Shown here: positions 1 to 64,000 of the stretch, piece by piece
Layout of the letters: the number at the start of each line of letters is the position of its first letter
Position numbering within the stretch: the first letter of the stretch is position 1
IMG/VR virus record: IMGVR_UViG_3300045988_165974
Span: 1 to 64,000 of that record
Direction: 5' to 3' (one strand)
Source of the DNA: a virus
Length of the DNA stretch: 64,000 bases
Translations under genes and position numbers: made by a program
Notes under the pieces: generated by a model
Seen by the model: the letters and a program-made list of their open reading frames with translations, nothing else
Told to the model about the DNA's origin: nothing
Database searches by the model: none

Positions 1-212
1 ATATCTTTAACAAAGTAATAATTATCTTTTGGAGCATCTAGCATTACTTGAACTCCTTGCATAACAAGTCCTCCAGGTAATTCTCTATAAAAAGTTGTAG
101 TTGTTAATTCATTTTTATCTGACTGTACATATAATGAATTTTCATTAATTCCAGAGTTACTAAAATCACAGACAGTAACCCAATCTCCATTTACTAATAC
201 TTTCATTAACAT
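1..212 (-). CDS. hypothetical protein, N-terminal part (ORF runs off the left window edge)
   Basis: Minus strand: AGGTGAT RBS, then ATG at 212 (MLMKVLVNGDWVTVCDFSNSG...). Open to position 1. Absent from the ORF track because there is no stop in the window. Confidence 0.4.
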   Translation of the reverse strand, partial: MLMKVLVNGDWVTVCDFSNSGINENSLYVQSDKNELTTTTFYRELPGGLVMQGVQVMLDAPKDNYYFVKD

Positions 213-221
213 CTATATCAC

Positions 222-2018
222 CTAAAATCCATTTTTCTTTTCTGTTTTTATTAATGAAGGATAATCAACATAGCATATGTTACTATCAACTGATTCATTC
301 ATTCCCATAAACTTACTAGAGCCATTTTGCCATACTTTAACATCTGATTTAGTCCAGCCATGAGAATCTGCATTCCATTTAGCTAACCACAAATCTCTTT
401 TTGATACATCATTGAAATTTACATAGTTATTTAACCAGTCAACATTACTGTATATTCCTGTTTTATATCCTGCCGATTCTAGCATATCGCAAAATGTATT
501 CATATAATTTGTTAGAGTTGCCTTTCCTGGATTCTTTGAAACGTAATTTCCTGCACTATTTTTACTTGTTTTTAATGAATCGTATTCTTGGTCAAAGAAT
601 ATAGGCAATTCAAAAGTAGCAGGATATTTAGCTAATTGTTCTATAACCCAGTTTGCCTCTGCTTTAAGCTTAGTAAGAGATGCTGCATAACTAAAGAAAT
701 ATACTCCCATTGGTATATCATATTTTTTACATGCTTCAACATTATTTTTAAATTGTTCGTCTATAACTCCACCATTATGACTTCTACTACCATATCCAAT
801 ACGAATAATGGCAAATTTAACTTCTTCTCCTTCTTTAACTTTTTTCCAATCTATTGTTCCGTTATGTCTCGAAACATCTATTCCTTTGCATTTAGAAGGG
901 AATCTAGTTATTTCATTAACTCCAACTGGATTTCCATCAGAATCTAATTGTATTGTAGATTTTTGAACATATTTATCTGCTCCGTTTATATATCCTTCTT
1001 TGCCATTATAATAAATTTTTATCCATGTTGTATTATCATATTCTTCCAATATAAGTACTTTTGTACCGTCATACACATATCCTATTTTAGAATTAGTAGT
1101 TCCTGTCCCACTTCTTACATTTAATCCTATACCTTCATTTATTGTCGCAACTTTAGCAGAATCACTAACTACAATTCCAATGATACCTTTTCCCGTACAT
1201 ACATTAAGTTTATTTTTTTCTGTTTCATTCTTACAACAAATACCAATAATTGGTTTTGTTTGAGAAACTTGTCCCATAAGAGCAGTATCTGGAAGAATTT
1301 CATTAATTAAGAATGTCTTTCCGTCTAGCTCTGTACTTGTACCAAAAATTTTAACTGATTTTCCTAGTAATGAAGCGTCACAAGCAGAACAATACAGTTT
1401 GTCGGGATATCCTTCTGTTGTTGTATCGTCAACATTTTCATTATAATAAGGAACAAACATACAATCTTTTTGTTGCCCTACTACTATACTAGTACTAGGA
1501 GTAGGCTCTGGAGTTGGGATAGGATTTGGTTTATCTGTATTCCCACTATCGTCAGGATTTTCTTGTTTATCCATTACAAACCATAGTTTATATTTTCCGT
1601 CATTAGGTAAATCTGAACCTATAAATATTTCTTCTGGAGTAAAATATTTCATCATATATGAAAGCTTTTCTCCTAATGAACCAAAATCATCATGTTCTCC
1701 GTCTCCACTTCTAGCATTAAGCATCTCTGCTTTAAGTATGTCTACTAATTTTTCCATATCAGTAGTTTCTTCTAATAAGCTTTCTATTTTAACAACCTCA
1801 TAACTAGGAGTGATTGTTGTGTCTGTTTCTGTAAAATCCTTCATGATTACGCATTCTTTTTCTTTATCGTATGTAGGAGGATTTTCTATAACTTCTTTAT
1901 ATCCATATGCTTTTAATAATGTTTCATTTTCATCAAAGTTTACAATTAAGCTACCATCGTCTAATTTTAAATTATGAGGAGCAACTTCTAGTTTCCCATT
2001 TACTACTTTTCCAAACAT
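222..2018 (-). CDS. cell-wall hydrolase with C-terminal GH25 muramidase domain, central SH3-like segment and N-terminal virion-type domain
   Basis: C-terminal GIDVSRHNGTIDWKKV...FAIIRIGYGS...FFDQEYD...VDSNICY matches the GH25 lysozyme pattern. GYVYDGTKVLILEEYDNTTWIKIYYNGKEGYI looks SH3-like. It is the last gene of the tail block. Confidence 0.75.
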   Translation of the reverse strand: MFGKVVNGKLEVAPHNLKLDDGSLIVNFDENETLLKAYGYKEVIENPPTYDKEKECVIMKDFTETDTTITPSYEVVKIESLLEETTDMEKLVDILKAEMLNARSGDGEHDDFGSLGEKLSYMMKYFTPEEIFIGSDLPNDGKYKLWFVMDKQENPDDSGNTDKPNPIPTPEPTPSTSIVVGQQKDCMFVPYYNENVDDTTTEGYPDKLYCSACDASLLGKSVKIFGTSTELDGKTFLINEILPDTALMGQVSQTKPIIGICCKNETEKNKLNVCTGKGIIGIVVSDSAKVATINEGIGLNVRSGTGTTNSKIGYVYDGTKVLILEEYDNTTWIKIYYNGKEGYINGADKYVQKSTIQLDSDGNPVGVNEITRFPSKCKGIDVSRHNGTIDWKKVKEGEEVKFAIIRIGYGSRSHNGGVIDEQFKNNVEACKKYDIPMGVYFFSYAASLTKLKAEANWVIEQLAKYPATFELPIFFDQEYDSLKTSKNSAGNYVSKNPGKATLTNYMNTFCDMLESAGYKTGIYSNVDWLNNYVNFNDVSKRDLWLAKWNADSHGWTKSDVKVWQNGSSKFMGMNESVDSNICYVDYPSLIKTEKKNGF

Positions 2019-2029
2019 ATTTTCTCTCC

Positions 2030-3169
2030 TTATCCTTCATAGATTTCTGCTTTTGCATACCATTTTCCGTTTGTATATGTAAAGTTTATTTCAAGTAAAC
2101 CATCATTATCTACATTTGGTTCATTTAACCAAATTACTTTTGGAAATGTCATAGTTGTGCTACTAAGAACATTTAAATATAAAGTTATTTTACTAAATGT
2201 TTCTATACTTGGTAATGCAATAGTAGTTGCTGCTGACAATGTTGATAATTGATTTCTATCTTCTGTAAGTGTTAATACATCATCAACAGGAGTTATCACC
2301 TTTACTTCTTCTCCTAAAGGAATAATTTTCTTTGTCGTTCTATCATATTTATATAATTTAAAAACTTCTTCATTAAAACATCTAACAACTTTTAAGTATT
2401 GTTTAGATGCATAAGTTACATATAAATAATTTTTACCTTCTAATTCATAAGGAACTCCTTCATTAAAATCTTGAATACTTCCTTCTATTAGGTAAGTTCC
2501 TTTCTTTAAGTCTTCAATTACAATAGGGAAATCATCTGTTCCTACTTTAATAATATATCCTTTCGATTTGTCTAATTCTTTTAATTTCTTATCTGTTTCT
2601 ATTTTATGGTTTATAAGGTCATAGATAGCTTGTTCTATTTGATTTAATTTAGAATCTGTTATAATATCTCCTGCTACCCATATCTTTAAATTATAAGTTC
2701 CATCTGCATTATAGATTGGAATTTCTTTTCCTAATTTAAATATTTTGCAATTATCTACTTCACTTGTATTAACTTCTCCTAATGCTAAAGTTTTTTCAGA
2801 GACTGGACTTTCTTCATATGTCATAGGAAATGGGGGCAATATAGTTGAAATACCTCTATCGTTATAAAGTCGAATATATATATTGTATTTTCCAAAATTA
2901 GACATATTCCCAATTATTTCATTTGTCAGAGTAAATAAAACTCTGTTTTCAATAACTGGAGTTATATCCCCAACTATTTCGTTTCCAAACATATCAATAA
3001 GAACTATATCACTATATATATATTTATGTTTAGAAATCTTTAAAGAAGGACTGTCAATAATCTTAAATAAAATATCAATACCTTTTTCATGTTGTGAAAT
3101 GAATAATTGTTCACTTAACAAGCTTTCTTTATTTTGTATAGTTAGAACATATTCTTTTTCTAAAGACAT
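2030..3169 (-). CDS. hypothetical virion protein (possible receptor-binding / tail fibre component)
   Basis: 379-aa ORF tightly packed between the fibre-like protein and the lysin. No recognisable motif; call is positional only. Confidence 0.35.
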   Translation of the reverse strand: MSLEKEYVLTIQNKESLLSEQLFISQHEKGIDILFKIIDSPSLKISKHKYIYSDIVLIDMFGNEIVGDITPVIENRVLFTLTNEIIGNMSNFGKYNIYIRLYNDRGISTILPPFPMTYEESPVSEKTLALGEVNTSEVDNCKIFKLGKEIPIYNADGTYNLKIWVAGDIITDSKLNQIEQAIYDLINHKIETDKKLKELDKSKGYIIKVGTDDFPIVIEDLKKGTYLIEGSIQDFNEGVPYELEGKNYLYVTYASKQYLKVVRCFNEEVFKLYKYDRTTKKIIPLGEEVKVITPVDDVLTLTEDRNQLSTLSAATTIALPSIETFSKITLYLNVLSSTTMTFPKVIWLNEPNVDNDGLLEINFTYTNGKWYAKAEIYEG

Positions 3170-3177
3170 TTTTTCAC

Positions 3178-4701
3178 CTAACTTTCTAATTTACTTACTC
3201 TTTCTGCCAATGCTTTGTATTCATTAGACAGAGTAGTGTAATTATTATTTAATGTTTCATATTTTTTATTTAGTGATTCATATTTGGTTTTTAAGTCATC
3301 TACTTGTTTTTGAAGGTCTTCTTTGATTTGCTTAAGGGCGGTTTCATTTGTTGTATTACTAATTTGATTTATACAACTGACAAGTTTTGAATCAAGAACA
3401 TTACAAGCACTTCTAAATTCTGTAAGGGTATAAGTAAGTCTATTTCCATCACTAGAATCTAGCTCTAAATCCTTTAGCCTATTTATTACGACATCTGCAA
3501 AATCATTATATCTAGCTATAAAGCTTTCGTAAGCTGTTTTAAGGTCTTTTTTTATCGCATCTGTTGTATTCTTATTTGAATAATACGATTGGTAAATTCC
3601 TGTAACTTTATCTGTATATTCTTTTAAATTGACATTATAACTTCTTAAGCTTGAATATTGTGCATTTGTAACTACTCCACTATTTCTTCTAACTTCATTT
3701 GTTATTGCTATTATTTTATTTATTGTTGATTTTATAGAATTAAAATAATAATGAACATCTTGTTTTTCATTATCTGAATCATTCAAGACGGATTCTTGTA
3801 ATTCATTTAACTTTTCGATAGTATTATTCAGTCTCACAGTTATGTTATAAACTTCATCTGAAATAGTTCCCCCAGAACCTAGAAACAACAGCGAATTGCA
3901 AGAATCTTTTAAATTAGATAGAGAATTTAGCATATCATCTATACATATACTTACAATAGAAATATCAGAAGGAGTTACATCTTCATTTTTAGATAAGACT
4001 AAATCATTGATATTTGTAACTAATTGTGCAACAAGTTGTTCTAAAACTGTTCTATATTGAGAAACGGCTATGATTCCATCTTCGTCTTTATCTATATTAT
4101 CTTCTGCACACACTAAGTCTGCCAAAGCATCTGCACAGGCTAACACTCTAGTTGATTGGGTTTCTATATCTGTTGTTTTGGCATTTATGTCTGTTTTTTC
4201 AGAATCTATAAGCTTATTATCTTCAACATATGTATCTAATGTATTATTTAATGTAATAAGCTGAGAATTATAATTTATAATTAAAGTGTTTAATTCTTCT
4301 TTTATCTCTGAAAAACTTTTGTCTTGTTTATATTCATCTGAAAGTTCTTGAGTTTTAGTAGTTATTTCTGTAAGCTTTTGTTGATATGCCTCATTTTTAT
4401 TATTAAGAAGTTGAATCTTTTTTGTAATAACTTTTGAATTATATCCATCGAAAGTTAAAGTAATTTCTTCTGGGTTTATTTTTATAGCATTTCCGCTATT
4501 GTTTTTAATTATAAAAAATAAATTTTCTTTGATTTGTCTTGTATCTGTACAGAATAAATTTGAAGGATTTGATAAATCCCAATAAATATATTTTTTATCT
4601 GTATAGATATTATTTATTACATAAGCTTTATTATCATATGTAATGACTAAATTTTGTATATATATAAATCCCATATTGGGAATATTATCTAACAGAGCCA
4701 T
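3178..4701 (-). CDS. coiled-coil tail fibre-like protein
   Basis: 507 aa with long heptad-like low-complexity stretches (LNNKNEAYQQKLTEITTKTQELSDEYK..., C-terminal KYESLNKKYETLNNNYTTLSNEYKALAERVSKLES). Located downstream of the tail lysin. Confidence 0.45.
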   Translation of the reverse strand: MALLDNIPNMGFIYIQNLVITYDNKAYVINNIYTDKKYIYWDLSNPSNLFCTDTRQIKENLFFIIKNNSGNAIKINPEEITLTFDGYNSKVITKKIQLLNNKNEAYQQKLTEITTKTQELSDEYKQDKSFSEIKEELNTLIINYNSQLITLNNTLDTYVEDNKLIDSEKTDINAKTTDIETQSTRVLACADALADLVCAEDNIDKDEDGIIAVSQYRTVLEQLVAQLVTNINDLVLSKNEDVTPSDISIVSICIDDMLNSLSNLKDSCNSLLFLGSGGTISDEVYNITVRLNNTIEKLNELQESVLNDSDNEKQDVHYYFNSIKSTINKIIAITNEVRRNSGVVTNAQYSSLRSYNVNLKEYTDKVTGIYQSYYSNKNTTDAIKKDLKTAYESFIARYNDFADVVINRLKDLELDSSDGNRLTYTLTEFRSACNVLDSKLVSCINQISNTTNETALKQIKEDLQKQVDDLKTKYESLNKKYETLNNNYTTLSNEYKALAERVSKLES

Positions 4702-5021
4702 ATTGAGCCTCCTTTAAGTTTGTGTAAATAGGTCTACTCCCCCCTCCGTACATATTCATAGGAGTTGAAGGGGGTAGACTTGTTATTATAGGTAAGAATT
4801 TTATATCTAAAATAATGTTTTAAATAGTCTAAAAAACCCCTCATATAAGGCTATTTTTTTATAAAAAACCCCTTGTATTGAATTTAAGTTAATAATTTTA
4901 AGAACATTTCTTCTTTTATACTTAAATTTTTCCCTTTCCATATTACATCTGGATTAACGACAAAATAATCTTTCTTCTCCTTTCGTATATAATAATAGTC
5001 ATTTTGTAAAAAGGAGACAAA

Positions 5022-8000
5022 TTATGAATTTAATATACTCCAATATTTAGAGTTTCTTATATCTTTATCATCTGATTTAAATTTTGTAAAGTTAATTAAA
5101 ACTCCTCCTCCTGATATGTAATATTTAAATGCCGTTTTATAAGCCGATAAACTTCCATGATTATATGCCCATTTATAACTTTGAGTAAATGACCAACTCG
5201 TTCCATATCCTGAACCCCATGATAAAACATATATATCACTTCTAATAGGATTTCCAAAAATCTTTTCTGCATTAGAGTCAGAATAAGTTGACATATATAT
5301 ATCCATATCTGACATTCCAACCCCACAATCGTTGACTGTAAATATTCCGTTACAAGTTACAGATTTTCCATGTCCATCGACAATTTTTTTCCCTTTTAAT
5401 TTTGGTACATATACTTTCGTACCGTAAGGAACATTTAGCATTCCACAAGTTTTTCCGAGGTTTAATGGAATACTACAACCACTAGAACCGTCTCCACCAT
5501 AACTCGTACATCTTGCATTTTGGAATCTATAAATATAACTCTTGCCATCAATTGTTCCTGTTTCATTAAAACAATTCTTATATTGTTCTTTAGAATCTCC
5601 TTTTGTATTATCGCTTGGAATATCACTTATCTTTTTATCTGCTTTAATTAACTCTTCTAATCTAAAGAAAAACCATTGAGAATTTGTCTTTCTTTTTCTT
5701 TTTTGAATTCCTGATGAATACCCTATTGCTTCTGCAATATACCCATCTCCCATATATATAGCAGTATGGTGAGTATCACAGGTAAACATATTATTCTTTG
5801 TTAATTTAACATCATCGTTTGCAAACATAACAATATCTCCAGGTAATGCATTTTCAAATTTTGTATCTACATATCTCCAAGCTCTAGCATTATGTTCCTT
5901 AGCAGCATCTTGAATTGTTCCTCCAGCACATGATAGTCCTTTCATGAAATCAAGTCCTGCTGCTTGATAACAACAACCTACAAAGGAACTACAATCAAAT
6001 CCCCATTTTCCAACTCCTGGTTGTTTATATGTTTTCCTTTTCTTTTGAGAACGAATAGTTTCATAAGAACTTTTGATAACTTGTTTTTTATTATAGTCGA
6101 CAGTTCTATTGTATTGAGAATACCAAGCCTTACCATCAATACATAACTGGACAATTTCTTCTGCTCTTGCTACGATTTTTTGTCTCATTACACTTAATTT
6201 ACTGTTTTCATCATCTTCTATTGGGTCTTCTGGTTCTTCTGATACTTTATTTAAAACATCTAAGACATAACTATTTATATTATTTCTTAAAATCTTATAT
6301 CCATTTTCAGTAAGTAAATATCCATTTCTTGAATATGTAGTATTTAACAATTTGTCAATTGTTAATCCTGCTGAAACATTAACTGTTTTAATTGATTTTT
6401 CAGTACAATATTTTTCAATTTCGTCATTAAAATTAACTATATTTGAATTGGTTGTAATATAGTCATATATATCATTTTTATAAGTTATTGCGACAGGCAA
6501 TTCTTTTATGACTATAATGTCTTTAGAAGGATATTTAATAAGCAATTTATCTAATAAAGATTTATAATATAAAATTCCTAAACTTGTTAAATCATTTATT
6601 CCTAGCATTGTGAGAACGCAAGTTGGGTTAGAAGGGAATGTATCTATAATATTGTGTTCAGAAAAGTAATTTGCATTAATTTTACTTTTGGCATATACAC
6701 TTAAATCATCTAAAAAATGACTTTCTTTCATGTGTTCTATTCTATCGTCTCCAATAAGAAGAGAGCCTTTTATGTTCTCGTATTTTAAAGAAACTTCCTT
6801 TTGAGTTACAACAACTAAACAGCTAGCTACTATTTTTGTATTTTCAGTTGAAACAACATTTATTTTACAAGTTCCATTTGAAACTCCTGTAACAAGTCCT
6901 TCCGAGCTGACTGTGGCTATCTTAGTATCTGTTGAATAATAAGATAAGTTTTGATTTGTGGCATTTGTAGGAACAACACTTGCCACAAGATAACGAGTTT
7001 CATTTTTATCTAATAGTAAATCTTTTGTATTTAATCTTATTCCAGTAACTTGAACATCTTTAGTTTCGTCATAATCTCCAACAGTAACAATACATGAGGC
7101 AGACTTATTAAATTCTTTTGAAACAGCACTTATAACACATTTTCCATAATCTAAGCCTGTTACTTTTCCTCCTTCGACAACGGCAACTCTTTCATTACTA
7201 GACATCCAAAATACTTCATCGAGTTCAGGATTTGGAGGGACTATTGTCGCAGTAAGAGTATAAGATTCATCTGAATCTAAATTTAATTCTGTTTTATCTA
7301 ATGTAATACTTCTAATGTATTTTGTATCCGTAAGCTCTGGGGGATTTTTTGCCACATCTAAATCTATATCTGAAATTAAATCTGTACTTACTTTATTGTA
7401 TTTTTGATTATTCCATAGCCATTTATTTGTATTTATAATTTTTTTATTATTCTTTGCCTCTCTTAAAACATCTGAAATAAGCTTAGAGCTATCTTTATTT
7501 GTTTTCTTATTTGAAAAAGTTAGACTTAATGAATTGTCTTTATAGTTTTTTTGCCAACCAACTAAATATAAATAAGTTTCAACTTTTGTTTCTTTATCAT
7601 ATAAGGCAACTATATCTCCTAATCCTATTCTTCCATTCCAATTTCTTCTAAATCTATTCTCTATTAATCTATTTGTGAAATCTATTGAATCAATTGTAAA
7701 TTCTGTTGTAGGACGGCTTTTGAGCTTTAATTGTTGTCTACCTGTTTTTATAAGTTCATTTGCATCAATAAATGAATCATCTGAATAAGTATCGCAATAG
7801 ACATACTCTTTTAATTCATTTAACAAATCTTGTGTAAATAATAAATTTCCTTTTTCATCTGTAGAAGTTTCTCTTCTTAAAAGTATATTTAATTTATCTA
7901 TGTCATTAGATAGATTACTGTATTCTAGTTCTAATTGAGCTATTTCTACTGATAATTGAGCCTGTTCATCTTTAAGTATTTGTATCTGATTTTCATAAGA

Positions 8001-9029
8001 GGTAAAATCATAAGTCTCTGTTTCTGTTTCTAAATCTTCATATGCTTTTATAATATTTTCATATTGTTCTATTTGTGCTAATAAGATGTTTTCATTAGCT
8101 TGTTTATTAGAAAGCTCTGTTCTGACAGTTTCTCTTTTTGCTGTTTTATCTTTCCGTGTTTTTGTTCTTTCTATTGTAAGTTGTTCAAATTTAATCAGAG
8201 CATTATTTAATTCTTCACTCATTTCTCCTATTTCCATAAAATAAGAGTAATCTTCTATATAATCAAATCCAGTTGGATTTACTTCTGAAACAATACATTT
8301 TTCATCATTACCCTCTAAGGTAAGTCTTGTCACTATGTCAGTAGAATCATCTGTAACTTCTTTTGATTTAATATAATTATCTCTTGATAATATAAGTTGT
8401 AAATTATCTCCAAATGAATCCATATCAAATAAATTTACAAGTTTATTTTTTCTATCAAATATTGGAACACAACAAAATTGTTCCTGGATTGTATCTGTAA
8501 TAAAAGAATAGTATGCGGCTTTAGTATCTTCTTGTATTCTTACTTTAGGCTGTCCATTTTCCATATAACGAACACTATCGTCTACATAGCCTATATGCCA
8601 TCCTGTATCTTTATATAACCATTCATCAAAAGATTCTACTTCATCATTTTCATTTTTATCTAATAATGACAATCCCATATTGGACATGACAAAATTGTTT
8701 TTCTCTAGTTTTTTTTCATAACCATAAACAGTTACTGTTTTCATTTCTTTATCATCATCTGTTTTAACCTTTTTTATAATGAATTTTTCATCATCTATTG
8801 ATATAACTCTTTCTGTCATAAGTTCAAAATATAAAGGATTTTCCTTTGAAATTTTCCCAACTTGTGAAGGTATAAATCTAGGTATTTCAAATTCCAAAGA
8901 ATCTATATCGTCAAAATTTCTTGATTGATTACTAACGAATTTTACAGGGATTTGTCCTATGACTTCTCCGTTAAGTTTTTCAAGTAAAATCTCATTTATG
9001 GGTTTTAATTCTTTAACAATTATATCCAT
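5022..9029 (-). CDS. tail-associated multi-domain lysin (Tal-like N-terminus, 2x Big_2-like Ig, SGNH/GDSL-like esterase, NlpC/P60 peptidase, C-terminal 3D/DPBB-like domain)
   Basis: Two repeats ...TLTATIVPPN...VISAVS / ...LVASVVPTNATNQ...KINVVS look like Big_2. LLIGDDRIEH...MLGINDL looks like SGNH. GFDCSSFVGCCYQAAG...GDIVMF...THHTAIYMG is the NlpC/P60 Cys-His pattern. The C-terminal CGMLNVPYGTKVYVP...VNDCGVGMSDMDIYM looks 3D-like. Position is just after Dit. Confidence 0.75.
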   Translation of the reverse strand: MDIIVKELKPINEILLEKLNGEVIGQIPVKFVSNQSRNFDDIDSLEFEIPRFIPSQVGKISKENPLYFELMTERVISIDDEKFIIKKVKTDDDKEMKTVTVYGYEKKLEKNNFVMSNMGLSLLDKNENDEVESFDEWLYKDTGWHIGYVDDSVRYMENGQPKVRIQEDTKAAYYSFITDTIQEQFCCVPIFDRKNKLVNLFDMDSFGDNLQLILSRDNYIKSKEVTDDSTDIVTRLTLEGNDEKCIVSEVNPTGFDYIEDYSYFMEIGEMSEELNNALIKFEQLTIERTKTRKDKTAKRETVRTELSNKQANENILLAQIEQYENIIKAYEDLETETETYDFTSYENQIQILKDEQAQLSVEIAQLELEYSNLSNDIDKLNILLRRETSTDEKGNLLFTQDLLNELKEYVYCDTYSDDSFIDANELIKTGRQQLKLKSRPTTEFTIDSIDFTNRLIENRFRRNWNGRIGLGDIVALYDKETKVETYLYLVGWQKNYKDNSLSLTFSNKKTNKDSSKLISDVLREAKNNKKIINTNKWLWNNQKYNKVSTDLISDIDLDVAKNPPELTDTKYIRSITLDKTELNLDSDESYTLTATIVPPNPELDEVFWMSSNERVAVVEGGKVTGLDYGKCVISAVSKEFNKSASCIVTVGDYDETKDVQVTGIRLNTKDLLLDKNETRYLVASVVPTNATNQNLSYYSTDTKIATVSSEGLVTGVSNGTCKINVVSTENTKIVASCLVVVTQKEVSLKYENIKGSLLIGDDRIEHMKESHFLDDLSVYAKSKINANYFSEHNIIDTFPSNPTCVLTMLGINDLTSLGILYYKSLLDKLLIKYPSKDIIVIKELPVAITYKNDIYDYITTNSNIVNFNDEIEKYCTEKSIKTVNVSAGLTIDKLLNTTYSRNGYLLTENGYKILRNNINSYVLDVLNKVSEEPEDPIEDDENSKLSVMRQKIVARAEEIVQLCIDGKAWYSQYNRTVDYNKKQVIKSSYETIRSQKKRKTYKQPGVGKWGFDCSSFVGCCYQAAGLDFMKGLSCAGGTIQDAAKEHNARAWRYVDTKFENALPGDIVMFANDDVKLTKNNMFTCDTHHTAIYMGDGYIAEAIGYSSGIQKRKRKTNSQWFFFRLEELIKADKKISDIPSDNTKGDSKEQYKNCFNETGTIDGKSYIYRFQNARCTSYGGDGSSGCSIPLNLGKTCGMLNVPYGTKVYVPKLKGKKIVDGHGKSVTCNGIFTVNDCGVGMSDMDIYMSTYSDSNAEKIFGNPIRSDIYVLSWGSGYGTSWSFTQSYKWAYNHGSLSAYKTAFKYYISGGGVLINFTKFKSDDKDIRNSKYWSILNS

Positions 9030-9039
9030 ATCATCACCA

Positions 9040-9786
9040 CTATATTATACTAGGAAATTCACATATTATCCTTACTTTACAATTTCCTTCTATTACTAAT
9101 TGATTTTCTTTCTTATTTAATACAATCCATTCTCTATTACATTTACTTATAATATTTTCATTATTCTGATTTTGAACAGTAAGCATATAATTATCTATTG
9201 TAGCCACTTCATGTTCTTCTAATCCTATTAGTTCCAAATTATTTATTTTATTTAATGTCTTTTTCGTTCCAAAATTTTCAACTACAATTACAGGCTCATA
9301 TTCAGAATCTGATTCGTTATAAATATCTATAAATTCTTTTCCTTTAACTCTTTTCTCTATTTCTACATATTTAAAAGCATAATTAACCATTGGTTTAAAA
9401 GTAACTTCTATTACCCCTCGTCTTTTGAAATCAAACTTTTTAACTATTTTAGTACATTTAAAATAATAAAAATAATCTAAGTCATCATATGGTTCAAATC
9501 TTTCAAAAGAATCACTTATAAGCCATGTCGCTACTTCGTTATAAATTGAATTTGTCCATACAAGTGGAATATTATCTTTTTCTAAACACAATTCCAATAC
9601 AATATCATCTGGTTCTTCATTTGTTTCTGTAAATTGAGGAAATCCTAAACTATCTTCCATCGTTACATTTTTTACATAAGGAACTCCTATCTCATTTAAT
9701 ACATCTAAAGAACTAGTTGAAACTATACTTAAAAAATAATCCTTACAAGATTTACCTTTCCGTTTAAAATATGGTTCTATAAACAT
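9040..9786 (-). CDS. distal tail protein (Dit)-like
   Basis: 248-aa ORF directly between the tape measure and the Tal-like lysin, the canonical siphovirus Dit position. No motif check was possible. Confidence 0.5.
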   Translation of the reverse strand: MFIEPYFKRKGKSCKDYFLSIVSTSSLDVLNEIGVPYVKNVTMEDSLGFPQFTETNEEPDDIVLELCLEKDNIPLVWTNSIYNEVATWLISDSFERFEPYDDLDYFYYFKCTKIVKKFDFKRRGVIEVTFKPMVNYAFKYVEIEKRVKGKEFIDIYNESDSEYEPVIVVENFGTKKTLNKINNLELIGLEEHEVATIDNYMLTVQNQNNENIISKCNREWIVLNKKENQLVIEGNCKVRIICEFPSII

Positions 9787-9896
9787 ATCTCACAACTCCT
9801 TTCAAAATATTATCTATTATAGGCTCTCTAATTTCAATTCTAAGAGGTTTTATCTTTGTTGTTGAATAAGAAGTCAAGAGAGGATTTAAATCCTCT

Positions 9897-12800
9897 CTAA
9901 ACTCTACTGATAAGGTCATCAAAACAATTTTCAATTTGTTTCTTAACTTCTGTTGCTATTTCAGTTGGATTGCCTGTTCCAGTAACCTTAATTTCAATAT
10001 CTCCTACATTTAATGTTTTATTAGTAACTTTAGTTAATTTATCTGCATTTAAGGAAGCTCCTTTGCCATAATCAGTCAATCCTAATCCGTTTAAAATATC
10101 TGGATATTCTTTCATAATATCCATAGCTGCTTGAAGATTTCCAACAAGTTCTGTTTTAACTTTATCTGCCATGATTCCAATTGCATCTCCAGAGCTTTCT
10201 GCAAACTCTAGCATAGTATTTTGTAAATCACTAACTTCTCCATTGATAGATGTAAATAAACCTGTATTAAGAGCTTGAGCAACCATATCTGCAATCTTAC
10301 TATCTGTCCATTCTTCATCTAATTTAGTTTGAGCTTTTTCAGATTCATCTTGAATTCTTTCAATTTGTTTATCAAATAAGTCAGAAACCAATTCATCTTT
10401 TCTATTGTTTATAATGTCATCTAAACTCTTTTGTTCATCTTTTAAGTCATCTAAAAGTTCACTAACTTTCGCTTTTGCACTAAGACTATTATCTTTACTA
10501 TATCTATCTATGTTTTTATTTATTTCTGCAATCTTATCTTGTTGTTTCTTTAAATCTTCTTCATATGAATTAGTTTTCTTTTGATTTTCATAAGCTTCTT
10601 TAACTTTATTTATTGCCTCAACTTCTGCATCTGACTGTTTCTTAATTTCGTCTTTTCGTTTTTCGATTTGGTCTTTATAGATTTTTGTTATTTCATCTTC
10701 AATATCTTTTGTTATATCTAATTTATCGTCATAAATATCCTTAATTGTATTTCCAAGTTCTTCCCATTCTTTACGAGCATCAGGAAGTTTCCCTGTCTGA
10801 ATATCTATAAACTCTTCCATTAAATCAGTAACTTTTTCTAAATCCTCACTATTTTGTAATGCATCTAAGGCATCTTTTTGATTTGTAATATTATTATCTG
10901 AATCAAATTCAAATCCATATTTTCCTAAATCTTCTTTATATACTTTAATCATTTTATCATAGTTATCTATGAGTTGTTGTTGTTTGTCTTGTTGTTGTTT
11001 AAGTAAATCTATTTGTTGATTATATAATTTTAATTTTTCATTTCCGAAAGCATGTTGCATTTTTGTACTCAATAAATCATATTTATCTCCTAATATATCC
11101 AATTGAGTATCAATCTCTGTTATGCTATTTTTATACATATAAAGCTTATTTTCACGAACTAATTTTTCTATTTCATCATTATTTTCTGCAATCTTATTAT
11201 TAAGTTCTTCCCATTCATTACTAGCCTCAAATATTTTATCATTATGTAAATCTAAATATTCTTGTGCAAGATTCTTAACTTTGTCTAATTTTTCAGAATA
11301 TTCATCAGATGCTTTTTGAGCTGCATCTGCTTGTTTTTCTAATGACTTTTTAGTTTTTTTACTAGTTTCAGATTCTGCTTTTGCTTGTTTCTTAGCTTGT
11401 TTTATTTTTTCTTTTTGTTTTTTAGTTAATTTCTTGCTACTAGTATCATATTTATCACTATCAACACTACTACTTTTAGTTTCATAATTTGATGCTTTAT
11501 CAGATGCTTTTTTTGCCGCATCTTCTAATTCTTTTGCTTTTCTTTCCATTTTAAGCATAGTTTCTTCATATGCTCTTAAATTACCTTGTGCATCAAATTT
11601 AAAACCATAGTCTTTTAGATTCTCTCTAAGAACTTCTTTTTCTCTATATAGATTGTCATAAAGCTCTGATTGAAGTTTTTGTTGTTCTTCATATAATGCA
11701 TTTTGTTTTTCAAGATATTCTATCTTTTTAGTTCCAACGGCTCTTTCCATTTTAGTATCTAATAAAGTTAATTTATTATTTACTTTAGTGATTCTATTTT
11801 CAAGTTCTTGGAATAATTCTACTCCATATTCAATAGAATCTAATATGTTCTTCACAGATGTATTTATTTTTGTAGGAACGGTTGTATTAACTCCTATTTC
11901 TCCAAGGTCTAATCTAGTACTTTTTGATTTCATACTAACTTTAGAGATTGCTTTCGAAGTAGTTGCAAGTGTATCTGCATATGTAGAAATACCACTAGCT
12001 GTTTCATCTCCTATGGTTGGAGCTGATAATAACGAGATTCCTGGATTTGAAAATGTAGAAAATACAGCTGGAGTTTGATTTGTTGTTTCATCCATAGACA
12101 TTGGCCCATAAGCAGAACCTCCACTAGAACTGCTTCCACTACCACCACTACCACTACTACTTTGTCTATTTACTTTTAAAGTTGTAGTAAATGTTTTTCC
12201 TGCATATTTAGATACATAATCTGCTAAATTATTTTTAAGACCTGTAACATTTTTAGATGCCAAAGCCGTAATTGCATTAAATCTAGTAGTAAATGTTTTA
12301 TGATATCTTTTAACATAATCTGAAATATTTCTTTTAAGACCTGTAACGTTTTTAGATGCCTGTGCAGTTTCAGTCCTGAATGTTGTTTTAGGTGATTTCT
12401 TAACAGAGCTAATATATCTTTTTACATTATTTCTAAGTCCTGTGACATTCTTAGACGCTTGTGCAGTTTCTATGCGGATTGTTTTACTAGGCATGTCTTG
12501 GAAGGCTTTAGAAAGGTCATTAACACTTTTTGTTAATGTATCTAAATTATCTAGGGCATCCTTAGTGTCTGTTACGAATGATATTTTATATTCTCCGTCC
12601 TTAAGCTTAGTAGAATATTTAATTAATTCTTTATAATCTTCAACAGAACCTTCTAATTCTCCCTTATTAACTTTTACACTAACATCTTTTTTACTTGTTT
12701 CTTCTGCGGCTTTTCCAAGTTTTTCAGTTGATTTAGTAAGACTATCTATTTTTTGTTGACTGATACTTAAATTTCCATCTTTATCTAAGTCTATTCCGTA

Positions 12801-14369
12801 ATTTTTCTTTTGTTCGTCAGGTAATTTATTGAACCATTCAATAAAATCTTTAAGACTCATTCCAGAGAATTCTCCATAATTCTCTTCAATTAATTGCATA
12901 ACAAGTTGTTTTTTATCGTTAGGAAACATATTTATTATTTCTTCAAATAATTTCATGTTTTCTATTCCTTCAACTTTGCCCTCTATAAATAATTTTTTAA
13001 TAGATTTGCTATCGTTTAATGAACTAAATTCAGATAATTGATTCTCAATCGATTTCTTAACTTCCTCTTTATTATTAACTTTTGGGTCAACTGAAACATT
13101 CCATTGAACTCCTTTTCCTTTATTCCAGTCGTTCATTTGTCTTAACATATCTTGTGATAAAACAGTTTCTCCATTAAGTTGTAATCCAACTTTAAGATTT
13201 GCTATTTCGTCATCTGTAAGTTGTCCATTTAAAACTTTTCTTAAAATATCAGAATTTGTAGCATCAAATTCCCCTTCACTAGATACTTTTGTAACTAACG
13301 ATAAAGCGATTTGTAACTCTTGTTCTGAAACATTTTTTCCGTCATCTAAAGTTCCTTTTAATATTGATTGAACTTGTGGAGATAATTTGTCAAATCCCCC
13401 ACCGTCTCTCATATTAATTAAGAAATCTATAGATGCATCTTTATCTCCTTGGAATGAAGCTAAGTCACTTAATAATTGATTATTCGCATCCCATTGTGCT
13501 TTTAATTTAACAGTAAAATCATATGAGGGAGATTCGCTATCTATATAGTCTTGAAGTGAAACTCCATAATTTTTAAGGAATTCGTTTAAAGCTGCTTTAT
13601 CTCCTTCTAAACTACCATTAAATTCGGGAGTTAATCCTATAACCCAGTCTTCTGAACTGATATTAGTTACTTTAGCTAATTCATCTGCAACACCTTTTAT
13701 TGCATTTTTATAAGATTCCAAATCTCCTGTTTGTTGATAGGCACTTTGAGCTTTTCTTATTTTTTCATTCCAGTCATTGATAACATTACCTTGACCTTTC
13801 ATCGCCTCACTAATATCATCAAAAGCATCTATGAATTTATTTTTACCTGTTTCATCTAAAACAGGATTGCTTACCCAGTTAAAATTATTAACTAAGTTTT
13901 GCATACTTGCCTTAGCTTGGTCACTAAGTTTATCATAATTTTGAGAATAAAAACTATCAGAAAGCTTATTTATAACCTCTTGTTGAACTTCTTTATCTAT
14001 CTCTAATAACTCTTTATTTTTATCTGCTAATTCTTTATTGTATTCATCTGCTGCTTTATTTCTTTCAGTTAGGAATTTTATATAGTTATCTAAACCTGTT
14101 TTCATGTCAGTACTTTCACCAAAAGCAGATTTAAGTCCACTTATCGCACTGTTCATTTTGTCCAGTTTTGGAGCAGAATAAGTCCAACCATTTTTGATTT
14201 CATTTGCTCTAGCAGTCCCTGCATTTCCTAATGCATTTTCTTGAGTTTTTGTTAATCTTTCTTGTTCTTTTATTGTTTCTTGTAATTCTTTTTTGTAGTC
14301 TTCTAAACTACCAGTAAGTGCTAAAATGGGGTTCTGATTCTCGTCATACGGTTTCTTCATATAAGTTCG
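9897..14369 (-). CDS. tail tape measure protein, exon 4 of 4 (C-terminal ~1490 aa)
   Basis: Long coiled-coil ORF with three near-identical repeats (TAQASKNVTGL[RK]NN...), a GS-rich linker and repeated YGF[EK]FD[AS] segments. The frame stays open 9 nt upstream of the annotated ATG, up to the intron terminal G. The 5' boundary is uncertain by a few nt. Confidence 0.75.
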   Translation of the reverse strand, partial: RTYMKKPYDENQNPILALTGSLEDYKKELQETIKEQERLTKTQENALGNAGTARANEIKNGWTYSAPKLDKMNSAISGLKSAFGESTDMKTGLDNYIKFLTERNKAADEYNKELADKNKELLEIDKEVQQEVINKLSDSFYSQNYDKLSDQAKASMQNLVNNFNWVSNPVLDETGKNKFIDAFDDISEAMKGQGNVINDWNEKIRKAQSAYQQTGDLESYKNAIKGVADELAKVTNISSEDWVIGLTPEFNGSLEGDKAALNEFLKNYGVSLQDYIDSESPSYDFTVKLKAQWDANNQLLSDLASFQGDKDASIDFLINMRDGGGFDKLSPQVQSILKGTLDDGKNVSEQELQIALSLVTKVSSEGEFDATNSDILRKVLNGQLTDDEIANLKVGLQLNGETVLSQDMLRQMNDWNKGKGVQWNVSVDPKVNNKEEVKKSIENQLSEFSSLNDSKSIKKLFIEGKVEGIENMKLFEEIINMFPNDKKQLVMQLIEENYGEFSGMSLKDFIEWFNKLPDEQKKNYGIDLDKDGNLSISQQKIDSLTKSTEKLGKAAEETSKKDVSVKVNKGELEGSVEDYKELIKYSTKLKDGEYKISFVTDTKDALDNLDTLTKSVNDLSKAFQDMPSKTIRIETAQASKNVTGLRNNVKRYISSVKKSPKTTFRTETAQASKNVTGLKRNISDYVKRYHKTFTTRFNAITALASKNVTGLKNNLADYVSKYAGKTFTTTLKVNRQSSSGSGGSGSSSSGGSAYGPMSMDETTNQTPAVFSTFSNPGISLLSAPTIGDETASGISTYADTLATTSKAISKVSMKSKSTRLDLGEIGVNTTVPTKINTSVKNILDSIEYGVELFQELENRITKVNNKLTLLDTKMERAVGTKKIEYLEKQNALYEEQQKLQSELYDNLYREKEVLRENLKDYGFKFDAQGNLRAYEETMLKMERKAKELEDAAKKASDKASNYETKSSSVDSDKYDTSSKKLTKKQKEKIKQAKKQAKAESETSKKTKKSLEKQADAAQKASDEYSEKLDKVKNLAQEYLDLHNDKIFEASNEWEELNNKIAENNDEIEKLVRENKLYMYKNSITEIDTQLDILGDKYDLLSTKMQHAFGNEKLKLYNQQIDLLKQQQDKQQQLIDNYDKMIKVYKEDLGKYGFEFDSDNNITNQKDALDALQNSEDLEKVTDLMEEFIDIQTGKLPDARKEWEELGNTIKDIYDDKLDITKDIEDEITKIYKDQIEKRKDEIKKQSDAEVEAINKVKEAYENQKKTNSYEEDLKKQQDKIAEINKNIDRYSKDNSLSAKAKVSELLDDLKDEQKSLDDIINNRKDELVSDLFDKQIERIQDESEKAQTKLDEEWTDSKIADMVAQALNTGLFTSINGEVSDLQNTMLEFAESSGDAIGIMADKVKTELVGNLQAAMDIMKEYPDILNGLGLTDYGKGASLNADKLTKVTNKTLNVGDIEIKVTGTGNPTEIATEVKKQIENCFDDLISRV

Positions 14370-15735
14370 CTACACTTATACAGTTCTCTTATGAACTTCC
14401 CTATGTTGCCATAGGAGTCGAGACTATATCTTCATCCTCATATGAGGAGCATACCTTTTCCATTTAAGGGGTTCTCACCCACTCGCTTGAGCCGTACTCC
14501 TATTGCCTATTTCAAGGCTACTCACCAATATAATTGGCTTTCGGATAGTCGTTGAAGTTTATTCTTGTTTATTATAAAATAGTAAATTTTCAGATAATAT
14601 TTTTTCAATATTTTTATAATCCCAATAAGGAATTCTAATTATTTTCCAATTATTTTCTTTAGCATATGTGTTTTTCCTTTTGTCATGTATTTTTAATCTT
14701 TCAAAACATTCTTTGTCTAATCTATTGTCGTAATGAAACTCTCCATCATATTCTATCCAAACTTTTTTATCGGGAATAATAAAATCTGGGCGAAGACGAT
14801 TTCCTCCTACTCCAATTAAGTCTTTAAAATACTCTTTATCATGAATATAATGTATTTTATTTTTATCCAAAAAATTCATTATTCTTTTTTCTCCTTTGGA
14901 TATTTTGCAATAAGGACAATCATCACTTGTTTTTAATTTATTCCAACTTCTTTCAAAAATATGTCCATTAGAACATTTTATTTTAAGTTTTTGATGTGCA
15001 TTGATATATTTTGTTGTTAACAATTGTAAATTTCTTTCTTTTAAAAATTTTTGAACTATAAATATATCAACACTATGTCTTCCGCCAAGACAATAAGGAC
15101 ATTCTATTTTATTTCCTCTTTCTAATAAATTTTTTGTTCTAAAAAACCTATGTCCGTTTTCACATTCAATTTCTAATTTTTCTTTTGCATTTTTATATTC
15201 TTTAGAAATAAGTTTAAACCCGTTTATTTCAACAAAATCTTTTATTTCTTTATATTTTGGTTTTCTGCTAATTGAACATTCTGGACATCTAGTTCCCTTT
15301 AAAGCAACATTTCCTTTGAAATTTTTAAAACAAACATCATAAATGTGTCCGTTTGGACACTTTATTTTAATTCTCGAATTTAATCCTTTTTCTTTTATCA
15401 TTTCAATATATTCATAATTATTATCTTCAACATATTTTCTTATAGTATCTTCATACCGAATCTTTTTCATGATATCACCTCCTATTGATTAATATTATCC
15501 AAAATTTTATTTTTACTTTTTTTATTTATAATAAATTTAGAATCTTACCTGCGTGATTACCTATTGTTACGATTACTTAGGATTTAACCTTATAATCAAT
15601 TTAATATTTTTTTCTGCTTTCGCAACATTCACACTTGCCATTTCTCGCTATGTTGTAGTATATTAAATATTAAGGATTTCCCGCAATTAAATATGTGTAC
15701 AAGGCTGGTTACCCAACCTCTTGGCTATATCACTA
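14370..15735 (-). mobile_element. group-I-like intron (TMP intron 3, family A) carrying a homing endonuclease ORF
   Basis: Interrupts the TMP frame. The 5' exon ends GGT. The intron ends ...GTGTAG. The non-coding flanks 14361-14558 and 15471-15732 are near-repeats of 16480-16626 and 17797-18050. The internal ORF has its own AGGAGG RBS. Confidence 0.65.
14559..15470 (-). CDS. intron-encoded homing endonuclease: tandem zinc-ribbon repeats plus C-terminal PD-(D/E)xK (Vsr/DUF559-like) nuclease
   Basis: Repeated C-x-x-GH...CP-x-C modules. The C-terminus RPDFIIPDKKVWIEYDGEFHY...IIRIPYW is shared with the ORFs at 16627 and 35726. RBS is AGGAGGTGATATC-ATG. Confidence 0.65.
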   Translation of the reverse strand: MKKIRYEDTIRKYVEDNNYEYIEMIKEKGLNSRIKIKCPNGHIYDVCFKNFKGNVALKGTRCPECSISRKPKYKEIKDFVEINGFKLISKEYKNAKEKLEIECENGHRFFRTKNLLERGNKIECPYCLGGRHSVDIFIVQKFLKERNLQLLTTKYINAHQKLKIKCSNGHIFERSWNKLKTSDDCPYCKISKGEKRIMNFLDKNKIHYIHDKEYFKDLIGVGGNRLRPDFIIPDKKVWIEYDGEFHYDNRLDKECFERLKIHDKRKNTYAKENNWKIIRIPYWDYKNIEKILSENLLFYNKQE

Positions 15736-16488
15736 ACCACTAACTAAATCAGGGAACATGTCTGCAACCTGTTGTTTTAAATCATTAAATCTTTCTAATT
15801 CATCGGAACTTAATTTAGTCTTACCTGCTAATTTATCATACTCTTTTGCAATACTACTAAGTGATTTAGCATTTTGTCTCAAACTACTAGTTTCACTTTG
15901 AGTAGTTTCTAATGAGCTTTTTATTTCATCGTGAGTATCTTTAAGTTTGTTTTTAGCCTCTATAAGCTTTTGAATTAACTTACTTAAAGCATACATAGCT
16001 AATCCAATTAAAGCTCCTTGTAAAAGTCCACTTGCAGTTTGTAGAAGTCTTTCTTTTAACATAAATTGTTGAGCTGCTCCACTAACTAAACCGAAAGAAG
16101 CTCTCAATTTATTCATTATTCCGACTTGTCCACTCATTGCTTGTCTTAAAGCACCCATTTTGGTACTTAGTCCAGTATAATAACTTAATTGTCTTGTCTG
16201 AACTCCGCCTACATTTTCAATATTAACACTAGCTCCCCATACTTTACTTAATGACTTAAAAGCAGAAACTACTGCTAATATAGTAGGAACAGTTGAACCC
16301 ATTTTGTTCATCCAATTTACTAAGCTTTGTATTTTTTCAGATATAGCAATTAATACATCTACTCCACTCTTTAGTGATTCTCCACTAAGAATAGTTGTAA
16401 AGACATCTGTCCAAATTGTTTTCAATTCGTTTAATTTACCAGCTAAAGAATTTACATATCTTTCATTCGTTATGTTCATATAGACTCG
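15736..16488 (-). CDS. tail tape measure protein, exon 3 of 4 (hydrophobic core segment)
   Basis: NERYVNSLAGKLNELKTIWTDVF... followed by hydrophobic stretches typical of TMP cores. Bounded by family A intron sequence on both sides. Length 753 nt, phase 0. Boundaries are uncertain by a few nt. Confidence 0.7.
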
Positions 16489-18059
16489 CTACATCTATAC
16501 AGTTCTCTTATGAACTTCCTTATCTTTCAATAAGTGTCCAGACTATTTCTTCACCTTCACCATTATGTGTTAAGGGCATACCTTTTCCATTTAAGGGGTT
16601 CTCACCCACTCGCTTGAGCCGTACTCCTATTGATGTGATTTAACATCCCCTGGGATAGTCGTTGAAGTTTGTTCTTGTTTATTACAATTTAAAAGTTTTT
16701 CTGTTAAGATTTGTTCTATGTTATCATAATTAAAATATGGAATTCTTAATAAATCAATGTTATTTTGTTTACAATAAATATTTTTTATTGTATCTCTAAT
16801 TTTTATTTCAATAAAATCGTCAATTTCATTATAAAAACTATCAATCTCATAATGTTGTTTTCCATCATATTCAATACATAAATTTAAAGAAGGAATATAA
16901 AAATCAAATGGAAGTGGTCTTTTGTATTTACAATCTTTAAACTTATATTGTTCAATATATTCAATATTATTATTATTTAAAAAATTAGAAATGCTTGTCT
17001 CCCCTTTAGATTTATTACAAATCGGACACCTGTTTCCACTATAAAAATGATTTAAATCAGAAGTATAAATATGTCCTTTACCGCACTTAAATTTAATTTT
17101 TGTACTTCCGTTAATATATTCTTCTTTCGGAGTCAATATTTTAAATCCAAATTTCTCAATATATTCTACTCTTTTTTCATAAGGAATTATTTTTTTCTTT
17201 CCTCTATTTAATTCAAAACAATTAGGACATCCACTCCCTGATTTTAAATTATGAATTGTAGGATAAAATATATGATTACATTTTTTACATTTAACTTTAA
17301 TTGGTAAATCATTTGATTTATAATCTTCATCTATCCATTCCAAATTTTTTAACTGTAAAATTTTTAGAATGGATTCTTTATTTAATCTTTGTTTACTTAC
17401 AACTTCTTCTGTTGCACATTTTTTACATTTATGTCCTTTAAATAAATCTAATGGAATTTGATAATATATATGACCTTTGTCGCATTGGATTTTGCATTTA
17501 TCAGAAGCTTTGGTGTATTCGTCTTTTGAAGTCAATAATTTATATCCTAAATTAGCTATTTTATTTTTTACTTCTTCATAAGGCATTATTTGAGCTTTTG
17601 TAAGAATGTTTTTAATACAATTATTACACATGTATTTTTTACTTTTATTCATGACTTTTAAAGTTTTTTCAAATACGTTTCCGCATTTGCATTTTATTTT
17701 TAATGTAGTTGTTGTATTTTTATATTCAGATAATAATTTACATCCATGTTTTTCTAATAAAATTTTAACTTCTTCTTGAGTATATCTTTTCGACATATCA
17801 TTCCTCCTTTCTATATTTTAATTATAACATAAATCTAACCTTTTGTAATAAATTTAGAACTTTACTTGCATGAACTTCCATTGTGATATAATAATTACTT
17901 TAATTATATCTAGGCACTTAGGATTTAACCTTATGCCTATCCTTACTTTGTTTCTACTTTCGTCCCATCATATTGTGATTTCTCCAATATTGTGGTGTAA
18001 GGCTCTTAGGTTGTACCTGCAATTAAATATGTGTCCTATGCACATTTCTGTACATACGG
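16489..18059 (-). mobile_element. group-I-like intron (TMP intron 2, family A) carrying a homing endonuclease ORF
   Basis: Its non-coding parts are homologous to TMP intron 3 (shared ACACATATTTAATTGC, AAGGTTAAATCCTAAG, GGAGTACGGCTCAAGCGAGTGGGTGAGAACCCCTTAAATGGAAAAGGTATGC on the minus strand). It ends ...GATGTAG. The 5' splice site is ambiguous (18059/18060 or 18086/18087). Confidence 0.6.
16627..17796 (-). CDS. intron-encoded homing endonuclease: zinc-ribbon repeats plus PD-(D/E)xK-like nuclease (paralog of 14559..15470)
   Basis: 389 aa. It has five or more Cys-pair modules and the C-terminus RPLPFDFYIPSLNLCIEYDGKQHY...LLRIPYFNY. RBS is AAAGGAGGAATGAT-ATG. Confidence 0.65.
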   Translation of the reverse strand: MSKRYTQEEVKILLEKHGCKLLSEYKNTTTTLKIKCKCGNVFEKTLKVMNKSKKYMCNNCIKNILTKAQIMPYEEVKNKIANLGYKLLTSKDEYTKASDKCKIQCDKGHIYYQIPLDLFKGHKCKKCATEEVVSKQRLNKESILKILQLKNLEWIDEDYKSNDLPIKVKCKKCNHIFYPTIHNLKSGSGCPNCFELNRGKKKIIPYEKRVEYIEKFGFKILTPKEEYINGSTKIKFKCGKGHIYTSDLNHFYSGNRCPICNKSKGETSISNFLNNNNIEYIEQYKFKDCKYKRPLPFDFYIPSLNLCIEYDGKQHYEIDSFYNEIDDFIEIKIRDTIKNIYCKQNNIDLLRIPYFNYDNIEQILTEKLLNCNKQEQTSTTIPGDVKSHQ

Positions 18060-18179
18060 AGAATGTTGTTTCTCTTGTTCGGCAGAACCAAATTGTTCTC
18101 CATTTGCAAATTCTTCTCTTAATTCCATGAATTTATCATAGTTTTGCATTAAGGCTTGAAAGACTGTAGCTTGCTGTTT
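18060..18179 (-). CDS. tail tape measure protein, exon 2 of 4 (micro-exon, ~31-40 aa)
   Basis: Own translation of the minus strand: KQQATVFQALMQNYDKFMELREEFANGEQFG(SAEQEKQHS). It joins ...LSEAIAG from exon 1 to give the TMP-core-like AIAGKQQ..FQALMQNYD. Absent from the ORF track because it has no start or stop. The 3' end may instead be 18087. Confidence 0.6.
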
Positions 18180-19348
18180 CGATTGTTATTAACATGAAGT
18201 TTTTTATCTTCATCTCTGGAGGTTTCCCTCATTTGATAAAATAGCCAATCTTATCTTATCGGTTGGTCAATTCCAACCCAGTCTAGCATATCTTTTGTAC
18301 TCATAACTTAAACCTCTAAGCAACGAGGACTCTTGGAGATATTATATTCTGTATAACAGTTTCAATCTCTATGCGTTGCATGTGTTTAGTCTTTTAAAAC
18401 TATCGAAATATATCACTATATCTCTAGGTTTCCCAACTTCCATTCGGATTAGCAGTTAAGCCTTTCCGTTTTCTTCCTCGTTTCTCTCTCAACTCTTCAG
18501 AGGTAGTTGAGTTGAGTGGGCAAAATTATAATTATTTTATAAGTTTTTATATTTTTTGTATTTTTCATATTTTCGGTCTAAATAAATATTACTATTTGCA
18601 TAAATAAAATCAAGAAAAGATTCTATTTTTTGTTTTTCTCCAACAACAATTCTATATACTTCTTTACTTTTTGTTTTTGCAGAATATATTCTATTTTTAT
18701 CTATATTTGTTATTTTACATATATTTTCCAACATATCTTTAGTTCCAATTATATTAATTTCAAAAGTTTTATTTGTCCAACAAAAACAACCATCCCCATC
18801 GAAATATCCTCTAATAAAATGCCTTTGAAGTTCTTTGGGAACTTTATCCTCGTTTGGAAACATTAAAGTCAAAGATTTTTTGGGAATACACCCTAGATTT
18901 ATTAAAGCTTGATGCATATGTCTATTTTTAAAGCTAATTCGACATTTTATATCATTAATAACTATTTTGCCATCCCAATTTAAAAAATTTTTAAATTTTT
19001 GAATATGAGATTTATCTCTAACAGAAAGACCTATCTCTATATCTGTTCTATTATTGTTTCCAATGCAACCATCTGCATATAAAAAACCTAACCAATATGC
19101 TTTTTCTTCATTATCAATTTTATCGAACACATTTTCTTTTATAGTTTTCTTGTGTGGCAATCTTTTTACTTCAATTCCTTGCTTTTTTAAATATGTTGAA
19201 AATCTTCCTCTTGATATTTTTAAATCTTTAGAAATGCTACATAAAGATTTTCCATTTAGATACATTTCTTTTCCTAATTCATATTTATTATTCATATTTA
19301 TCTCCTATTTTTTATTTTTTAACTTATATTATAATTATAACCATATTT
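18180..19348 (-). mobile_element. group-I-like intron (TMP intron 1, family B) carrying a LAGLIDADG endonuclease ORF
   Basis: The 5' exon ends GCAGGT. The intron ends GTTAATAACAATCG. Its 3' 350 nt (18180-18536) is homologous to 35491-35725 and 38428-38677. Confidence 0.65.
18537..19295 (-). CDS. intron-encoded LAGLIDADG homing endonuclease (two-motif) with N-terminal HTH
   Basis: AYWLGFLYADGCI and FIRGYFDGDGCF are two LAGLIDADG motifs. The N-terminal SISKDLKISRGRFSTYLKK looks HTH-like. Close paralog of 37251..38087 (shared FDKIDNEEKAY.LGF.YADG). Confidence 0.8.
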   Translation of the reverse strand: MNNKYELGKEMYLNGKSLCSISKDLKISRGRFSTYLKKQGIEVKRLPHKKTIKENVFDKIDNEEKAYWLGFLYADGCIGNNNRTDIEIGLSVRDKSHIQKFKNFLNWDGKIVINDIKCRISFKNRHMHQALINLGCIPKKSLTLMFPNEDKVPKELQRHFIRGYFDGDGCFCWTNKTFEINIIGTKDMLENICKITNIDKNRIYSAKTKSKEVYRIVVGEKQKIESFLDFIYANSNIYLDRKYEKYKKYKNL

Positions 19349-22318
19349 ACCTGCTATAGCTTCTGATAAAGCTAATTGTTCGTCTTCCTTTAGGTCGCCC
19401 CATTTTCCTTTTACTTCATCTAGTAATTCAACGAATCCTTTTACTTCTCCCTTTTGTTTGTCAGAATATACATCTATACCTGCAATTTCTCTTAAACCTT
19501 TTGCCGTTTTATTAAGTTCCATTGTCCCTTCTTTGGCATTAGTTTTAAGACCTTGTAAATTTATTGCAATAGATTTCATACCATTACCGACACGGCTACC
19601 ATTTTGTAATGATGTATTGGCAGCAGTAATCATTGCAGTAGCATCTCCTATTTCAACACCATAGTTAGATAAAACTGCACCCCCACCTTGGAAGGCTTGT
19701 ACTAAGCTTTGCATATCTATTGCCTGTGTATTCGATGCATAATTCAATTTATCCATAGCATCGCTAAGTTCAGTAGTAGTTTTAACAGTATCTCCTACTT
19801 GGACTTTATATTCTTTAAGTGGCTCTAAGTTAAATGAGTTTACTATTGTATTTAATCCCTTAGATGCCTCGTCTTGGCTCATATCCCCTACATTTGCTAA
19901 CATCATTGCATTTTTAGCAACCTGCATAGATTTTTCCATAGAACCAATACCTGCTTGTAATGCACTTGCGATACCTTCGATAGTATCTGCCGTACTCATA
20001 CCAACAGATTTACTTATTTCTTCTGCTTTGTCTTGTATTTGTCCTAATTTATCTATAGTGTTTATATCTTTTATGTCTGCAACTTTTTTCATGTCTGTGA
20101 TTGCTGCATCTAAATCAGAATAAACATCTTTAATTTTATATATAGAAGTTGTAAGGGCATTCCCTAAGACATTCCCAAGTGAGAAAGCTCTAATTGAACC
20201 AGAAAAATCAGACCAAAAACGATTACTGACTCTTATTGTTGAATTAGTTCTATTCATTTGGCTTTGGAATCTTCTAAGTTGAGAGTTTGCTTCTGCATAC
20301 ATCGTTTCAAAAGAACCACCAACTTGTCTTGCCTCTGTTTCAACTTGATTTAATTTAGTTATAAATTCATTAACAGTTCCTGTACCAAAAGCCTTTTCGA
20401 TATCTTCTTTAAGTGTATTAAATGTACCTTGAAGAGTATTGAATTTCTTTAACTGTCCAACTATTGTATTAGCCTTACTTCCAACCTCTGCTAAATCCGT
20501 CTTAAATCCATCTAATGAAGTGTCAAATGTTGCATCCATATTTTGAGCTTTAGTTCTAAGTTCATCTAATGCAGTTTGTAATCTATTTACTTCTGCATCT
20601 CCAAATGCCGTTCTAATAGCCTCTTTAAGCCTAATGAAAGCAGTTTCTTGTGTAGTTACCTTTCTTAGACTAGCCTCGATTGTGCTTGCCTTAGCTGCTG
20701 TTGAGTCTATTTCTGCTTTTAGTGATTCAAAAGTACTTCTGAAATCTTCTTTTAAAACAGATGCTGCTGTTCCTAATTGATTTAACCTATTTCTAAGTTC
20801 ATTTGCTTTTACATCTCCAAATGCACTTCTGATTGAATTTTCTAATTTGTCAAATTTGTCTGATAAATTATCTACATCTCTAAGATTTTTTATAGCAGTA
20901 TCTATTTTCTCCAACTGGGACATATCTGCTTTAAAATCCATGTTAAGAGCTTTTCTATTATTTATTTCATCTAATTTAGTTTTTAATTTATCTATTGCTA
21001 CCTGATTAGTTACAGTAACTCTAAGATTTCCTAAATTAGATTTTACTTTAGTTACTTTTTCATCTAATTCAATTAAATTAGAAATACTCTTTTCTAATGT
21101 CGCCTTGTCATTTTTAGAGGATAAATCTATTTTTTGTTTATTGACATCTGCTATTTTCTGTTCAACATTATTTAAATCAGTTATTAAATTCTTTAGTTTT
21201 TCATCTAAAATAGTATATGTTTCAGAAGACATATTAGTGTTTTGCATTTTACTTTTAAGTTTTTCTATTTCAGAATTAAGCATTTTATATTGATTTATAA
21301 GATTTGTTTGTTCAAGGCTATCTGCCTTTTTCATTTGACTTATAAATTCATTTGCTTTAGTTTCTGATTCAGATAATTCACTTTTTAAGGAATTAAAAGC
21401 TACTTCAAAACTTCCATCTAATTCTAATGCAGTTTGAGATAACTGATTTAATTTATTTTCAAGGTCTACTACTGCACTATCTCCTAACCCATCTTTAATA
21501 GATTGTTTTATTTTATCAAAACTTTCTTTTAAGGTTTCAACTTTTCTTAAATTATCTACTTGAGCGCCTAATTCTTTTAACCTATTTAAGTCATTTGAAA
21601 CATCAAGATTTAAATGCCAATCTCCTGTAACCTTACTCTTCAATGTATTTATTTCAGTCATTATAGTAGAAAGTTGACTTGTATTCCCACCGAAAGTAAT
21701 CCCTTTTGTTTTGGACTCAATTTCAGTTATTTTGTCGTCCATTTGTTTCATAGTATTTACTAAAGTTACTATCTCTTGTTGACTTCTTTTAAAATCATAT
21801 AGGGCAATTTTCTTTTTGCTTGTTTCGTCCATTTGTGTAGATAAGGCATCCATGTTTGCTTGAAGTTGTTTAGCTTCTTCGGCTGCTTTTTGAAATAAAT
21901 CTGCACTCATACCTGACTTCATTTTCTTTTGAATGGAATCCAAAGCACTTGCCAATGACTTATACTTAGAAATTAATTCTGTTTGATTTGATGCTACTTT
22001 TTTTGTCCCACTATCTGAATCTAAGTTTTTCATTTTAGATTTAACATTTTCTAATGAATCAGAAATTGTTTTAAGATTTTTAGCAAGACTTTCAAAATCA
22101 CTTATAACACTTTTGTCAAATTTAATTCCGTCTTTCATTTGTTTTTCAAGTTTATCTAACAAATCAGAAACTGTCTTTAGTTTTGTTTCAAAATCTTCAA
22201 CATTAACTTTAAGTTTTAAAGGTTCTTTCTTTGCAGATTCTTGAAGTTTTTCCAACTGCTCTTTTGCAGTTTTGTCATCTAACTCTAATTTAGTGGTTAG
22301 TATAAATTCTTCTGACAT
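19349..22318 (-). CDS. tail tape measure protein, exon 1 of 4 (N-terminal 990 aa)
   Basis: Coiled-coil N-terminus, then the TMP core (...MLANVGDMSQDEASKGLNTIVNSF...LSNYGVEIGDATAMITAANTSLQNGSRVGNGMKSI...QLALSEAIAG). The last 9 codons of the track ORF (KYGYNYNIS*) are intron read-through. Confidence 0.8.
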
Positions 22319-22333
22319 AATTTCTCACCTCCT

Positions 22334-22807
22334 CTAAACTCTCTTGATATTCATTCCTTTACCTCTCATAAACTGAACGAATACGTTAGGTAATTCATTA
22401 TTTCTCCATTCCTCTGTTTTATCTACGAAATCAGTAGCAGGCTTAAATACAGGACTGTAAGGATGTAATTTTGTCCCTTCTGCCCATACTGTACCTTCCT
22501 CTAAAGCATCAGGTGCATAGAAATGTCCATGACTTTTATCAAGAATAGAGAACCAATCTCCAGTATCTCCCCATACAAGAGTTAATGATAAACCATTAAC
22601 TTGCCCTTTAATACAATCTATTATTGCTCCAGTAGGCTCATAAATATTACCTGTTTTTGTCTTAGGAGAACTTCTTCCTAGCTCTGATAGAGTTATCTTT
22701 TTAGCCTCTGTTTCTAAGTTTTGATTTAAGACTTCCATAGATTGTTTTTGAGCTTTTTCTACATAATTTTTTAATTGAGTTAATGAAGTGAATTTCAATA
22801 AAATCAC
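22334..22807 (-). CDS. hypothetical protein (tail assembly region)
   Basis: 157-aa ORF abutting the upstream ORF and immediately 5' of the tape measure. No motif recognised. Confidence 0.4.
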   Translation of the reverse strand: MILLKFTSLTQLKNYVEKAQKQSMEVLNQNLETEAKKITLSELGRSSPKTKTGNIYEPTGAIIDCIKGQVNGLSLTLVWGDTGDWFSILDKSHGHFYAPDALEEGTVWAEGTKLHPYSPVFKPATDFVDKTEEWRNNELPNVFVQFMRGKGMNIKRV

Positions 22808-23206
22808 CTAATTCATTTTTTTATCTAATACTTTATCTACATTATCTGCTAATTGTTTATTTGATTCCATTCTTAAAGCTAAATCCGTTTCCATACGAAC
22901 TGTCGCTATTATTTCATTTAATATACATGTCATATGATAAAATACACATTCTAGCTCATATGAAAGGTCCATTGTTTTAAGCTCTTCTAAAGATAAATTT
23001 AATTCTATATTTGTAAGTTGTGAAAATAAGAATCCTAATATTTCATCTTCATTTCTTCCATCTGCAAAATCCTTTAAAGTTTGTCTTTTAAGAGTTTCAC
23101 TAGGATTTTTAATAATTATCTTTTGTTCATTACCTTCTTCATCTCTGTAAGGTATTACGGCTCTTATTTCTTTCTTTAATAAACTTTGAACTTTAATTTT
23201 TCCCAT
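22808..23206 (-). CDS. putative tail assembly chaperone
   Basis: 132-aa acidic ORF in the chaperone position between the major tail gene and the TMP. Positional call only. Confidence 0.4.
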   Translation of the reverse strand: MGKIKVQSLLKKEIRAVIPYRDEEGNEQKIIIKNPSETLKRQTLKDFADGRNEDEILGFLFSQLTNIELNLSLEELKTMDLSYELECVFYHMTCILNEIIATVRMETDLALRMESNKQLADNVDKVLDKKMN

Positions 23207-23226
23207 ATTTTTCTCTCCTTTACATT

Positions 23227-23257
23227 AAAAAAAAAGAAGTAGGATTTAACCTACTTC
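23227..23257 (-). terminator. rho-independent terminator (minus strand)
   Basis: Minus strand reads GAAGTAGG-TTAAAT-CCTACTTC followed by T9. Overlaps the stop of 23246..23719. Confidence 0.6.
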
Positions 23258-23719
23258 TCTTATCTCTTTTTCTAATATAGCTTTTAATCTAGCCATTTTT
23301 TCATATTCTTCATAAAGATTACCTATATGAAATTGAGATGCTCCATATGTCATGTCTTCTGTTATAATACTTATTGAAACACCAATTAATCTTCCTAAAC
23401 AAATCCCATCAGAATTATATATAGGAATCTTAGTCTTAACATCTCCATTGCCATGTTTTTTGATTTCGATTTTCAAAATGTCTTTAGGTTCTATTTGAAT
23501 TACTTCCCTATTTTGCATTATGATATACAATTTCTTATCATTTGTATAAATGATTGAATTTTCTTGTCCTTTGCATAAGAGAATCTTTATGTCTTTCTCA
23601 TTGATGTGATTATCTTTTAATTGCTTTTGAAACACCTCATGGTCTTTCTGTCCTTGTTTTATGGCAATTATAAATAATACTGCAAGTATTCCAAATAACA
23701 ATAATAAAGCTTTTATCAT
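23246..23719 (-). CDS. membrane-anchored hypothetical protein (moron-like insert in the tail module)
   Basis: N-terminal TM helix (IKALLLLFGILAVLFIIAI). Terminators lie on both sides and a TATAAT-type promoter lies upstream. No structural-protein features. Confidence 0.5.
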   Translation of the reverse strand: MIKALLLLFGILAVLFIIAIKQGQKDHEVFQKQLKDNHINEKDIKILLCKGQENSIIYTNDKKLYIIMQNREVIQIEPKDILKIEIKKHGNGDVKTKIPIYNSDGICLGRLIGVSISIITEDMTYGASQFHIGNLYEEYEKMARLKAILEKEIREVG

Positions 23720-23810
23720 GAAATCGTCCCCTTTCTAACATCTTTATATTAATTATAACATAAAAACATTAGAAAACAAACAATTATTAAAAATAGATAA
23801 AAAAATAAAT

Positions 23811-23836
23811 GCCCTAGCCAATAAAGACTAGGGGTG
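23811..23836 (-). terminator. rho-independent terminator after the major tail gene
   Basis: Minus strand reads CCCCTAG-TCTTTATTGG-CTAGGG followed by CATTTATTTTTTT. Confidence 0.55.
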
Positions 23837-23874
23837 ATTTATTTTTTAATTTTTAATTTAAATTCTATTATCTT

Positions 23875-24381
23875 TTATGCGTCCACATGGTCAGTAATAT
23901 CTAAGACTTTATTGGTTTCATCTACTAGTATATCTAAATTTAAAGTAAAGTCTGCAACTTCTGTTGCTGATAAAGTCATATCTGCACTTGGTTGAGCTTT
24001 TAATGAATAGAATTTTATATCTTTAACAACTTCTGTTTGTCCTTCTTCTACTATTCTGAATGTACCTTCACCAGTATATCCAACAGAAGGAACATCTCCT
24101 GTAACTTCTATTTTTTTATTTGTAGAATCATAAGTACCACCTAATATCATAGCTAAAAAGTCCATACCTATAACTTGTGCTGTCATAGCTAATGTCCCTG
24201 TTCTTGTTCCTGAAAAGGCGATACAGTTGTTACCTTTTTTTAAAGCATATAAAGCTTCTGAATCTAATGTTAATTGACATTCATTTAAATAATTTATGTT
24301 TATGACCTTAGTTTGGTCACCAGTTTTAGGTGTTAATTTTAAGTCAATTACATCTTTTATAGCGAAATTTTTTTCTGCCAT
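23875..24381 (-). CDS. putative major tail protein
   Basis: 168-aa ORF with a strong RBS and a dedicated terminator downstream. Position is upstream of the chaperones and TMP. Confidence 0.5.
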   Translation of the reverse strand: MAEKNFAIKDVIDLKLTPKTGDQTKVININYLNECQLTLDSEALYALKKGNNCIAFSGTRTGTLAMTAQVIGMDFLAMILGGTYDSTNKKIEVTGDVPSVGYTGEGTFRIVEEGQTEVVKDIKFYSLKAQPSADMTLSATEVADFTLNLDILVDETNKVLDITDHVDA

Positions 24382-24399
24382 TATTTATGCACTTCCTTT

Positions 24400-24435
24400 T
24401 TTATAAAAAATAAAAAACACATCATAAGATGTGTT
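24400..24435 (-). terminator. rho-independent terminator (minus strand)
   Basis: Minus strand reads AACACATC-TTAT-GATGTGTT followed by TTTTTATTTTTT. Overlaps the stop of 24434..25141. Confidence 0.55.
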
Positions 24436-25141
24436 AATCGCTAATTTTACTATTTTGTATTCTTAATTTACTTCGCCAATCTTTTAAATCTTTACCTATT
24501 GCTCCTGCATTTACACAGGTTTCATAATTATATCTTTCAGTAAGAATTTTATATGTATTCTTGACTTGATAGATTGTCCAAGTTTTTATCCTATCGTAAG
24601 AAATATCAGGTAACATATGTACAATTAAATTAAACATATCAATATAATCCATTTCACTTTTAATATTATGTTCTGCCTCATATTTCTTTCTACGTTTTTC
24701 AAATTCTTCTATAATTGCAATTTGAGCTTTATTTTTCTTTTCTATCTTAACTTCCGTCATAGTCATTTCTAATACAACTTTACTTAATGTTGAAAAATTA
24801 TTATCATCTATTACAATGTCTTCGTCTATAATAATTCCTCCAACTTTATCTTTAATGTCTATATTATCTGTACAGTATAATAAACTTAAAGCATCTCTAA
24901 GTTTTTTAGTTGTTTTATTTTTTGGATTTAATTCATCAAGTTGTAATAATATTAAAAGAACATTTTTGATAGGCTCTTTAGCTTCTTTTGAGAACAATTC
25001 TGCTAAATAAAACGGATAAACAAATTCAGATATAGTAATCCCTTTATCTAACAATTCCAATAAAGTTGGTTGATGAATCCTTCCTAGTTTATGTTTTTCT
25101 AAGGGAATATCTTCCCCAAAGAAGTAATAGTACTCCAACAA
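24434..25141 (-). CDS. hypothetical head-tail joining region protein
   Basis: 235-aa ORF in the packed operon between capsid and tail genes. No motif recognised. Confidence 0.35.
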   Translation of the reverse strand: MLEYYYFFGEDIPLEKHKLGRIHQPTLLELLDKGITISEFVYPFYLAELFSKEAKEPIKNVLLILLQLDELNPKNKTTKKLRDALSLLYCTDNIDIKDKVGGIIIDEDIVIDDNNFSTLSKVVLEMTMTEVKIEKKNKAQIAIIEEFEKRRKKYEAEHNIKSEMDYIDMFNLIVHMLPDISYDRIKTWTIYQVKNTYKILTERYNYETCVNAGAIGKDLKDWRSKLRIQNSKISD

Positions 25142-25666
25142 CTATTTTCTCCCTTTTAAATCTATTTGTTCACAAGCTAGAGTCATATAATAACCACTAT
25201 ATTCATAAGGCATATTATATGATTGGGGATTTTGTACTAAATATAATCTTCCAACTCCAGGAATGTTTTTAGAATCTAATAAACAATCTAAGATAACTTC
25301 TGTTAAAGCTAAGTCCCTAAGTCCATTTCCACTCTCTCTACAATCGAAATGGCAAGCTACCCCAATTTCAATTTGAAGTGTTTTAATCGCTTGACTTGTA
25401 TATTGATAAGGAAGTTTATTAGAATGGTTTATATATAATACAATATCTGATTCTGTAAGTAACTTTTCATATCTACGACAATAGAAAACTTGTTTATTGT
25501 ATAATTGTTTTACTGGATTTTCTACGATTGGCAATTCATCAATATCTTTTATTTTTTCATATTTATAATACATCAATTTTGCAAAATCCTGATTATTCAT
25601 AAGTTCAGAACCAATTGAATAAATTATCTTATTTGGAAAGCCTATTAATCCTTTCATTTTATCCAC
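25142..25666 (-). CDS. hypothetical head-tail joining region protein
   Basis: 174-aa ORF overlapping the upstream gene by 8 nt (translational coupling). Confidence 0.35.
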   Translation of the reverse strand: MDKMKGLIGFPNKIIYSIGSELMNNQDFAKLMYYKYEKIKDIDELPIVENPVKQLYNKQVFYCRRYEKLLTESDIVLYINHSNKLPYQYTSQAIKTLQIEIGVACHFDCRESGNGLRDLALTEVILDCLLDSKNIPGVGRLYLVQNPQSYNMPYEYSGYYMTLACEQIDLKGRK

Positions 25667-26666
25667 CTATTTTAACTATTTTTGTACTTATTGTTTCTTG
25701 TGTATCTTTATTTATAGCCAATATCATAATACTATTTCCGTAAAATCTGAAATTAGATGTTGCTGTTATTTCACACTTCTTATCTTCTGATTTAAATGTT
25801 ACAAATTCATAAGGATTGTCTAATTTTAATTCGACATTTTCTACATCTGTTTGAATAGAGTAAGTTGCAGTTTCTCCTAAGTTTATTATTGATTGCCCAA
25901 ATATTTCATCTGGGTCTTGAACATCAGTATAACTTTTTTCATTCCATGCCGCATTTTCTTTTAAATCATCTTCGTTTAATAAAGTGGTTTGAAGAACTAA
26001 AGCCTTTATAAGCCCGTCTGCTCCTGTGTATCTGCCATTATACTCAAAATCATTAACATGAGTAACACGGAAAACTGTTTTATTAGTTAACATTACTCTA
26101 TCTCCAATTTCTATCAATCGGCTAACTGGGTTGCTACCAAACCACAAATGTCTTTTGGCATCTGCATAAGATATATATTTACCGTCATTTAAACCATCTG
26201 AATACATGGTTAAGTTTTCAATTGATAACGGTATTTTATATAACTCATTATGATGTTTATAATTAAGTATTTGGTTACATCTTCTCATTATGAATTTTTT
26301 ATAAGTATTAATTTCTTTATGTTCTTTAAATGTAACAATAAACCATGAATTATCATAAAAAACATAGCAACCTACATCAACTTGAGAATCTTTTGTTGTA
26401 AGTAATGTTTTTTCATCTAAAGCTTTATCATCGTTTTCAGTAATATCATTAATAGCCATTAATTCAGAACCCATTTCATCTGTTGGAAAATTATTTTCAT
26501 CCATAGTAGGAACTTGTTCTATAATTGTTCTACGATATTGTGCAGCAGTAGGACTAGTATTTAGATATTTGATAAAGTTTCTTTCCATTTCATTAGCTAT
26601 CTTCTCTTTGGAGTTTTTTGCTCCTAACATAGTTCTCTTTGCAAAATTCTCAAAATAAGAACTCAT
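25659..26666 (-). CDS. hypothetical virion protein
   Basis: 335-aa ORF with ATGA-type overlap to the upstream gene. No motif recognised. Confidence 0.35.
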   Translation of the reverse strand: MSSYFENFAKRTMLGAKNSKEKIANEMERNFIKYLNTSPTAAQYRRTIIEQVPTMDENNFPTDEMGSELMAINDITENDDKALDEKTLLTTKDSQVDVGCYVFYDNSWFIVTFKEHKEINTYKKFIMRRCNQILNYKHHNELYKIPLSIENLTMYSDGLNDGKYISYADAKRHLWFGSNPVSRLIEIGDRVMLTNKTVFRVTHVNDFEYNGRYTGADGLIKALVLQTTLLNEDDLKENAAWNEKSYTDVQDPDEIFGQSIINLGETATYSIQTDVENVELKLDNPYEFVTFKSEDKKCEITATSNFRFYGNSIMILAINKDTQETISTKIVKIGG

Positions 26667-27121
26667 TAATAGAACCCCTCAAAATCATCACCATATGAAT
26701 ACTCTATCATTTCTGCTCTAAAATAGTCATCTGCATATTCTTTTAAATTTAACAATTTACTTAACATATTTGCACTAGATAATCTATTATAATCTCCGTC
26801 TGTAATAGCTTGTTTCAACTTATCCTCACAGAAAATTTTAGGATTAAGCCAAATGGTTATCATTCCCATTACTAAAATGTTTATTTCTTTTTGACTTAAA
26901 TCTTCTTGTATATATCCACTAGAATCTTCTGTTGGAGGGACTAGATGTATTCCTTTTTCATAAGTCTTAAACTTTGCTATAGCACCTTTAAGATAAGATA
27001 ATAGCAAATCCTCAATAAATTGTTCTCCAAACTTTTCATTCATAAAGACCATAATTTCATCATCAATTTGTTTTAAAAAGTTATCATAAATTGTACTTAA
27101 TTGAGTTGACAAAATTATCAC
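26666..27121 (-). CDS. putative head-tail connector/adaptor protein
   Basis: 151-aa acidic ORF two genes after the capsid gene. Positional call. Confidence 0.35.
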   Translation of the reverse strand: MIILSTQLSTIYDNFLKQIDDEIMVFMNEKFGEQFIEDLLLSYLKGAIAKFKTYEKGIHLVPPTEDSSGYIQEDLSQKEINILVMGMITIWLNPKIFCEDKLKQAITDGDYNRLSSANMLSKLLNLKEYADDYFRAEMIEYSYGDDFEGFY

Positions 27122-27134
27122 CTTCTTTTAGGTT

Positions 27135-27686
27135 TTAAACTGCTCCAAATAAGTAAGGATTTTGTAATCTTGTTTCTAAACTTTTTCTTTTTGCATAACT
27201 ATCAAATTGTTTATTTTTATCTAAGATAACTGCTCTCTCTGCTATTCTATATACTAAGTTATCTGAAAGAGAATTTAAAGTTTTATCAAAGTCATCAACA
27301 GATGTTTTATCGTCTAAGAAAGATTCTACTCCTTCTACTGATATATCAAATTTAGAATATTCATCTTCTACACCTAAAACTTTCAGAACATCATTTTTAT
27401 CATAATCATCATATACATCAACGATTGCTATAAAAAATTTTTCTAAAAATGATTTAGACATAGCAGATAATAAATCAAGTGAAACTATTTTTGTTTCGCC
27501 TCTCTCATTTATTTCTAATATATCAGAACCTTTTGCATACACAAAATTTCCTTGACTTAAATTTTGAACTTCAACATCTATATTTTTCATATTTTTCTTT
27601 ATTTCTCTTAGTCTTGTACTTTGAGAAGGTTTTTTTACAGTTTCTTGTTGAGTAACAGTTTCTTCTTTTTTAGTTCTTGTAGCCAT
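27135..27686 (-). CDS. hypothetical protein (start trimmed to the ATG after the AAGGGAGAT RBS)
   Basis: The track ORF starts at a TTG at 27707. A better RBS, AAGGGAGATGTTAAA, precedes the ATG at 27686 (MATRTKKEE...). Confidence 0.4.
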   Translation of the reverse strand: MATRTKKEETVTQQETVKKPSQSTRLREIKKNMKNIDVEVQNLSQGNFVYAKGSDILEINERGETKIVSLDLLSAMSKSFLEKFFIAIVDVYDDYDKNDVLKVLGVEDEYSKFDISVEGVESFLDDKTSVDDFDKTLNSLSDNLVYRIAERAVILDKNKQFDSYAKRKSLETRLQNPYLFGAV

Positions 27687-27705
27687 TTTAACATCTCCCT
27701 TATTC

Positions 27706-27749
27706 AAAAAAATAAAAAGAGAGAACCTAATATGTTATAAATCCTCTCT
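27706..27749 (-). terminator. rho-independent terminator after the major capsid gene
   Basis: Minus strand reads AGAGAG-(20 nt)-CTCTCT followed by TTTTATTTTTTT, immediately after the capsid stop. Confidence 0.55.
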
Positions 27750-27756
27750 TTTTTAA

Positions 27757-28746
27757 CTATCCTATATTATATACTCCAAAGTCAGTAGCTTTTACTGCTC
27801 CTACATGTACTTTTCTTTGGAATAGGTATTCTAATTCTCTATCTAATCTAGGTAATATAGAACTATCAGTAGTAACATATCCTGGACCTTCAAATCCTAC
27901 GAATATCGGCTTAACATTAGCAGGTACTACGAATAATTTATCATTACTTAAACCAAAACCAGTTTTCTTATTAAAAGTATTTTTTAAGTCTACACATCTA
28001 TATCCTTCAAATGCTTTTAAATAACCATAATTTCTTCTATCTAATCCATCTATTTCTAATGATTCTATTCCTGGTATTTTACTTAATGCCATTTTAGTAC
28101 CATATATAGTTATATCTCCATGTCCTAATCCTGCAACTTTTTCACATAATTCAGATAAAGCATCTCTAGTTACAGTACCATTAGCTTGTAATATTGCTGG
28201 AGCTGCACTATAAGCACCTATGAAAGCACTATTTATTCTTTTTACTAATTCATGTTCCATAGATTTAGCAACTTTGTCTATCATAGCTTGGAAATTTATT
28301 CTTCCTGCCATCCATTTAGACCATTGTTCATATATTTTAACACCTAGAGGATAAGCAGTCATAGGAACTTTTCTTCCCATTAATCTTTGTCTTCTAAAGT
28401 TGTTATTATCGTCTGCTACTACTGCAACATCAAATAATTTATCATCGTCTACTTCCCATTCAATTGTGTCCCCATATTTAAGGTCTCTGTATTCACAGAA
28501 TGGTGCAAATGTTTCTCTTAATAATTCAGAAGTAGTTATTGTTAATGATTCAGATAATATTTGGAATACTTCTACATAATTTTTAGAGAATGCCCATTCG
28601 TCCCAAGTTCCTCCTACTTTTTCTAATATTTTTTCTCTTAATCTATCTTCGGCTTCTTGAGTACTAGAAAATTCAGCTTTATCTACTGTTCCATTATAGA
28701 TGTCTCTAGCTAATTTTTCCATATCTGTATATTTTACTATTGCCAT
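27757..28746 (-). CDS. putative major capsid protein
   Basis: 329-aa ORF downstream of the protease/scaffold, followed by a strong terminator. Size and position fit an HK97-type major capsid protein (MCP). No motif check was possible. Confidence 0.6.
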   Translation of the reverse strand: MAIVKYTDMEKLARDIYNGTVDKAEFSSTQEAEDRLREKILEKVGGTWDEWAFSKNYVEVFQILSESLTITTSELLRETFAPFCEYRDLKYGDTIEWEVDDDKLFDVAVVADDNNNFRRQRLMGRKVPMTAYPLGVKIYEQWSKWMAGRINFQAMIDKVAKSMEHELVKRINSAFIGAYSAAPAILQANGTVTRDALSELCEKVAGLGHGDITIYGTKMALSKIPGIESLEIDGLDRRNYGYLKAFEGYRCVDLKNTFNKKTGFGLSNDKLFVVPANVKPIFVGFEGPGYVTTDSSILPRLDRELEYLFQRKVHVGAVKATDFGVYNIG

Positions 28747-28749
28747 TGA

Positions 28750-28950
28750 ATTTCCGTTACTTAAAACTTATAAAAAGTTCTAAATTTATTTTTCTTTTCA
28801 CTCTATCTTATATTGCCAAAGCTACTTTAGTAATTGATAGTCCAAGAACGTAAATTCCCCATCAACGAGTGGGTACATATTATAAATATCTTTTAATGTG
28901 ATAGTCCATAATTTCTTAAATTAAGACTTGCATTTAAATCTCTATCTATT
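28750..28950 (-). ncRNA. candidate TnpB omega/reRNA (3' end of tnpB plus downstream 146 nt)
   Basis: By analogy with IS200/IS605 TnpB loci, the guide RNA overlaps the 3' end of tnpB and the right end. The region contains hairpin-prone GTACCCACTCGTTGATGGGGAATTTAC. Boundaries are not determined. Confidence 0.35.
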
Positions 28951-30020
28951 TCTAATCCACAACTACATTTATAAACTCTATCTGATAATTTTAAGTCTTT
29001 CTTAATGTTTCCACAACTACTACATATTTTACTTGATGGATAATATTTATCAACTTGTATGAATTTAATATCATTCCATTCGCATTTATATTTCATTTGT
29101 CTTATAAATTCACATAGGTTCTGTTGTTGAATAGCTTTAGATAAATGTTTATTTTTCATCATATTAATTATACTTAAATCTTCCATTACTACCTTACATG
29201 GTTTGGTTTTCACTATTTGAGTAGTAACTTTATGAGTATAATCAAGTCTTATATTTTTTAATTTACGATAAAGTTTCTTGAGTCTAATTTCTAACTTTTT
29301 AATATTATTAGTTTTTAAGTAACGTCCTCCTTTCTTATTTTTTAAATATTTTTTACTTATTTGTCTTTGTAACCTTTTTAACTTCTTTTCTAGTTTTTTA
29401 ACAGTATGAGTTTTATTTATATTTTTAAACTTCATATTATTACTAAGTATTGCTAAATCTTTTACTCCTAAATCAATTCCTAATACTTTTTGTGTAAGTT
29501 CGTCTACTTCTTTTTCTACTTCTAATCCAAATGTTAAAATCCAACATCTGCCATTGTAATTTACATACGGATTTTTAAAAGAATTTATTTTGGTAAAATC
29601 AATTTTATAGTTAGATTTATATTTTACTTTTCCTATTTTTTCTAAATTAACTACATTCTTTTCATAAAATTTTATTTTATCATATCTACTATAAAAACTT
29701 AATTTTGTTTTTTTCTTACTTTTAAATTTAGGTAGATTAGATTTCTGTTTGTAAAAATTTGAATATGCTTTATCTAAATTCCTTAAAGACTCTTTCAAAG
29801 TCGCATTTGATATTTCATATAACCATTGGTTTTCTTTTTTATAAATAGTTAACATTCTCCCTAATTCTGTACAAGAATATTTCTTTTTCTCATTTTTATA
29901 TAATTCATTGTTGAGATTTAATGCCCAATTATAGACATATCTTTGACATCCAATATGCTTATAAAATAAAGTTTCTTGCTCTTTTGTTGGATATAATCTA
30001 ATTTTGAATCCTTTTATCAT
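28893..30020 (-). CDS. tnpB: TnpB (IS200/IS605-family OrfB, RuvC-like RNA-guided nuclease)
   Basis: N-terminal FKIRLYPTKEQ is typical of OrfB. RuvC triad candidates are GIDLGVKD, VVMEDL and EIDRDLNASLN. Zinc finger is CSSCG...CSCG. 375 aa. Confidence 0.85.
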   Translation of the reverse strand: MIKGFKIRLYPTKEQETLFYKHIGCQRYVYNWALNLNNELYKNEKKKYSCTELGRMLTIYKKENQWLYEISNATLKESLRNLDKAYSNFYKQKSNLPKFKSKKKTKLSFYSRYDKIKFYEKNVVNLEKIGKVKYKSNYKIDFTKINSFKNPYVNYNGRCWILTFGLEVEKEVDELTQKVLGIDLGVKDLAILSNNMKFKNINKTHTVKKLEKKLKRLQRQISKKYLKNKKGGRYLKTNNIKKLEIRLKKLYRKLKNIRLDYTHKVTTQIVKTKPCKVVMEDLSIINMMKNKHLSKAIQQQNLCEFIRQMKYKCEWNDIKFIQVDKYYPSSKICSSCGNIKKDLKLSDRVYKCSCGLEIDRDLNASLNLRNYGLSH

Positions 30021-30044
30021 TATTTTTCACCTCTTTCTTAATTT

Positions 30045-30098
30045 AATTATAACACATTCAATCTCTACTTGCAACTACTTTATTTATGTGTTATAATT
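30045..30098. promoter_or_regulatory. 13-bp perfect inverted repeat with divergent TATAAT boxes between tnpB and the RHH gene
   Basis: AATTATAACACAT (30045-30057) and ATGTGTTATAATT (30086-30098). Each arm contains TTATAAT reading outward toward tnpB or toward the RHH ORF. Confidence 0.5.
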
Positions 30099-30115
30099 AA
30101 TTTGAGGTGATATAA

Positions 30116-30286
30116 ATGAATAATAAAAAAGATAAATATGGATTAAAAAACAGAACTAGAATATCTAATGCTATTGATACTGAAACTTGGAAAAGATTAC
30201 AACAATATTCAAAAGAAACTATGATACCAATATCTAAATTGTTAGATAAAGCAATATCTGACTTTTTAGAATCTGCTAAAAAATAG
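30116..30286 (+). CDS. small ribbon-helix-helix (CopG/Arc-like) protein, divergent from tnpB
   Basis: Own translation: MNNKKDKYGLKNRTRISNAIDTETWKRLQQYSKETMIPISKLLDKAISDFLESAKK (56 aa, below the track cutoff). RBS is GAGGTGATATAA-ATG. Shows a beta-strand then two helices. Confidence 0.55.
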   Translation: MNNKKDKYGLKNRTRISNAIDTETWKRLQQYSKETMIPISKLLDKAISDFLESAKK

Positions 30287-30409
30287 TTTTTATAAAATTC
30301 AAATAGCTTATAAAAGTCAACATATGTTTATATTTTTTATAAGTTATTTGAAACCATTTAATATCTCCTTTAATTTAATTAAAAATAGCAGTCAAAAGAC
30401 TGCTTTATC

Positions 30410-30877
30410 TTATAAGAAATCTATTAATATTGAATCTTGTCTGTCGAATAAATCAACATCTATTTCTGCAACTATTCCTATTGCATCTTCTAATCCTTCT
30501 GCTTTTGCATATTTACCTAAATTAACTGTATCAGGTTTTACATAGTCTCCAACTGCTAATCCCTCTGGGAAGAATTTTTTAGCTATTGTGTATTCATCAA
30601 AGTTATCAACTGGTAATACTCTTCCTGGGTATCCTTTTTCTAAACAGTAATCAGAATCATCTAATCTTTCGTCATACATTAATGTAGAACAGTCAACTAT
30701 TGCTATTCTATCTCCAGCAGCATATTGTCCAATTTTATAACATTCTCTTTCACCTTTTGCATAGCCTTTTATTCCAACTATCATACCATTTTCTAATGGA
30801 GTGTTTTCTTCATGTAAAGCACTTAATGGTTTTGGATAAGGCACTCTATCTTTTCTTAATAATGCATATTTTCCCAT
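30410..30877 (-). CDS. hypothetical head protein (possible decoration protein)
   Basis: 155-aa ORF between the protease/scaffold and the capsid gene (before the TnpB insertion), followed by the hairpin AGCAGTC-TTTT-GACTGC + T-run. Confidence 0.35.
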   Translation of the reverse strand: MGKYALLRKDRVPYPKPLSALHEENTPLENGMIVGIKGYAKGERECYKIGQYAAGDRIAIVDCSTLMYDERLDDSDYCLEKGYPGRVLPVDNFDEYTIAKKFFPEGLAVGDYVKPDTVNLGKYAKAEGLEDAIGIVAEIDVDLFDRQDSILIDFL

Positions 30878-30889
30878 GTATCTTTCCTC

Positions 30890-32353
30890 CTAATCTAAAA
30901 TATCTCCGTATGGTCTTTTTCTTACAGGCTCATCTGTATGGTCTGCAACTTTTACACTTTTTGGCTCTGAACTTTTTTGTTTAGCTCTATTTTCTATAGC
31001 TTTTTTACCTTCTAAAGCAAATAATTCTTTTTCAAATAAATTCATTTCTAATTCTCCAGATAAAACTTTTTCTTTTAATTCTTTGATTTCATCTTCTTCT
31101 AAAGAGAATTTTTCTAACATATTTGCAACATTTTCTTTAAGTTTTTCATTATTTACTTCTTTTTCAAAAGCCTTAAGTCTTTCCAACTCGGAATTTAATT
31201 CTGATAATTTATTATCTTTTTCTTCTGTATCTTTTGAGAATTCTACTATTTTTTCATCTAATTCTTTTATTTTTTCATCCTTTTCAGATGCAGAAGTTTC
31301 TAATGTTTTGATTGACTCATTTAATTCATTTATTTTTTCAAAAGCAACTTTTTCTAACTCATTTTCAAAAGGTTTTTCTAATGAGAAATTAACTTGAGAT
31401 TCTCCCTCATTCATTTCTCTCCATTCTCTTATATAAGCTTTTTTATTATCAAAATCTAAAACAATTTTGTCTCCATCTAATGAATAAGGAACACCAAAAC
31501 AAGAATAGTTAGATGCACTTTCAACAACAACGACATTTTCTCCAGGAATTATATCTCTGTAATAAAATTCTCTTTGTTGGTATGTTTCTCCCCAATAGTT
31601 AGTTTGTTCAACTGTTCTATTAGCAAGGGCATCATATATTTGGTCTTGAAAGTTTTGAACTGATAAGCCAAACATTTCTATTGTTTTTTTATTTTCAGGC
31701 AACTTAATACCCTCCTTTTCTTTATTTAATTCATTGCAAATTAACTGTAATTCTTTTTTGTAAAACTCTAAATTACCTTTAGCATAAGTTGTTATTGTAG
31801 CACCTTCTATTCCTGGTTCTACATCATCTCCAAGAATAGTAATTCCTTGGAATATAAAAGAAGTAATATCTCCTTCGTCATTCTTTTCCTGAATAATGAT
31901 TTCCATACTTACACTTTTTTCTTGAGCTTCTAATAGTAAATCTAATCCCTCATTTGCATAAGCTTTCCAAATTTTTCCCGTTGCACATAAATAAGTTTTT
32001 TCAGTTTCTTCATCTGTTTCATAAGTTATTTCTGTACTTTCAGGAATTACTCCAATTGCTCTTTCTTCATAAAAAGTTCTTACTTCTAATCCTTCAGAGG
32101 TTCTTGACAGTTTTAGATATATTTTATGTCCTCCAAAATCAATAGCCTCGTCATCTTCGTCTCTTTCTATGTATCCCACTATTGGAATATTTTTTAAACT
32201 TTCTTTAGCATTTTCAATTGCATCTTCGGTAATATTAAGACCCTTGCTATTTTCCCCAGCATGGACAATTTGAAGTTTTACATTTTGGAATCTTGAATCT
32301 TCATCTTCATTTGAGAAAAAAGTTAATTTACAATTTATATTTTTTGTTTCCAA
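30890..32353 (-). CDS. putative prohead protease / scaffold fusion protein
   Basis: The N-terminal ~200 aa are globular. The C-terminal half is highly charged coiled coil (EKDEKIKELDEKIVEFSKDTEEKDNKLSELNSELERLKAFEKEV...), which is scaffold-like. Position is between portal and capsid. Confidence 0.5.
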   Translation of the reverse strand: METKNINCKLTFFSNEDEDSRFQNVKLQIVHAGENSKGLNITEDAIENAKESLKNIPIVGYIERDEDDEAIDFGGHKIYLKLSRTSEGLEVRTFYEERAIGVIPESTEITYETDEETEKTYLCATGKIWKAYANEGLDLLLEAQEKSVSMEIIIQEKNDEGDITSFIFQGITILGDDVEPGIEGATITTYAKGNLEFYKKELQLICNELNKEKEGIKLPENKKTIEMFGLSVQNFQDQIYDALANRTVEQTNYWGETYQQREFYYRDIIPGENVVVVESASNYSCFGVPYSLDGDKIVLDFDNKKAYIREWREMNEGESQVNFSLEKPFENELEKVAFEKINELNESIKTLETSASEKDEKIKELDEKIVEFSKDTEEKDNKLSELNSELERLKAFEKEVNNEKLKENVANMLEKFSLEEDEIKELKEKVLSGELEMNLFEKELFALEGKKAIENRAKQKSSEPKSVKVADHTDEPVRKRPYGDILD

Positions 32354-32381
32354 ATAGCACCCTCCTTTCTTCGGAGTTTAT

Positions 32382-32591
32382 CTATTTAATATTTAATAGT
32401 ATTTCCTTTATTTCCTCGTTTGACACTCCTATGAGAATATAAAGATATACTATTAAAAAGAAAATATTTACTAATGGTGTGAATATAATTAAACCTACTG
32501 TCAATAGAGTTGCACATATGTTAGATTTGCTTTTCATCGGTATTTCATTTTCACTAGCAACATATCCTATTTTTAAACAAGTTGCAATCAC
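32382..32591 (-). CDS. small membrane protein
   Basis: 69 aa with two hydrophobic helices (ATLLTVGLIIFTPLVNIFFLIVYLYILIGV). Confidence 0.4.
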   Translation of the reverse strand: MIATCLKIGYVASENEIPMKSKSNICATLLTVGLIIFTPLVNIFFLIVYLYILIGVSNEEIKEILLNIK

Positions 32592-32646
32592 ACTTATTTG
32601 TTGTTAGAATACATATCATTGCATATAATTTTCCCATATCATTCTC

Positions 32647-32829
32647 CTATACAAACATAACATCCGTAAATAAAAATTTAGTTTTATCAGATAATTTAGA
32701 AATTTTGTTTTTATCGTTTTCATAATAATAAAAAATATCATTATCTATTTTTTCAGATGTTATGTACTTAAAATTATAAAAATCTAATTCACTTTTATCT
32801 CTTTTGTTTAATGCTACTATAAATTTCAT
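32647..32829 (-). CDS. hypothetical small protein
   Basis: 60-aa ORF directly after the portal gene. No motif. Confidence 0.3.
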   Translation of the reverse strand: MKFIVALNKRDKSELDFYNFKYITSEKIDNDIFYYYENDKNKISKLSDKTKFLFTDVMFV

Positions 32830-32839
32830 CCAATCTCAC

Positions 32840-34375
32840 CTATTTTCCATTCTTTTCAGAATTAGATTCTCCTGTATCTGATTTAGAAGGTCTACCTCCT
32901 TCATCTACTTTTGCAGAACTTGGAGTCTTATCACTCGAATCTTGATTTGAATCTGTACCACTTGTTTGATATGCACTTTCTAATGGTTTCATATCTTCGG
33001 CAACTTTTTCTAATTCTTCTATTTTAAGTGTATTCATAGCTCTAAGAGGAGTAAATCCCATTGTTGCAAAATATTTCCATTTAGAACCATATATAGTTAA
33101 ACCATCTTTTTCGTCCTTAGCCAATTGTCTCCAATTATGTTCAGTTGTTTTTACAAACTCTACCATCCAATTTCTAGTTTTTGAACTAGTTCTAAGTTCA
33201 TCATTTATCCAATTTTCTATTGATTTTTGAATAAATAATGGCAATAACACATCTACAGTTTCTCCATAACTTACTGCCTCTGTATTAGTTGAATTTCCAT
33301 TAAATATATCATTATTGATTCCTGCTGCATCATAAATAGTTTCTTTTACTTTATTAACATATTCAAGAGTTTTAGTTTGTGAATCACCTAATGTTATTTT
33401 TTCTAAAGGCATAGGAGTAGTAATTGCTCCACAACCTGTATTATTTAAGACTTTCTTTAAAGCTTCATGGAATTTTTGTAAAGTCTTTTTATCTAATTTC
33501 ATTCTACCTTTTTCATCGGTTTCTGCTTTTTGATATATTAAAATAAAGTTTTCTAATACTGCATTATTGTTTCGTAAATCTTCTAAATCTTCTAATGACA
33601 TTAAATTGTCAAATAAACTTGCAAAATAAGGAACTCCTTTTGTTCCCCAAACTTCTAATGAAAATGCAACTGCTTTATTATAATTACTTAAATCATACCA
33701 ACCATTATCAAAATTTTCATCATCAATTAATTGTCCATTAGTATATTTAATATATAGTTCCATAATTTCTTGAGGAAAATAGGCTAACTCTGTTGGAGAT
33801 ATGGCTGCTAAATTTATTTTATATCTTGAAACCATATTCCCAGTTTTGCTGCATATTTTACATAATTTATTAGGAATTTGTTGATATATAACACTATATC
33901 TATCCTTAATTATAAATAAAAAGATTTCTCCACAATCTAATATCTTTTCGGTAATCCATTTAGAATTATACTTTAAATTATATTTTTCTAATTCAGTAGC
34001 AGCCTTATATCTTGCCTCCCAAATATCTTCTTTTGTTTTATATTTACTTATATCTCTTGGAATTAAAAAATGGTCATATGTAAGAATTTTCGATTTGTAA
34101 TCTGTGAATTGTCTAACCATACCATTAGTATATTTAAATATTTCGGCTGCATCTTGCAATATTTCAATACTAGCAGTATTTGTTGGATTGGCTAAAGCTG
34201 TTCTTAATTGCTTTTTAGATATTTTTCTTCTTCTTGCTATTGAATCATATGTTGAGCCTATATATCCAACATTATTGTATACATAATTCGCAAAGGATTC
34301 GAATTCCTGTTTTTCAAAAGTAACTATATCACTTTCTGATTCGTTGATTTTCTTCTCTAAATCCAACTGATACAC
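32840..34375 (-). CDS. putative portal protein
   Basis: 511-aa ORF starting 4 nt after the terL stop, with an acidic/Ser-rich C-terminal tail. This is the canonical position. Confidence 0.6.
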   Translation of the reverse strand: MYQLDLEKKINESESDIVTFEKQEFESFANYVYNNVGYIGSTYDSIARRRKISKKQLRTALANPTNTASIEILQDAAEIFKYTNGMVRQFTDYKSKILTYDHFLIPRDISKYKTKEDIWEARYKAATELEKYNLKYNSKWITEKILDCGEIFLFIIKDRYSVIYQQIPNKLCKICSKTGNMVSRYKINLAAISPTELAYFPQEIMELYIKYTNGQLIDDENFDNGWYDLSNYNKAVAFSLEVWGTKGVPYFASLFDNLMSLEDLEDLRNNNAVLENFILIYQKAETDEKGRMKLDKKTLQKFHEALKKVLNNTGCGAITTPMPLEKITLGDSQTKTLEYVNKVKETIYDAAGINNDIFNGNSTNTEAVSYGETVDVLLPLFIQKSIENWINDELRTSSKTRNWMVEFVKTTEHNWRQLAKDEKDGLTIYGSKWKYFATMGFTPLRAMNTLKIEELEKVAEDMKPLESAYQTSGTDSNQDSSDKTPSSAKVDEGGRPSKSDTGESNSEKNGK

Positions 34376-34378
34376 CTC

Positions 34379-35490
34379 CTATGTTAAGAATACAAATGTA
34401 TCATCATCTGTGGTACTATTTGCATTTTCTTCTTCTTCTAGGTAGTCTGCTAAGAAGTTAGCATATCCAAGGCTAGAATATCTATCTTTTCTAGCTCTAC
34501 CTCTTTCTTTTATCTTGATGTATTTACCACCTTCAATACTATGGTCTAAATTTATAAGCTCATTAACTAAAGCTGTTGTTTGTAAAAATGGAGACATATA
34601 TTTAGCCTCTAATTCTGCTCTTAAATTAATATCTGTTATATCTCCTATCTTTTCTTCAAATATCATTTCCTTGGCATCTAAATGATTTAAAGGAAGTTCT
34701 ATTGTCTTATTCATAAGATTTTCTCTTAAACTCATAGCCACTTTATGATTTATTTCAGAATTTGGTTTCAATGAATATACAACAGGAAGGGAATTTCTTG
34801 CAGCAAATTCATCTACTGTATTGTCCTTATTAAAACAAGTAAAACCATCATACCAAACATCTCTTTCGTTATCATAATTGCTTTTTTGTAAATAACTCCA
34901 TACGGTTAACCCTAACCCTTGAGTATCTATTATCATATAATCTGCATCAAAATCATTAAATAATTGTTTTAATCTTATAGCTTGTGTTTCGGCTTCCATC
35001 CCATTATAACTTTCAATATTTACAACTATTCTTCTGAATTTTCCGTCAGAAGGAATTAATCTCATACAAGTATATACTGAGTTGTCATTTACAGAGCCTT
35101 TTGATAAAGCTATATCGGCAGATATTATTCTTATTTCTCCATTTAATTTTCTTAAATATCCTCTTTTATCTTTTTTCTTTTTCTTTTTATCCTCCATGTA
35201 CTCAATTGGAGTGGGAGGATAAAACATACTCTCTTGAGTTCTACAGTTATTGACAAATGAAGATTTAAAGAAAGCATCTTCTGATTCTCCATAGAATAAT
35301 CCACAATATTCCATAGCAAAACTTGCTTCTGTCATACTTTCTTTTTTCATTTCTCTTATTATTTTTTTCTTAGTTAATAATCCGTGGTCTAAACTACAAG
35401 TAAAAGGAATTGAACACATAAATGCATCTTCTCCTCTTACCATTGCATTTAAAACTTCCATACATTTAGCATAGCTCCAATGTCCTTTAT
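34379..35490 (-). CDS. terL: terminase large subunit, exon 4 of 4 (nuclease domain)
   Basis: Frame is open from 35490 (..Y)KGHWSYAKCMEVLNAMVRGED...ISADIALS...IIDTQGLG... Joins exon 3 in phase 1 (tgg t|at aaa). Confidence 0.8.
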
Positions 35491-36730
35491 CATATTGTTA
35501 TTAACCAATGGCTTTTTATCCATTGCTCTGGAGATTTCTCTCATTTGAAATTATCTTATCGGTTGGTCAATTCCAACCCAGATTGGCGTACATTTTTATT
35601 CTCTAATATTTATATGGCGAATATCGAATACTCTTGTTGATATTATATTCTGTGGAGGATGGCTATTCCCCAAACAGGTTCAATCAATACGCTCTACGAT
35701 ACTAATAACTCTTTAATTTTATTAGTTATCTCGGTATTTTCTTTTCTAATATTGAATTTATTTCTTTAACTTGTGAGTAATTAATCCTTATTAAATTAAT
35801 GTCATTCTTCTTACAAAAATTATTTTTTATGACATCATGCTTTTGTCTAATTTTAAATTTTTCTTTTCCTCCATAAAAATCGGTCGGTCTATAATGTTGT
35901 TCTCCATCAAATTCGATTGCAATATTAAAGTCATTTAAATAAAAATCAAAAGGGAGTGGACGAATATCTTTACAATACTTAAATTTATATTCTTTTTCAT
36001 ATTGTATATTATTCTTATCCAACCGTTCTGAAATTTTTATAACTCCAACACTTTCTTTTGATTGACAATTTGGACACTTTATTGTTTTCCCATTAAAATT
36101 TGAAAAAGCTCTAGTAAAAACACATCCACAATCTTCGTGTTTTAATGTTACTTTTCTTTGTGTATTAATTTCAATAATTTTAAATCCTTGATTATTTTTA
36201 TTTAAAACATTTTGCATATCTTCTATTGTTAATGTTTTATTTTTGCTTTCACATCTAGGACATATTACTTTTCTGTTTAAAAATCCTTTTAAATTTCTCT
36301 TAAAAACAAAATTACATTTCTTATGTTTTAAAGTTAAATAAGATTTATGAATACCATTGTATTCTAAATTAATTAATTCATAATCTTCTCCTATTTTTGA
36401 ATAAATATCTTCTAAAACTTTTTCAATAGGCTTGAACATTTTTGAGTTTGCATTTTCCTTAGAACAATCATTACATTGTATTTTATCTTGATTTTTAATG
36501 TTATAAAAATTTCTCTCAAAAATCTTTCCACATTTACATCTTAAAATTAATTTTTCAGAACCATTTTTATATTCTTTTGATAGCAACTCACAATCGGAAT
36601 TTTCTTCAATATAAGATTTTACTTGTTCATATGTAAATTTACTCATATTAACTCCTTTAAAGATTTTTACCGATATTACTCGATTACGGCTATAAGCACC
36701 CATATTTTACTTATAGCTAGGCAAAAGTTT
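35491..36730 (-). mobile_element. group-I-like intron (terL intron 3, family B 3' module) with a zinc-ribbon/PD-(D/E)xK endonuclease ORF
   Basis: The 5' exon ends GGATGGT. The intron ends GTTAATAACAATATG. 35491-35725 is homologous to 18180-18536 and 38428-38677. Confidence 0.65.
35726..36646 (-). CDS. intron-encoded homing endonuclease: zinc-ribbon repeats plus PD-(D/E)xK-like nuclease
   Basis: Start trimmed to the ATG after AAAGGAG (MSKFTYEQVKSYIEEN...). The C-terminus RPLPFDFYLNDFNIAIEFDGEQHY...LIRINY is paralogous to 14559 and 16627. Confidence 0.65.
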   Translation of the reverse strand: MSKFTYEQVKSYIEENSDCELLSKEYKNGSEKLILRCKCGKIFERNFYNIKNQDKIQCNDCSKENANSKMFKPIEKVLEDIYSKIGEDYELINLEYNGIHKSYLTLKHKKCNFVFKRNLKGFLNRKVICPRCESKNKTLTIEDMQNVLNKNNQGFKIIEINTQRKVTLKHEDCGCVFTRAFSNFNGKTIKCPNCQSKESVGVIKISERLDKNNIQYEKEYKFKYCKDIRPLPFDFYLNDFNIAIEFDGEQHYRPTDFYGGKEKFKIRQKHDVIKNNFCKKNDINLIRINYSQVKEINSILEKKIPR

Positions 36731-36923
36731 ACCATCCAGAACTTAAATATATCTCTTTGTTCTCTTCGATATATTTCTTCTTTAACATTGGATTATTTGC
36801 ATATTGAGGAAGACTTAAAAAACCTGGTTGTCTTGGATTTGTTAAGAAAGGTAATAAAACATCATCTAATATTTTTTGGTCTACCATTCTATATTCATCT
36901 ACAATCAAAATGTTGGCACGTTC
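36731..36923 (-). CDS. terL: terminase large subunit, exon 3 of 4 (Walker B segment)
   Basis: [35 protein letters not shown]... contains the Walker B LIVDE. 193 nt. Confidence 0.8.
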
Positions 36924-38166
36924 CAATTTGTTATCCCATAAGCTCTTTATCTTATGGTTCTCATAAATTTCTTTATAAGTTCAGAGTACATTATCACTCT
37001 CATTTCATCTTAGCTCTCAATGAGTGTCGGAGGCTCTTGGAAGGATTATTGCTTTCATTTTGTCGCTCACCCTCTACTCGTTACGGACAATATTAGATAT
37101 TATTGCCCTCGGTATTACCACTACCCATTTTAGGGGTTAGGCTTTCTTACCAGTCTATCCCTCCTATTTCTAGGTTATATTTTTATGTACTTTCGACTAT
37201 GACCGATACACCCCGATTACGGCAATATGCACTTGAGAGTTTACATATTGCTAGGCTATTTGTAATATTTTGTTTGCTTTTATGTATTTTCTATCAAGAT
37301 AAATGGTTGCATTATCATACAATAAATGTACCAATTTCTTACATTCATTCTGTCGAGAAAAAGACAATTTATAACATGTATTGCTTAAATAAATTATTGA
37401 ATGTAATTCAAAATCTTTCTCCATTTTTTCTTTAATAAATTCAAAAATAGCTAAATTATTCCCTGCTATTGAGATATTAGGATATGATTTGTTTTTATTT
37501 TTCTTAAAACAATATGTACCATCTCCATCAATATACCCTCTTAGAAAATGTAAAAACAAAGTATTGTCTTCTATTCTTGGAAACACCTCTGAATAACTTT
37601 TATTTTGAACTATATTTTTATCTAATAAATCTAAATAAATTGATTTACTGTATACTCTAATAATGCAATTTACGCATTGTTTATTTCTAATTTTTTGGCC
37701 ATTTAAACGGTCAAGGGAATTATAATTACTAATTTTAGAATTAACTTTATAATAGTTATTAAAGTTTTTATTAAATTTATGTAAATGATTTATATCTTTA
37801 TAACTTAATTCTATTCCTAATTCATAGGTTCTATTTGAATGACTAATATATCCATCTGCATAAATAAATCCCAACCGATATGCTTTTTCTTCATTGTCAA
37901 TTTTATCAAAAAAACGTTGATTTCCTTTATCTTTATCAGAAATACTTTGTCTTAATTCTAGCTTGCCTTTTTGATAATCTATTGATTTTTCACTTCTTCC
38001 GATTAGTTTAGATAATTCTTTATTAGTATATTTTTTATAATTTTCTTTTAAAAATAAAATTTCTTCATCTTTCCGTTTTTTACTCACTTCGATTTCCTCC
38101 TAATTTTTTAAATTAGAAGGAATAAAGGCTTATACTCCTTTAAATTCCTAAGCAAACTTGAAAATA
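36924..38166 (-). mobile_element. group-I-like intron (terL intron 2) with a LAGLIDADG endonuclease ORF
   Basis: The 5' exon ends AGAGGT. A candidate internal guide GCCUU lies 45 nt downstream. The intron ends GGGATAACAAATTG. It shares GTGTCGGAGGCTC with terL intron 1. Confidence 0.65.
37251..38087 (-). CDS. intron-encoded LAGLIDADG homing endonuclease (GTG start)
   Basis: AYRLGFIYADGYI and FLRGYIDGDGTY motifs. RBS is TTAGGAGGAAATCGAA-GTG. Paralog of 18537..19295. Confidence 0.8.
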   Translation of the reverse strand: MSKKRKDEEILFLKENYKKYTNKELSKLIGRSEKSIDYQKGKLELRQSISDKDKGNQRFFDKIDNEEKAYRLGFIYADGYISHSNRTYELGIELSYKDINHLHKFNKNFNNYYKVNSKISNYNSLDRLNGQKIRNKQCVNCIIRVYSKSIYLDLLDKNIVQNKSYSEVFPRIEDNTLFLHFLRGYIDGDGTYCFKKNKNKSYPNISIAGNNLAIFEFIKEKMEKDFELHSIIYLSNTCYKLSFSRQNECKKLVHLLYDNATIYLDRKYIKANKILQIA

Positions 38167-38427
38167 ACCTCTGGCATCTTGATTAGCTACAATAGCTTCT
38201 ATTCTACTTCCATTCCAAAATGTAATAGAAACCTCTTTACTATTAATCTGAATATCTTTAATTTCTTTTTGTAGAGCCTCGGATGTTTTATATAACTCTC
38301 CAATTATCTTATCTGTAATTATCTTTTGAGCTTGTTTCTTTCTCTTAGCTGCGACGATTATCTTTGTTCCTGGTTTTAAAGTGCAAATTAAAACTGAAAA
38401 AACTGAAATTAGCCACGTTTTGCCAAG
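38167..38427 (-). CDS. terL: terminase large subunit, exon 2 of 4 (second half of the P-loop)
   Basis: Own translation: LGKTWLISVFSVLICTLKPGTKIIVAAKRKKQAQKII...IVANQDARG. 261 nt, phase 0. Absent from the ORF track. Confidence 0.75.
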
Positions 38428-39738
38428 CGATTGTTATTAACTGTAAGTTTTTTACCTTACACTCTGGAGGTTTCCCTCATTTGAAGTTATCTAATCGGTA
38501 TGTTAATTCATACCCAGTCTAGCATACACCTTCACCCTCGTTTAACGTTAGGAGATTAGATTTTACTCTATATCTAATAATTCTTTAAATTATTGTGTCG
38601 GAGGCTCGTGTTAGTATTATATTCTGCATAACAGTTTCAACTATAATGCGTTACGAATTCTAAATCCTTTTAAAGACTTAGTTCATCTCGGTATTAGCAT
38701 ATTTATTAATATAGAATCGAACAGTAGTATCACTAACATTCAATTCTTTTGATATTTCATCTATTGTATTATTCTTTTTAAAATACATGTCAATAATTTT
38801 ATTTTTTATTTTTGAAGTAATCTTTTGATTATAATTATAAGGATTAGAAACACCTCTAAGATAACCATTTACAGTACTACTAGGCAATTTTACAATATTT
38901 ATAATTTCACATTCTCTTAGTCCTTGTTCTTTTAATCTCATAACTTCATCATATTTTTTTAATCTTTCTTCATATGCTATTTGTTTTGTATTTCTATTTT
39001 CATATACAACCTTTTCTACAACACTTGAAGTATATCCTTCTGATGAAACTATTTCACAAATTCTCATACCACTATCATACAATTTTAAAATTTTTTCATT
39101 TCTTTCTTGTATAAGCTTCTTTTTCATTTTGTACATTAGTGGGTTTAATTCAGGATTTATATATTTAAAAATATTTCCTCTCGCAATTTTATCAATTTGA
39201 GATTTTGAGGTATTAAAAATTTTAGCAATTTCTTTTCTATCCATTAAGTTATATATTAAAAGTTTAATTCTTCTTATATCAGATTCAGATAGTTTGGAAT
39301 GTTTCATTCTTTTAGTATTACTTAACTTGATTCTACTTTCTATTGACATAGTTCCACCACCTTCTCCTCCTTCGGTAAGATTATACCCAAAATTTGGATT
39401 AGCAGTATTGAATTTATCAATATAAAACATTTCTTTATCATTTAATTCTTCTTTAGTTGTCTCTTCTAGTAATTCAAAAATAAAACTTTCTTTTCCATAT
39501 TTATCAAAAGCATTTTGTAAATGACAATTATAATGTTTACCTCTTCTTAACAGACCTTTATGTGCTAATATTCTGTCTTTAACATGAATTGATTGACCTA
39601 TGTATTTTTTATTATCTTTTATATTTGTTATACAATAAATTCCTACCATATTCCCTCCGATTACATTAATAAATTTAGCCTCCACCGATTCCCCCCGATT
39701 TATTACCCTTATATTTCTATAAGGGAGGGCATTGGTCT
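38428..39738 (-). mobile_element. group-I-like intron (terL intron 1, family B 3' module) with a GIY-YIG endonuclease ORF
   Basis: The 5' exon ends AGGGGT. A candidate internal guide GCCCU lies 8 nt downstream. The intron ends GTTAATAACAATCG. It splits the Walker A motif. Confidence 0.7.
38678..39649 (-). CDS. intron-encoded GIY-YIG homing endonuclease with repeated C-terminal HTH modules
   Basis: Start trimmed to the ATG after GGAGGG (MVGIYCITNIKDNKKYIGQSIHVKDRILAH...NLTEGGEGG). Three or more HTH-like repeats follow (RKEIAKIFNTSKSQI, ICEIVSSEGYTSSVV, IDEISKELNVSDTTV). Confidence 0.8.
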   Translation of the reverse strand: MVGIYCITNIKDNKKYIGQSIHVKDRILAHKGLLRRGKHYNCHLQNAFDKYGKESFIFELLEETTKEELNDKEMFYIDKFNTANPNFGYNLTEGGEGGGTMSIESRIKLSNTKRMKHSKLSESDIRRIKLLIYNLMDRKEIAKIFNTSKSQIDKIARGNIFKYINPELNPLMYKMKKKLIQERNEKILKLYDSGMRICEIVSSEGYTSSVVEKVVYENRNTKQIAYEERLKKYDEVMRLKEQGLRECEIINIVKLPSSTVNGYLRGVSNPYNYNQKITSKIKNKIIDMYFKKNNTIDEISKELNVSDTTVRFYINKYANTEMN

Positions 39739-39951
39739 ACCCCTAGTACAGGACATTAAAAATTGGTCGCTTTTAAACATAAAGTATATTAATATCTGTT
39801 GGAATATATGAAGTGGAAATTCAAAATAATCCAAAGCGAATCTATGAGGGTTAGCTAAATAAAATCCACCCCAATATTCACCTATTCCTTCTAATAGATT
39901 TTCAGACGAATCATTAGATGTCAATTCTCTATCTTCATATTTAGTCCTCAT
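39739..39951 (-). CDS. terL: terminase large subunit, exon 1 of 4
   Basis: MRTKYEDREL...FEFPLHIFQQILIYFMFKSDQFLMSCTRG. The trailing RPMPSLIEI* of the track ORF is intron read-through. The start overlaps the upstream gene by 11 nt. Confidence 0.75.
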
Positions 39952-40858
39952 TTACATCACTCGCTTTTTCTAATTCTTCTTCAAATTCTTTACTTAATTC
40001 AATGGCAGTATCTCCATCTTCAATTGTATATTCCCCTGTAGCAAGTCCTAAGAACTTAGCTAAAGGTTTTATAAGATATTTAGTTATATACTTTCCAATT
40101 CCATCTATATCTTCATACTCTTCTAATTTTACTAGGATTGGCTTCGTTCTTTCATAAATTTGCATTTTAGTACCAAAAGTTTCTCCTGCCGTTTCTCCAG
40201 CTTTTTTCTTTTGATTTGGTTTTACATCGGCATCTTGCATTTTAGAAGAAACTAATTTAGACATTTTTTCAAAGGTAGCCATATCTCCATTGATTCTAGC
40301 TTTCTGACCTTCTAATTCAATCACACACAGTTCCTTAAATAGTTTCTTTGTAGTAAGTTCTCTTGGAGCATAGAACTCGTCATACTCTTTATACGCCCTT
40401 TCTAGTATACGATATTCGTCATCCGTATACCCTTTGCCCCATTTAATTCTGATTGAATAGGTGATTGGAAATTCATCCTCTGCCCCTAATTCATCTAAAA
40501 TCTTTATTTCAAATAAACTATCTAAAGAAGTCTTTCCTTTATATTTCCTATGATTAGAACCCATTCTTCTCATGTAAACAACCATAAGAGGCTCACTACC
40601 ACCCCTCAACGGCTTTGCTAGTTCTTCATCATAATAAATATCAAAGTTCATGCAAAAGTGTCTTAAAGCCAGTAATTCATTCCCTTTATATAAACCTTCT
40701 AAAACTTTATATCTTTCAAGAAGGCAATCTTTACATATCGGAATCTTTTCATCTTCATATAAGGCACTATATGTACTGTAAAAATGTCTTTGCATTTCTT
40801 TTTCTTCTTTACAATCGTTGCATTTTAATTTTGGTTTTTCTACTCTTTTCTTCTTCAA
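39941..40858 (-). CDS. putative terminase small subunit (TTG start after the GGTGAG RBS; an alternative ATG is at 40795)
   Basis: Immediately upstream of terL and overlapping it. Has an N-terminal CxxC...CxxC motif. The 5' 110 nt of the track ORF cover a terminator hairpin, so they are excluded. Confidence 0.45.
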   Translation of the reverse strand: MKKKRVEKPKLKCNDCKEEKEMQRHFYSTYSALYEDEKIPICKDCLLERYKVLEGLYKGNELLALRHFCMNFDIYYDEELAKPLRGGSEPLMVVYMRRMGSNHRKYKGKTSLDSLFEIKILDELGAEDEFPITYSIRIKWGKGYTDDEYRILERAYKEYDEFYAPRELTTKKLFKELCVIELEGQKARINGDMATFEKMSKLVSSKMQDADVKPNQKKKAGETAGETFGTKMQIYERTKPILVKLEEYEDIDGIGKYITKYLIKPLAKFLGLATGEYTIEDGDTAIELSKEFEEELEKASDVNED

Positions 40859-40872
40859 TTGTTTCTCACCTC

Positions 40873-40900
40873 TAAAAAATAGACTGCCCAGAAGGGGCAG
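40873..40900 (-). terminator. rho-independent terminator (minus strand)
   Basis: Minus strand reads CTGCCC-CTTC-GGGCAG followed by TCTATTTTTT, downstream of the ClpP-like gene. Confidence 0.6.
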
Positions 40901-40994
40901 CCTTGATAGGGAGATTGATATGATTAGTTCTACTTTAAGAACTAAAAAAAGCCTATGTAATATATACATAAGCTCGATTAATTCTTAAAATTAA

Positions 40995-41606
40995 TTAGTC
41001 TATTTCAGGATTCTCAAAATTATATACATCATGTGTATAAAATCCTTTTTTCTTAGCTTCTTTATATCCAAAGAATTTTAGACATGTTTCTGATTCTCTT
41101 AATTCTTTTCTTGTAAGTTTAGTTTTCTCTAACACTATACTATCTAACTCTCTTGATAGTTGTTTATCTGCTTTTATTATTGATTCCATTTCTTCTAAGT
41201 ATCCAGTCAATCCAAGTCCTTGATATCCTGTTCCATGTATTGCAATTTGAGAAAATCTAGTACCTGTTCTTATATCACATGATAAAAATAAATAAACTGC
41301 CATACTTGCACATTGTCCTATTATATGTCCAATTACAGGAGCTTCTAATTCTTCCATTATACTAAGTATTGCACATCCTGCATTTACACTTCCTCCTGGG
41401 GAATTAAAGTAAATTTCAACAGGTTCTAAAGACTCTTTATACTTATCTGTTTTTTCCATATTTCTAGCAACTATTTCTTCATCTTCATCTATAATATCTC
41501 TAAGCGATTTGATGATTTCAATTGCCATTTTATTATCTATTACTCCATATATTTCTAATCTTCTGTTAACTTTGTCTTTTATTTTATCTTTATTGCAATC
41601 ACTCAT
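40995..41606 (-). CDS. ClpP-family (S14) serine protease-like protein
   Basis: IYFNSPGGSVNAGCAILSIMEELEAPVIGHIIGQCASMAVYLFL...QIAIHG follows the ClpP pattern, with candidate catalytic Ser in CASMA and His in IHG. Confidence 0.65.
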   Translation of the reverse strand: MSDCNKDKIKDKVNRRLEIYGVIDNKMAIEIIKSLRDIIDEDEEIVARNMEKTDKYKESLEPVEIYFNSPGGSVNAGCAILSIMEELEAPVIGHIIGQCASMAVYLFLSCDIRTGTRFSQIAIHGTGYQGLGLTGYLEEMESIIKADKQLSRELDSIVLEKTKLTRKELRESETCLKFFGYKEAKKKGFYTHDVYNFENPEID

Positions 41607-41622
41607 ATAAATGCCTCCAATC

Positions 41623-41886
41623 TTAGTATTCTGTATCTACTGTTATTGATACATTTATTTTTTCTTTATCAATGTAATTTTTTAATATTTCTTTTATTTC
41701 ATGAACATCCATATCATTTTTTGTATCTATTGTTAATTTTAAATCTTCTTCTTTTTCTAATTTGTCTAAGACTTCATCTAATCCATAGACATTTTCTCCT
41801 ACTTTTGTTTTTTCTACAACAATTAGTTCTCCATTTTCTTCTCTAATTGTTGCATCTTTAATTGTTAATTTTGATACTTTTTTCAT
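41623..41886 (-). CDS. hypothetical protein
   Basis: 87-aa acidic ORF with a good RBS context. No motif. Confidence 0.35.
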   Translation of the reverse strand: MKKVSKLTIKDATIREENGELIVVEKTKVGENVYGLDEVLDKLEKEEDLKLTIDTKNDMDVHEIKEILKNYIDKEKINVSITVDTEY

Positions 41887-41912
41887 AACATCATTTCTCC
41901 CTATTTTTTATT

Positions 41913-41986
41913 TGGTAGCAGAAAAAGGATTCGAACCTTTAGTTTTGGATAATGAGTCCAATGTGTTACCATTACACTATTCTGCG
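41913..41986 (-). tRNA. tRNA-Met/Ile2 (anticodon CAT), CCA encoded
   Basis: Manual cloverleaf: CGCAGAA-TA-GTGT..ACAC-A-TTGGA-CTCATTA-TCCAA-AACT-AAAGG-TTCGAAT-CCTTT-TTCTGCT-A-CCA. The 1:72 pair is a C:U mismatch. Confidence 0.7.
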
Positions 41987-42007
41987 ATAATATCTTTATA
42001 AAAAAAG

Positions 42008-42030
42008 AGAAGGAGTTACCAGTTCCTTCT
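42008..42030 (-). terminator. hairpin terminator after tRNA-Asp
   Basis: AGAGAAGGA-(9 nt)-TCCTTCTCT followed on the minus strand by T7. Adjacent to an inverted copy of the island box. Confidence 0.5.
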
Positions 42031-42031
42031 C

Positions 42032-42048
42032 TTGTATAACAGCAATTT
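42032..42048 (+). repeat. island box, copy 8 (opposite orientation)
   Basis: The plus strand reads TGTATAACAGCAATTTT directly 3' of the hairpin at 42008-42030. Confidence 0.5.
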
Positions 42049-42102
42049 TTTAGATAATACTATTTACTTATTTAGCAACTTCAACTCAACTAAATAAGCG
42101 AA

Positions 42103-42177
42103 TGGCGACCTACAAGGGAATCGAACCCTTATCTTTGGATAGACAGTCCAACATAATAACCTTTATACGAGTAAGCC
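42103..42177 (-). tRNA. tRNA-Asp (anticodon GTC), CCA encoded
   Basis: Acceptor GGCTTAC/GTAGGTC, anticodon arm TTGGA-CTGTCTA-TCCAA, T arm AAGGG-TTCGATT-CCCTT, then G-CCA. The D arm is weak. Confidence 0.65.
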
Positions 42178-42193
42178 ATAACTGGGATTGAAC

Positions 42194-42330
42194 TGGAAAC
42201 AGTTGGATTTGAACCAACACCCTCTTCTTGACCTATAAGATTTAATTTCTTCTTTTAAATATATTGCTGTATGTGTCCCATAATCCCACTAGACACATAA
42301 TTATTTGTGCTACCATTACACCATGTTTCC
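42194..42330 (-). ncRNA. tRNA-like gene with ~75-nt insert in the anticodon/variable region (box copy 7 inside)
   Basis: Acceptor GGAAACA/TGTTTCC, D arm GTGT-AATGGTA-GCAC, T arm GTTGG-TTCAAAT-CCAAC. Between the D and T arms are 90 nt including the hairpin ATGTGTC-(14)-GACACAT + ACAGCAAT. No CCA is encoded. Confidence 0.55.
42261..42279 (-). repeat. island box, copy 7
   Basis: The minus strand reads GGGACACATACAGCAATAT. Confidence 0.6.
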
Positions 42331-42453
42331 ATATTCGAGAGAGGAAATTATTCCTCTCTGTTTGTATATCTTGGAGGTTTTAAAATGATGAATAATAATT
42401 ACAATACACTTATTTATATTTTCAAAATGTTTTGTGGTTGAAAAATTAAATTA

Positions 42454-42473
42454 ATATTGCTGTATGTGTATTT
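42454..42473 (-). repeat. island box, copy 6
   Basis: The minus strand reads AAATACACATACAGCAATAT, starting at the stop codon of the Ro60-like gene. Confidence 0.6.
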
Positions 42474-42476
42474 ATA

Positions 42477-43991
42477 TTATACAGTTATGCAAGAATATCT
42501 TTCTTGATTTACTGCTTCCATCATTAATTCATACCCTGTTTTACCTGTTAATATTATTTCAAATGTAGATGGTGAAAATCCACTTACATATGAAATTCTT
42601 CCACTTCCTAGCATTGGAATATTATTTTGTCTTGCATCGACATTCCAATATATTAAATGTGGTATTTCATATCCATGTGATTGCCATTTTTTAGCTATTG
42701 ATTCCATTAATGTTTCATGTGAGCTATATTTTTGTTCACTTCTACTACTTCTCCAGCTCCAACAATTGAATTCATCAACTCCATTGTCAAATTCCATATC
42801 TGAAATTATAGCAATATTTTGTGGCAAATCTTCTTGAGATAAATTATTTTTTAATGCAGTATTTAATACTAAATCAAATACAGATTCAATATTTGTATTT
42901 TCACATAAATTAGTATCGTATATTCTTCTAACTTTATCTACAAAGTCAATTCCTTCAACTTCTACTAATCTAGCCTTTCTACTAAAACTTATGTAATGGT
43001 CTTTAAATGGACCTTTATTTCTTTCTGCACAATAAATTCCAAGTGAAATTGCTACATTTATTGGAGTCCCCCACATAGAACCTGATGTATCTACAACAGG
43101 TAATAAACTACAAGATTTCCCATTAAAGTAATCTTTTAAATTATCCCAATATTTATTTACAACATTTCTTTCAGTAGTTGAAGTTGAGAAACTATGTCTT
43201 AGTCCAATAGCTTTTTCTACGACTTCATAAGGATATAATGTAGCTGCATTTACAGTAGTCTTATCACTATTCATAAAAGCACTATATCTTTCTTCACAAT
43301 GTCTTTCAAAAGCTTTTCTATATTTAAGTCCTGCTTTACTTGGAAGTTTATCAAATTCTATTTCATGCCAATTATTAGAACTCATTTGTGTTTCAACTAA
43401 TCTTATATGATTTCTTAATTTCACTAATGTTTTTCTATATTTTTTAGCATTCATATTCAACTTTTTAGCAAAATATTTAGCTTTAAGTTTAGTATTAACA
43501 CTACTTGCTCCAAGTGAAGGCATCCACTTAGCTAATAAAGATATTGGTTTATTATTGTTCATATCTTTAAGGTCTGTTTCTAATTGATTTTTAACAATAG
43601 ATAAAACTTCTTTTTCGAACTTAGAACCTTTATATCCTAATTCTAATAAATCGTCCCATCTCCCAAACTCTGCAAAATAAATTAAATTCTTTTTTAATGC
43701 TTTAGAATTATTTTTTTCTAACCATTTTGTTATAACTCTAAATAATCTTCTTTCACCTTGTCCTCCTCGGACATCTCTAAAATAAAATAATAATTTCATT
43801 GATATTAAAGGATTTTCTTTATATGCTTTTTTAAATTGTAAAATTACATCTTCTTCACTACGATTTCTCATAGCTCCCCCAAAAGCGAAAAAATCTAAAC
43901 AATTACTAAAAGTAGTAACATGAGTAGTAGCTCCGTTTTCAGTTAAAGTATAATTTTCTTCTTCTTTTAAATTTCTTAAAAGTTTATTCAT
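42477..43991 (-). CDS. Ro60/TROVE-like RNA-binding protein with C-terminal vWA domain (DUF2828-type architecture)
   Basis: The N-terminus TLTENGATTHVTTFSNCLDFFAFGGAMR...LFYFRDVRGGQGERRLF has the TROVE/DUF2828-like pattern. The C-terminal vWA carries the MIDAS motif LLPVVDTSGSMWG. 504 aa. Confidence 0.6.
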   Translation of the reverse strand: MNKLLRNLKEEENYTLTENGATTHVTTFSNCLDFFAFGGAMRNRSEEDVILQFKKAYKENPLISMKLLFYFRDVRGGQGERRLFRVITKWLEKNNSKALKKNLIYFAEFGRWDDLLELGYKGSKFEKEVLSIVKNQLETDLKDMNNNKPISLLAKWMPSLGASSVNTKLKAKYFAKKLNMNAKKYRKTLVKLRNHIRLVETQMSSNNWHEIEFDKLPSKAGLKYRKAFERHCEERYSAFMNSDKTTVNAATLYPYEVVEKAIGLRHSFSTSTTERNVVNKYWDNLKDYFNGKSCSLLPVVDTSGSMWGTPINVAISLGIYCAERNKGPFKDHYISFSRKARLVEVEGIDFVDKVRRIYDTNLCENTNIESVFDLVLNTALKNNLSQEDLPQNIAIISDMEFDNGVDEFNCWSWRSSRSEQKYSSHETLMESIAKKWQSHGYEIPHLIYWNVDARQNNIPMLGSGRISYVSGFSPSTFEIILTGKTGYELMMEAVNQERYSCITV

Positions 43992-44058
43992 ATCATCTCT
44001 CCAATCAAGATACCTTTGTGTTTCCCTTTTGCTGATTGTATCTTTATATTATTTTTTA

Positions 44059-44132
44059 TGGCAGACTAAAATGGATTTGAACCATTATCTTCAAGATTCG
44101 GAGTCTCGATGTTTTACTTAAACCATTAGCCT
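44059..44132 (-). tRNA. tRNA-Arg (anticodon CCG), CCA encoded
   Basis: Acceptor AGGCTAA/TTAGTCT, D arm GTTT..AAAC, anticodon arm CGAGA-CTCCGAA-TCTTG, T arm AATGG-TTCAAAT-CCATT, then G-CCA. Confidence 0.7.
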
Positions 44133-44453
44133 ATAAAAATTTCTAGCTAGAAAATAATTAAAATTAATTAGATTAAAATTCATTATACTTGGTTAACTCC
44201 CTGATTTCTTTTAGTTGTGTATCAGGGGAAAACAACAAGTAATTACTATATTAACTTAATAGGATATTATACTTCCGACATTCTTATTAATCGCTATCGG
44301 ATGTGCGATTTATTTTGTTTGCAAACATCTTTAGTGTAGTTCCCGTAAAAAACTTACTTGCTATAAAAAAAACTTTCAGAAATCACTACACATGACAGAT
44401 TATGTAGGTGGGGTCTGTCTCCATACACCATACAAACGAGATGATTTTTTCTT

Positions 44454-44519
44454 TGGACTTAATCGGAATTGAACCGATAACATCATGCCTGATAATTTTC
44501 CCCATTAAACTATAAGTCC
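44454..44519 (-). ncRNA. tRNA-like gene with truncated anticodon arm (66 nt)
   Basis: Acceptor GGACTTA/TAAGTCC and T arm ATCGG-TTCAATT-CCGAT are perfect. The anticodon arm is reduced to ATCA-GGCA-TGAT. No CCA is encoded. Confidence 0.45.
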
Positions 44520-44525
44520 ATATAA

Positions 44526-44597
44526 TGACCTATGAGGGAATTGAACCCTCGCCCTCACCGTGAAAGGGTGATGTCTTAGCCACTTGACTAATAGGTC
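44526..44597 (-). tRNA. tRNA-Glu (anticodon TTC)
   Basis: GACCTAT-TA-GTC..GAC-A-TCACC-CTTTCAC-GGTGA-GGGC-GAGGG-TTCAATT-CCCTC-ATAGGTC-A. All stems are canonical. Confidence 0.85.
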
Positions 44598-44602
44598 ATG
44601 CT

Positions 44603-44678
44603 TGGTCTAAGTAGAGGGACTCGAACCCCCAGTCTCCACATCCCAAATGTGGCGGTCTACCAAATTAACCTATACCTA
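44603..44678 (-). tRNA. tRNA-Pro (anticodon TGG), CCA encoded
   Basis: CTAGGTA-TA-GGTT..GACC-G-CCACA-TTTGGGA-TGTGG-AGACT-GGGGG-TTCGAGT-CCCTC-TACTTAG-A-CCA. Confidence 0.85.
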
Positions 44679-44777
44679 GATATTAGAGTCTAGCATCAAA
44701 ATACTAGGCTTAATCATAACAATAATTTTTAATCAAGACTCTATTTAATACTCGTTTTTAACAGAAACGTAATTAAT

Positions 44778-44797
44778 AAATTGCTGTTAGAGTCTTT
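44778..44797 (-). repeat. island box, copy 9 (55 nt downstream of the iscB stop)
   Basis: The minus strand reads AAAGACTCTAACAGCAATTT. Confidence 0.55.
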
Positions 44798-44851
44798 TTA
44801 TAAATATTTAGCCAGAAAACCCATTCCCTTTAGGTGATGGGATGAATGGCG

Positions 44852-46114
44852 TTAAATTGCTACTGTCTGTACCATTTGTGATGTTCTTGCAGTGACTCGC
44901 TTACAGTTACTTAACTTTGGCGTTTTAAAACCTCTTGGCATTGCTGAAAAAACAATCTTATTCCCATCAATGTCCATAAGAATTGCATATCCTGTAAACA
45001 TTCTTCCCTTAATAAAGTATTCCTTGCCAAAGTATTTTACTTTGTCATATTTTCTAAAACCGTATATTTTACCAGTTGTAATAGGCTGTTCTGAACGAAC
45101 ACCTTTTGTTTTTCGAAAATCACCATCAGAAACACATTTCTTTTTGTAAAGATTACTCCTTACATAAAAAGCATTCCCTTGTGTTGATATAGTACAAGCA
45201 TCATAATAATGTTTTTTGTCTATCCCTAAATGTAAACGATTAGTCTTTGTCACATATCCAAAAGTTTCAATAGCATTTGGATAGAATCTGAAAAGCTGCT
45301 TACGGATAGAATTCATTTGCGTAGCATATTTAAGATTACCCTTAACTTTACCGCTTAATTTAGGGTTAATCTTCTCACTATGTAAATCTTTATGACAGGT
45401 GTGACATAAAGTAATTAAATTACTTTCTTCGTCAGAACCACCTTGACTACGAAATACAATATGATGAACTTCTAATTTGCTATCCTTATGCTTGCCTTTA
45501 CAATATTGACAAGTATAGTTATCTCTATTAAGTACCATTGCTTTTGTATTTTCAAATCCATAGTTAACACCTTTCTGATACCCCCAATGTCTAACCTTGG
45601 AATTTGCAAGTATTGGATTTTTCATTAAATGCATATCAAACTTCCCTGTTTCAAATACTAAAGTTGTAATTGGTAAAATAGATTTAATATATTCTATTTC
45701 CTTTACATGACTATGAAGTTTGCTCTGCATTGTAGGACTAAATCTATCCTTTCTAATAGAATTTGCACGATTTAACCATCTTGCTTTTCTATAACGAGTT
45801 TTACGATTTCGTCTGTTTCTACGATACTTTGCTCTTTGTGTCATTTTGTTAGTAATGTCGTTTCTTACAACAATTTCCGACATATAAACAATATTTCCTT
45901 TTTCATCTGATACTGCTGTTCCTATTGTTCCACTACCTGTATCTACACCTAAAATTAAATCTTGAGTGTAGTTTGTACTGTCATACAATAGTTTAATTGT
46001 AAACGGACAACGACTAACAACTTTAGCTTTTCTATCTTTTAACAGATGTCTGATTTTCCCATACCTATTCGTAGGCATAAGTGGTTGTCCATCTTTGTTT
46101 AATACATATACCAT
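44852..46114 (-). CDS. iscB: IscB (OMEGA-family RNA-guided RuvC/HNH nuclease)
   Basis: PLMP domain (KDGQPLMPT). RuvC-I ILGVDTGSGTIG. Arg-rich bridge helix RAKYRRNRRNRKTRYRKARW. HNH CQYCKG...LEVHHIV...NLITLCHTCHKDLH. RuvC-III KHYYDAC. 420 aa. Confidence 0.9.
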   Translation of the reverse strand: MVYVLNKDGQPLMPTNRYGKIRHLLKDRKAKVVSRCPFTIKLLYDSTNYTQDLILGVDTGSGTIGTAVSDEKGNIVYMSEIVVRNDITNKMTQRAKYRRNRRNRKTRYRKARWLNRANSIRKDRFSPTMQSKLHSHVKEIEYIKSILPITTLVFETGKFDMHLMKNPILANSKVRHWGYQKGVNYGFENTKAMVLNRDNYTCQYCKGKHKDSKLEVHHIVFRSQGGSDEESNLITLCHTCHKDLHSEKINPKLSGKVKGNLKYATQMNSIRKQLFRFYPNAIETFGYVTKTNRLHLGIDKKHYYDACTISTQGNAFYVRSNLYKKKCVSDGDFRKTKGVRSEQPITTGKIYGFRKYDKVKYFGKEYFIKGRMFTGYAILMDIDGNKIVFSAMPRGFKTPKLSNCKRVTARTSQMVQTVAI

Positions 46115-46117
46115 AAA

Positions 46118-46435
46118 CAGATATTCCTTTCATTAAATTAAATTAATAACTCAGCTACACAAGTAACTGTTATGCGTACTATACTGTACTGTTACCATAC
46201 AGTTGTTTCGACTTCAACTCGACAATGATATAAAGGCTTTTTACATATACATTACAAGGCTGTTCTTACTCTGACCTAACTTAAATGTATACGATAGAGC
46301 AATGGTCTGTTGCGTCAACCAAAGGTATCATGACTTAAATATCGTAGCCATCATTTCTGTGGCTTAGTCTGGTGAACCATTTAACAGAAGCCCATAAGCT
46401 TTAGCTTGTGGGTAGTTCACTTAATTATTCCTGGA
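46118..46435 (-). ncRNA. candidate IscB omega RNA (structured 5' leader of iscB)
   Basis: 320 nt ORF-free region directly upstream of iscB. It has nested stems, e.g. GTGAAC...GTTCAC enclosing CCCACAAGCT-AA-AGCTTATGGG. Upstream is a possible promoter, TTGAAA-N16-TAATTA. IscB loci are known to encode their guide RNA here. Confidence 0.6.
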
Positions 46436-46497
46436 AGGAGATTTTTCAATTACAATGCACAAATATTATTAATAAAATCCTTTTTTTATCATAAACA

Positions 46498-46517
46498 TAA
46501 TTGCTGTATGTGCATTT
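46498..46517 (-). repeat. island box, copy 5 (~65 nt upstream of the candidate omega RNA)
   Basis: The minus strand reads AAATGCACATACAGCAATTA. Confidence 0.6.
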
Positions 46518-46653
46518 AATTATATTAACTTTAAGAAGGTACTTATCAAGACACTAAACATTATAAATATGAAACTTCCTAGAATTGTTCAATTTATTTT
46601 GAGGATTTGAACCTCTAAAGCACTTGTTTATTGACTTATTTACCTATTTGAAT

Positions 46654-46673
46654 TAATTGCTGTAAGTGTCTTT
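46654..46673 (-). repeat. island box, copy 4
   Basis: The minus strand reads AAAGACACTTACAGCAATTA, 23 nt after the preceding tRNA-like gene. A T-arm-like GAGG-TTCAAAT-CCTC lies 40 nt downstream. Confidence 0.6.
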
Positions 46674-46695
46674 TGAATGTATATTTTTAGAACAG

Positions 46696-46811
46696 GACGG
46701 GAAGTAGGAGTCGAATCTACAACCTACGGCTTAAATGGCAAATTAAAATGCTGTTAGTGTATCCCTTCTATACACATATTACGTTGCTCTACCCGTTGAG
46801 CTATTCCCGTC
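46696..46811 (-). ncRNA. tRNA-like gene with ~45-nt insert in the anticodon arm (box copy 3 inside)
   Basis: Acceptor ACGGGAA/TTCCCGT, D arm GCTC-AACGGGTA-GAGC, T arm GTAGA-TTCGACT-CCTAC (one A:C mismatch). Only 3 bp of the anticodon stem remain (ACG/CGT). The insert holds the hairpin GTGTAT-(7)-ATACAC + TAACAGCAT. Confidence 0.5.
46745..46765 (-). repeat. island box, copy 3
   Basis: The minus strand reads GGGATACACTAACAGCATTTT. Confidence 0.55.
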
Positions 46812-46818
46812 ATAATGT

Positions 46819-46936
46819 TGCCGAAGAATAGATTTGAACTATTATCCTATAGCTTCCCTGTTTGAAATTGCTGCTTATGTATTTATCAATACATCTATTT
46901 ATTGGCTATTGCTCCAACCATTTGAGCTACTTCGGC
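46819..46936 (-). ncRNA. tRNA-like gene with perfect cloverleaf stems but a 51-nt anticodon loop (box copy 2 inside)
   Basis: GCCGAAG-TA-GCTC-AAATGGTTG-GAGC-A-ATAGC-[51 nt, 46854-46904]-GCTAT-AGGAT-AATAG-TTCAAAT-CTATT-CTTCGGC-A. The loop contains the hairpin ATGTATT-GAT-AAATACAT + AAGCAGCAAT. Confidence 0.6.
46865..46884 (-). repeat. island box, copy 2
   Basis: The minus strand reads AAATACATAAGCAGCAATTT. Confidence 0.55.
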
Positions 46937-47002
46937 ATATTCTAGGGTAGAATTCCTCTACCCCATTTTTTAAACAAACAAAGAAAGAAACAGTAATAAC
47001 TT

Positions 47003-47044
47003 TGAGGTCTGTAGGATTTGAACCTACTGAAACCTTCGACCTCA
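47003..47044 (-). ncRNA. tRNA-like minihelix (acceptor stem + T arm only)
   Basis: TGAGGTC-GAAGGTTTCA-GTAGG-TTCAAAT-CCTAC-A-GACCTCA. There is no D or anticodon arm. It is preceded by ~140 nt of ORF-free sequence that starts at box copy 1. Confidence 0.4.
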
Positions 47045-47181
47045 CATTACTAGGGAAATTAATCCCTAGCATTCAAAAAGGGGAACAAAGAAATCAAACA
47101 ATGCACTATTTACATTCTTGCCAGTCATGTGGCATTTTTCAAAATCCAATTTGTTTTATTTTCTTCTCTTGTATATGTAAT

Positions 47182-47200
47182 AATTGCTGTGAGTGCATTT
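47182..47200 (-). repeat. island box, copy 1 (5 nt after the HU-like gene stop)
   Basis: The minus strand reads AAATGCACTCACAGCAATT. Confidence 0.6.
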
Positions 47201-47205
47201 ACCCC

Positions 47206-47490
47206 TTATATTTCTTTAGTTAATCTTTCTTTTGTACTCTTAGTGAATTTTATATAAGGTACTATTTTATCAGGTGTTTCATATTCATAACAACCTATTT
47301 GATTATCTATTTTACCTGCTCTACCTTTTCTTTCTTTAGTACCTATTTTTATACCACAAATTATTACTTCATCTCTATTTTCGATTACTCTATTTAATAA
47401 TCTTTCTAATCCGTCTACTACCTCTGCTGCTCTAACTTGTGTTATATCTAGTTCACTAGCTATTTCTTTTAACATATCTTTTTTTGTCAT
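47206..47490 (-). CDS. HU/IHF-family DNA-binding protein
   Basis: Start trimmed to the ATG after AGGAGA (MTKKDMLKEIASELDITQVRAAEVVDGLERLLNRVIENRDEVIICGIKIGTKERKGRAGK...). Typical HU fold pattern with a beta-arm RKGR. Confidence 0.7.
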   Translation of the reverse strand: MTKKDMLKEIASELDITQVRAAEVVDGLERLLNRVIENRDEVIICGIKIGTKERKGRAGKIDNQIGCYEYETPDKIVPYIKFTKSTKERLTKEI

Positions 47491-47592
47491 ATTCATTTCT
47501 CCTATCATTAAAAATTTTTAGAACTTCATTTCGGTAAGGAAAATACCGTCTTTTATCGTTCTTACATTTTTAATAAGGAGTTTTACTACCTT

Positions 47593-48786
47593 TTAACAAT
47601 GTTGCTTTGCACTATGTTTTTTATGTCTTTCCTCTGTCTCGCATTTTTTACACTTCGGTCTATATCTATCTTTGTTTTTTGAAAAGTGATGTATTAGTTT
47701 AGTTTCTCCACATTTAGAGCATTTTTTCCATGTTCCTTTTACAACATAAGTGTAATACCGTTCTCGGTACTCCTCCCAATATTTCTTCTCTATTACCTTA
47801 CAAATACTATTTATTGTTATGTTAACCAATTGTTGTTTCATATGTAAGATTTCTATTATCTGATAAGGTTTTACATTTCTTCTGTATAGATTTAAAACAT
47901 TCTGTTGATTCTTTGTAAAAGTACACCTACTAAGTACATCTTCAAAATCCATCATGACACAAACCATATCTGTATCATCTATTCCTTCATACTTCATTCT
48001 AAGTAAGCTTCTTATCTCTTTTTCTGTCGGAATATCAATTTCTTTAAACATCTGTGAACCAGTTGGGACTAAAGGACTTTTAAATGTTATTGGTCTTTCT
48101 AGCAATAATTTGCCATTATTTAAATCGTCTTTAACTCCATGAACTAGATAACTAAGTTCCATAGTTCCGTTTCCACTTTTCATTTTATCAATTAAGTGGA
48201 CATATAAATCGTAATAATTTTTTAAGACCTCGTGTTTTTCAATATCTTTCTTTTCAAACACAACATCTTTTACTTTATTATAATTATGTTCTACTGCTTG
48301 AAATATTGGAAAAGCTTCCCCATTATATGTTTCTTTATTATTTATATAAGGAACTCCTCCATTTCCTATCGCTAATTGATTCATAACTTTTTCTTCTTTG
48401 CAAGCTCTTCTAAACAGCTCTTTACTATTATAGATTTTATACTTTAATTCTTTCTTTTGTTGAACCTCTCCGTCTATTATGTGTTCCTTAGAATTAAGAA
48501 TATAAGTACCTAACCTCTCTAAATAGATTGCTACATTAGAAGTTGAATATAAGCTATCCTCTTTTGATAAGTGAATTTTTATTTTCTGTCTTTCTTCTGT
48601 ATCAAAAAGTTCCTCAAAGAATTCGTCATAAAACTCTTTTCCATTTATCTCATAAGTGCCTAACATATCTTTCACATATTTAACTCTATTGTCACTTCTT
48701 TGGATTGTATAGTCTAATTCATAATAATCTCTGATTGACTTCCCACACAGTTTTCCATAAAAATTGTTATTATGAAATTCATTCAA
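47593..48786 (-). CDS. hypothetical protein with C-terminal sigma-region-4-like HTH and zinc ribbon (possible transcription factor)
   Basis: FTKNQQNVLNLYRRNVKPYQIIEILHMKQQLVNITINSICKVIEK is HTH-like. The terminus is CSKCGE...CKKCE. Confidence 0.35.
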   Translation of the reverse strand: MNEFHNNNFYGKLCGKSIRDYYELDYTIQRSDNRVKYVKDMLGTYEINGKEFYDEFFEELFDTEERQKIKIHLSKEDSLYSTSNVAIYLERLGTYILNSKEHIIDGEVQQKKELKYKIYNSKELFRRACKEEKVMNQLAIGNGGVPYINNKETYNGEAFPIFQAVEHNYNKVKDVVFEKKDIEKHEVLKNYYDLYVHLIDKMKSGNGTMELSYLVHGVKDDLNNGKLLLERPITFKSPLVPTGSQMFKEIDIPTEKEIRSLLRMKYEGIDDTDMVCVMMDFEDVLSRCTFTKNQQNVLNLYRRNVKPYQIIEILHMKQQLVNITINSICKVIEKKYWEEYRERYYTYVVKGTWKKCSKCGETKLIHHFSKNKDRYRPKCKKCETEERHKKHSAKQHC

Positions 48787-48958
48787 TCATGTCCTCTTCT
48801 CTGTTGCCAACTTTATATCTTTATTATAACAATTTTATTTCAGTATGTCAACTTATTTTTTATTTAGTTGTTTTATTTAATTTTCTGATGTTGTTTAACT
48901 TTATACTTACATTATATATATTTAATATTAGTCTGTCAACTACTTTTTTAAATATTTT

Positions 48959-49348
48959 CTATTTTTTCTTAAATATTCCTGCATAATCTACATCAATAAT
49001 TTCAAACAAAGGTAAATTGTTATGTATTTTTGAGTCAACTTCAATAAAAGTACTATTTATGATTTTACATTTATATTTTGTTTTTATATAACGCTTCTCA
49101 GACTCTCCAGGACTTGCTATGTTTGTGTCTATAATTATATCATAGATAATATCTTCCATTGATATACAACTCTTTAGGCATTGAATTACAAGTTCATATG
49201 ATTTAATAGTTAAAAATTCTACATTAATTTCTAAATATAATTTGTCATCCATTGAATATACTTTGTAAAAATTTGGAGATGGTATATCAATTCCATTTAT
49301 ACAAATATTCTTTATATCTCGCAAAATAAACATTTCTCTATTATCCAT
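48959..49348 (-). CDS. hypothetical protein
   Basis: 129-aa ORF. No motif. Confidence 0.3.
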   Translation of the reverse strand: MDNREMFILRDIKNICINGIDIPSPNFYKVYSMDDKLYLEINVEFLTIKSYELVIQCLKSCISMEDIIYDIIIDTNIASPGESEKRYIKTKYKCKIINSTFIEVDSKIHNNLPLFEIIDVDYAGIFKKK

Positions 49349-49360
49349 ATAAATCTCCTC

Positions 49361-49690
49361 CTATAATATATTTTCTTTTTTCATACAGTCTAACGAAATT
49401 GTTTGAAAATGTTTCATCAGTTTATTAATATGTATAGAAAGAAGTTCTGACTTAAGGTCTCTTTCTTTTAAACTATTTAAATATTCTATATTTTCTTCGG
49501 CATCTTGAGAGACTATGTTCATAAGGTTAGTATTGTCTTGATTCATTTCAATTACTTTAATAACAGAATCATTCATAAGAGCTGTTCTACATAGTTTTCT
49601 AAAATTATGATTTGAATCATCGTATCCTTGATTTTTCATATCCTCTATACATTGATTTATTTCATGTTGAAATTCTTTTACATGGTCCAT
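49361..49690 (-). CDS. hypothetical protein
   Basis: 109-aa ORF. No motif. Confidence 0.3.
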   Translation of the reverse strand: MDHVKEFQHEINQCIEDMKNQGYDDSNHNFRKLCRTALMNDSVIKVIEMNQDNTNLMNIVSQDAEENIEYLNSLKERDLKSELLSIHINKLMKHFQTISLDCMKKENIL

Positions 49691-49834
49691 GTTGTTCTCC
49701 TTTCGTAATATAAGGCTCTACAAGAGACATAGAGCTATTCCATTTTATTTCTTGACCATTTTATTGATGAATGATTTTAATTTGCTTAAAACAGATACAG
49801 GGCGATGCCCTGCATGTCATAAGATAAGTGTGAA

Positions 49835-50596
49835 TTATTTTTCTAAGTATTTCACGAACTCTTCTCCATTTGTGCAGAAAGTTTTTATCATAGCCTTCAT
49901 TAAGCTATATGACATTTCAGAATGATTTTGGCTGTCTAATTCTGCACTTGCTTGTTTGAAACTATCTTCTGTATTTTTCTTTAATATTTCTTCTATAAAT
50001 AAAGTACAACTTAACTCCATTCCTTCATAAAGGTCACTGGCTCTGATTGGAACTACTTTATCCCACTCTTCCCATTTGTCATGAGAAAGAACTTTATGAC
50101 CTTCTTCAATCCATTTCTCAATATCTTTAACTCCTTCTAAACTTTTTAGGCACATCTTCTTATTTAAATAATTAGCAACTTCTTCTAATGAATTAAAATA
50201 TTTCCCACCATTTCTTTTTACCATTTTTCCAACTTTATCTAAAGACTTTAATTCATCTTCATCAAAATATAATTCAGTTTCATCTAGTTCATCTAAGTCA
50301 TGTGGTAATATTTTATCATCATCTGCAAAATCTCTATCTAATATACAAAATATTGTTTTTGCTGGTCTTTTGTTGCTATCATCTATTACTTCTGCAATAG
50401 AATATACTCCATTCATTCTAGGAGTTATAACATATAGACAATAATCACACATTTCTCTTTGTCTTAACTCTTCTTGATAACATTCTTCTGTCCAATCGTC
50501 TACGACTGGATTGAAATAATCCACTTTCAACATTGGAATTAATTTTTCTCTCCATTTACTATTATTGCATGTTCCGCCTAAAAATACTTTACTCAT
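49835..50596 (-). CDS. nucleoside 2-deoxyribosyltransferase-like domain protein with extra C-terminal domain
   Basis: The N-terminus KVFLGGTCNNSKWREKLIPML..DYFNPVVDDW...YCLYVITPRMNGVYSIAEVID resembles the Nuc_deoxyri_tr2-type pattern. Recalled from family knowledge, not verified. Confidence 0.4.
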   Translation of the reverse strand: MSKVFLGGTCNNSKWREKLIPMLKVDYFNPVVDDWTEECYQEELRQREMCDYCLYVITPRMNGVYSIAEVIDDSNKRPAKTIFCILDRDFADDDKILPHDLDELDETELYFDEDELKSLDKVGKMVKRNGGKYFNSLEEVANYLNKKMCLKSLEGVKDIEKWIEEGHKVLSHDKWEEWDKVVPIRASDLYEGMELSCTLFIEEILKKNTEDSFKQASAELDSQNHSEMSYSLMKAMIKTFCTNGEEFVKYLEK

Positions 50597-50632
50597 TGTT
50601 ATCTCCTTTCATTTATTGAATTTTATATTGTG

Positions 50633-50676
50633 TCCAAAAAATGTAGCGCCTCTATATTAGGTGCTACAAAAATGGA
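50633..50676 (-). terminator. hairpin terminator copy 1 (core GTAGCGCCTCTATATTAGGTGCTAC)
   Basis: 9-bp stem flanked by A-runs on the plus strand, which read as T-runs on the minus strand. The core is the exact reverse complement of the core at 51188-51212. Confidence 0.5.
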
Positions 50677-51177
50677 CATTTTAATTTTTTATAATTGTTT
50701 TATGACTTTTTATATACTCTCTTTTAAGGAATGTAAAAATTAGACTATCATTTTAGGTAAGTTTTTTCTATCTAAAACACATTTGTAAAATCGCATTTAT
50801 GCATTTTATTTTCTTAACCATTCTTGTAATAAATTTCTCATTCTCTTTGAAGGTATGTATAAATTAATTTCATTTTCTTCTCTTATAGCACTTCTAAATA
50901 GCCATTGTATTAATTCAGATAATGCCCATGTTTCTTCATCAATGTTTACACCCTTTTTTCTGTAAAAGTTTAAATAAGTTTAACCGTTTCTGTCGTGGTA
51001 CATAATACATAACAGTCAAACTACAAAAAAGTGTATTTTAGATAGGATTTTTCTATTTAAAATGTATTTTAAAATACTGTGCCTAATACCATGCGCTACT
51101 TAATCATACAGTATTTTATGGTTTTGATATTTTTTACACTTTCTCTGCAAAGAATCTATTTGTCGATTTTTGTCATA

Positions 51178-51222
51178 TCCAAAAAATGTAGCACCTAATA
51201 TAGAGGCGCTACAAAAAATGGA
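51178..51222 (-). terminator. hairpin terminator copy 2 (core GTAGCACCTAATATAGAGGCGCTAC), just after the helicase gene
   Basis: Same flanks as copy 1 (TCCAAAAAATG...AAAAATGGA) with an inverted core. Confidence 0.5.
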
Positions 51223-51255
51223 TATTTTAGCCTTATAGGTAATAATTTTCTATCT

Positions 51256-52494
51256 CTATTTTTTTATTATTTCACAATTAACTTGTTTTCCGTTTATAAC
51301 AGGTTTAACCTTTTTAATAATATATCCATTATTCAACAAAATTTCTTTTACAGTAGTCCATTTAAGTTGTCTCCTCGCTTCGTTGTATAAATTAAATTCT
51401 TTACATAATTGAGCTTTATCAATTCTTGTCAAAGGAATATCTAACCATTTTTTAGGTAGATTAACTATTTGACTTTCCATAACTTGTGTTGGATTTTTAG
51501 TCCTCACGACAATCAAGTCTATATCATGTCTAACCCTACCTCTAGCTTGTATCTGTTCTGTGATATTGGTAGTATTTATAACAACTAATTCGATGTCTTT
51601 ATCTTTAATATTAACTCCTGTTTCCATAGATTTATTAATTATGATTACATTATAAGGTTCTATCACATACCCTGTCTGCAATAAATATTTTCTAGCTTCT
51701 TCTTGTTTTTCATTTAAAATGTGTTTAGTATTATTCTTAGACCAAATTGAAATAGGATTTAAATTAATCCTTTTACACATAGTTTCAATCTTTTTTATAT
51801 CAGAAATAGTTTTAGTATATATCAGGCATTTAAGTCCTCCATATTCAAAACCCTCTCTATATTGTTTAAGCTGTGTTTCTATTTGACTTATGTGGTTTAT
51901 ATATACTTTTCTTTTGTTTATATATCTCACTATATTTTTGTTTTCATCAAAATCAAACACTTCAAAACTAGATAAAGTTGAAGGAAACTTACTTTGTATA
52001 TTTTCTATATAATAAGGCGTTGCTGTCAATAATACAATTGTTGCATTTTCATATTCTTTAGTAAAAAGCAACTCCATAAGCCTCCATAAATTTTTGTTGT
52101 CTGTAAAATTTTGATAATCAACTAAACTATGAATTTCATCTGCTATAATTAAATCATACTTTTCAAATATTTTCATGCTTTCACAAATATCTAAATTAGC
52201 AACCCTTTTTGCAAAAGAATTATAACACACAACTTCAACTTGAGTTTCCGAATCAATAAATTCATTTTCGTATTCTGATTTTCTGCTAAATGTTTCTTTT
52301 CTTTTGCTATTTAAAACCTGTTCTTCTAAATTACAGTTGTCACATAAATAGAGTTTTTTACCATTATATCTTGGAATTAATTTATTGAATATAAATTCTG
52401 TTTTCCCACTTCCCACAGGAGATATAATGATATTATTGTTTTTGATTTTACTCATGTCAAATAATTCTGATAAATAAAATTTGTCTCTTTTCAA
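51256..52494 (-). CDS. SF2 DEAD/DEAH-box helicase
   Basis: Walker A SPVGSGKTE, motif II IIADEIHS, motif III LLTATP, motif VI QARGRVRH. TTG start after AAAGGAG. Confidence 0.8.
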   Translation of the reverse strand: MKRDKFYLSELFDMSKIKNNNIIISPVGSGKTEFIFNKLIPRYNGKKLYLCDNCNLEEQVLNSKRKETFSRKSEYENEFIDSETQVEVVCYNSFAKRVANLDICESMKIFEKYDLIIADEIHSLVDYQNFTDNKNLWRLMELLFTKEYENATIVLLTATPYYIENIQSKFPSTLSSFEVFDFDENKNIVRYINKRKVYINHISQIETQLKQYREGFEYGGLKCLIYTKTISDIKKIETMCKRINLNPISIWSKNNTKHILNEKQEEARKYLLQTGYVIEPYNVIIINKSMETGVNIKDKDIELVVINTTNITEQIQARGRVRHDIDLIVVRTKNPTQVMESQIVNLPKKWLDIPLTRIDKAQLCKEFNLYNEARRQLKWTTVKEILLNNGYIIKKVKPVINGKQVNCEIIKK

Positions 52495-52576
52495 GATTTT
52501 TCTCCTTTTCTATGTATCTTCCTTTATTTGTATAGGATTTTTCTATCTTAAAAAACAATAAATTTATTTAAATTTG

Positions 52577-52837
52577 TCAACTAACATATTCTTCGAATCC
52601 ATCGAAATATAATTCTCCGTCTATAATTCCTGCCCATGCATAACAGTTTATATCACAACCAGGAGAATCGAACCCTCCTATGTATTTAAAATCTAATTCA
52701 ACATCAAACATTTTCTCAACATGAATTATTACATCATCTACTGTTTCTATTCCATTTTCTTCATCTATTCTTATATATCCAGTTTCATCATCTAAATAAT
52801 AAGAAATTTCTGTTTTTATTCTTTCTATTTTATTCAT
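52577..52837 (-). CDS. hypothetical protein
   Basis: 86-aa acidic ORF. Confidence 0.3.
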   Translation of the reverse strand: MNKIERIKTEISYYLDDETGYIRIDEENGIETVDDVIIHVEKMFDVELDFKYIGGFDSPGCDINCYAWAGIIDGELYFDGFEEYVS

Positions 52838-52954
52838 TATGTTATCCTCTTTCTTTATAGATTTTAACTTCCTTCCTCATTTTTACCTTACATACCTAAT
52901 TTACTTATTATCCATAATACTATGATAAATATAATTATTACATCTGCTATTGCT

Positions 52955-53140
52955 CTATTCATGAAATCCTCCTCTTATAATCCAATCCTCTGGAACTTCC
53001 TCTTGAGTACAATCTCCTAATATTTCACATATAGGACAATTCCCAAATTTTCGCATATTATTGCAATCCTTGCTTGGTACAGATTTACAAGTTTTCTTAA
53101 TTAATTCAAGTGCTTTTATTAACTCTTTTCTATCTTCCAT
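52955..53140 (-). CDS. hypothetical small Cys-rich protein
   Basis: 61 aa with CKSVPSKDC...CPIC..LGDC. Confidence 0.3.
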   Translation of the reverse strand: MEDRKELIKALELIKKTCKSVPSKDCNNMRKFGNCPICEILGDCTQEEVPEDWIIRGGFHE

Positions 53141-53158
53141 TATTTCACCTCCAATATT

Positions 53159-53986
53159 TTATTTAACATATTTTGTTCTCTCTTTCGATAATTCTTCTTT
53201 AGTTATTTTTCTAAGTAATTTAACCCTTTCACAACGAATTTTCCCATCTGTATTATACGGAACACAAACTCCACTTAGCCATTCAAATGGTATTAATACT
53301 TTCCAAATATTTGTTTCTTCGTTGTTAGAGAAAATCTTATATAAATTATTAAAAGAAATTAAATTTTCTTCTATCCATTCTAATGTTGCAACATTTATTC
53401 CATAACTGCAAGTATCAAACCTGTTGGCATCAACTACTTCATTAAGAATCCCATTTTCTTTTATGTCCCAATATTCAGGAATTTTATATTGAAATTCAAA
53501 TAATTTATATGCAATATATCCTTCTTTTGTTTTTTCGAAATTTTTATTTAAATAATCTATTGAATTGATTAATCCTTTTGCATTTGAAAGTTGGCTAGAT
53601 ATAAAGGAACAATGCGAAAATTCTGTATTTGTAAAATCTATTTCTCTAGTTCTTATAAAATCAAAATTACTAGCTGCTAAAGATGCATTTAAAAAATTTA
53701 CATTATCAATTTCTGCTCCTTTAAATAAAGTTCCATCTATAACAGAAGATGAAAAAGAACAATTTTTTATCATAGAATAAGATAGATTTGTATTAATGAT
53801 AAATGAATCATTAAAATCAACATTTTTAAAAATTGCATCTGTTAAGTCTAAGTTTTCAATTCTTTTTTTAGATAAATCTATATTAATCAATGTTAGTCTG
53901 CTAGATTCTTCTGCTTGTCCATTTAACCATTTTTTATGCTCTTTCGCTCTTTCTATGAATTCGTTTATTGACATTTTTGTTTTCAT
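53159..53986 (-). CDS. pentapeptide-repeat protein with C-terminal globular domain
   Basis: About 25 consecutive pentapeptide units (LTDAIFKNVDFNDSFIINTNLSYSMIKNCSFSSSVIDGTLFKGAEIDNVNFLNASLAASNFDF...). Start trimmed to the ATG after GGAGGT. Confidence 0.65.
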   Translation of the reverse strand: MKTKMSINEFIERAKEHKKWLNGQAEESSRLTLINIDLSKKRIENLDLTDAIFKNVDFNDSFIINTNLSYSMIKNCSFSSSVIDGTLFKGAEIDNVNFLNASLAASNFDFIRTREIDFTNTEFSHCSFISSQLSNAKGLINSIDYLNKNFEKTKEGYIAYKLFEFQYKIPEYWDIKENGILNEVVDANRFDTCSYGINVATLEWIEENLISFNNLYKIFSNNEETNIWKVLIPFEWLSGVCVPYNTDGKIRCERVKLLRKITKEELSKERTKYVK

Positions 53987-53998
53987 ACTTACCTCCAA

Positions 53999-54820
53999 TC
54001 ATATAGCTTCTTTAGCTAAATTTTCTTTTAATATTTTTCTTACTTTATCTAAGCCTTTTGTTCCATAAGTTCTATATACTCTTGATTTAATAGATTTAGG
54101 AGATTTTTTATTTATCTCTCTAGCTATTGATAAATAATCATACCCTTGCAGTATTAAATTCTCCAAAGTATCTACTTCATTGTCTGTCCAAAATTCCATT
54201 TCTTTTTTTATTGGTCTTGCTTTTGTGTTCATTCTTTTCACTTTTTGGAGTATCCCATCTTCTGTTCTGCATAGTCTTTGAGCTATCTCATAACAAGAGT
54301 ATTTATATTCATTCACTAAGAAAAATAAGTATTCTTCATCTTTTTGAGTCCATTCTCTATTGTATTTTGATATTTCTACTTGATTCATTCTATCTCTGTT
54401 TCTTTTTGGTTCTACCCAATCTGGTTCTTTTCCTAACATAAATCTATCGAACTTAGAGAAGTCAAGAAATACTTGATTATCTTCTGCCCACTTCCAAAAG
54501 TTTTTTATATGTACACATTTAACCTTTTTGCTTTCTATTGTTTTAGTTAAAATTGGAAAGTCCCTCTTTATCCAAGCTTTTATGGAATTAGGAGAAGGAC
54601 TATCACAATATCCTGTATATCCTAGTGTCTCAAATAATTCTCTTAAAGTTATATAGTCACTACCTTTAAGGAATGGCCCTAGATTTAATCTACTTCTTCT
54701 TCTTTTAATGCCAGGTATTGTTCTTTCTAATTTTTTAGACAATTGAGGAAGGCTCATGACTCCCCAATTTTCTGCCAGATATTCATCTTCTTCTTTTGTC
54801 CACTTTTTATATGTTCTCAT
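53999..54820 (-). CDS. protein with three SANT/Myb-like HTH repeats
   Basis: WTKEEDEYLAENWG, WTQKDEEYLFFLV and WTDNEVDTLENLI each precede helix-rich segments. Confidence 0.4.
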   Translation of the reverse strand: MRTYKKWTKEEDEYLAENWGVMSLPQLSKKLERTIPGIKRRRSRLNLGPFLKGSDYITLRELFETLGYTGYCDSPSPNSIKAWIKRDFPILTKTIESKKVKCVHIKNFWKWAEDNQVFLDFSKFDRFMLGKEPDWVEPKRNRDRMNQVEISKYNREWTQKDEEYLFFLVNEYKYSCYEIAQRLCRTEDGILQKVKRMNTKARPIKKEMEFWTDNEVDTLENLILQGYDYLSIAREINKKSPKSIKSRVYRTYGTKGLDKVRKILKENLAKEAI

Positions 54821-54838
54821 TTTGTCCCCCTTTATTAA

Positions 54839-55264
54839 TTATTGAATAAGTCTTGCCTTATCGTAAAAATTACAAGAATTAGTCATTTCATTATATACAT
54901 AATAACTTTTAGCAAATTCGTCATATTTTATAAATCGAACTTTGGTCCACTTATTTTCTTCATTTAATATTTCTATCTTGTCTCCAAACTTTAAATTGTT
55001 TAAAAATTTAACTTCAACTCTTTCCCAGATAAGTCGTTCTCCTAAATATATTTTCATTATGTCATATTCTGAACGGAATCTATGAGTGAAATCGTTTTTA
55101 TACTCTCCTAAATCTCCTAATATACAGATATCTCCAGTAGTTGTTGGATTCCCCGTAAAACGAGTTATATTAGGAATACTAATTATTTCTCCTTTTATTA
55201 AAAAGTAATTAAAGCCATTTCTAAGTTTTAATTCCATACCATTTTTTAAGTCATTAAGTTTCAA
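54839..55264 (-). CDS. hypothetical protein
   Basis: 141-aa ORF. Confidence 0.3.
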   Translation of the reverse strand: MKLNDLKNGMELKLRNGFNYFLIKGEIISIPNITRFTGNPTTTGDICILGDLGEYKNDFTHRFRSEYDIMKIYLGERLIWERVEVKFLNNLKFGDKIEILNEENKWTKVRFIKYDEFAKSYYVYNEMTNSCNFYDKARLIQ

Positions 55265-55270
55265 AACCTA

Positions 55271-55501
55271 TCACCCCACGGTATAATATTTGCATAATTT
55301 TGCATTTAATCCTTTAAATAGGATATATGTTTCTTTAATGGGACACCCAACATTCCCTACGGCATCTTCTTCATGAAATACGCAATTATTACATTTTCTT
55401 TTAACTCTAAATCTAAAAGGATGTTTATTTCTATAATCTTGTTTTGCTTTTTCTAAGGTCCATGTTTCTTTCTTAGGTTCTTTATCTTCAATAATAATCA
55501 T
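55271..55501 (-). CDS. hypothetical Cys-containing protein
   Basis: 76-aa ORF with CNNC...C...C. Confidence 0.3.
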   Translation of the reverse strand: MIIIEDKEPKKETWTLEKAKQDYRNKHPFRFRVKRKCNNCVFHEEDAVGNVGCPIKETYILFKGLNAKLCKYYTVG

Positions 55502-55502
55502 T

Positions 55503-55751
55503 TTAAAATCCTTTCTTTATAGTTCCATCTGCCTTATATACAGGACACATAAATCCTTCATGAGAAGATGTATTTACATAATAATGAATCTTTGTTTCAT
55601 TATCCATAACTTCTGTTACAGGGAAGCCATCTATCTTCTTTTCTTCTGAAATAATAGTAAATCCTTTTGTTTCAGTCATTCCTTTACATCCTGTTGTACT
55701 AAAACAGAATATACCAATTATTCCAATTAGTAATATTTTTTTGATTTTCAT
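55503..55751 (-). CDS. putative lipoprotein
   Basis: Signal peptide MKIKKILLIGIIGIFCFSTTGC with a lipobox-like TTGC. Confidence 0.5.
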   Translation of the reverse strand: MKIKKILLIGIIGIFCFSTTGCKGMTETKGFTIISEEKKIDGFPVTEVMDNETKIHYYVNTSSHEGFMCPVYKADGTIKKGF

Positions 55752-55767
55752 GTTTATTTCCTTTCTG

Positions 55768-55953
55768 TTAAACTAAAATACATATTGTTTTGCCACATTT
55801 TGAACATGTGATATAAATACAATATTCACCTTTTGTTATTTCAAAGTTCTTTACATTTCCTAATTGAACTTCTCCATATTCATCAAAGCTATTTGTTTCT
55901 TTTATTTCACTTTCATTTCCACAGTCACATATAATTTTCATATCATTCACCAT
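55768..55953 (-). CDS. small zinc-ribbon protein
   Basis: CDCG...CSKCG pairs in 61 aa. Confidence 0.35.
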   Translation of the reverse strand: MVNDMKIICDCGNESEIKETNSFDEYGEVQLGNVKNFEITKGEYCIYITCSKCGKTICILV

Positions 55954-56104
55954 TATCTGTACTATAATAAATTAAAATTATTCTTCCATATCTTAAACTA
56001 TTATCACACAATATTGAAATTATTGATTTAGGATATATTTTATTTTCATTTAAATAATCTTTTAAATCCATATAATCATCAAAATATTCTACTTTATATT
56101 CCAT
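55943..56104 (-). CDS. hypothetical small protein (start trimmed to the ATG after AGGGGG)
   Basis: MEYKVEYFDDYMDLKDYL... Confidence 0.3.
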   Translation of the reverse strand: MEYKVEYFDDYMDLKDYLNENKIYPKSIISILCDNSLRYGRIILIYYSTDNGE

Positions 56105-56114
56105 AAGACACCCC

Positions 56115-56513
56115 CTATTTCTTAGATAAATTGTAATTATCAACTAGCCAACTGAAACGGCAATTGCATTCGTTGTTTTTACTTGAGCTATAATCACATT
56201 TAGAACAATATGTTTCATAACAGTATGTTCTAAATTCATCATCTATTTCTTTATTTATTGTCTTCTCATTAGGAGCTAATTTAGCATACTTCCAAGAGAC
56301 TACAATAAGATTGTTTGGACGTGAAGTACTCCAAGATGTAGCTCCATTTGTAAAAGTGAAAACTTTCCCATTTTCATATTTAGCAAAGTATCGTCTATCC
56401 CATTTTACATTTTCGCTATTCTTTACTAAAACTTTTGTATCGACTGGGATTTTACTCCAATCTATTTCATCTCTTTTCCAAATCGTTTTACCCCTATTAT
56501 CAAATATTTTCAC
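56115..56513 (-). CDS. hypothetical protein
   Basis: 132-aa ORF. Confidence 0.3.
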   Translation of the reverse strand: MKIFDNRGKTIWKRDEIDWSKIPVDTKVLVKNSENVKWDRRYFAKYENGKVFTFTNGATSWSTSRPNNLIVVSWKYAKLAPNEKTINKEIDDEFRTYCYETYCSKCDYSSSKNNECNCRFSWLVDNYNLSKK

Positions 56514-56704
56514 TATATCGAAATTAGATGATTTTTTTTTGAGATTAAGTCATCTTCATAAGTTTCTAAGAAGTCCCACAATGTTTCACATGGAACTAAA
56601 GTATGTTCAATAGTTTTAATATATACCATGCCTTCAATAACATAATAAGTACTACCCATTCTTAATTCAAAAAGCATTCCATTTGTTATTTGTGATTTTT
56701 GCAT
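56513..56704 (-). CDS. hypothetical small protein (start trimmed to the ATG after AAGGAGG)
   Basis: MQKSQITNGMLFELRMG... Confidence 0.3.
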   Translation of the reverse strand: MQKSQITNGMLFELRMGSTYYVIEGMVYIKTIEHTLVPCETLWDFLETYEDDLISKKNHLISI

Positions 56705-56705
56705 A

Positions 56706-57404
56706 TTAAACCTCCTTTGTAACATCGTTAATACTTCCACCAAAAGAACTATCTTGGCTTTCTATGAAATCTATAAATTTTTCATAAAAATCTCTTAGAG
56801 ACAAATCTGTATTTATTGTTCCTGATATTTCCAACATATTTTTTGGATTAATCCATTCTACTATTGTAAATCCTTCGCTTTGATAAAATCCTTTGGAAGA
56901 ATATTCTATGTTTTGTCTTTCTTTTATATATTCAAAACATACTTTATCATTGTAATCTCGCCATCCAAAATAACACGAACTAATTAATTTTCCTGTCTTT
57001 TGGTCTCTGACTTTTAGAACCCAAGCTAGGAATTCTTCTATTTCGGATTGTGTTTTACAGTGAATTGCAACGCTTTCAGAAACAAATATATCCCATGTTA
57101 AATTTTTTCTAGTTATGGCTTTATCTGGTCTCCATTCATAATAAGTTTTCTCAAAATCATCCATCAATCCCCAACTTACTCTTTTATTTAGTCTATTAAC
57201 ATTATAAAATGTTTTTCCCTTGTATGTATTCCAATAAGTATTATTTAATGTTTCAAAGTCATTTCCAGTTACTGCCCACTTGAAACCATTTTCACCTAAG
57301 AAGTTCAATAAATCCATAGCTTCTCTTTCTGTTTTACAGTTGATATTAACTTCTGTTAAATCACCAGTAAATTCTTTAAATATATTCCTATTTAATATTG
57401 CCAT
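56706..57404 (-). CDS. hypothetical protein
   Basis: 232-aa ORF. Confidence 0.3.
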   Translation of the reverse strand: MAILNRNIFKEFTGDLTEVNINCKTEREAMDLLNFLGENGFKWAVTGNDFETLNNTYWNTYKGKTFYNVNRLNKRVSWGLMDDFEKTYYEWRPDKAITRKNLTWDIFVSESVAIHCKTQSEIEEFLAWVLKVRDQKTGKLISSCYFGWRDYNDKVCFEYIKERQNIEYSSKGFYQSEGFTIVEWINPKNMLEISGTINTDLSLRDFYEKFIDFIESQDSSFGGSINDVTKEV

Positions 57405-57967
57405 TTTCCTACCTCTTTCTTATACACATAGTAATAAAAAATATTATCAATAGCTATTCCAATAAACATTAGAAAGAATCCTAACTTTGTTGGTAATACT
57501 ATTAAAGAACTAAATGCATATCCAATAATACAAGCTATATTATTATAATAAACAGTCTTGTTATCAAATTTTTCCCTGTCTTCTCCTTCGTATCTTAACG
57601 ATTTTAAACGAACTCCTGCACATATGATATTTCTTGTTATTAAGGAGCTTAATATAGCATCTGACATAAAGAAGAATAATGGAGATATTCCATCTACTAT
57701 AAACAAATAAATCAATATGCCATATAGAATAACTTCTATTGATAAGAAAAAGGAAAAAGCTCTATAAAGAACTTTTCCTTTAGATAACCAAATCTTTGTT
57801 ATTAATACAGTAAGAACACAATTTAACAAACTAGCTATGCTAAGAAGATTAGAAGTTATTGCACTTACAGTTACTGTATGAACAATTGGATATGTAATAG
57901 AATAAAACAAGCTACTAGAAAATCCTGCTATTAATAGCTTATCTTTATTTTTATTTATTTGCACCAA
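57392..57967 (-). CDS. polytopic membrane protein
   Basis: 191 aa with five or six hydrophobic helices. Confidence 0.45.
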   Translation of the reverse strand: MVQINKNKDKLLIAGFSSSLFYSITYPIVHTVTVSAITSNLLSIASLLNCVLTVLITKIWLSKGKVLYRAFSFFLSIEVILYGILIYLFIVDGISPLFFFMSDAILSSLITRNIICAGVRLKSLRYEGEDREKFDNKTVYYNNIACIIGYAFSSLIVLPTKLGFFLMFIGIAIDNIFYYYVYKKEVGKWQY

Positions 57968-58133
57968 ACCACCATACTCCCATTATGAATCCTATACATA
58001 TTCCAATTATAAGTTTAATCATATTATCACCTCTTTAGTTAGTATTTTTATATCTATTCTTATGATTTAATTATATAATTTTAATATTAATGTGTCAACA
58101 TAAAAATGGTAAGAAAAGAGAGGAAATTCCTCT

Positions 58134-58403
58134 CTAATCCTTCATGCTATCATATATATTACTTATAGTCTTTTTAAAAGCATTATCTTTATTCTCTTTT
58201 GGTTTAGTAACCTTTGTAACAGGCTTACTCTTTTGAGGGGGAGTAGCTGCTAAAACTACCCCCTTAAGCATAAACTTTCTTTCTAATAACATTCTTTCAA
58301 GTGCTTGACTGTTTGTAGAAAGTCCATTTTCCTCTTTATAAGCTTTCACATCCTCATACAAGTCTTTAGAGAGAGAATAACTAGTCGTTATCTTCTTCGC
58401 CAT
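58134..58403 (-). CDS. parR: ParR-like ribbon-helix-helix centromere-binding protein
   Basis: 89 aa, overlapping the end of the ParM-like gene. The N-terminus TTSYSLSKDLYEDVKAYKEENGLSTNSQALERMLLE looks RHH-like. Confidence 0.45.
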   Translation of the reverse strand: MAKKITTSYSLSKDLYEDVKAYKEENGLSTNSQALERMLLERKFMLKGVVLAATPPQKSKPVTKVTKPKENKDNAFKKTISNIYDSMKD

Positions 58404-59334
58404 CTATCTCGCCTCCAAACTGCTCTGAACAGATGTAATAAAGTCCTTCGGCAGTAGCCATTTGAGGATTCTCTATCATCTTATATTTATTGTCAAAATT
58501 AAGTCTCATAGAAGTTCCTCCTGCTATTCTAATATCCATTTCATCTGTATTCTTCCAGATGTCAGAAATGTATTGATTAAGTTTTTCTGACATAAGTTCA
58601 TAAGCAGATTCTTTCATTTCTTCTGTGGCTGGCTCTGTATCGAAGTCTATTTCAAAAGTTTCCTTAGAAAGATTCTTCTTCATAAGTCTATCTCTAACTA
58701 TCTTTAATGCATCTTTATTCCCATATTCCAATGTAGAAGATAAGCTATCTCTAAATCTACCCCCTCTTTCAAAATAACTAAATTCAGAAGTATTAAAACC
58801 AACTGAAACAAGACCAACATGATTATGCTCATTATCTATAAGTCCTTTGTATCTAAGTCCCATAAGAGCAGCATCTGCTTCTCTGAATATATTTATATTA
58901 TTTACAGTAACTCTCTTAGTAGTATTATTTATAGCATCTTGTATTTCAAATGTTTTCCCTTGATATTTATTTATTACCTTATGCATCTCTGATTTTCTAA
59001 AACTCTTATTAGGGACTCCTAGCATGATAGAAACATTATCTTCAACTGCTGCTTGAAGAAGTCCTGTAACAAATAATAATTCAGCAGTTCTTGAAACCTT
59101 AGAATCATTGTTATTTCTGATTGGTGAATAGCTTTCTTTTTCAGATAGTTCTCCTACAAAATACTTCTTACTTTCATATCCTATACAGATAGGAGCTTCA
59201 TATTTATCAAAATCTATATCTTCTGTTCTTCCATCTCCCACGATACTTTTGAATACAAATTCTTTAGGTTTGTTGTTAATAACTGTAAATATCTTTACAA
59301 ACCCTCTCCCAATATCCATACCTATATATTGCAT
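58381..59334 (-). CDS. parM: ParM/Alp-family actin-like segregation ATPase
   Basis: Start trimmed to the ATG after GGAGGT (MQYIGMDIGRGFVKIF...). It has the actin-fold phosphate-1 motif DIGRG, and later VGFNTSEF and IAGGTS. Iterons lie upstream. Confidence 0.6.
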   Translation of the reverse strand: MQYIGMDIGRGFVKIFTVINNKPKEFVFKSIVGDGRTEDIDFDKYEAPICIGYESKKYFVGELSEKESYSPIRNNNDSKVSRTAELLFVTGLLQAAVEDNVSIMLGVPNKSFRKSEMHKVINKYQGKTFEIQDAINNTTKRVTVNNINIFREADAALMGLRYKGLIDNEHNHVGLVSVGFNTSEFSYFERGGRFRDSLSSTLEYGNKDALKIVRDRLMKKNLSKETFEIDFDTEPATEEMKESAYELMSEKLNQYISDIWKNTDEMDIRIAGGTSMRLNFDNKYKMIENPQMATAEGLYYICSEQFGGEIDGEEDND

Positions 59335-59403
59335 ATTATTACCTCCAATATGTTTTTCTTTAATAGTAGCATATATAATTTTTATTCGCAATAATTTTTT
59401 GTT

Positions 59404-59532
59404 AATATATCGTTAATTTTTCATTAGTGTTTTTTAAACATATTAATATATCATTGAGAAACAATTAATATCTTGTGAATATATCATTAACATTCCTGAT
59501 GCACTATATTTTTCTGTGAATATATCATTAGT
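59404..59532. repeat. parC-like iterons (4x AATATATC[AG]TT[AG]) upstream of parM
   Basis: Copies start at 59404, 59445, 59478 and 59519 (spacing 41/33/41 bp). Confidence 0.55.
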
Positions 59533-59743
59533 AAACCATGAGTATATAACTGACACTCTCTATACAAGATTTAGAGCGTTTTGTTTTTCTTCCCTTTGTA
59601 ATTTATCAATGTTATTATAGTTAAACTCTTAGAATGGCTCTGACAGGGTTGTATAGGAAGTATGTAAACATTCTATTTTCCATATAGATTTTGCCGTTTT
59701 TAAATTATGAATTTTATAATATCATTTCTTGCATTTTTTATTT

Positions 59744-59897
59744 GGGGATTTGGGATTAGGAGGAGATGTGTGGGGTTTTATTGAGTGTTGGAGGGGTGAT
59801 TTTGTAGTGTGTCTGCTGTGTGTCTGCTGTGTAAACAACTGTTGTCTCCTGCCTGAAATACTCGGAAAAAAAATCCTAAAAGTAGGGGGGAGGGGGA
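59744..59897 (+). other. strand-asymmetric G/T-rich island with G-runs and a tandem GTGTCTGCTGT x2
   Basis: GGGG, GGG, GGGG, GGGG, GGGGGG and GGGGG runs lie within 150 nt in an otherwise ~75-80% AT region. The tandem 11-mers are at 59809-59830. Confidence 0.5.
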
Positions 59898-60528
59898 TAA
59901 ATTCTATATAATAATTATATTATATCTACTATTTGAAAATAGGAGCATGATTTTTAAAAAAGGCTACTGGGGAGTGTTCTAAATTTTTTCATGCATTTTT
60001 TATAGGGAATAATGGAAAAATTGCAATTGTTTATAAATTGAAACCTCTTACAATTTTCCCGTCAATTTACTTCAATTGTCAGAAAACTTACTACAATTGC
60101 ATAATCCACTCTTAAACTTGCATTTTTAAAACTCCAATAATTCCAATAAAAAATATAACAATACTTAATAATTTATTTAAAAAAATAATCCCTTTATTGT
60201 CTAAAATTCTATATAATCCTTCTATATAACTTTATTGATTTTATGATATAATATAGACAATATAATATATTATTTTTACATTTATTCATAGAATTAAAAT
60301 ACTAATATAATATACTATTATAATTTATAATTAAATATTAAACAATAACTCATATTATATAATAAAGTGTCGAATATATATAACATTTATTAAAAATAGT
60401 AACTGTCTATATGGCTTTTTAAAGTCCTTGTATTCACTTCTTAATACATCTATACCTTTAAAGCTTTAAACTCTTTATAAGCTTAATAACAGGTCATAAG
60501 GTTAATAACCTATAATTTACTATTTATA

Positions 60529-60700
60529 AACAAATAGTTTACTAATACTATACTTTAAAAAAAATTAGTATTTATATACTAAAAGTTTACTAATACTATA
60601 CTAAAATAAGTTTAATATTTTTAAACAAATAGTATAGTATTAGTAAACTTTAAACAAGTATATTTATATTAAACAAATAGTATATAAATATTAAACTTTA
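60529..60700. repeat. iteron/inverted-repeat cluster
   Basis: AGTTTACTAATACTATACT occurs at 60536 and 60584 (direct) and 60631-60649 (inverted). There are 3x TAAACAAATAGT. Also TAGTATTTATATACTA / TAGTATATAAATATTA. Confidence 0.6.
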
Positions 60701-60753
60701 AAATTGGGTTTTTACCTTCTAAAATCCAGTTTAAAAAGCCTATTTTATAAAGG

Positions 60754-60789
60754 TATAAAAGTACTATATATATTTATAGTACTTTTATA
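60754..60789. repeat. 36-bp palindrome (15-bp perfect arms)
   Basis: TATAAAAGTACTATA-TATATT-TATAGTACTTTTATA. Confidence 0.6.
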
Positions 60790-60942
60790 TTGTCAATTAA
60801 GGAATATATAACAGGCTTTTTATCCCTGTTATATTATATCTAACAACTAACTGGTAAAAGATTATATATTAATAGAGGGGATATATAATTATATAAGTAT
60901 GATAACAATATAAGGCTTTACAATGTAAATAATATAAATAAT

Positions 60943-60990
60943 CTAGTTATCGTCCATTTTTAGATCAATGGACGATAACTAGGCTTTTTA
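60943..60990 (+). terminator. 15-bp perfect stem hairpin followed by GCTTTTTA
   Basis: CTAGTTATCGTCCAT-(10 nt)-ATGGACGATAACTAG then GCTTTTTA. Could be a terminator or a protein-binding palindrome. Confidence 0.45.
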
Positions 60991-61441
60991 CCGACTAATT
61001 ACCTAATAGACTATACATTACATAATTAACATTAGGTTAATAGGTTAATCAATGCATTAGAGGGAATATTGTAGCTTTATAGCCTGTTATATAGATAACT
61101 CTAATTATTTACAACTGGATAATAGATTAACACTAGTTAATAACTAGTACTCTATATAAGAATATAATAGCCTTATGCTTTATTAATAATATAAATTATC
61201 CATAAGCTATATAAAACCTCTTACATTGGCAATACGGGGATATTTTAACCTATATAGTATTTTCAGGAATATATGACCATACCATATAAATTTATTTTTA
61301 TGGATAAATAAAGTTTTTTAAGAAATTTTATTTTTATTATTGAAATACTAGAATAAAAGTAGTACTATATAAATATCTTAATTGATAAAACATCTTATAT
61401 TAATAGCTTAAAACTTTTTTAAAAACTTTTTTATAAAGTAG

Positions 61442-61470
61442 TTGACAATATAAAGTATATAAGCTACAAT
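61442..61470 (+). promoter_or_regulatory. sigma70-type early promoter P1
   Basis: TTGACA-N17-TACAAT with an A/T-rich UP-like tract upstream. Confidence 0.65.
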
Positions 61471-61542
61471 ATAAGAAACAGTACTTTTAATATATTAGTT
61501 AACAGGCTTTTAAAAAAAGTTTAAAAACTTTTAAAAAAGTAG

Positions 61543-61571
61543 TTGACAGAGGATTAAAAAAGTACTATACT
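61543..61571 (+). promoter_or_regulatory. sigma70-type early promoter P2
   Basis: TTGACA-N17-TATACT. The upstream ~60 nt duplicate the P1 upstream tract. Confidence 0.65.
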
Positions 61572-61637
61572 TAAATTAATAAATGAGTTGATAGTTTTAC
61601 ACTAAAAACTTATTTATTACATATTAACCATAGGAAG

Positions 61638-61667
61638 TTGACTTATTCAACTACTATACTTTATAAT
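61638..61667 (+). promoter_or_regulatory. sigma70-type early promoter P3
   Basis: TTGACT-N18-TATAAT. Confidence 0.55.
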
Positions 61668-62042
61668 AAAGGGGACTAGTAAAGTATTAGTTATCTTATA
61701 TCCTCACCTAAACAACTTGTAGCTTTATAACTTGTACGGTAAAATAAAATATTCGACAACTTTGGGAAATCCTTCAATATACCGACTACTCTTTTATGTA
61801 GTAGCTCATTTCAGTATATTAAAAGCCTGTATCTTGAAGTGCTTAAGAGTGCTTGGAGTTAGGAGTATAAGAGTAACAACTCTTTGGATTAAGAATAAAT
61901 TTTTATCTTTAACCTTTTAACCCTTTTTAAAGGTGTGTGGGTTACCTATTGAAAACCCACTAACATTTTAAAATTAATCTTTGGGTATAAGGTGACAACT
62001 TTATACTCAAACACTAGTTTTAAAATAAAAGGGGGATATAAA

Positions 62043-62246
62043 ATGATAAATTTAAGAAAAAAACCAGTAGAGACTAAAAATTATAGTGTGGAATTAGACA
62101 ATAACAACTCTATGTTATTTAAAAATTTCTTACATGGATTAGGAGCAACTTTTGAAACAAGTTCATGTTATAATCTTGTACATTTTAGTTTAAATTTAAC
62201 TCATAGACAATATGTAAGAGTTAGTAACTTTTTAGATTTATTATAA
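62043..62246 (+). CDS. hypothetical early protein
   Basis: Start trimmed to the ATG after AAAGGGGGATATAAA (MINLRKKPVETKNY...). 67 aa. Confidence 0.5.
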   Translation: MINLRKKPVETKNYSVELDNNNSMLFKNFLHGLGATFETSSCYNLVHFSLNLTHRQYVRVSNFLDLL

Positions 62247-62362
62247 TTATTCAAGGGACTTTAAAAGTCCCTTCATGGTATTAGTGGTTGATAACCTTCT
62301 CGTGGTGATACCGTTTAAACTAATTTTAATCAACCAAATTTTAAGATAAAAGGGGATAAAAA
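62247..62362 (+). repeat. structured intergenic cassette, copy 1
   Basis: GGGACTTTAAAAGTCCC hairpin (62255-62271), second stem GGTAT...ATACC around ..ACCTTCTCGTGG.. (62277-62312), then AAATTTTAAGATAAAAGGGGATAAAAA-ATG. Confidence 0.6.
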
Positions 62363-62494
62363 ATGAAAAAATCATTAATTTTAGCTTTAATCATAACTAT
62401 ATTTTGCATGAGTTTAACTTGCTATCAAGTTTCAAGTGATGAAATTCAAGCAACTTTTTTAAACGGATTATTTGATATTACAATTTCATTATAA
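62363..62494 (+). CDS. small secreted/lipoprotein-like peptide (43 aa)
   Basis: Own translation: MKKSLILALIITIFCMSLTCYQVSSDEIQATFLNGLFDITISL. Strong RBS AAAGGGGAT. Below the track cutoff. Confidence 0.45.
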   Translation: MKKSLILALIITIFCMSLTCYQVSSDEIQATFLNGLFDITISL

Positions 62495-62507
62495 GGGGGA
62501 TAAAAAA

Positions 62508-62807
62508 ATGAAAACTATGCTAGATATTAATACAAGTGGAGATTATAGAATACATTTAGGACTTGACAAAGGATTTTTAGTAGTGCTAGATAATCAACCT
62601 GTAAATACTATAGGAGTTAAACCAATAAATTGTTGTATTTATAAATTTCCTGAAAATGCGAACTTTGAAGAGTCTGAAATTGTTGAAAATATGCAAGACT
62701 ATATTTTCGTTGCTCCAGTTCGATTTTATGTAGACTTTGATAAAATTGACACTAACATGATGGAGAAAATAACAACTCGAGCATTAAATCATGTTGGTAG
62801 ATATTAA
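62508..62807 (+). CDS. hypothetical early protein
   Basis: Start trimmed to the ATG after AAGGGGGATAAAAAA (MKTMLDINTSG...). 99 aa. Confidence 0.5.
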   Translation: MKTMLDINTSGDYRIHLGLDKGFLVVLDNQPVNTIGVKPINCCIYKFPENANFEESEIVENMQDYIFVAPVRFYVDFDKIDTNMMEKITTRALNHVGRY

Positions 62808-62914
62808 ATGAGGGGACTTTAAAAGTCCCATATGGTAACAAGAGTCAACCTCCCCGTGGTGTTACTGGATAACCAACTAATGACTCAAATATAATAAAGT
62901 AAAGGGGATTAAAG
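62808..62914 (+). repeat. structured intergenic cassette, copy 2
   Basis: GGGACTTTAAAAGTCCC (62813-62829), stem GTAACA...TGTTAC around AGAGTCAACCTCCCCGTGG (62834-62868), and RBS AAAGGGGAT. Confidence 0.6.
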
Positions 62915-63256
62915 ATGATGTTAAAAGAAAAATTAAACGAAATGAAAGCTAATTCAGAAGGAATAAAACTATTTGTAATTGACGATATTTTAAAATTCAA
63001 CGAAAGTGATGACGATATAAAAGCATATATTAACGATGCATTAACTTATGGTTGTTCTAGTGGTTGTGTATCTTGTTTAATCTACTATGTAGATACTCAA
63101 AAATTCTTTGATAAATATCAAGACGAAATTCTTGAAATGCTTGAAAATGCTAAAGTTGAATATGGAATAACTTTCGAAATTAATTCAAATAATCTAGCAT
63201 GGTTTGGCTATGAAGAGACTTTACGAAACATAGCAACTGAATTAGGTATTTGGTAA
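62915..63256 (+). CDS. hypothetical early protein
   Basis: 113-aa ORF after the AAAGGGGATTAAAG RBS. Confidence 0.5.
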   Translation: MMLKEKLNEMKANSEGIKLFVIDDILKFNESDDDIKAYINDALTYGCSSGCVSCLIYYVDTQKFFDKYQDEILEMLENAKVEYGITFEINSNNLAWFGYEETLRNIATELGIW

Positions 63257-63374
63257 AATGAAGGGACTTTTAAAGTCCCTAAATGATAACAAGAGTTTAC
63301 CTCCCCGTGGTGTTATTGGAAACAAGGAAACTTGGCTAAAAACTCAAATTTAAGATAAAAAGGGGATAAAAAAG
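63257..63374 (+). repeat. structured intergenic cassette, copy 3
   Basis: GGGACTTTTAAAGTCCC (63263-63279), stem ATAACA...TGTTAT around AGAGTTTACCTCCCCGTGG (63285-63319), then AAATTTAAGATAAAAAGGGGATAAAAAAG-ATG. Confidence 0.6.
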
Positions 63375-63929
63375 ATGATGAAAAATTTAGTAAATTTAAA
63401 CGAGTTTGAATTGAATAGGGATAATGTAAAAGCTATACTTGAAAATAATTCAGAGTTTAGAAATAGCCTTGAAAGTGATTATTTTGATAGTGAAGTTTAT
63501 TATTATACAACTGAGTTATTAGACAGAATAGATGGCATAAACTGGAGAATAGATTTTGGTTCAGTTGAAATTTGGAAAGGTTTTAGCTCAAATATACTTG
63601 ATATTGTAAAAAGCATATTAGATATTGATTATTTCTTTATAAATGATACGGATATTCTTTTACAAAAATTAGAAGTTTTCTATAATGCTTTATACACTTG
63701 TCCACAGTATGGTAATCGTTTCGATAGACTAGAAGGAAGAACAGAGCAACTTTTAGAAATATTATTTACTAAAATAGAAGATAGCATTAAATCAAGTTTA
63801 GATTACATGGATGATATTGATAATCTTACAGACTGGTATATTGATTCAGGCTATGATGAAAGTTTAACTTGGAGTGGAATGTATATCAATCCAAAGACTT
63901 TCGAATTGTACGAGTTAAAACATTTATAG
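63375..63929 (+). CDS. hypothetical early protein
   Basis: 184-aa acidic ORF. Confidence 0.5.
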   Translation: MMKNLVNLNEFELNRDNVKAILENNSEFRNSLESDYFDSEVYYYTTELLDRIDGINWRIDFGSVEIWKGFSSNILDIVKSILDIDYFFINDTDILLQKLEVFYNALYTCPQYGNRFDRLEGRTEQLLEILFTKIEDSIKSSLDYMDDIDNLTDWYIDSGYDESLTWSGMYINPKTFELYELKHL

Positions 63930-64000
63930 AAATGAAGGTAAAAATCATGACAAGGGCTGCGGTCCTTGTCTATTTGTAAACCTACCGAGGGCGGTCCAAA
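63930..64000 (+). repeat. structured intergenic cassette, diverged copy 4 (cut by the window edge)
   Basis: Hairpin GACAAGG-(8)-CCTTGTC (63949-63970), then AAACCTACCGAGGGCGGT, which resembles the ACCTCCCCGTGGTG box. Confidence 0.4.

What the first reader, a model, noticed from the sequence alone, without database searches (positions are those of the whole stretch)
42194..42330. Third interrupted tRNA-like gene, next to the Ro60-like gene
It has the same architecture: intact acceptor, D and T arms, and a hairpin+box insert starting 7 nt after the D arm, as in 46696-46811. It sits 4 kb away, 147 nt downstream of the Ro60-like gene. After the box there is a stem ATTTAA/TTAAAT, a possible loop ATTAAAT (anticodon TAA, Leu) and a long variable-like segment. 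If a Leu-type class II tRNA is the ancestor, the insert sits 5' of the anticodon arm. The same insert type recurs at equivalent positions in three different tRNA backbones, which argues against random decay.
Basis: seen in the sequence. Interest (0 to 1): 0.7.

Follow-up and report, generated by a model that had tools for sequence, protein, structure and literature searches.

The report
tRNA-shaped partner RNA of Ro60-like protein
This phage gene encodes a tRNA-shaped RNA that cannot decode because a conserved hairpin-plus-box "handle" replaces its anticodon arm; the same handle marks a large, apparently undescribed family of phage RNAs encoded beside a Ro60-like protein, much like bacterial Y RNAs.

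Summary
On the minus strand, 42330->42194 has intact acceptor, D and T arms (Rfam tRNA 44 bits; gathering score 29). The anticodon arm is replaced by a linker, a 6-7 bp hairpin ("S"), the box AUACAGCAAU and a non-conserved spacer.

Orthologues in four related phages keep all four helices through compensatory changes. The proposed Leu anticodon arm is not conserved.

S plus box defines a large family. 132 of 419 independent box copies have a perfect 7-bp partner, against 2.4% of controls, with 57 different stem sequences.

In most members S is formed by the RNA's two ends and encloses nothing, an anticodon stem-loop, a T arm or a permuted tRNA body. The finding is the permutation that is open at the acceptor.

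Units lie beside DUF2828/DUF7788 genes on the same strand, from mycobacteriophages to FelixO1-like, Listeria, Staphylococcus, Bacillus and Campylobacter phages. One sits in that gene's 5' UTR here. The protein's predicted fold best matches Ro60.

Some sibling units contain a core that Rfam's YrlA model detects below threshold.

Best reading: a Y-RNA-like tRNA mimic whose S/box docks the Ro60-like protein. Binding is inferred, not shown. It is a new variant of a known kind.

The parts
42194..42330 (-). Element C, the finding: a tRNA-shaped ncRNA. Order: acceptor 5' strand, D arm, linker, S hairpin, box, spacer X, T arm, acceptor 3' strand, A73.
   Evidence: Rfam tRNA 44 bits. Own model R1 scores 132 bits. 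RNAalifold independently predicts the same four helices.
42271..42298 (-). S hairpin of C: AUGUGUC, loop UAGUGGGAUUAUGG, GACACAU.
   Evidence: Conserved in L019-L022 with G-C to G-U and U-G to U-A changes. In the 24-member family 6 of 6 pairs change on both sides.
42263..42272 (-). Box AUACAGCAAU (core ACAGCAA), directly 3' of the S hairpin.
   Evidence: Invariant in all orthologues. It is the signature shared by the whole family.
42219..42262 (-). Spacer X between box and T arm. It is not conserved and holds no anticodon arm.
42404..42472 (-). Open unit D: s AAUACAC, box AUACAGCAAU, 44-nt interior, s' GUGUAUU, then G. It begins 4 nt after the stop codon of the Ro60-like gene.
   Evidence: Orthologues carry AAUGCAC/GUGCAUU, a compensatory change.
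42477..43991 (-). DUF2828/DUF7788 protein (504 aa) with a Ro60-like predicted fold: helical repeat region plus vWA domain, with an invariant DxSxS motif.
   Evidence: Pfam. Invariant D301/S303/S305. AlphaFold model, pLDDT 73. The five best Foldseek hits are full-length Ro60.
44008..44044 (-). Open unit I in the 5' UTR of the Ro60-like gene: s AAGAUAC, box AAUCAGCAAA, 12-nt interior, s' GUAUCUU, then G. It ends 17 nt before the AUG and abuts the ribosome-binding site.
   Evidence: Orthologues have a full unit with a Lys-type anticodon stem-loop at the same place.
44736..44796 (-). Open unit H: s AAGACUC, box UAACAGCAAU, interior with an anticodon-type stem-loop CGUUU-CUGUUAA-AAACG (GUU), s' GAGUCUU.
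46455..46516 (-). Open unit F: s AAUGCAC, box AUACAGCAAU, s' GUGCAUU.
46550..46672 (-). Open unit E: s AAGACAC, box UUACAGCAAU, 99-nt interior with T arm GAGG-UUCAAAU-CCUC, s' GUGUCUU.
46696..46811 (-). Closed element B, a tRNA-like RNA with S hairpin plus box UAACAGCAUU.
   Evidence: R1 scores 49.8 bits.
46819..46936 (-). Closed element A, a tRNA-like RNA. S hairpin plus box AAGCAGCAAU lie inside a retained anticodon stem AUAGC/GCUAU.
   Evidence: Rfam tRNA 53.3 bits. R1 scores 40.7 bits.
47102..47199 (-). Open unit G: s AAUGCAC, box UCACAGCAAU, s' GUGCAUU.

Best explanation
42330->42194 (minus strand) encodes a stable, non-decoding, tRNA-shaped RNA.

Shown from sequence and comparison:
- It keeps the acceptor stem, the D and T arms and the elbow nucleotides.
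- The anticodon arm is replaced by an A-rich linker, a hairpin S, the single-stranded box AUACAGCAAU and a variable spacer.
- S+box is the shared signature of a very large family of phage RNAs encoded next to, and on the same strand as, DUF2828/DUF7788 proteins with a Ro60-like predicted fold.
- In most members the two strands of S are the 5' and 3' ends of the unit (s, box, cargo, s', G). The cargo is nothing, an anticodon stem-loop, a T arm or a circularly permuted tRNA body.
- Element C has the same circular order of parts (s, box, X, T arm, acceptor, D arm, linker, s') but is opened at the acceptor and closed at S.

Inferred by analogy with Ro60 and Y RNA, especially YrlA:
- S+box is the docking site for the neighbouring Ro60-like protein.
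- Copies in that protein's own 5' UTR give feedback control.
- The tRNA-like body is the effector or bait module. It would be recognised by tRNA-handling enzymes (RNase P and Z, the CCA-adding enzyme, modification enzymes, ligases such as RtcB) or by host tRNA nucleases.
- The RNP would therefore serve phage tRNA maintenance or counter-defence.

The element is probably co-transcribed with the protein gene and the downstream tRNA-Asp and tRNA-Met, then cut out by RNase P and Z.
For: tRNA frame and conservation:
- Rfam tRNA 44 bits.
- Orthologues sit at the same position in L019-L022, where the protein is about 70% identical. They carry compensatory changes in the acceptor (GA/UC to AG/CU) and T stem (U-A to A-U), and an invariant S and box.

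Closed-type family:
- 24 members from 14 contigs. 98.5% of cells are paired, against at most 50% when partners are slid. 19 of 22 pairs change on both sides.

S stem statistics:
- 132 of 419 box copies not selected by the scan pattern have a perfect 7-bp partner, against 2.4% of controls (P about 1e-105). There are 57 distinct stems. G follows s' in 200 of 224 units.

Link to the protein:
- DUF2828 is the commonest ORF family within 3 kb of units, in 25 of 65 loci. It is on the same strand in 30 of 30 cases.
- In prokaryotic genome contigs, 11 of 20 pattern matches with an S stem have the gene beside them, against 1 of 101 without a stem (Fisher P = 1.5e-9).
- In the complete 93.8-kb Staphylococcus phage 6ec genome the only three canonical units fill the gap right after the gene.
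- In the window all nine units lie within 42.2-47.2 kb, on the gene's strand.
- Units sit in the gene's 5' UTR, abutting the ribosome-binding site, here and in many relatives.
- Units also flank the gene in Mycobacterium, Shigella (FelixO1-like), Listeria, Campylobacter, Bacillus and Sinorhizobium phages.

Ro60 and YrlA analogy:
- The five best Foldseek hits are full-length Ro60. Mycobacteriophage homologues are annotated 'Ro-like RNA binding protein'.
- Sibling units contain a T arm, acceptor stem-loop and D arm core that Rfam YrlA detects at 37.7 and 35.2 bits.
- YrlA RNAs are defined as lying within 4 kb of Ro60 on the same strand, with a short 5' motif and a tRNA-like domain (PMC4201824).
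- RtcB lies next to the island in L019, L021 and Listeria phage LP-125.
Against: - No binding or expression data exist. The protein-RNA link rests only on gene neighbourhood and analogy.
- Only about 40-55% of units have the gene within the DNA that was fetched. 83% have a tRNA gene within 1.5 kb, so a role tied to tRNA arrays rather than to the protein is not excluded.
- Some DUF2828 loci show no canonical unit within 4 kb.
- The structural model is of moderate quality (pLDDT 73, TM-score 0.40-0.46). No sequence-level similarity to Ro60 is detectable.
- The canonical YrlA motif GNCGAAN0-1G is absent.
- This window has no RtcB gene.
Confidence: 0.58

Rival explanations
1. It is a true tRNA gene, split by an intron-like element. 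S+box is a splice or processing signal. It would be cut out by a nuclease and the ends joined by an RtcB-type ligase. Permuted siblings would mature through a circular intermediate, as with archaeal and algal intron-containing, split and permuted tRNAs. The product would be a decoding tRNA.
For: - S+box occurs at several positions of tRNA frames: 26/27, the anticodon loop, the variable region, 65/66, and outside the acceptor. It occurs in both closed and permuted arrangements, which mirrors the archaeal pattern.
- Some siblings carry complete anticodon stem-loops and even an encoded CCA (L003 2773).
- RtcB lies beside the island in L019, L021 and Listeria phage LP-125.
- A PD-(D/E)XK nuclease family is the second commonest neighbour.
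- ARAGORN in intron mode calls element C a tRNA.
Against: - For element C the inferred anticodon and intron site differ among orthologues with the same backbone (Phe, Asn, Lys, Ile).
- Spacer X is not conserved.
- Many units contain no tRNA part at all (phage 6ec) or only an anticodon stem-loop.
- Units sit in the 5' UTR of the protein gene.
- No CCA is encoded.
- The window has no RtcB.
Confidence: 0.13
2. S/box units are cis-acting processing or regulatory signals of the phage tRNA operon, for example nuclease entry sites or transcript punctuation. They would have no dedicated protein partner. Element C would be a tRNA relic that happens to carry one.
For: - 54 of 65 units have a tRNA gene within 1.5 kb.
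- Units lie between tRNAs, after stop codons and before ribosome-binding sites.
- No sigma-70-type promoter lies next to C, so it is co-transcribed.
Against: - In phage 6ec the three units abut the DUF2828 gene. A protein-coding gene separates them from the genome's only tRNA.
- The DUF2828 association holds against an internal control.
- The tRNA frame of C is itself under selection, which a relic would not be.
Confidence: 0.15
3. It is a decaying tRNA pseudogene hit by a small mobile DNA repeat, either a MITE or an IS200/IS605-type end. The box would be a DNA-level target or recombination site.
For: - The hairpin+box is repeated.
- The IscB/HEARO element (46498..44788) is missing from a 98%-identical contig, and the indel is bounded by the 9-nt repeat ACAGCAATT, which is the box.
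- Sequence similarity among C orthologues drops abruptly right after the box.
Against: - 57 or more different stem sequences keep perfect complementarity. That indicates selection on structure, not on a transposase site.
- All units lie on the transcribed strand.
- Compensatory changes occur in all four helices, and the tertiary nucleotides are intact.
- The position is conserved across diverged phages.
- No other IscB was found among about 270 fetched loci.
Confidence: 0.05

Closest known systems
YrlA (Rfam RF02553) and other bacterial Y RNAs bound by Rsr/Ro60 (Chen et al. 2014, PMC4201824)
   Same: - Encoded within a few kb of, and on the same strand as, a Ro60-type protein.
- Modular: a stem with a short conserved motif next to it, plus a tRNA-like domain with canonical D and T arms.
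- Several paralogues per locus.
- RtcB is often nearby.
- Sibling units of this family (MiniLon, phiM19) hit the core of the YrlA model.
   Different: - The protein is DUF2828/DUF7788, not Pfam TROVE.
- The motif is ACAGCAA 3' of the stem strand, not GNCGAAN0-1G.
- Element C has normal tRNA order with open acceptor ends, and its handle is closed by a loop. YrlA has the order T arm, closed acceptor stem-loop, D arm, with the handle formed by the RNA ends.
- Many family members carry only an anticodon stem-loop or nothing.
- No hit to the YrlA model in the window at E <= 5.
D. radiodurans Yrn1 Y RNA
   Same: It is a Ro60-bound RNA with tRNA-like features. The order of its D-like and T-like arms relative to the RNA ends differs from YrlA (PMC4201824). 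This is a precedent for permuted arrangements among Y RNAs.
   Different: Yrn1's D arm is doubtful, and it has an anticodon-arm-like stem. There is no S/box motif. No sequence relation was tested.
Intron-containing, split and circularly permuted tRNA genes of Archaea and Cyanidioschyzon (bulge-helix-bulge processing with RtcB ligation); from my own knowledge
   Same: One helix-forming element is found at varied positions of tRNA frames, in intron-like (closed) and permuted (open) arrangements. An RtcB ligase gene lies nearby in some relatives.
   Different: - No bulge-helix-bulge geometry.
- Element C yields no conserved anticodon arm after any excision.
- Many units have no tRNA cargo.
- The setting is bacterial viruses.
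Two-piece tmRNA from permuted ssrA genes, and viral tRNA-like structures; from my own knowledge
   Same: These are tRNA mimicry in non-decoding RNAs, and circular permutation of a tRNA-like gene in bacteria.
   Different: Element C has no mRNA-like reading frame or pseudoknots. It has a D arm. There is no Rfam tmRNA or tRNA-like-structure hit at the element.

Membership tests
tRNA (RF00005) | Cloverleaf scoring above the Rfam gathering threshold | tested here: met
   44.0 bits against a threshold of 29, model positions 1-71.
tRNA (RF00005) | Anticodon arm: a 5-bp stem and 7-nt loop that is conserved among orthologues | tested here: not met
   - The Rfam alignment shows a 66-nt insert in place of the anticodon arm.
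- Default ARAGORN is silent.
- RNAalifold finds no helix there.
- ARAGORN in intron mode gives Phe, Asn, Lys or Ile in orthologues.
YrlA / Y RNA | Encoded within about 4 kb of a Ro60 orthologue, on the same strand | tested here: inconclusive
   Element C lies 146 nt downstream, on the same strand. However, the protein is Ro60-like only by predicted fold. Pfam gives DUF2828/DUF7788, and there is no sequence match to Ro60 in the PDB.
YrlA / Y RNA | tRNA-like domain with conserved D and T arms | tested here: met
YrlA / Y RNA | GNCGAAN0-1G motif near the 5' end | tested here: not met
   The motif is absent from the 137-nt sequence. A different motif, ACAGCAA, occupies the analogous place.
YrlA / Y RNA | Order T arm, acceptor stem-loop, D arm, with the RNA ends forming the Ro-binding stem; match to RF02553 | tested here: not met
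   Element C has normal tRNA order. There is no YrlA hit in 41000-48000 at E <= 5. Sibling units in MiniLon and phiM19 do hit, at 37.7 and 35.2 bits, below the gathering score of 69.
YrlA / Y RNA | Physical binding to the Ro60-type protein | not testable with these tools
   Needs immunoprecipitation or gel-shift assays.
S/box family (defined here) | 6-7 bp helix S with the box (A/U)(U/A)ACAGCAA(U/A) directly 3' of strand s | tested here: met
   GACACAU followed by ACAGCAAU, with the partner AUGUGUC upstream.
S/box family (defined here) | Next to a DUF2828/DUF7788 gene, on the same strand | tested here: met
   For the family as a whole.
Group I or bulge-helix-bulge intron-containing tRNA | A self-splicing core, or a bulge-helix-bulge at the exon-intron junctions, with a canonical tRNA after excision | tested here: not met
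   The insert is 66 nt, too short for a group I core. No Rfam intron family hit. No consistent excision restores a tRNA.
IS200/IS605-type miniature element | Mobile: presence/absence polymorphism, both orientations, fixed end sequences | tested here: inconclusive
   One indel is bounded by the box, but it spans the IscB element rather than a unit. Units are on one strand only and their stems are highly variable, which argues against mobility.

The most novel reading that the evidence does not exclude
S/box marks RNA segments for protein-catalysed excision and RtcB-type ligation. Closed elements such as this one would be intron-bearing, and open units would be circularly permuted or split precursors. 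Phages would then possess a tRNA splicing and circularisation pathway analogous to the archaeal one, with the Ro60-like protein acting as its chaperone. A related reading that is also not excluded: the units display anticodon stem-loops (Lys UUU, Asn GUU, Ile GAU, Ser GCU) as decoys for host anticodon nucleases.
Probability: 0.13. Interest if true: 0.95.

Novelty: new variant of a known kind. Interest (0 to 1): 0.72.

Why it matters
Ro60-Y RNA particles are known in animals and some bacteria, but what the tRNA-like part of bacterial Y RNAs does is still open.

Here, one conserved handle (a 7-bp stem plus ACAGCAA) is attached to a whole range of tRNA parts:
- bare anticodon stem-loops;
- T arms;
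- permuted tRNA bodies;
- as in this finding, a normal-order tRNA lacking only its anticodon arm.

These RNAs sit beside a very common phage protein. Its homologues occur in 711 of 50,697 phage records, including FelixO1-like, Listeria P100-like, T4-like Vibrio, Staphylococcus and mycobacteriophages.

If the handle is the protein's docking site, this natural series of cargo variants in easily grown phages makes a long-standing question directly testable: what do Ro-type particles do with tRNA-like RNAs? Candidate answers are repair with RtcB, quality control, and decoying of host tRNA nucleases.

The result also explains unannotated intergenic repeats in many reference phage genomes. It gives a search signature for a family that Rfam does not hold.

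Tried and rejected
- Sigma-70 promoter reading of the box. Spacing to any -10-like hexamer is inconsistent, the scan finds fewer promoter-like sites than shuffles give, and none lies next to C.
- Intrinsic terminator. The hairpin before C has no U tract on the transcribed strand.
- Sequence-level link of the protein to Ro60. phmmer and a 25-sequence profile against the PDB found nothing. Only the fold comparison worked.
- RtcB in the window. None found by tblastn.
- The 397-aa ORF upstream of the island as a Metallophos end-healing enzyme. It shows no similarity to the Metallophos neighbours seen elsewhere.
- A second IscB next to a box, to test the insertion-target idea. None among the fetched loci.
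- Literature. No paper in the held library mentions DUF2828 together with RNA, and none describes permuted tRNAs in phages. The supplementary phage list of Chen et al. 2014 is not held, so I could not check whether their 22 phage YrlAs sit next to DUF2828-type proteins.
- Removing S+box to restore a decoding tRNA. Rejected for C.
- Reading open units as junctions between tandem closed elements. Rejected: in phage 6ec each s pairs with the s' downstream across its own interior, not with the s' upstream.

Full report
**1. The observation**

Read on the minus strand, window 42330->42194 is:

GGAAACA-UG-GUGU-AAUGGUA-GCAC-A-AAUAAUU-[AUGUGUC-UAGUGGGAUUAUGG-GACACAU]-ACAGCAAU-(44-45 nt)-GUUGG-UUCAAAU-CCAAC-UGUUUCC-A.

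- The acceptor, D and T arms and the elbow nucleotides (U8, A14, G18G19, U54U55C56, A58) are canonical.
- Rfam's tRNA model matches end to end at 44.0 bits (gathering score 29; E = 4.4e-6 for the window). A 66-nt insert stands where the anticodon arm should be.
- Default ARAGORN does not call the element.
- The 16-mer ACACATACAGCAATAT occurs exactly twice in the window. Box-like matches are enriched: 6 against 1.18 expected, and 0 of 100 shuffles reach that.
- The element starts 146 nt after ORF 42477-43991.

**2. Conservation**

Four contigs whose orthologue of that ORF is about 70% identical (L019-L022), and one 97%-identical contig (L002), carry the element at the same place. It lies between an upstream repeat unit and tRNA-Asp.

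- The acceptor changes GGAAACA/UGUUUCC to GAGAACA/UGUUCUC.
- The T stem changes GUUGG/CCAAC to GUAGG/CCUAC.
- The hairpin, much of its loop and the box are invariant.
- The stretch between box and T arm differs in sequence and length, from 32 to 44 nt.
- RNAalifold, run without constraints, returns exactly four helices (acceptor, D, hairpin, T) and nothing in that stretch.
- ARAGORN in intron mode calls the orthologues Phe(GAA), Asn(AUU), Lys(UUU) and Ile(UAU), with different intron sites.

The proposed Leu anticodon arm is therefore not real. The RNA is conserved but cannot decode.

**3. A family of closed elements**

It also recovers about 20 more in other viral contigs.

In the 24-sequence alignment:
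- 98.5% of cells are paired, against at most 50% when partners are slid.
- 19 of 22 pairs show changes on both sides, including 6 of 6 in the hairpin. The alignment was fitted to the model, so it leans towards this structure.

All members share one layout: acceptor, D arm, an A-rich linker of 10-20 nt, GUGUCU, a short loop, AGACAC, (A/U)UACAGCAAU, 21-44 nt, T arm, acceptor.

**4. The hairpin+box is a general module**

The second exact box copy (42472-42404) is not inside a tRNA.

- There the 7 nt before the box (AAUACAC) pair with GUGUAUU 44 nt downstream.
- The same layout (s, box, interior, s', G) recurs at 44044, 44796, 46516, 46672 and 47199 in the window.
- It also occurs three times in tandem right after the homologous gene of Staphylococcus phage 6ec. 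Each copy has a different but complementary stem.

Statistics across all fetched DNA:
- 132 of 419 box copies not selected by my scan pattern have a perfect 7-bp Watson-Crick partner 19-200 nt downstream. Random positions reach 2.4% (P about 1e-105).
- There are 57 different stem sequences.
- G follows s' in 200 of 224 units.

Interiors vary:
- AU-rich filler.
- A canonical anticodon stem-loop (5 bp plus CUNNNAA) in 47 of 134 short units, against 4.6% of controls. The loops are mostly UUU, GUU, GAU and GCU.
- A T arm.
- A whole tRNA body that is circularly permuted, with its acceptor stem closed by a loop.

The break point of the permutation varies: 26/27, the anticodon loop, the variable region, 65/66, or outside the acceptor.

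Element C has the same circular order of parts as these open units. It is opened at the acceptor and closed at S. Its nearest open counterpart shares even the D arm GGUGUAAUGGUAGCAC (Shigella phage Tf).

**5. The partner protein**

ORF 42477-43991 is Pfam DUF2828 plus DUF7788.

- No sequence similarity to solved structures is detectable.
- An AlphaFold model (pLDDT 73) finds full-length Ro60 as its five best PDB matches (E about 1e-4, TM-score 0.40-0.46). After these come only vWA domains.
- The vWA DxSxS motif is invariant.
- Homologues occur in 711 phage records. In mycobacteriophages they are annotated 'Ro-like RNA binding protein'.

'Ro60-like' is therefore justified at the level of fold.

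**6. Genetic linkage of units and protein**

- Without prior assumption, the commonest ORF family within 3 kb of units is DUF2828 (25 of 65 loci). PDDEXK_5 nucleases, Metallophos proteins and AAA ATPases follow.
- The gene is on the same strand as the unit in 30 of 30 cases.
- A scan of prokaryotic genome contigs gives an internal control. Of matches to the pattern, 11 of 20 with an S stem have the gene beside them, against 1 of 101 without a stem (P = 1.5e-9).
- In the complete 6ec genome the only canonical units are the three abutting the gene. A protein-coding gene separates them from the single tRNA.
- In the window all nine units lie in 42.2-47.2 kb.
- A minimal unit sits in the gene's 5' UTR and ends 17 nt before the AUG. 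Orthologues have a full unit with a Lys-type anticodon loop there.
- More distant homologues carry either such units or a closed hairpin nnCUUG-NNN-AAGnn, which resembles S closed at its outer end.
- Units flank the gene in cultured phages of Mycobacterium, Shigella (FelixO1-like), Listeria, Campylobacter, Bacillus and Sinorhizobium, and probably Vibrio.

**7. Relation to known Y RNAs**

Bacterial YrlA RNAs lie within 4 kb of Ro60 on the same strand. [quoted passage not shown]

- In MiniLon the middle of three S/box units holds exactly such a core. Rfam YrlA detects it at 37.7 bits, below the gathering score of 69 and covering model positions 23-89 only.
- phiM19 gives 35.2 bits.
- The handle differs: ACAGCAA instead of GNCGAAN0-1G.
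- The window's elements do not hit YrlA at all.
- RtcB lies beside the island in L019, L021 and Listeria phage LP-125, as in the bacterial rsr-yrlBA-rtcBA operon. It is absent from this window.
- Phage ROT/TROVE proteins with tRNA-like partners are mentioned in general terms in PMC7824862.
- I found no description of this handle, of the closed permutation, or of the cargo series.

**8. Mechanism**

Shown:
- A conserved, structured, tRNA-shaped RNA gene without an anticodon arm.
- A shared S/box module maintained by covariation.
- Genomic linkage to a protein with a Ro60-like predicted fold.

Inferred:
- S/box docks that protein.
- Copies in the 5' UTR give feedback control.
- The tRNA-like body engages tRNA-handling enzymes or host tRNA nucleases.
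- The RNA is released from a polycistronic transcript by RNase P and Z. No nearby promoter was found.

I put about 0.55-0.6 on this as a whole. I put about 0.85 on the narrower claim that C is a non-decoding member of the S/box family.

Rivals:
- A spliced or permuted true tRNA (0.13).
- A processing or regulatory signal without a protein partner (0.15).
- A pseudogene carrying a mobile repeat (0.05).

**9. Verdict**

The element is best filed as a new variant of the Ro60/Y-RNA kind. It works like a Y RNA but fails the membership tests for YrlA on motif, topology and model score.

The finding opens onto a widespread family that appears to be unannotated. I therefore rate it as clearly interesting.

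Noticed in passing
window 44788-46498 (minus strand); L002 3163-3171: The IscB gene (44852-46114) and its HEARO/omega RNA (46207-46420) are absent from a 98%-identical contig. The 1720-bp indel is bounded by the 9-nt direct repeat ACAGCAATT, which is the box. The boundary lies 78 nt upstream of the omega-RNA scaffold. The hybrid unit left in L002 has non-complementary stem strands. Box-to-box recombination therefore looks more likely than transposon ends.
   Followed up: partly
window 42030-42039 (minus-strand RNA AUUGCUGUUA), followed by hairpin about 42008-42032: The only plus-strand copy of the box in the window lies inside the island, between tRNA-Asp and tRNA-Met. The transcript therefore carries a 10-nt 'anti-box' complementary to UAACAGCAAU, just before a terminator-like hairpin with a U tract. 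It is conserved in L002.
   Followed up: no
window 42338-42359; about 46945-46965; about 47050-47070 (minus strand): A GC-containing hairpin followed by (G/U)A(G)AAUAU or UAAUGU lies 6-8 nt before the 5' end of elements C and A and of the minihelix at 47043-47002. This could be a shared processing or leader signal. It is also conserved before C in L019-L022.
   Followed up: no
window 47002-47043 (minus strand): A minihelix made of a T arm (GUAGG-UUCAAAU-CCUAC) inside a 6-bp stem GAGGUC/GACCUC. It has an acceptor-plus-T-arm shape with no D or anticodon arm.
   Followed up: no
window 44454-44519 (minus strand): A 66-nt tRNA-like sequence scores 44.9 bits with Rfam tRNA, but only 12 nt stand where the 17-nt anticodon arm should be. 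ARAGORN does not call it. It is a further non-decoding tRNA-like RNA in the island, without S/box.
   Followed up: no
L003 362-494 and L004 212-344: A 133-nt class-II-like tRNA with a complete anticodon stem and variable arm. It carries a roughly 49-nt structured insert containing GGCAGCA in the anticodon loop. Removing the insert would leave CUUAAAA (Leu UAA). This is a candidate for a genuinely spliced relative.
   Followed up: partly
L268 971-1522 (Listeria phage LP-125); L015 8593-8704: A ROOL-like RNA (87 bits; gathering score 99) lies 1 kb upstream of the DUF2828 gene of LP-125. A drum RNA (70.8 bits) lies near the gene in L015. Other large or orphan phage RNAs share this neighbourhood.
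   Followed up: no
L003 8464-8534, L004 8133-8207, L006 5528-5602, L013 8806-8880, L017 3722-3796: Amber-suppressor-type tRNAs (anticodon CUA) lie beside the DUF2828 gene in several related contigs. This suggests that those phages reassign the TAG codon.
   Followed up: no
L019 108-2249; L021 1-1809; L268 5355-6509: An RtcB ligase gene lies beside the tRNA/DUF2828 island. In L019 and L021 it is about 713-729 aa; in L021 a faint LAGLIDADG Pfam signal suggests an intein. None is present in this window.
   Followed up: partly
5' UTRs of DUF2828 genes in L003, L005-L008, L013, L017, L018, L037: A closed hairpin of the form nnCUUG-(3-4 nt)-AAGnn lies 18-35 nt before the start codon. It resembles stem S closed at its outer end but lacks the box. 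It may be an autoregulatory site.
   Followed up: partly
L143 8320-8537 (Staphylococcus phage 6ec, NC_024355.1): The reference record annotates nothing in the 218-nt gap that holds the three tandem S/box units. The same is true of the other cultured-phage records examined.
   Followed up: yes

What the first reader, a model, noticed from the sequence alone, without database searches (positions are those of the whole stretch)
42477..43991. Ro60/TROVE+vWA-like protein encoded inside the tRNA-mimic cluster
The 504-aa protein has an N-terminal ENGA...LDFF..GGAMR...FRDVRGGQGER pattern and a C-terminal vWA domain with a DTSGS MIDAS motif. That is the Ro60/Rsr architecture, shared by DUF2828 proteins. 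In bacteria, Rsr is encoded next to its Y RNA partners, and one class (YrlA-type) carries a tRNA-like module. Here the gene is embedded among aberrant tRNA-like RNAs, and box copy 6 starts at its stop codon. A phage Ro-like RNP using tRNA-mimic RNAs would be a coherent but untested system. Possible roles include RNA quality control, tRNA repair or decoy, or recruitment of host exonucleases.
Basis: partly seen in the sequence, partly recalled or inferred. Interest (0 to 1): 0.7.

Follow-up and report, generated by a model that had tools for sequence, protein, structure and literature searches.

The report
Phage Ro-like protein and partner RNAs
A phage gene sitting inside a cluster of tRNA genes encodes a protein shaped like the RNA-binding ring protein Ro60, and it is flanked by copies of a small conserved RNA stem-and-loop, often built into tRNA look-alikes, that recurs next to this gene family in phages of very different bacteria and is probably what the protein binds.

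Summary
The ORF is real: 42477-43991, minus strand, 504 aa, with every quoted motif. It belongs to Pfam DUF2828 + DUF7788 (PHROG 850, 'RNA-binding protein'), not to Pfam TROVE. Its AlphaFold model matches Ro60 structures over the full length; the best match is Thermus phage Ro60 (9KOP, E 1e-7). The vWA MIDAS residues are invariant across the family.

Homologues occur in 711 phage records. They almost always lie co-oriented with tRNA arrays. Of 730 tRNAs in 80 metagenomic loci, 729 are on the gene's strand.

I count 289 same-strand copies against 27 opposite-strand copies in 97 loci. The window has six copies, all in the tRNA island. One lies in the gene's 5'UTR, 4 nt from the RBS; another starts 4 nt after the stop codon. 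In 12 of 13 phage lineages a module lies within 1 kb of the gene. Some modules enclose permuted tRNA-like domains that Rfam scores as weak YrlA (bacterial Y RNA). Hairpin-closed copies sit inside 'interrupted tRNAs'.

A homologue, Bas63 gp130, is a published Ro60-like counter-defence protein. RNA binding remains untested.

The parts
42477..43991 (-). CDS of a 504-aa DUF2828 + DUF7788 protein with a Ro60-like predicted fold: helical N-domain (about aa 1-285) and vWA domain (about aa 295-504).
   Evidence: ORF. Pfam and PHROG 850. AF2 model. Foldseek matches to Ro60 structures.
43077..43091 (-). Codons for DTSGS (aa 301-305), the DxSxS part of the MIDAS metal site. T366 and D398 complete it.
   Evidence: Invariant in alignments A1 and A4. 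The site aligns with Ro60 VDVSAS in hhalign.
44007..44044 (-). Stem + loop module in the gene's 5'UTR: AAGAUAC-AAUCAGCAA-...-GUAUCUU. The 3' arm ends 4 nt before the GGAGAG RBS.
   Evidence: It is conserved in relatives L089-L092 as AAGACAC-A-UACAGCAA...GUGUCUUG, with a compensatory change.
42403..42472 (-). Stem + loop module starting 4 nt after the stop codon (AAUACAC-AU-ACAGCAA ... GUGUAUU).
   Evidence: Relatives have AAUGCAC.../...GUGCAUU, which is compensatory.
42337..42360 (-). Conserved hairpin between the downstream module and the tRNA-like element.
42194..42330 (-). tRNA-like RNA 'A'. It has acceptor, D and T arms. The anticodon arm is replaced by the hairpin AUGUGUCU-loop-GGGACACAU followed by ACAGCAAU, which is a hairpin-closed copy of the module.
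   Evidence: Rfam tRNA, 44 bits. Conserved 168-176 nt downstream of the gene in L089-L092, with 3 compensatory pairs. ARAGORN and RNAfold.
46819..46936 (-). tRNA-like RNA 'B'. It is a clean cloverleaf with a 44-nt insert in the anticodon loop (hairpin AUGUAUU..AAUACAU + AAGCAGCAAU).
   Evidence: Rfam tRNA, 53.3 bits. ARAGORN -i.
46696..46810 (-). tRNA-like RNA 'C'. It has acceptor, D and T arms and an insert (hairpin GUGUAU..AUACAC + UAACAGCAU).
   Evidence: Read from the sequence and folded. It is not called by Rfam or ARAGORN.
47101..47198 (-). Module M1: AUGCACU-CACAGCAA ... AGUGCAU. It starts just after the stop codon of the HU-like gene.
46549..46671 (-). Module M2: AGACACU-UACAGCAA ... 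AGUGUCU. The insert contains a T-arm-like hairpin.
46455..46515 (-). Module M3: AUGCACA-UACAGCAA ... UGUGCAU.
44736..44795 (-). Module M4: AGACUCU-AACAGCAA ... AGAGUCU.
44059..44132 (-). tRNA-Arg(ccg), 67 nt upstream of the start codon. It holds the same position in relatives.
44454..44679 (-). tRNA-Pro, tRNA-Glu and one further Rfam tRNA match, all co-oriented.
41913..42177 (-). tRNA-Asp and tRNA-Met downstream of the gene, separated by a hairpin + U-run.

Best explanation
The gene encodes a Ro60-like protein of the DUF2828/DUF7788 family: a helical ring-type N-domain plus a vWA domain with an intact MIDAS site. It is expressed from the phage's tRNA-array transcription unit.

Its most likely ligands are phage-encoded RNAs that share one recognition module. 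The module is an 8-bp stem, 5'-(A/U)AGRCNNN...N'N'N'GYCU(U/A)-3', closed by an A.G mismatch, with an unpaired loop (N)[U/A/C]ACAGCAA on the 5' strand next to the stem. It appears in three forms:
- an open stem framing a permuted tRNA-like domain, which is the YrlA (Y RNA) architecture;
- an open stem framing a whole tRNA or a plain insert;
- a hairpin-closed copy placed in the anticodon arm or loop of a tRNA scaffold, which gives the window's 'interrupted tRNAs'.

By analogy with Ro60/Rsr-Y RNA particles, the protein would bind the stem/loop. The tRNA-like part would offer a handle for tRNA-recognising host factors. A copy of the module 4 nt from the gene's own RBS would let the protein repress its own translation.

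The biological output is most likely protection of the infection against host defence or RNA damage. A homologue, Bas63 gp130, counters the Ppl defence system.

What is shown here: the predicted fold, the genomic linkage, and the RNA stem covariation. What is shown only for a homologue: the anti-defence phenotype. What is inferred: protein-RNA binding, autoregulation and the role of the tRNA-like domains.
For: Protein.
- Pfam DUF7788 (E 1.7e-36) and DUF2828 (E 2.5e-34); PHROG 850 'RNA-binding protein' (E 4e-127).
- AF2 model: pLDDT 81.1, pTM 0.73.
- Foldseek against PDB: the only full-length matches are Ro60 proteins. These are 9KOP (E 1.1e-7, TMq 0.53, 525 columns) and 1YVR/1YVP/2I91 (E 2e-5 to 3e-4). 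Every other match is a vWA domain only (E > 5e-3, TMq about 0.2).
- Foldseek against BFVD: DUF2828 proteins score TM up to 0.82, and a phage 'TROVE domain-containing protein' scores E 8e-8, TMq 0.59.
- MIDAS residues D301/S303/S305/T366/D398 are invariant in 116 diverse members. A conserved RDxRGGxGER motif and several conserved Arg/Lys are also present.

Linkage to tRNA arrays.
- In 80 IMG/VR loci, 729 of 730 tRNAs are on the gene's strand. 702 lie upstream and 28 downstream. 65 of 69 loci with at least 4 kb of upstream flank have upstream tRNAs.
- 12 of 13 reference phages checked have co-oriented tRNAs or tRNA-like elements within 3.5 kb: Tsamsa, P100plus, SP116, MsGreen, CP8, V09, phiM12, RSP15, S-CoN_Ph7, LPCS28, phiSHEF13 and Bas63. 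Fusobacterium phiKSUM has none.

RNA module.
- YACAGCAA occurs 149 times non-coding on the gene strand and 6 times non-coding on the opposite strand.
- 142 of 818 same-strand NNCAGCRA cores have a perfect 7-bp Watson-Crick partner 10-260 nt downstream. Shuffled-arm controls give 16-28, and opposite-strand cores give 11 of 675. There are 75 distinct arm sequences.
- An eighth pair, not required by the search, is Watson-Crick in 120 of 142 modules (87 A-U, 27 U-A).
- With loop offsets of 2-3 nt there are 289 same-strand and 27 opposite-strand modules. The window has 6, all in the island.
- Distance from the gene to the nearest module: window 5 nt, phiM12 17, S-CoN_Ph7 20, CP8 23, phiKSUM 36 (no tRNA nearby), MsGreen 45, P100plus 75, Tsamsa 93, phiSHEF13 126, SP116 339, LPCS28 750, RSP15 941, V09 3160.

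Unbiased IMG/VR motif scans.
- 7 of 15 full modules (pattern AAAGACNNNTACAGCAA) and 26 of 56 full modules (pattern AAGACACATACAGCAA) have a DUF2828 gene in the short stretch fetched. For stretches of at least 9 kb the figure is 18 of 30. The DUF2828 gene is always on the module's strand.

Y-RNA likeness.
- Rfam YrlA matches below the gathering score (69 bits) coincide with modules next to the gene: MsGreen 39.3 bits (E 4e-5); phiSHEF13 44.9 and 34 bits; phiM12 partial; L049 33 bits, starting at the loop.

Within the window's own clade.
- The 5'UTR module, the post-stop module and tRNA-like RNA A are all conserved, with compensatory changes.

Published work on homologues.
- Bas63 gp130 is homologous to the window protein (BLASTP 1e-71). 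It was reported as structurally Ro60-like, directly upstream of tRNAs, and a counter to Ppl defence (PMC11482910).
- LeBron gp53, annotated 'Ro-like RNA-binding protein', is toxic when overexpressed (PMC13148394).
- Thermus phage Ro60 binds upstream Y-like RNAs and host PNPase (PMC12135203).
- Bacterial YrlA RNAs are tRNA mimics encoded within 4 kb of Ro60 on the same strand (PMC4201824).
Against: - No binding experiment or co-fold exists. The link between protein and module rests on genomic co-occurrence, and that is partly confounded with tRNA arrays, where both features live.
- The only DUF2828-free tRNA array checked is T4. It has no module, but that is n = 1.
- Bas63 gp130 alone, expressed from a plasmid or inserted into T7 (which has none of these RNAs), restores plaquing on Ppl hosts. 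At least that activity therefore needs no phage module RNA.
- Sequence methods do not connect the N-domain to TROVE. There is no Pfam TROVE hit at E <= 10 in 11 family members. There is no Ro60 hit in PDB sequence or profile searches. hhalign against human Ro60 aligns only the vWA part (E 0.012).
- The structural match is moderate (TM 0.45-0.56, rmsd 8-12 A). I could not inspect ring closure.
- The window has no Rfam YrlA or Y RNA match at E <= 1.
- V09 has no module within 3 kb of its gene, and 6 of 86 loci have none at all.
Confidence: 0.55

Rival explanations
1. The protein is a stand-alone anti-defence factor. It works by protein-protein contact, for example MIDAS-mediated binding of a host defence protein such as Ppl. 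The stem + UACAGCAA modules are unrelated 'punctuation' of phage tRNA arrays: processing, stability or transcription signals read by host enzymes. On this view the gene and the modules merely share a neighbourhood.
For: Bas63 gp130 protects T7 from Ppl without any Bas63 RNA. The MIDAS site is the most conserved feature of the family. Most modules lie between tRNAs, and 50 of 225 start within 25 nt of a tRNA 3' end. V09 has the gene but no nearby module.
Against: Modules sit directly beside the gene even where no tRNA is near. Examples are the phiKSUM 5'UTR and IMG/VR loci L106 and L205, which have no tRNAs. A module lies within 100 nt upstream of the start codon in at least six lineages. The motif is conserved across hosts from Actinobacteria to Campylobacter, which argues against host-specific promoters or RNase sites. 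There is no sigma-70 promoter excess in the island. The Ro60-like fold and the YrlA-like RNAs are independent signals that point the same way.
Confidence: 0.2
2. The modules are excision or splicing signals, and the interrupted tRNAs are true precursors of functional tRNAs. The DUF2828 protein would be the recognition or chaperone subunit of a phage tRNA-maturation pathway. It would bind the stem/loop so that nucleases and a ligase (RtcB in some relatives) can remove the insert or release tRNAs framed by the stem.
For: tRNA-like B becomes a clean 77-nt cloverleaf once a 44-nt insert at the canonical 37/38 position is removed. Some open modules frame whole tRNAs, for example L004:6995, L023:383 and L081:4922. 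RtcB lies upstream in close relatives L090 and L092 and near the gene in Listeria P100plus. Small PDDEXK_5 nuclease-like ORFs sit in 17 of the arrays.
Against: RtcB is absent from the 64-kb window and from all 80 IMG/VR loci. tRNA-like A has no anticodon stem. After removal of the 44-nt insert it retains a long unpaired variable region (95 nt in ARAGORN's model), and the whole element is conserved as such. The anticodon deduced for B (AUG) is abnormal. Many modules frame no tRNA at all. No bulge-helix-bulge motif is evident.
Confidence: 0.12
3. The Ro60 resemblance is superficial. The protein would be a generic helical-domain + vWA protein with no RNA role.
For: There is no sequence-level link to TROVE. 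TM-scores are only about 0.5, with rmsd of 8-12 A.
Against: Ro60 proteins are the only full-length PDB matches, and they rank above all vWA-only matches. A phage TROVE protein also matches over its full length. YrlA-like RNAs lie next to homologues in three lineages. The PhageMaP authors independently reported structural similarity of the homologue gp130 to Ro60.
Confidence: 0.03

Closest known systems
Ro60/Rsr with Y RNAs (bacterial Rsr-YrlA/Yrn1, the RYPER complex with PNPase)
   Same: The predicted two-domain architecture is the same: a helical ring-type domain plus a vWA domain with a MIDAS site. Candidate RNA partners are encoded on the same strand within a few kb. The partners have a terminal stem with a conserved short motif and, often, a tRNA-like domain in permuted order (T arm, hairpin, D arm), as in YrlA (PMC4201824).
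   Different: The protein family differs: DUF2828/DUF7788 rather than Pfam TROVE, with no profile-level match. The conserved RNA motif is (N)UACAGCAA beside an AAGAC/GUCUU stem, not GNCGAA. There are many copies per genome, interleaved with real tRNAs. Hairpin-closed versions sit inside tRNA scaffolds, and one copy lies in the gene's own 5'UTR. No PNPase link has been tested.
Thermus phage phiLo Ro60 (PDB 9KOP) with Yrl1/Yrl2 (PMC12135203)
   Same: It is the best structural match (E 1.1e-7). It is phage-encoded, and its Y-like RNAs are encoded just upstream of the gene.
   Different: phiLo Ro60 is described as a Ro60 homologue found by a UniProt search, and its Yrl RNAs carry CGAA motifs. Identity to the window protein is 15% in the Foldseek alignment. 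The paper describes no tRNA-array context.
Bas63 (JohannRWettstein) gp130, a Ppl counter-defence protein (PhageMaP preprint, PMC11482910)
   Same: It belongs to the same protein family: BLASTP 1e-71 with 32% identity over aa 17-499, and DUF2828 + DUF7788. It lies directly upstream of a tRNA array. The authors noted Ro60-like structure and suggested that some 'tRNAs' may be Y RNAs. Its array holds four stem + CAGCAA modules, one framing a permuted tRNA-like domain.
   Different: It comes from a distant phage (Felixounavirus on E. coli). Its gene precedes the array rather than being embedded in it. The RNA module was not described there. Whether the window protein counters any defence system is unknown.
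SEA-PHAGES 'Ro-like RNA binding protein' of cluster L mycobacteriophages (e.g. LeBron gp53, MsGreen gp54)
   Same: These are homologues (33-35% identity). MsGreen has two modules and a YrlA-like Rfam match (39.3 bits) within 250 nt downstream of the gene.
   Different: Only one tRNA lies nearby. The only experimental data are toxicity on overexpression.
ROOL RNA and other large non-coding RNAs of phage tRNA arrays
   Same: They are non-coding RNAs that live in the same tRNA arrays. ROOL is present in L049 (301.8 bits) and weakly in Listeria P100plus, close to the DUF2828 gene.
   Different: ROOL is a roughly 580-nt RNA with no sequence relation to the 40-170-nt modules. The window has none.

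Membership tests
Ro60/Rsr (Pfam TROVE PF05731 + vWA) | Significant match to the TROVE profile. | tested here: not met
   No TROVE hit at E <= 1 for the window protein or at E <= 10 for 10 homologues. No Ro60 chain was found in phmmer or hmmsearch against PDB sequences. hhalign of a 116-sequence profile against human Ro60 aligns only the vWA part (E 0.012).
Ro60/Rsr (Pfam TROVE PF05731 + vWA) | Helical-repeat N-domain followed by a vWA domain, superposable as a whole on Ro60. | tested here: met
   AF2 model with pLDDT 81. Foldseek gives full-length matches only to Ro60 proteins: 9KOP (E 1e-7, TMq 0.53) and 1YVR (E 2e-5, TMq 0.52). A phage TROVE protein in BFVD scores E 8e-8.
Ro60/Rsr (Pfam TROVE PF05731 + vWA) | Closed ring with a central RNA-binding cavity. 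| tested here: inconclusive
   Only alignment scores were available (TM about 0.5, rmsd 8-12 A). The model coordinates could not be inspected.
Ro60/Rsr (Pfam TROVE PF05731 + vWA) | MIDAS motif DxSxS...T...D in the vWA domain. | tested here: met
   D301, S303, S305, T366 and D398 are invariant in A1 (63 sequences) and A4 (116 diverse sequences).
Ro60/Rsr (Pfam TROVE PF05731 + vWA) | Y RNA encoded nearby on the same strand. | tested here: inconclusive
   The window has no Rfam Y_RNA or YrlA match at E <= 1, but it has six modules and three tRNA-like RNAs on the gene's strand. Homologue loci have YrlA matches below the gathering score, next to the gene.
Ro60/Rsr (Pfam TROVE PF05731 + vWA) | Binds Y RNA or misfolded RNA, and tethers an exoribonuclease. 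| not testable with these tools
   This needs CLIP, EMSA or a structure.
DUF2828/DUF7788 phage proteins (PHROG 850) | Matches to both Pfam models above their gathering scores, and a full-length PHROG 850 match. | tested here: met
   DUF7788 scores 126 bits (cutoff 27.1) and DUF2828 scores 119.3 bits (cutoff 29). PHROG 850 gives E 4e-127 over aa 1-500. There are 6691 representative clusters at E <= 1e-3.
DUF2828/DUF7788 phage proteins (PHROG 850) | Homology to the experimentally studied member, Bas63 gp130. | tested here: met
   BLASTP gives E 1e-71 and 32% identity over aa 17-499. gp130 has the same two Pfam domains.
YrlA RNA (Rfam RF02553), applied to the window's RNAs | Covariance-model score at or above the gathering score (69 bits). 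| tested here: not met
   No YrlA match at E <= 1 in 41500-47600. Matches in related phages score 33-45 bits, all below the gathering score.
tRNA (Rfam RF00005), applied to the interrupted elements | tRNA model score above the gathering score. | tested here: met
   42194-42330 scores 44 bits and 46819-46936 scores 53.3 bits, against a gathering score of 29.
tRNA (Rfam RF00005), applied to the interrupted elements | Continuous anticodon arm with a 7-nt loop, so that the RNA can decode. | tested here: not met
   Both elements carry 44-nt inserts. A has no anticodon stem and keeps an unpaired extra region. B would have the anticodon AUG.
Stem + (N)UACAGCAA module (defined here) | A 7-8-bp stem whose sequence varies while pairing is kept, directly 5' of the loop motif, on the gene's strand. 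| tested here: met
   142 of 818 cores have a perfect partner, against 16-28 in shuffled-arm controls and 11 of 675 on the opposite strand. There are 75 distinct arms. The eighth pair is Watson-Crick in 120 of 142. The window has six copies on the gene's strand and none on the other strand.

The most novel reading that the evidence does not exclude
The module-bearing 'interrupted tRNAs', and the tRNAs framed by the stem, are genuine precursors. The DUF2828 Ro-like protein would be the recognition subunit of a phage-encoded, protein-guided tRNA excision and splicing pathway. It would read the stem + UACAGCAA signal, and nucleases and an RtcB-type ligase would complete the job. This would be a form of tRNA intron removal in bacterial viruses that uses neither group I ribozymes nor the archaeal bulge-helix-bulge endonuclease.
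Probability: 0.08. Interest if true: 0.9.

Novelty: new variant of a known kind. Interest (0 to 1): 0.65.

Why it matters
Ro60-Y RNA particles are well known in animals and in a minority of bacteria. Their roles in phage infection are only beginning to be studied.

This locus belongs to a very large family: at least 6691 clusters at 50% identity, and 711 isolated phages, including therapy-relevant Listeria, Staphylococcus, Enterococcus, Campylobacter and FelixO1-like phages. The family looks like a second, sequence-divergent branch of Ro-like proteins.

The analysis yields a concrete candidate RNA ligand: a short stem-and-loop module with covariation support. The module explains several oddities at once. 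These are the 'aberrant' or 'interrupted' tRNAs, the unannotated gaps in phage tRNA arrays, and some probably spurious small ORFs.

One homologue already has a counter-defence phenotype (Bas63 gp130 against Ppl). The module therefore makes a mechanistic question directly testable: do these phages deploy tRNA-mimicking Y-like RNPs against host immunity or RNA damage?

I found no description of the module in Rfam 15 or in the searchable literature. That is absence of evidence, not proof of novelty.

Tried and rejected
- Sequence-level homology to Ro60. I ran phmmer and hmmsearch against PDB sequences, hhalign of a 63-sequence and a 116-sequence profile against human Ro60, and Pfam at E <= 10 on 10 homologues. 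None shows more than the vWA/MIDAS region.
- An RNA-repair operon reading (Rsr-YrlA-RtcB). RtcB occurs near the gene only in L090, L092 and Listeria P100plus. It is absent from the window and from all 80 IMG/VR loci. It was rejected as a general feature.
- The box as a sigma-70-type promoter. Promoter-like sites are not in excess in the island: 35 found against 31.5 expected. The motif is also conserved across unrelated hosts.
- Rfam families for the window RNAs. Only tRNA and HEARO match.
- nhmmer with tRNA-like RNA A. It is found only in the window's own clade, so that particular RNA is clade-specific even though its design is widespread.
- A simple regular expression for hairpin-closed modules. 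It did not discriminate between strands (34 against 46). Only the ARAGORN-anchored count is informative.
- A first, lax stem test (8 nt, one mismatch allowed). Its background was about 50%, so I replaced it with the strict test.
- Megablast of 24 kb of the window against isolated phages. There was no match.
- Supplementary tables of Chen et al. 2014. These are not held in the library, so I could not check which phage 'Ro' proteins they used.
Full report
OBSERVATION

The ORF at 42477-43991 on the minus strand exists and encodes 504 aa. All quoted motifs are present: TENGA (aa 17-21), LDFFAFGGAMR (32-42), FRDVRGGQGERR (71-82) and VVDTSGSM (299-306).

The gene lies in a co-oriented tRNA island. 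ARAGORN finds tRNA-Met, Asp, Arg(ccg), Glu and Pro. Rfam adds three more tRNA matches. Two of them are 137 and 118 nt long, so they are interrupted.

The stop codon is TAA at 42479-42477. The sequence AAUACAC-AU-ACAGCAAU starts at 42472. All seven exact ACAGCAAT copies in the 64-kb window fall in 42039-47190, where 2.3 would be expected for the whole window.

WHAT THE PROTEIN IS

Pfam places it in DUF7788 (aa 298-487, E 1.7e-36) and DUF2828 (E 2.5e-34). PHROGs places it in phrog_850, labelled 'RNA-binding protein' (E 4e-127). It is not a Pfam TROVE protein.

No sequence method used here links it to Ro60:
- phmmer and a family profile against PDB sequences find nothing.
- hhalign of a 63-sequence and a 116-sequence profile against human Ro60 aligns only the vWA/MIDAS region (E 0.067 and 0.012). 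The Ro60 sequence was validated as 9NEN.
- Ten homologues from reference phages hit only DUF2828, DUF7788 and weak VWA_2 models at E <= 10.

The predicted structure tells a different story. The AlphaFold2 model has pLDDT 81.1 and pTM 0.73. It is all-helical over about aa 30-283 and alpha/beta over 297-500. Its only full-length PDB matches are Ro60 proteins:
- 9KOP, the Ro60 of Thermus phage phiLo (E 1.1e-7, TMq 0.53, 525 aligned columns);
- Xenopus Ro60 1YVR, 1YVP and 2I91 (E 2e-5 to 3e-4).

Everything below these is a vWA domain alone, with TMq about 0.2.

Among predicted viral structures the model matches DUF2828/DUF7788 proteins of phages and giant viruses (TM up to 0.82). It also matches a 'TROVE domain-containing protein' of a crAss-like phage (E 8e-8, TMq 0.59).

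The MIDAS residues D301, S303, S305, T366 and D398 are invariant in 116 diverse family members. R72, D73, R75, G77, G79, E80 and R81 of the RDxRGGxGER motif are invariant or nearly so.

The family is large. It has 6691 representative clusters at E <= 1e-3 and homologues in 711 isolated-phage records. All of these are at most 41% identical to the window protein.

Annotators already call some members 'Ro-like RNA binding protein' (cluster L mycobacteriophages). The Ro-likeness of the protein is therefore supported at fold level and is not new.

CONTEXT OF THE FAMILY

I fetched 80 IMG/VR loci encoding homologues of 44-55% identity and ran ARAGORN on them.
- 729 of 730 tRNAs are on the gene's strand.
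- 702 lie upstream and 28 downstream.
- 65 of 69 loci with at least 4 kb of upstream flank have upstream tRNAs.

These loci may form one clade, so I also checked independent lineages:
- Bacillus phage Tsamsa: the gene lies 612 nt after a 19-tRNA array.
- Listeria P100plus: tRNAs lie upstream.
- FelixO1-like SP116 and Bas63: the gene lies 165 nt before a tRNA array.
- Mycobacteriophage MsGreen: one tRNA lies 1.2 kb upstream.
- Campylobacter CP8: the gene lies 243 nt after five tRNAs.
- KVP40-like V09: a tRNA lies 3.4 kb away.
- Sinorhizobium phiM12: tRNAs lie 2 kb away.
- Ralstonia RSP15: the gene is embedded in an array.
- Staphylococcus S-CoN_Ph7: a tRNA lies 2.3 kb away.
- Cronobacter LPCS28 and Enterococcus phiSHEF13: tRNAs or tRNA-like elements lie nearby.
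- Fusobacterium phiKSUM is the only one with no tRNA nearby.

The closest relatives (70% identity, L089-L092) are syntenic with the window. Their order is sigma-like gene, HU, tRNAs, tRNA-Arg(ccg), the gene, about 310 nt, tRNA-Asp, tRNA-Met, ClpP-like gene.

THE 'BOX' IS THE LOOP OF A CONSERVED RNA MODULE

I read the unannotated gaps next to homologues in Enterococcus phiSHEF13 and Cronobacter LPCS28. The window's box recurs there.

Across 96 loci (1.63 Mb), YACAGCAA occurs 149 times in non-coding sequence on the gene's strand and 6 times in non-coding sequence on the other strand. The extended consensus is AAAGAC-n-C-n-UACAGCAA.

Inspection showed that the bases 5' of the motif pair with a complement 40-170 nt downstream. 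A strict test confirms it:
- 142 of 818 same-strand NNCAGCRA cores have a perfect 7-bp Watson-Crick partner 10-260 nt downstream.
- Shuffled-arm controls give 16-28.
- Opposite-strand cores give 11 of 675.
- There are 75 distinct arm sequences.

An eighth pair that the search did not require is Watson-Crick in 120 of 142 modules (A-U 87, U-A 27). It is followed by a conserved A.G mismatch.

The module is therefore an 8-bp stem, 5'-(A/U)AGRCNNN ... N'N'N'GYCU(U/A)-3', with an unpaired loop (N)[U/A/C]ACAGCAA. Allowing a loop offset of 2 or 3 nt gives 289 same-strand and 27 opposite-strand modules in 97 sources.

The inserts fall into three classes:
- a permuted tRNA-like domain (T arm, hairpin, D arm), which is the YrlA architecture;
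- a whole tRNA;
- a plain hairpin or AU-rich stretch.

A fourth topology is a circular permutation of the same structure. The stem is closed by a small loop (GUCUUG-loop-AAGAC) and is followed by NNACAGCAA. The whole unit sits in the anticodon loop or arm of a tRNA scaffold. 28 of 50 short 'introns' that ARAGORN calls in these loci have this form, and all 79 intron-containing calls are on the gene's strand. These are the 'interrupted tRNAs'.

THE MODULE IN THE WINDOW

The window has six open modules. All are on the minus strand and all lie in the island:
- 47198->47101
- 46671->46549
- 46515->46455
- 44795->44736
- 44044->44007
- 42472->42403

The last two flank the gene. One lies in the 5'UTR, and its 3' arm ends 4 nt before the GGAGAG ribosome-binding site. 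The other starts 4 nt after the stop codon.

Both are conserved in L089-L092 with compensatory changes. The 5'UTR stem is GAUAC/GUAUC in the window and GACAC/GUGUC in the relatives. The post-stop stem is AUACAC/GUGUAU in the window and AUGCAC/GUGCAU in the relatives.

tRNA-like RNA A (42194-42330) is conserved 168-176 nt downstream of the gene in the same relatives. It has three compensatory pairs in its acceptor and T stems, and its hairpin + ACAGCAAU insert is conserved. RNAs B and C carry similar inserts.

IS THE MODULE TIED TO THE GENE?

The nearest same-strand module lies within 1 kb of the gene in 12 of 13 lineages:

| Lineage | Distance to nearest module (nt) |
|---|---|
| window | 5 |
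| phiM12 | 17 |
| S-CoN_Ph7 | 20 |
| CP8 | 23 |
| phiKSUM | 36 |
| MsGreen | 45 |
| P100plus | 75 |
| Tsamsa | 93 |
| phiSHEF13 | 126 |
| SP116 | 339 |
| LPCS28 | 750 |
| RSP15 | 941 |
| V09 | 3160 |

phiKSUM and two IMG/VR loci (L106, L205) have the module upstream of the gene with no tRNA in the fetched stretch. This partly separates the gene link from the tRNA-array link.

Two unbiased motif scans of IMG/VR gave 15 and 56 loci with a full module. Of these, 7 and 26 contain a DUF2828 homologue in the short stretch returned. For stretches of at least 9 kb the figure is 18 of 30. The homologue is always on the module's strand.

The T4 tRNA region, a phage in which I know of no DUF2828 gene, has no module. 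That is a single control.

Y-RNA LIKENESS

Rfam's YrlA model matches below its gathering score (69 bits), at modules adjacent to the gene:
- MsGreen: 39.3 bits, E 4e-5, 130 nt downstream of the gene.
- phiSHEF13: 44.9 and 34 bits, in the gap directly upstream.
- phiM12: a partial match.
- L049: 33 bits, starting at the loop.

The window itself has no YrlA match at E <= 1.

Chen et al. 2014 showed that bacterial and mycobacteriophage YrlA RNAs are tRNA mimics encoded within 4 kb of Ro60 on the same strand. They carry a short conserved motif (GNCGAA) near the 5' end. The phiLo phage Ro60 binds two upstream Y-like RNAs and host PNPase.

A Ro60-like protein fold and YrlA-like neighbouring RNAs are two independent signals. 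Both point to the same kind of particle.

PUBLISHED FUNCTION OF A HOMOLOGUE

The PhageMaP preprint (PMC11482910) reports the following for Bas63 gp130:
- It is structurally similar to Ro60.
- It lies directly upstream of tRNA genes, 'some of which are possibly Y RNAs'.
- It counters the Ppl defence system.
- When expressed alone it also rescues T7 on Ppl hosts.

I confirmed that gp130 (MZ501086, 80319-81734) is a homologue of the window protein: BLASTP E 1e-71, with the same two Pfam domains. Its tRNA array contains four modules, one of them framing a permuted tRNA-like domain.

LeBron gp53, another homologue, is moderately toxic when overexpressed in M. smegmatis.

MOST LIKELY MECHANISM

The protein is a Ro-like ring/vWA protein made from the tRNA-array transcript. 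It binds the stem + UACAGCAA module, which is present on a set of Y-like RNAs, many of them tRNA mimics. It also binds the copy on its own leader, which would give autoregulation. The particle protects the infection against host defence or RNA damage.

- Shown here: the predicted fold, the genomic linkage and the stem covariation.
- Shown only for a homologue: the counter-defence phenotype.
- Inferred: RNA binding, autoregulation and the role of the tRNA-like domains.

The main counter-evidence is that gp130 works in T7 without these RNAs. The co-occurrence of gene and module is also partly confounded with tRNA arrays.

Two rivals deserve weight. In the first, the protein is a stand-alone anti-defence factor and the modules are unrelated array punctuation. 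In the second, the protein is a cofactor of a tRNA-maturation or splicing pathway.

NOVELTY AND VERDICT

The gene is an ordinary member of a large, already annotated family. The Ro-like idea, including the suggestion that neighbouring 'tRNAs' are Y RNAs, is in the literature for a homologue.

What appears to be new is the conserved RNA module and its three topologies. These explain the window's 'box' and its 'interrupted tRNAs'. I found no description of the module in Rfam 15 or in full-text searches for DUF2828, YrlA + phage, Ro-like + phage, or Ro60 + phage + tRNA.

I rate the system a new variant of a known kind (a Ro60-Y RNA type particle), with interest 0.65.

Noticed in passing
window 44852-46420 (-): An IscB-type nuclease (420 aa; Pfam RRXRR + HNH) sits with its HEARO/omega RNA (46207-46420, 103.9 bits) inside the tRNA island, between two stem + UACAGCAA modules. 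The syntenic relatives L089-L092 lack it, so it looks like a recent insertion.
   Followed up: partly
L049:1965-2561; L083:2468-3019: ROOL RNA lies in the tRNA arrays of DUF2828-bearing phages. It scores 301.8 bits in an IMG/VR locus and 86 bits (below the gathering score) in Listeria phage P100plus, 1 kb upstream of the homologue.
   Followed up: no
L089:3005-3448 and 16 other loci: A small PDDEXK_5 (PF11645) nuclease-like ORF is embedded in the tRNA arrays upstream of the DUF2828 gene in 17 loci.
   Followed up: partly
L090:1-1809; L092:108-2249; L083:6851-8062: RtcB RNA ligase lies upstream of the island in the closest relatives, where it carries a LAGLIDADG-type insertion. It also lies 1.3 kb downstream of the homologue in Listeria P100plus. 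It is absent from this window and from all 80 IMG/VR loci.
   Followed up: yes
window 47004-47043 (-): A stand-alone acceptor + T-arm 'minihelix' (GAGGUC...GUAGGUUCAAAUCCUAC...GACCUC) lies downstream of module M1.
   Followed up: no
window 44133-44453 (-): A 320-nt stretch between two tRNAs has no ORF, no Rfam match and no module. Relatives have tRNA-Ile, Gln and Trp at this position.
   Followed up: no
L095:4868-5110 (Cronobacter phage LPCS28): Two unannotated interrupted tRNAs lie 0.5 kb downstream of the homologue. Rfam gives tRNA scores of 56.9 and 40.9 bits, and ARAGORN places a 48-nt insert in the first. Each insert carries the hairpin CAAACUGAYAAGUUUG followed by UAUUCAGCAYU. An open module lies at 5127-5261.
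   Followed up: partly
L217:10695-10906 (Bas63, MZ501086 82694-82905): Two modules overlap the small annotated minus-strand CDSs bas63_0137 and bas63_0138. These CDSs are therefore probably spurious.
   Followed up: no
L218:3909-4172 (phage T4 rnaC and rnaD): The T4 tRNA region has no module. The stable RNA rnaD (species 2, function unknown) contains CACAGCAG near its 3' end, which is only a weak resemblance.
   Followed up: partly
L081:5399-5702: A group I intron-like Rfam match (37.7 bits, below the gathering score) lies inside a tRNA array of a DUF2828 locus.
   Followed up: no
window 38678-39685 (-): A GIY-YIG-type homing endonuclease ORF (PHROG 7168) lies among the packaging genes just downstream of the island.
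   Followed up: no
window 42005-42046: The only plus-strand ACAGCAAT copy (42039-42046) lies next to a minus-strand hairpin + U-run (AGAGAAGGA...UCCUUCUCU UUUUUU) between tRNA-Asp and tRNA-Met. The hairpin is probably a terminator.
   Followed up: no

Follow-up and report, generated by a model that had tools for sequence, protein, structure and literature searches.

The window analysed here, i.e., the complete 64,000-nt stretch taken from IMG/VR virus record IMGVR_UViG_3300045988_165974, contains a phage tRNA island in which an iscB gene and its omega RNA lie between two copies of a short repeated motif, designated the box (Table 1). The iscB ORF encodes an IscB protein with intact catalytic residues. 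It scored 338 bits against NCBIfam NF040563 ("RNA-guided endonuclease IscB", cutoff 175) and gave Pfam matches to RRXRR (178 bits, residues 2-172) and HNH (49 bits, residues 202-247). The protein is composed of a PLMP domain (motif at residues 11-14), the RuvC I-II-III parts split by an Arg-rich bridge helix (residues ~93-116) and an HNH insert, and a C-terminal TAM-interaction region. All RuvC residues (D58 of RuvC-I, E155 of RuvC-II, H302/D305 of RuvC-III) and all HNH residues (H217/H218/N232, a CxxC motif at 202-205, and C237/C240) are present, and the catalytic residues are conserved in the alignment with the OgeuIscB structures (PDB 7UTN/7XHT, E about 6e-43). D58 and the HH pair are the counterparts of the residues mutated in the published dIscB (Meers et al., 10.1101/2023.03.14.532601). 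An earlier sequence-only reading of this DNA had recognized the PLMP, split RuvC, bridge helix and HNH hallmarks, which NF040563, Pfam and the OgeuIscB alignment bore out; none of the catalytic residues was mutated in that alignment, which it had named as a possible refutation. The dN/dS values of iscB against relatives were 0.10-0.27, showing that the gene is under purifying selection. RNA-guided, TAM-dependent cleavage of double-stranded DNA is the predicted activity of the protein.

Table 1. Features of the iscB locus in window coordinates.
Feature	Position	Strand	Remarks
iscB CDS	44852-46114	-	420 aa
Omega RNA scaffold	46115-46420	-	Rfam HEARO RF02033 part, 46420-46207
Guide segment of omega RNA	46421-46436	-	5'-TTCCAGGAATAATTAA-3'; phage spacer DNA immediately beyond the right end of the transposon; 5' end predicted
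Mobile unit (right end, omega RNA, iscB, left end)	44802-46420	-	1619 bp; non-autonomous, IS200/IS605-type
TAM ATAAA (TTTAT read from the left end)	44797-44801	-	pre-existing phage sequence
Right-end subterminal hairpin	46391-46412	-	CCCACAAGC-TAAA-GCTTATGGG; read from sequence; doubles as first omega RNA hairpin
Left-end subterminal hairpin	44820-44841	-	CCCATCACC-TAAA-GGGAATGGG; read from sequence; same type as right-end hairpin
Box unit 5	46454-46516	-	phage motif; 5' strand AATGCACA 46516-46509, core ACAGCAAT 46507-46500, 3' strand TGTGCATT 46461-46454
Box unit 6	44735-44796	-	phage motif; 5' strand AAGACTCTA 44796-44788, core ACAGCAAT 44787-44780, 3' strand TAGAGTCTT 44743-44735
Sigma-70-like promoter match	46522-46549	-	TTGATA-16-TAATAT; upstream of box unit 5; from consensus scan
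Segment absent from sister phages	44779-46498		1720 bp; window aligned with L025

The 306 nt that separate the iscB ORF from position 46420 are free of ORFs. The stem-rich DNA upstream of iscB had been proposed to encode an omega RNA, and a covariance-model search had been recommended; the HEARO model (RF02033) indeed matched over its full length and with all helices kept (103.9 bits, gathering score 83, E=2.6e-20). The HEARO part is followed by conserved 3' hairpins and then by the ribosome-binding site of iscB. These hairpins, about 90 nt between the end of the Rfam model and the iscB start codon, distinguish the family from HEARO, and extra hairpins past the Rfam model have likewise been noted for omega RNAs in general (Meers et al., 10.1101/2023.03.14.532601). 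In an alignment of 33 family members, compensatory changes were found in 30 of the 60 predicted pairs.

Homology within the family starts sharply at G46420, and the flank upstream of this position differs at every insertion site. The guide, which the sequence-only reading had sought near 46432-46450, was thereby relocated to the position given in Table 1. Its length of 16 nt is borrowed from published IscB systems, and the transcription start is a prediction as well. The promoter match might drive the transcript from which the guide would come. No second guide site with ≤2 mismatches was found in the window, and none in a 21-kb stretch of the sister phage L025. The guide 16-mer gave nine matches in IMG/VR, none of which had the flanking context, and they are therefore chance matches.

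The ends of the mobile unit were fixed by comparison with about 25 insertions that members of this IS family have made independently, and by one pair of empty and filled sites. In blastn comparisons with more than 80 related loci, exactly this stretch aligned; homology to relatives from IMG/VR, metagenomes and gut Firmicutes MAGs spans positions 46420/21 to 44797, with unrelated flanks on either side. At one phage locus, the empty site (L250/L252; ...CTTATA/ATAAATAAG) and the filled site (L251/L253/L257/L258; ...CTTATA-(GTGAAC..ATATTT)-ATAAATAAG) define both ends to the base and reveal a scarless insertion, with ATAAA retained in the empty site. ATAAA beside the 3' end of the element is invariant in all 27 flank combinations, and TTTAT has been published as the TAM for an IS605-family element from Geobacillus (Meers et al., 10.1101/2023.03.14.532601). 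According to the same study, the right end bounds the HEARO/omega RNA and the TAM lies directly against the left end. As in IS200/IS605 elements, the insertion adjoins a conserved penta-nucleotide, the target is not duplicated and the ends lack terminal inverted repeats; both ends carry imperfect subterminal hairpins, here of a common CCCA..TAAA..GGG type. The stem of the right-end hairpin covaries across the family. In L009, recombination of the two end hairpins has left a mini-element of 48 nt, in which the start of the right end is fused to the tail of the left end. One IS family thus spans a natural series of full element, TnpA-bearing relatives, empty site and mini-derivative.

In agreement with the sequence-only reading, tblastn detected no TnpA in the window, the 1619-bp unit included. 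Seven relatives (L006, L040, L056, L079, L087, L091, and L096) carry a Y1 TnpA, which in such autonomous forms is a protein of 134 aa encoded directly after iscB (Pfam Y1_Tnp, 121 bits). Because TnpA is missing here and present in these relatives, the window copy, which carries only iscB and the omega RNA as cargo, is a typical non-autonomous IS200/IS605 OMEGA element, intact but ordinary. Only about 1.5% of iscB genes adjoin tnpA, and IscB elements are co-oriented with the upstream gene (Meers et al., 10.1101/2023.03.14.532601); the IS is oriented in the direction of tRNA-island transcription. It shares the domain order and catalytic residues with the IscB-omega RNA elements of IS200/IS605 type (G. 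stearothermophilus ISGst IscB, Meers et al., 10.1101/2023.03.14.532601; OgeuIscB, PDB 7UTN, 7XHT) and, like known IscB elements, has an AT-rich TAM abutting the other end, no target-site duplications, no tnpA, as is usual for them, and co-orientation with upstream transcription. It differs from them in a shorter protein (420 aa compared to 496 aa for OgeuIscB), which matches the solved structures in two stretches (query residues 1-117 and 106-310), in its TAM (ATAAA/TTTAT instead of TTCAT for GstIscB and NWRRNA for OgeuIscB) and in its setting, a phage tRNA island. Added to the known elements is thus a compact IscB from a phage, apparently intact, whose omega RNA and guide position are defined and for which a simple TAM is deduced, useful for annotation and possibly for tool mining, though not conceptually new.

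IscB homologs also occur in other phages of gut or clostridial hosts, namely as IscB-like "HNH endonuclease" genes of Clostridium phage c-st, Clostridioides phage pCD1602_4 and human faecal phage contigs, but these belong to a different subfamily with ≤41% identity to the window IscB. Their database records do not annotate them as IscB. Megablast of the region against GenBank phages gave no match. A TnpB ORF at 28893-30020 on the minus strand (Pfam OrfB_IS605, a Cas12f1-like TNB domain and HTH_OrfB) confirmed the earlier statement that the phage holds both OMEGA nuclease classes.

The island contains eight boxes between 42262 and 47195, all in one orientation. Across the whole window, ten matches were counted compared to 2.2 expected, and none of 100 shuffles reached ten. 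Each box consists of a covarying stem of 7-9 bp that closes a loop beginning with the invariant ACAGCAAT; a stem-forming complement of 6-9 nt was found for seven of seven window copies, and 8.8% of random positions reached ≥7 nt. The IS sits in the 38-nt spacer between the adjacent units 5 and 6, whose 9-nt cores (ACAGCAATT, 46507-46499 and 44787-44779) have the same orientation and lie 1720 nt apart. On the right side, the stem strand and the core begin 56 and 65 nt past the iscB stop codon, respectively. The 1.72-kb bracket of two co-oriented boxes described in the sequence-only reading is therefore real, and sister phages lack exactly the segment between the cores.

The alignment with L025 placed the boundaries of the missing segment in box unit 5 on the left and box unit 6 on the right. 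The segment runs from the remainder of unit 5 through the guide spacer, the IS and the TAM to the 5' strand of unit 6, and it includes a single 9-nt core. L025 and L266-L270 are the only close relatives; all of them lack the IS and have one common junction. Their fused box combines the unit-5 5' strand AATGCACA with the unit-6 3' strand TAGAGTCTT, and these halves cannot pair. For this reason, the fused box most likely arose by deletion between the box cores, which are direct repeats, within a divergent mosaic block (approximately 46650-44140) that shows 97-76% identity compared to 99-100% outside. The indel and its junction are plainly visible in the alignment; its polarity is suggested by the stem-pairing argument and by counting the sister phages as one lineage. 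No relative was found that has units 5 and 6 intact and lacks the IS, and an 18-mer of the unit-5 3' strand gave unrelated matches only.

An alternative origin, raised by the earlier proposal that the module was inserted at, or bounded by, the box, would be a box-bounded cassette: box-specific recombination, or box-to-box exchange via a circular intermediate, would have brought the IscB unit, 78 nt of leader and a box copy into what had been a single box of the phage. Such a cassette would account for a difference from five sister contigs that corresponds exactly to the segment between two 9-nt direct repeats; the IS-less form is also the commoner one among the sampled relatives, and the mosaic nature of the surrounding block implies that some recombinational import has occurred. 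However, the family unit ends inside the bracket, starting 78 nt downstream of the left core and stopping 14 nt before the right core, and has the same ends at about 25 unrelated sites without box; ACAGCAAT was found near the ends of other family insertions in none of 27 flank combinations, and the empty/filled pair shows scarless insertion at ATAAA. Moreover, both units in the window are intact whereas the stem halves of the sisters' fused box are not complementary, the ends of indels in a further phage group with boxes (L144/L164/L170) do not coincide with boxes, and no recombinase is associated with the box. We therefore regard the cassette as unlikely. From the comparison of presence and absence at box sites that had been suggested, the sisters' lack of the inter-core segment stands, but box flanking did not recur at the other insertions. 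Judged from these flanks, the box belongs to the phage and not to the transposon, since none of the 27 other flank combinations contains it. As a caution, direct repeats that bracket a mobile element need not bound it, and the comparison of independent insertions separates a transposon from its host's own repeats.

Taken together, the locus is very probably explained by a 1619-bp non-autonomous IS in the spacer between box units, with the boxes being a phage motif and the sister form a product of deletion. The IS inserted immediately 5' of a pre-existing ATAAA in the spacer of units 5 and 6. The working mechanism is deduced from the IS family. Read-through or local transcription would yield an RNA whose first ~16 nt, phage spacer sequence, act as guide, while the following ~300 nt make up the IscB-binding scaffold. 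The joint of TTCCAGGAATAATTAA and ATAAA would be recreated by excision with TnpA acting in trans, or be present on a co-infecting genome with an uninterrupted site; IscB would cut this joint, and recombinational repair from the IS-bearing copy would restore or spread the element. The expected role of IscB would thus be to cut its own empty site and favour retention of the IS; as long as the IS is not excised, its own genome offers the nuclease no target. The box-core deletion in the sister phages would remove the IscB target. As a side effect, the repeated box core may make the island prone to cassette loss, which would have removed the IscB site in the sisters.

The possibility that the box supplies the TAM or the target was not supported: the guide matches the 16 nt of spacer upstream of the IS, and the ATAAA that serves as TAM directly precedes the unit-6 stem. 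Box unit 6 contributes at most its A-rich lead-in and not the box core.

Two other views of the element were considered. An inactive relic persisting in the phage would fit the lack of TnpA in the window, the failure to find a second copy or solo end of the IS there, and its occurrence in just one sampled genome of the phage lineage. We consider it improbable in view of the full-length ORF with all catalytic residues and the low dN/dS values, an omega RNA that keeps the family pairs, and the intact end hairpins and TAM. A domesticated IscB, serving as weapon or regulator against competing phages, the host or the phage's own box sites, is hardly to be expected. The gene is intact and under purifying selection, and the phage lineage carries several OMEGA nucleases, but the guide consists simply of DNA that flanks the right end, which holds for all relatives, it lacks a second match in the window and the L025 stretch, its IMG/VR matches are due to chance, and both the transposon ends and the TAM are intact, as is typical of mobile copies. 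The use of IscB against competitors, which had been considered for this phage, thus found no evidence in these searches, in which the guide matched only its own flank.

While the IscB part represents a known type of element, the box motif is the unexplained part of the locus. It recurs in tRNA arrays of unrelated phages. A 14-mer search of IMG/VR gave, among the matches listed, mostly chance single matches, and multi-copy loci alone are informative; the box-bearing gut-phage lineages among the matches listed are the window phage, L144/L164/L170, L166, L176, and L184. The box either stands alone in the spacers that separate tRNA genes or forms a hairpin-plus-ACAGCAAU insert of ~50-65 nt in anticodon loops of tRNA genes. 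It may be a so far undescribed structured module of phage tRNA arrays, acting as RNA (or single-stranded DNA), in which a 7-9-bp stem that covaries between copies is directly followed by the invariant ACAGCAAU, possibly a processing or intron-like signal or a binding site for a phage factor. Rfam searches of the island and box-bearing loci at permissive E-values gave nothing for the box, with HDV-like/theta ribozymes, YrlA and others below noise, and a literature search for the motif found no description.

Several candidate identities were rejected. A theta ribozyme would be expected to have a G1 at the tRNA 3' end, which the units lack, and they gave no HDV-like match; boxes are absent from the flanks of TnpB, so that they do not belong to the TnpB element; a MITE with terminal inverted repeats is at odds with stem sequences that differ among copies while pairing is kept; and a promoter fails as a general explanation, as the L144 units begin 3 nt past the CCA end of the tRNA. 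The DUF2828/DUF7788 protein, considered as a Ro60 relative, matched none of the solved structures in sequence.

PeSL elements of T4-type phages are short direct-repeat regulatory cassettes that mediate gene shuffling. Like them, the box is short, repeated and co-oriented and lies in a hyperplastic region, and an indel between relatives ends in two of its copies. It differs from them in its covarying stem and invariant 8-mer, in its location between and inside tRNA genes, and in the L144/L164/L170 indels, which do not end at boxes.

Processing or splicing of the tRNA genes with box-expanded anticodon loops, if it occurs, would be new to phage tRNA biology. Attempts to rebuild a normal 7-nt anticodon loop from the insert-bearing genes revealed no consistent excision boundary. 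The sequence-only reading had asked whether these inserts are footprints or mini-derivatives of the IS. They show only chance matches of 7-16 nt to the IS ends, the real mini-derivative in L009 looks quite different, and sister phages without the IS carry identical inserts.

The 420-aa protein encoded by the minus-strand ORF matched the NCBIfam profile 'RNA-guided endonuclease IscB' with 338 bits (cutoff 175) as well as the Pfam profiles RRXRR and HNH, and its top phmmer matches in the PDB were IscB structures (OgeuIscB 7UTN/7XHT, E about 6e-43). The PLMP motif occupies residues 11-14, and the catalytic residues were conserved on alignment (D58, E155, H217/H218, N232, four zinc cysteines, H302/D305). 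Compared to five relatives, iscB showed a dN/dS of 0.10-0.27. A HEARO match falls within the 306 nt upstream of the ORF. For 33 non-identical family members, RNAalifold predicted 60 pairs, 30 of which showed compensatory changes, and the predicted pairs are kept in the window copy. The agreement of profiles, catalytic residues, dN/dS, HEARO match and compensatory pairs confirmed the sequence-only reading of this locus as an iscB gene preceded by an omega RNA. IscB homologues are already present, although unrecognised, in deposited phages, e.g., Clostridium phage c-st.

Protein relatives with 72-87% identity were common, with ten in IMG/VR contigs. Those from metagenomes (80 of 159 matches kept) came mainly from human gut, and a few close ones were found in MAGs of Anaerostipes, Blautia, Lachnospira and Erysipelotrichaceae. 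In blastn comparisons of the window region with relatives, a single block from 46421/46420 to 44797 aligned, with unrelated flanks. In all 27 distinct flank combinations, the element started with GTGAACTACC, preceded by a variable base, and ended with ...WATAAA, beyond which the sequences were unrelated. One locus was available in both states among related phages: when empty, GCGAACTTATA is directly followed by ATAAATAAGAAC (L250, L252), and when filled, GTGAAC...ATATTT lies between them (L251, L253, L257, L258). This comparison shows the insertion to be scarless and located immediately 5' of an ATAAA already present. The resulting limits are listed in the table, with the guide length set at the usual 16 nt. 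A similar hairpin, CCCAnnAnC-TAAA-GnnnATGGG, is located at each end of the IS (46412-46391 and 44841-44820). In several relatives, iscB is directly followed by a 134-aa gene matching Pfam Y1_Tnp (121 bits); a search for a Y1 TnpA gene across the whole window gave none.

Features of the window and of phage L176
Feature	Position	Strand	Basis or remark
IS, 1619 bp	46420-44802	-	family ends, empty/filled site
TAM ATAAA	44801-44797	-	family ends, empty/filled site
Candidate guide TTCCAGGAATAATTAA	46436-46421	-	IS flank
HEARO (Rfam)	46420-46207	-	103.9 bits, gathering score 83, full-length match
iscB ORF, 420 aa	44852-46114	-	NCBIfam and Pfam profiles
TnpB, 375 aa, intact-looking	28893-30020	-	OrfB_IS605, Cas12f1-like TNB domain, HTH
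Box cores	47190, 46754, 46663, 46507, 44787, 42463, 42270; variant 46878	-	within 47201-42254
tRNA-like genes with inserts	46936-46819, 46811-46695, 42330-42194	-	hairpin plus ACAGCAAT
L176 tRNA genes with inserts	6600-6717, 7365-7490, 7718-7853		hairpin plus ACAGCAAT; variant core in 7718-7853
DUF2828/DUF7788 protein, 504 aa	42477-43991	-	PHROG 850, 'RNA-binding protein'

This architecture matches that of the IscB elements described by Meers et al. (10.1101/2023.03.14.532601), in which the right end bounds the HEARO/omega RNA, the TAM abuts the left end, the orientation is shared with the upstream gene, and only about 1.5% of iscB genes have tnpA close by. The TAM which they report for a related Geobacillus element, TTTAT, is the reverse complement of the ATAAA in the window. 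The window element is an ordinary non-autonomous IscB insertion sequence that appears to be functional, and it adds one more case to a known type of element. Contig L009 carries at 1661-1716 a 48-nt miniature derivative, followed by ATAAA, in which the right-end start is joined to the left-end tail via the two similar hairpins; the same site is occupied by a full-length element in L002 and L038. In five metagenome contigs (L048, L049, L066, L074, L095), the upstream flank of one site was joined to the downstream flank of another, which reflects either recombination among IS copies or chimeric assembly across the repeat. There was no sign of guide retargeting: no second match in the window, none with two or fewer mismatches in a 21-kb stretch of the sister phage L025, and chance matches only in IMG/VR.

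The boxes flanking the IS had been proposed to delimit the inserted module. They do mark a true indel boundary, because precisely the 1720 bp separating the cores 46507-46499 and 44787-44779 are missing from L025, a 63.6-kb IMG/VR phage that shares 94-99% identity with the window across 20 kb, and four further contigs from other samples (L267-L270) share the identical junction. They are not the transposon boundary, however, since the left core lies 78 nt upstream of the IS and the right core starts 14 nt beyond its end, and no box was found near the other insertions of the family (27 distinct flank combinations). Repeats native to the phage account for the bracketing: units 5 (AATGCACA...TGTGCATT) and 6 (AAGACTCTA...TAGAGTCTT) are both complete in the window, and the IS lies in the 38-nt interval separating them, using the ATAAA preceding unit 6 as TAM. 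At this junction, L025 has a single box, composed of the left side of one window box and the right side of the second. Because the stem halves of this fused box, AATGCACA and TAGAGTCTT, cannot pair, it is most likely the derived form, generated by deletion between 9-nt direct repeats. The guide-matching target is removed by the deletion, which would render the sister phages immune to the window IscB.

At the indel region, identity among the IS-less relatives is about 100%, and the five contigs were counted as one lineage. Their identity to the window drops from 97% down to 76% between about 46650 and 44140, compared to 99-100% outside. This divergent stretch marks the IS-bearing and IS-less forms as alleles of a mosaic block rather than products of a recent single event. 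Within the group of phage L144, indels between relatives end elsewhere than at boxes, which argues against box-mediated exchange as a general rule. Window positions 44531-44232, only 76-78% identical to L025 and therefore assigned to the mosaic block, lie beside the site (44143/44139) where the window lacks an extra tRNA-Gln(ttg) gene of the sister phages (L025 12896-12975).

The window, part of a tailed-phage genome, has genes for a portal protein, tape measure, tail protein and endolysin, and nearly all of its genes lie on the minus strand. Its tRNA island (47.3-41.9 kb) contains five tRNA genes according to ARAGORN and nine according to Rfam, two of the Rfam matches being 118 and 137 nt long. 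Here the box motif (minus strand, ...CACwwACAGCAATT) occurs in eight copies from 47195 to 42262, all along the direction of transcription; the whole window has ten matches versus 2.2 expected. In each window copy, the 6-9 nt right before ACAGCAAT have a perfect complement, located 44-108 nt downstream in five intergenic copies and 7-14 nt upstream in the tRNA-gene copies (a complement of at least 7 nt was found at 8.8% of random positions). The stems vary between copies with pairing kept (AATGCACT, AAGACACT, AATGCACA, AAGACTCTA, AATACAC, and others). A box unit is a covarying 7-9-bp stem directly followed by the invariant ACAGCAAT. Among the matches listed, several unrelated IMG/VR phages showed a comparable organization (L144, L164, L170, L166, L176, L184). 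In the first three, box units lie between the genes of a 20-tRNA array, beginning 3 nt after a CCA end, and L166 has three tandem units plus a fourth copy in hairpin form. L176 carries the hairpin-plus-ACAGCAAT form within two tRNA genes (118 and 126 nt), and in a third long tRNA gene (136 nt) the hairpin precedes the variant core ACCGCAAAT. No Rfam 15 family matched the box, even at permissive thresholds. We conclude that the box belongs to the island itself, as a structured element of the phage. Along with the interrupted tRNA genes, it is the more interesting, unexplained item compared to the IscB element.

The inserts enlarge the anticodon loop by about 50-65 nt in the window and L176 genes. 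Their suggested origin as footprints or mini-derivatives of the IS was not borne out: they have nothing in common with the IS ends, they are identical in the IS-less sister phages, and the real derivative in L009 is an end fusion. A similar form recurs in the unrelated L176. Group I introns were rejected, as the inserts are too short, and no consistent excision boundary giving a 7-nt anticodon loop was found in the insert-bearing genes.

The expectation that the phage carries both OMEGA classes held, since the ORF at 28.9 kb encodes a TnpB; its flanks contain no box, and TnpA was not found nearby. In sister phages, a different, 418-aa TnpB adjoins a ClpP-like gene (L025 16124-17572; L266 10915-12171), the corresponding place in the window (40988-40943) being taken up by 45 nt of unrelated sequence. 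OMEGA elements thus differ in position within the lineage.

The window sequence is contained, at 100% identity, in a 138-kb ENA metagenome contig (ERZ27229840 k119_115462), and its nearest IMG/VR relative is a 63.6-kb contig. The DUF2828/DUF7788 gene sits inside the island with a box unit directly after its stop codon; its protein had no sequence match among solved structures. A minihelix resembling an acceptor/T-arm (GAGGTC...TAGGTTCAAATCCTA..GACCTC; 47043-47002, minus strand) follows box unit 1 and precedes the first tRNA-like gene, and a T-arm-like hairpin (about 46600-46585) lies within the loop of box unit 4. Between tRNA-Asp and tRNA-Met, the segment 42049-41995 (minus strand), conserved in L025, carries a lone box core in antisense orientation (AATTGCTGT). 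A strong hairpin resembling a terminator (AAGAGAAGGA...TCCTTCTCTTTTTTT) follows immediately, and the segment could encode a small RNA capable of pairing with the box cores.
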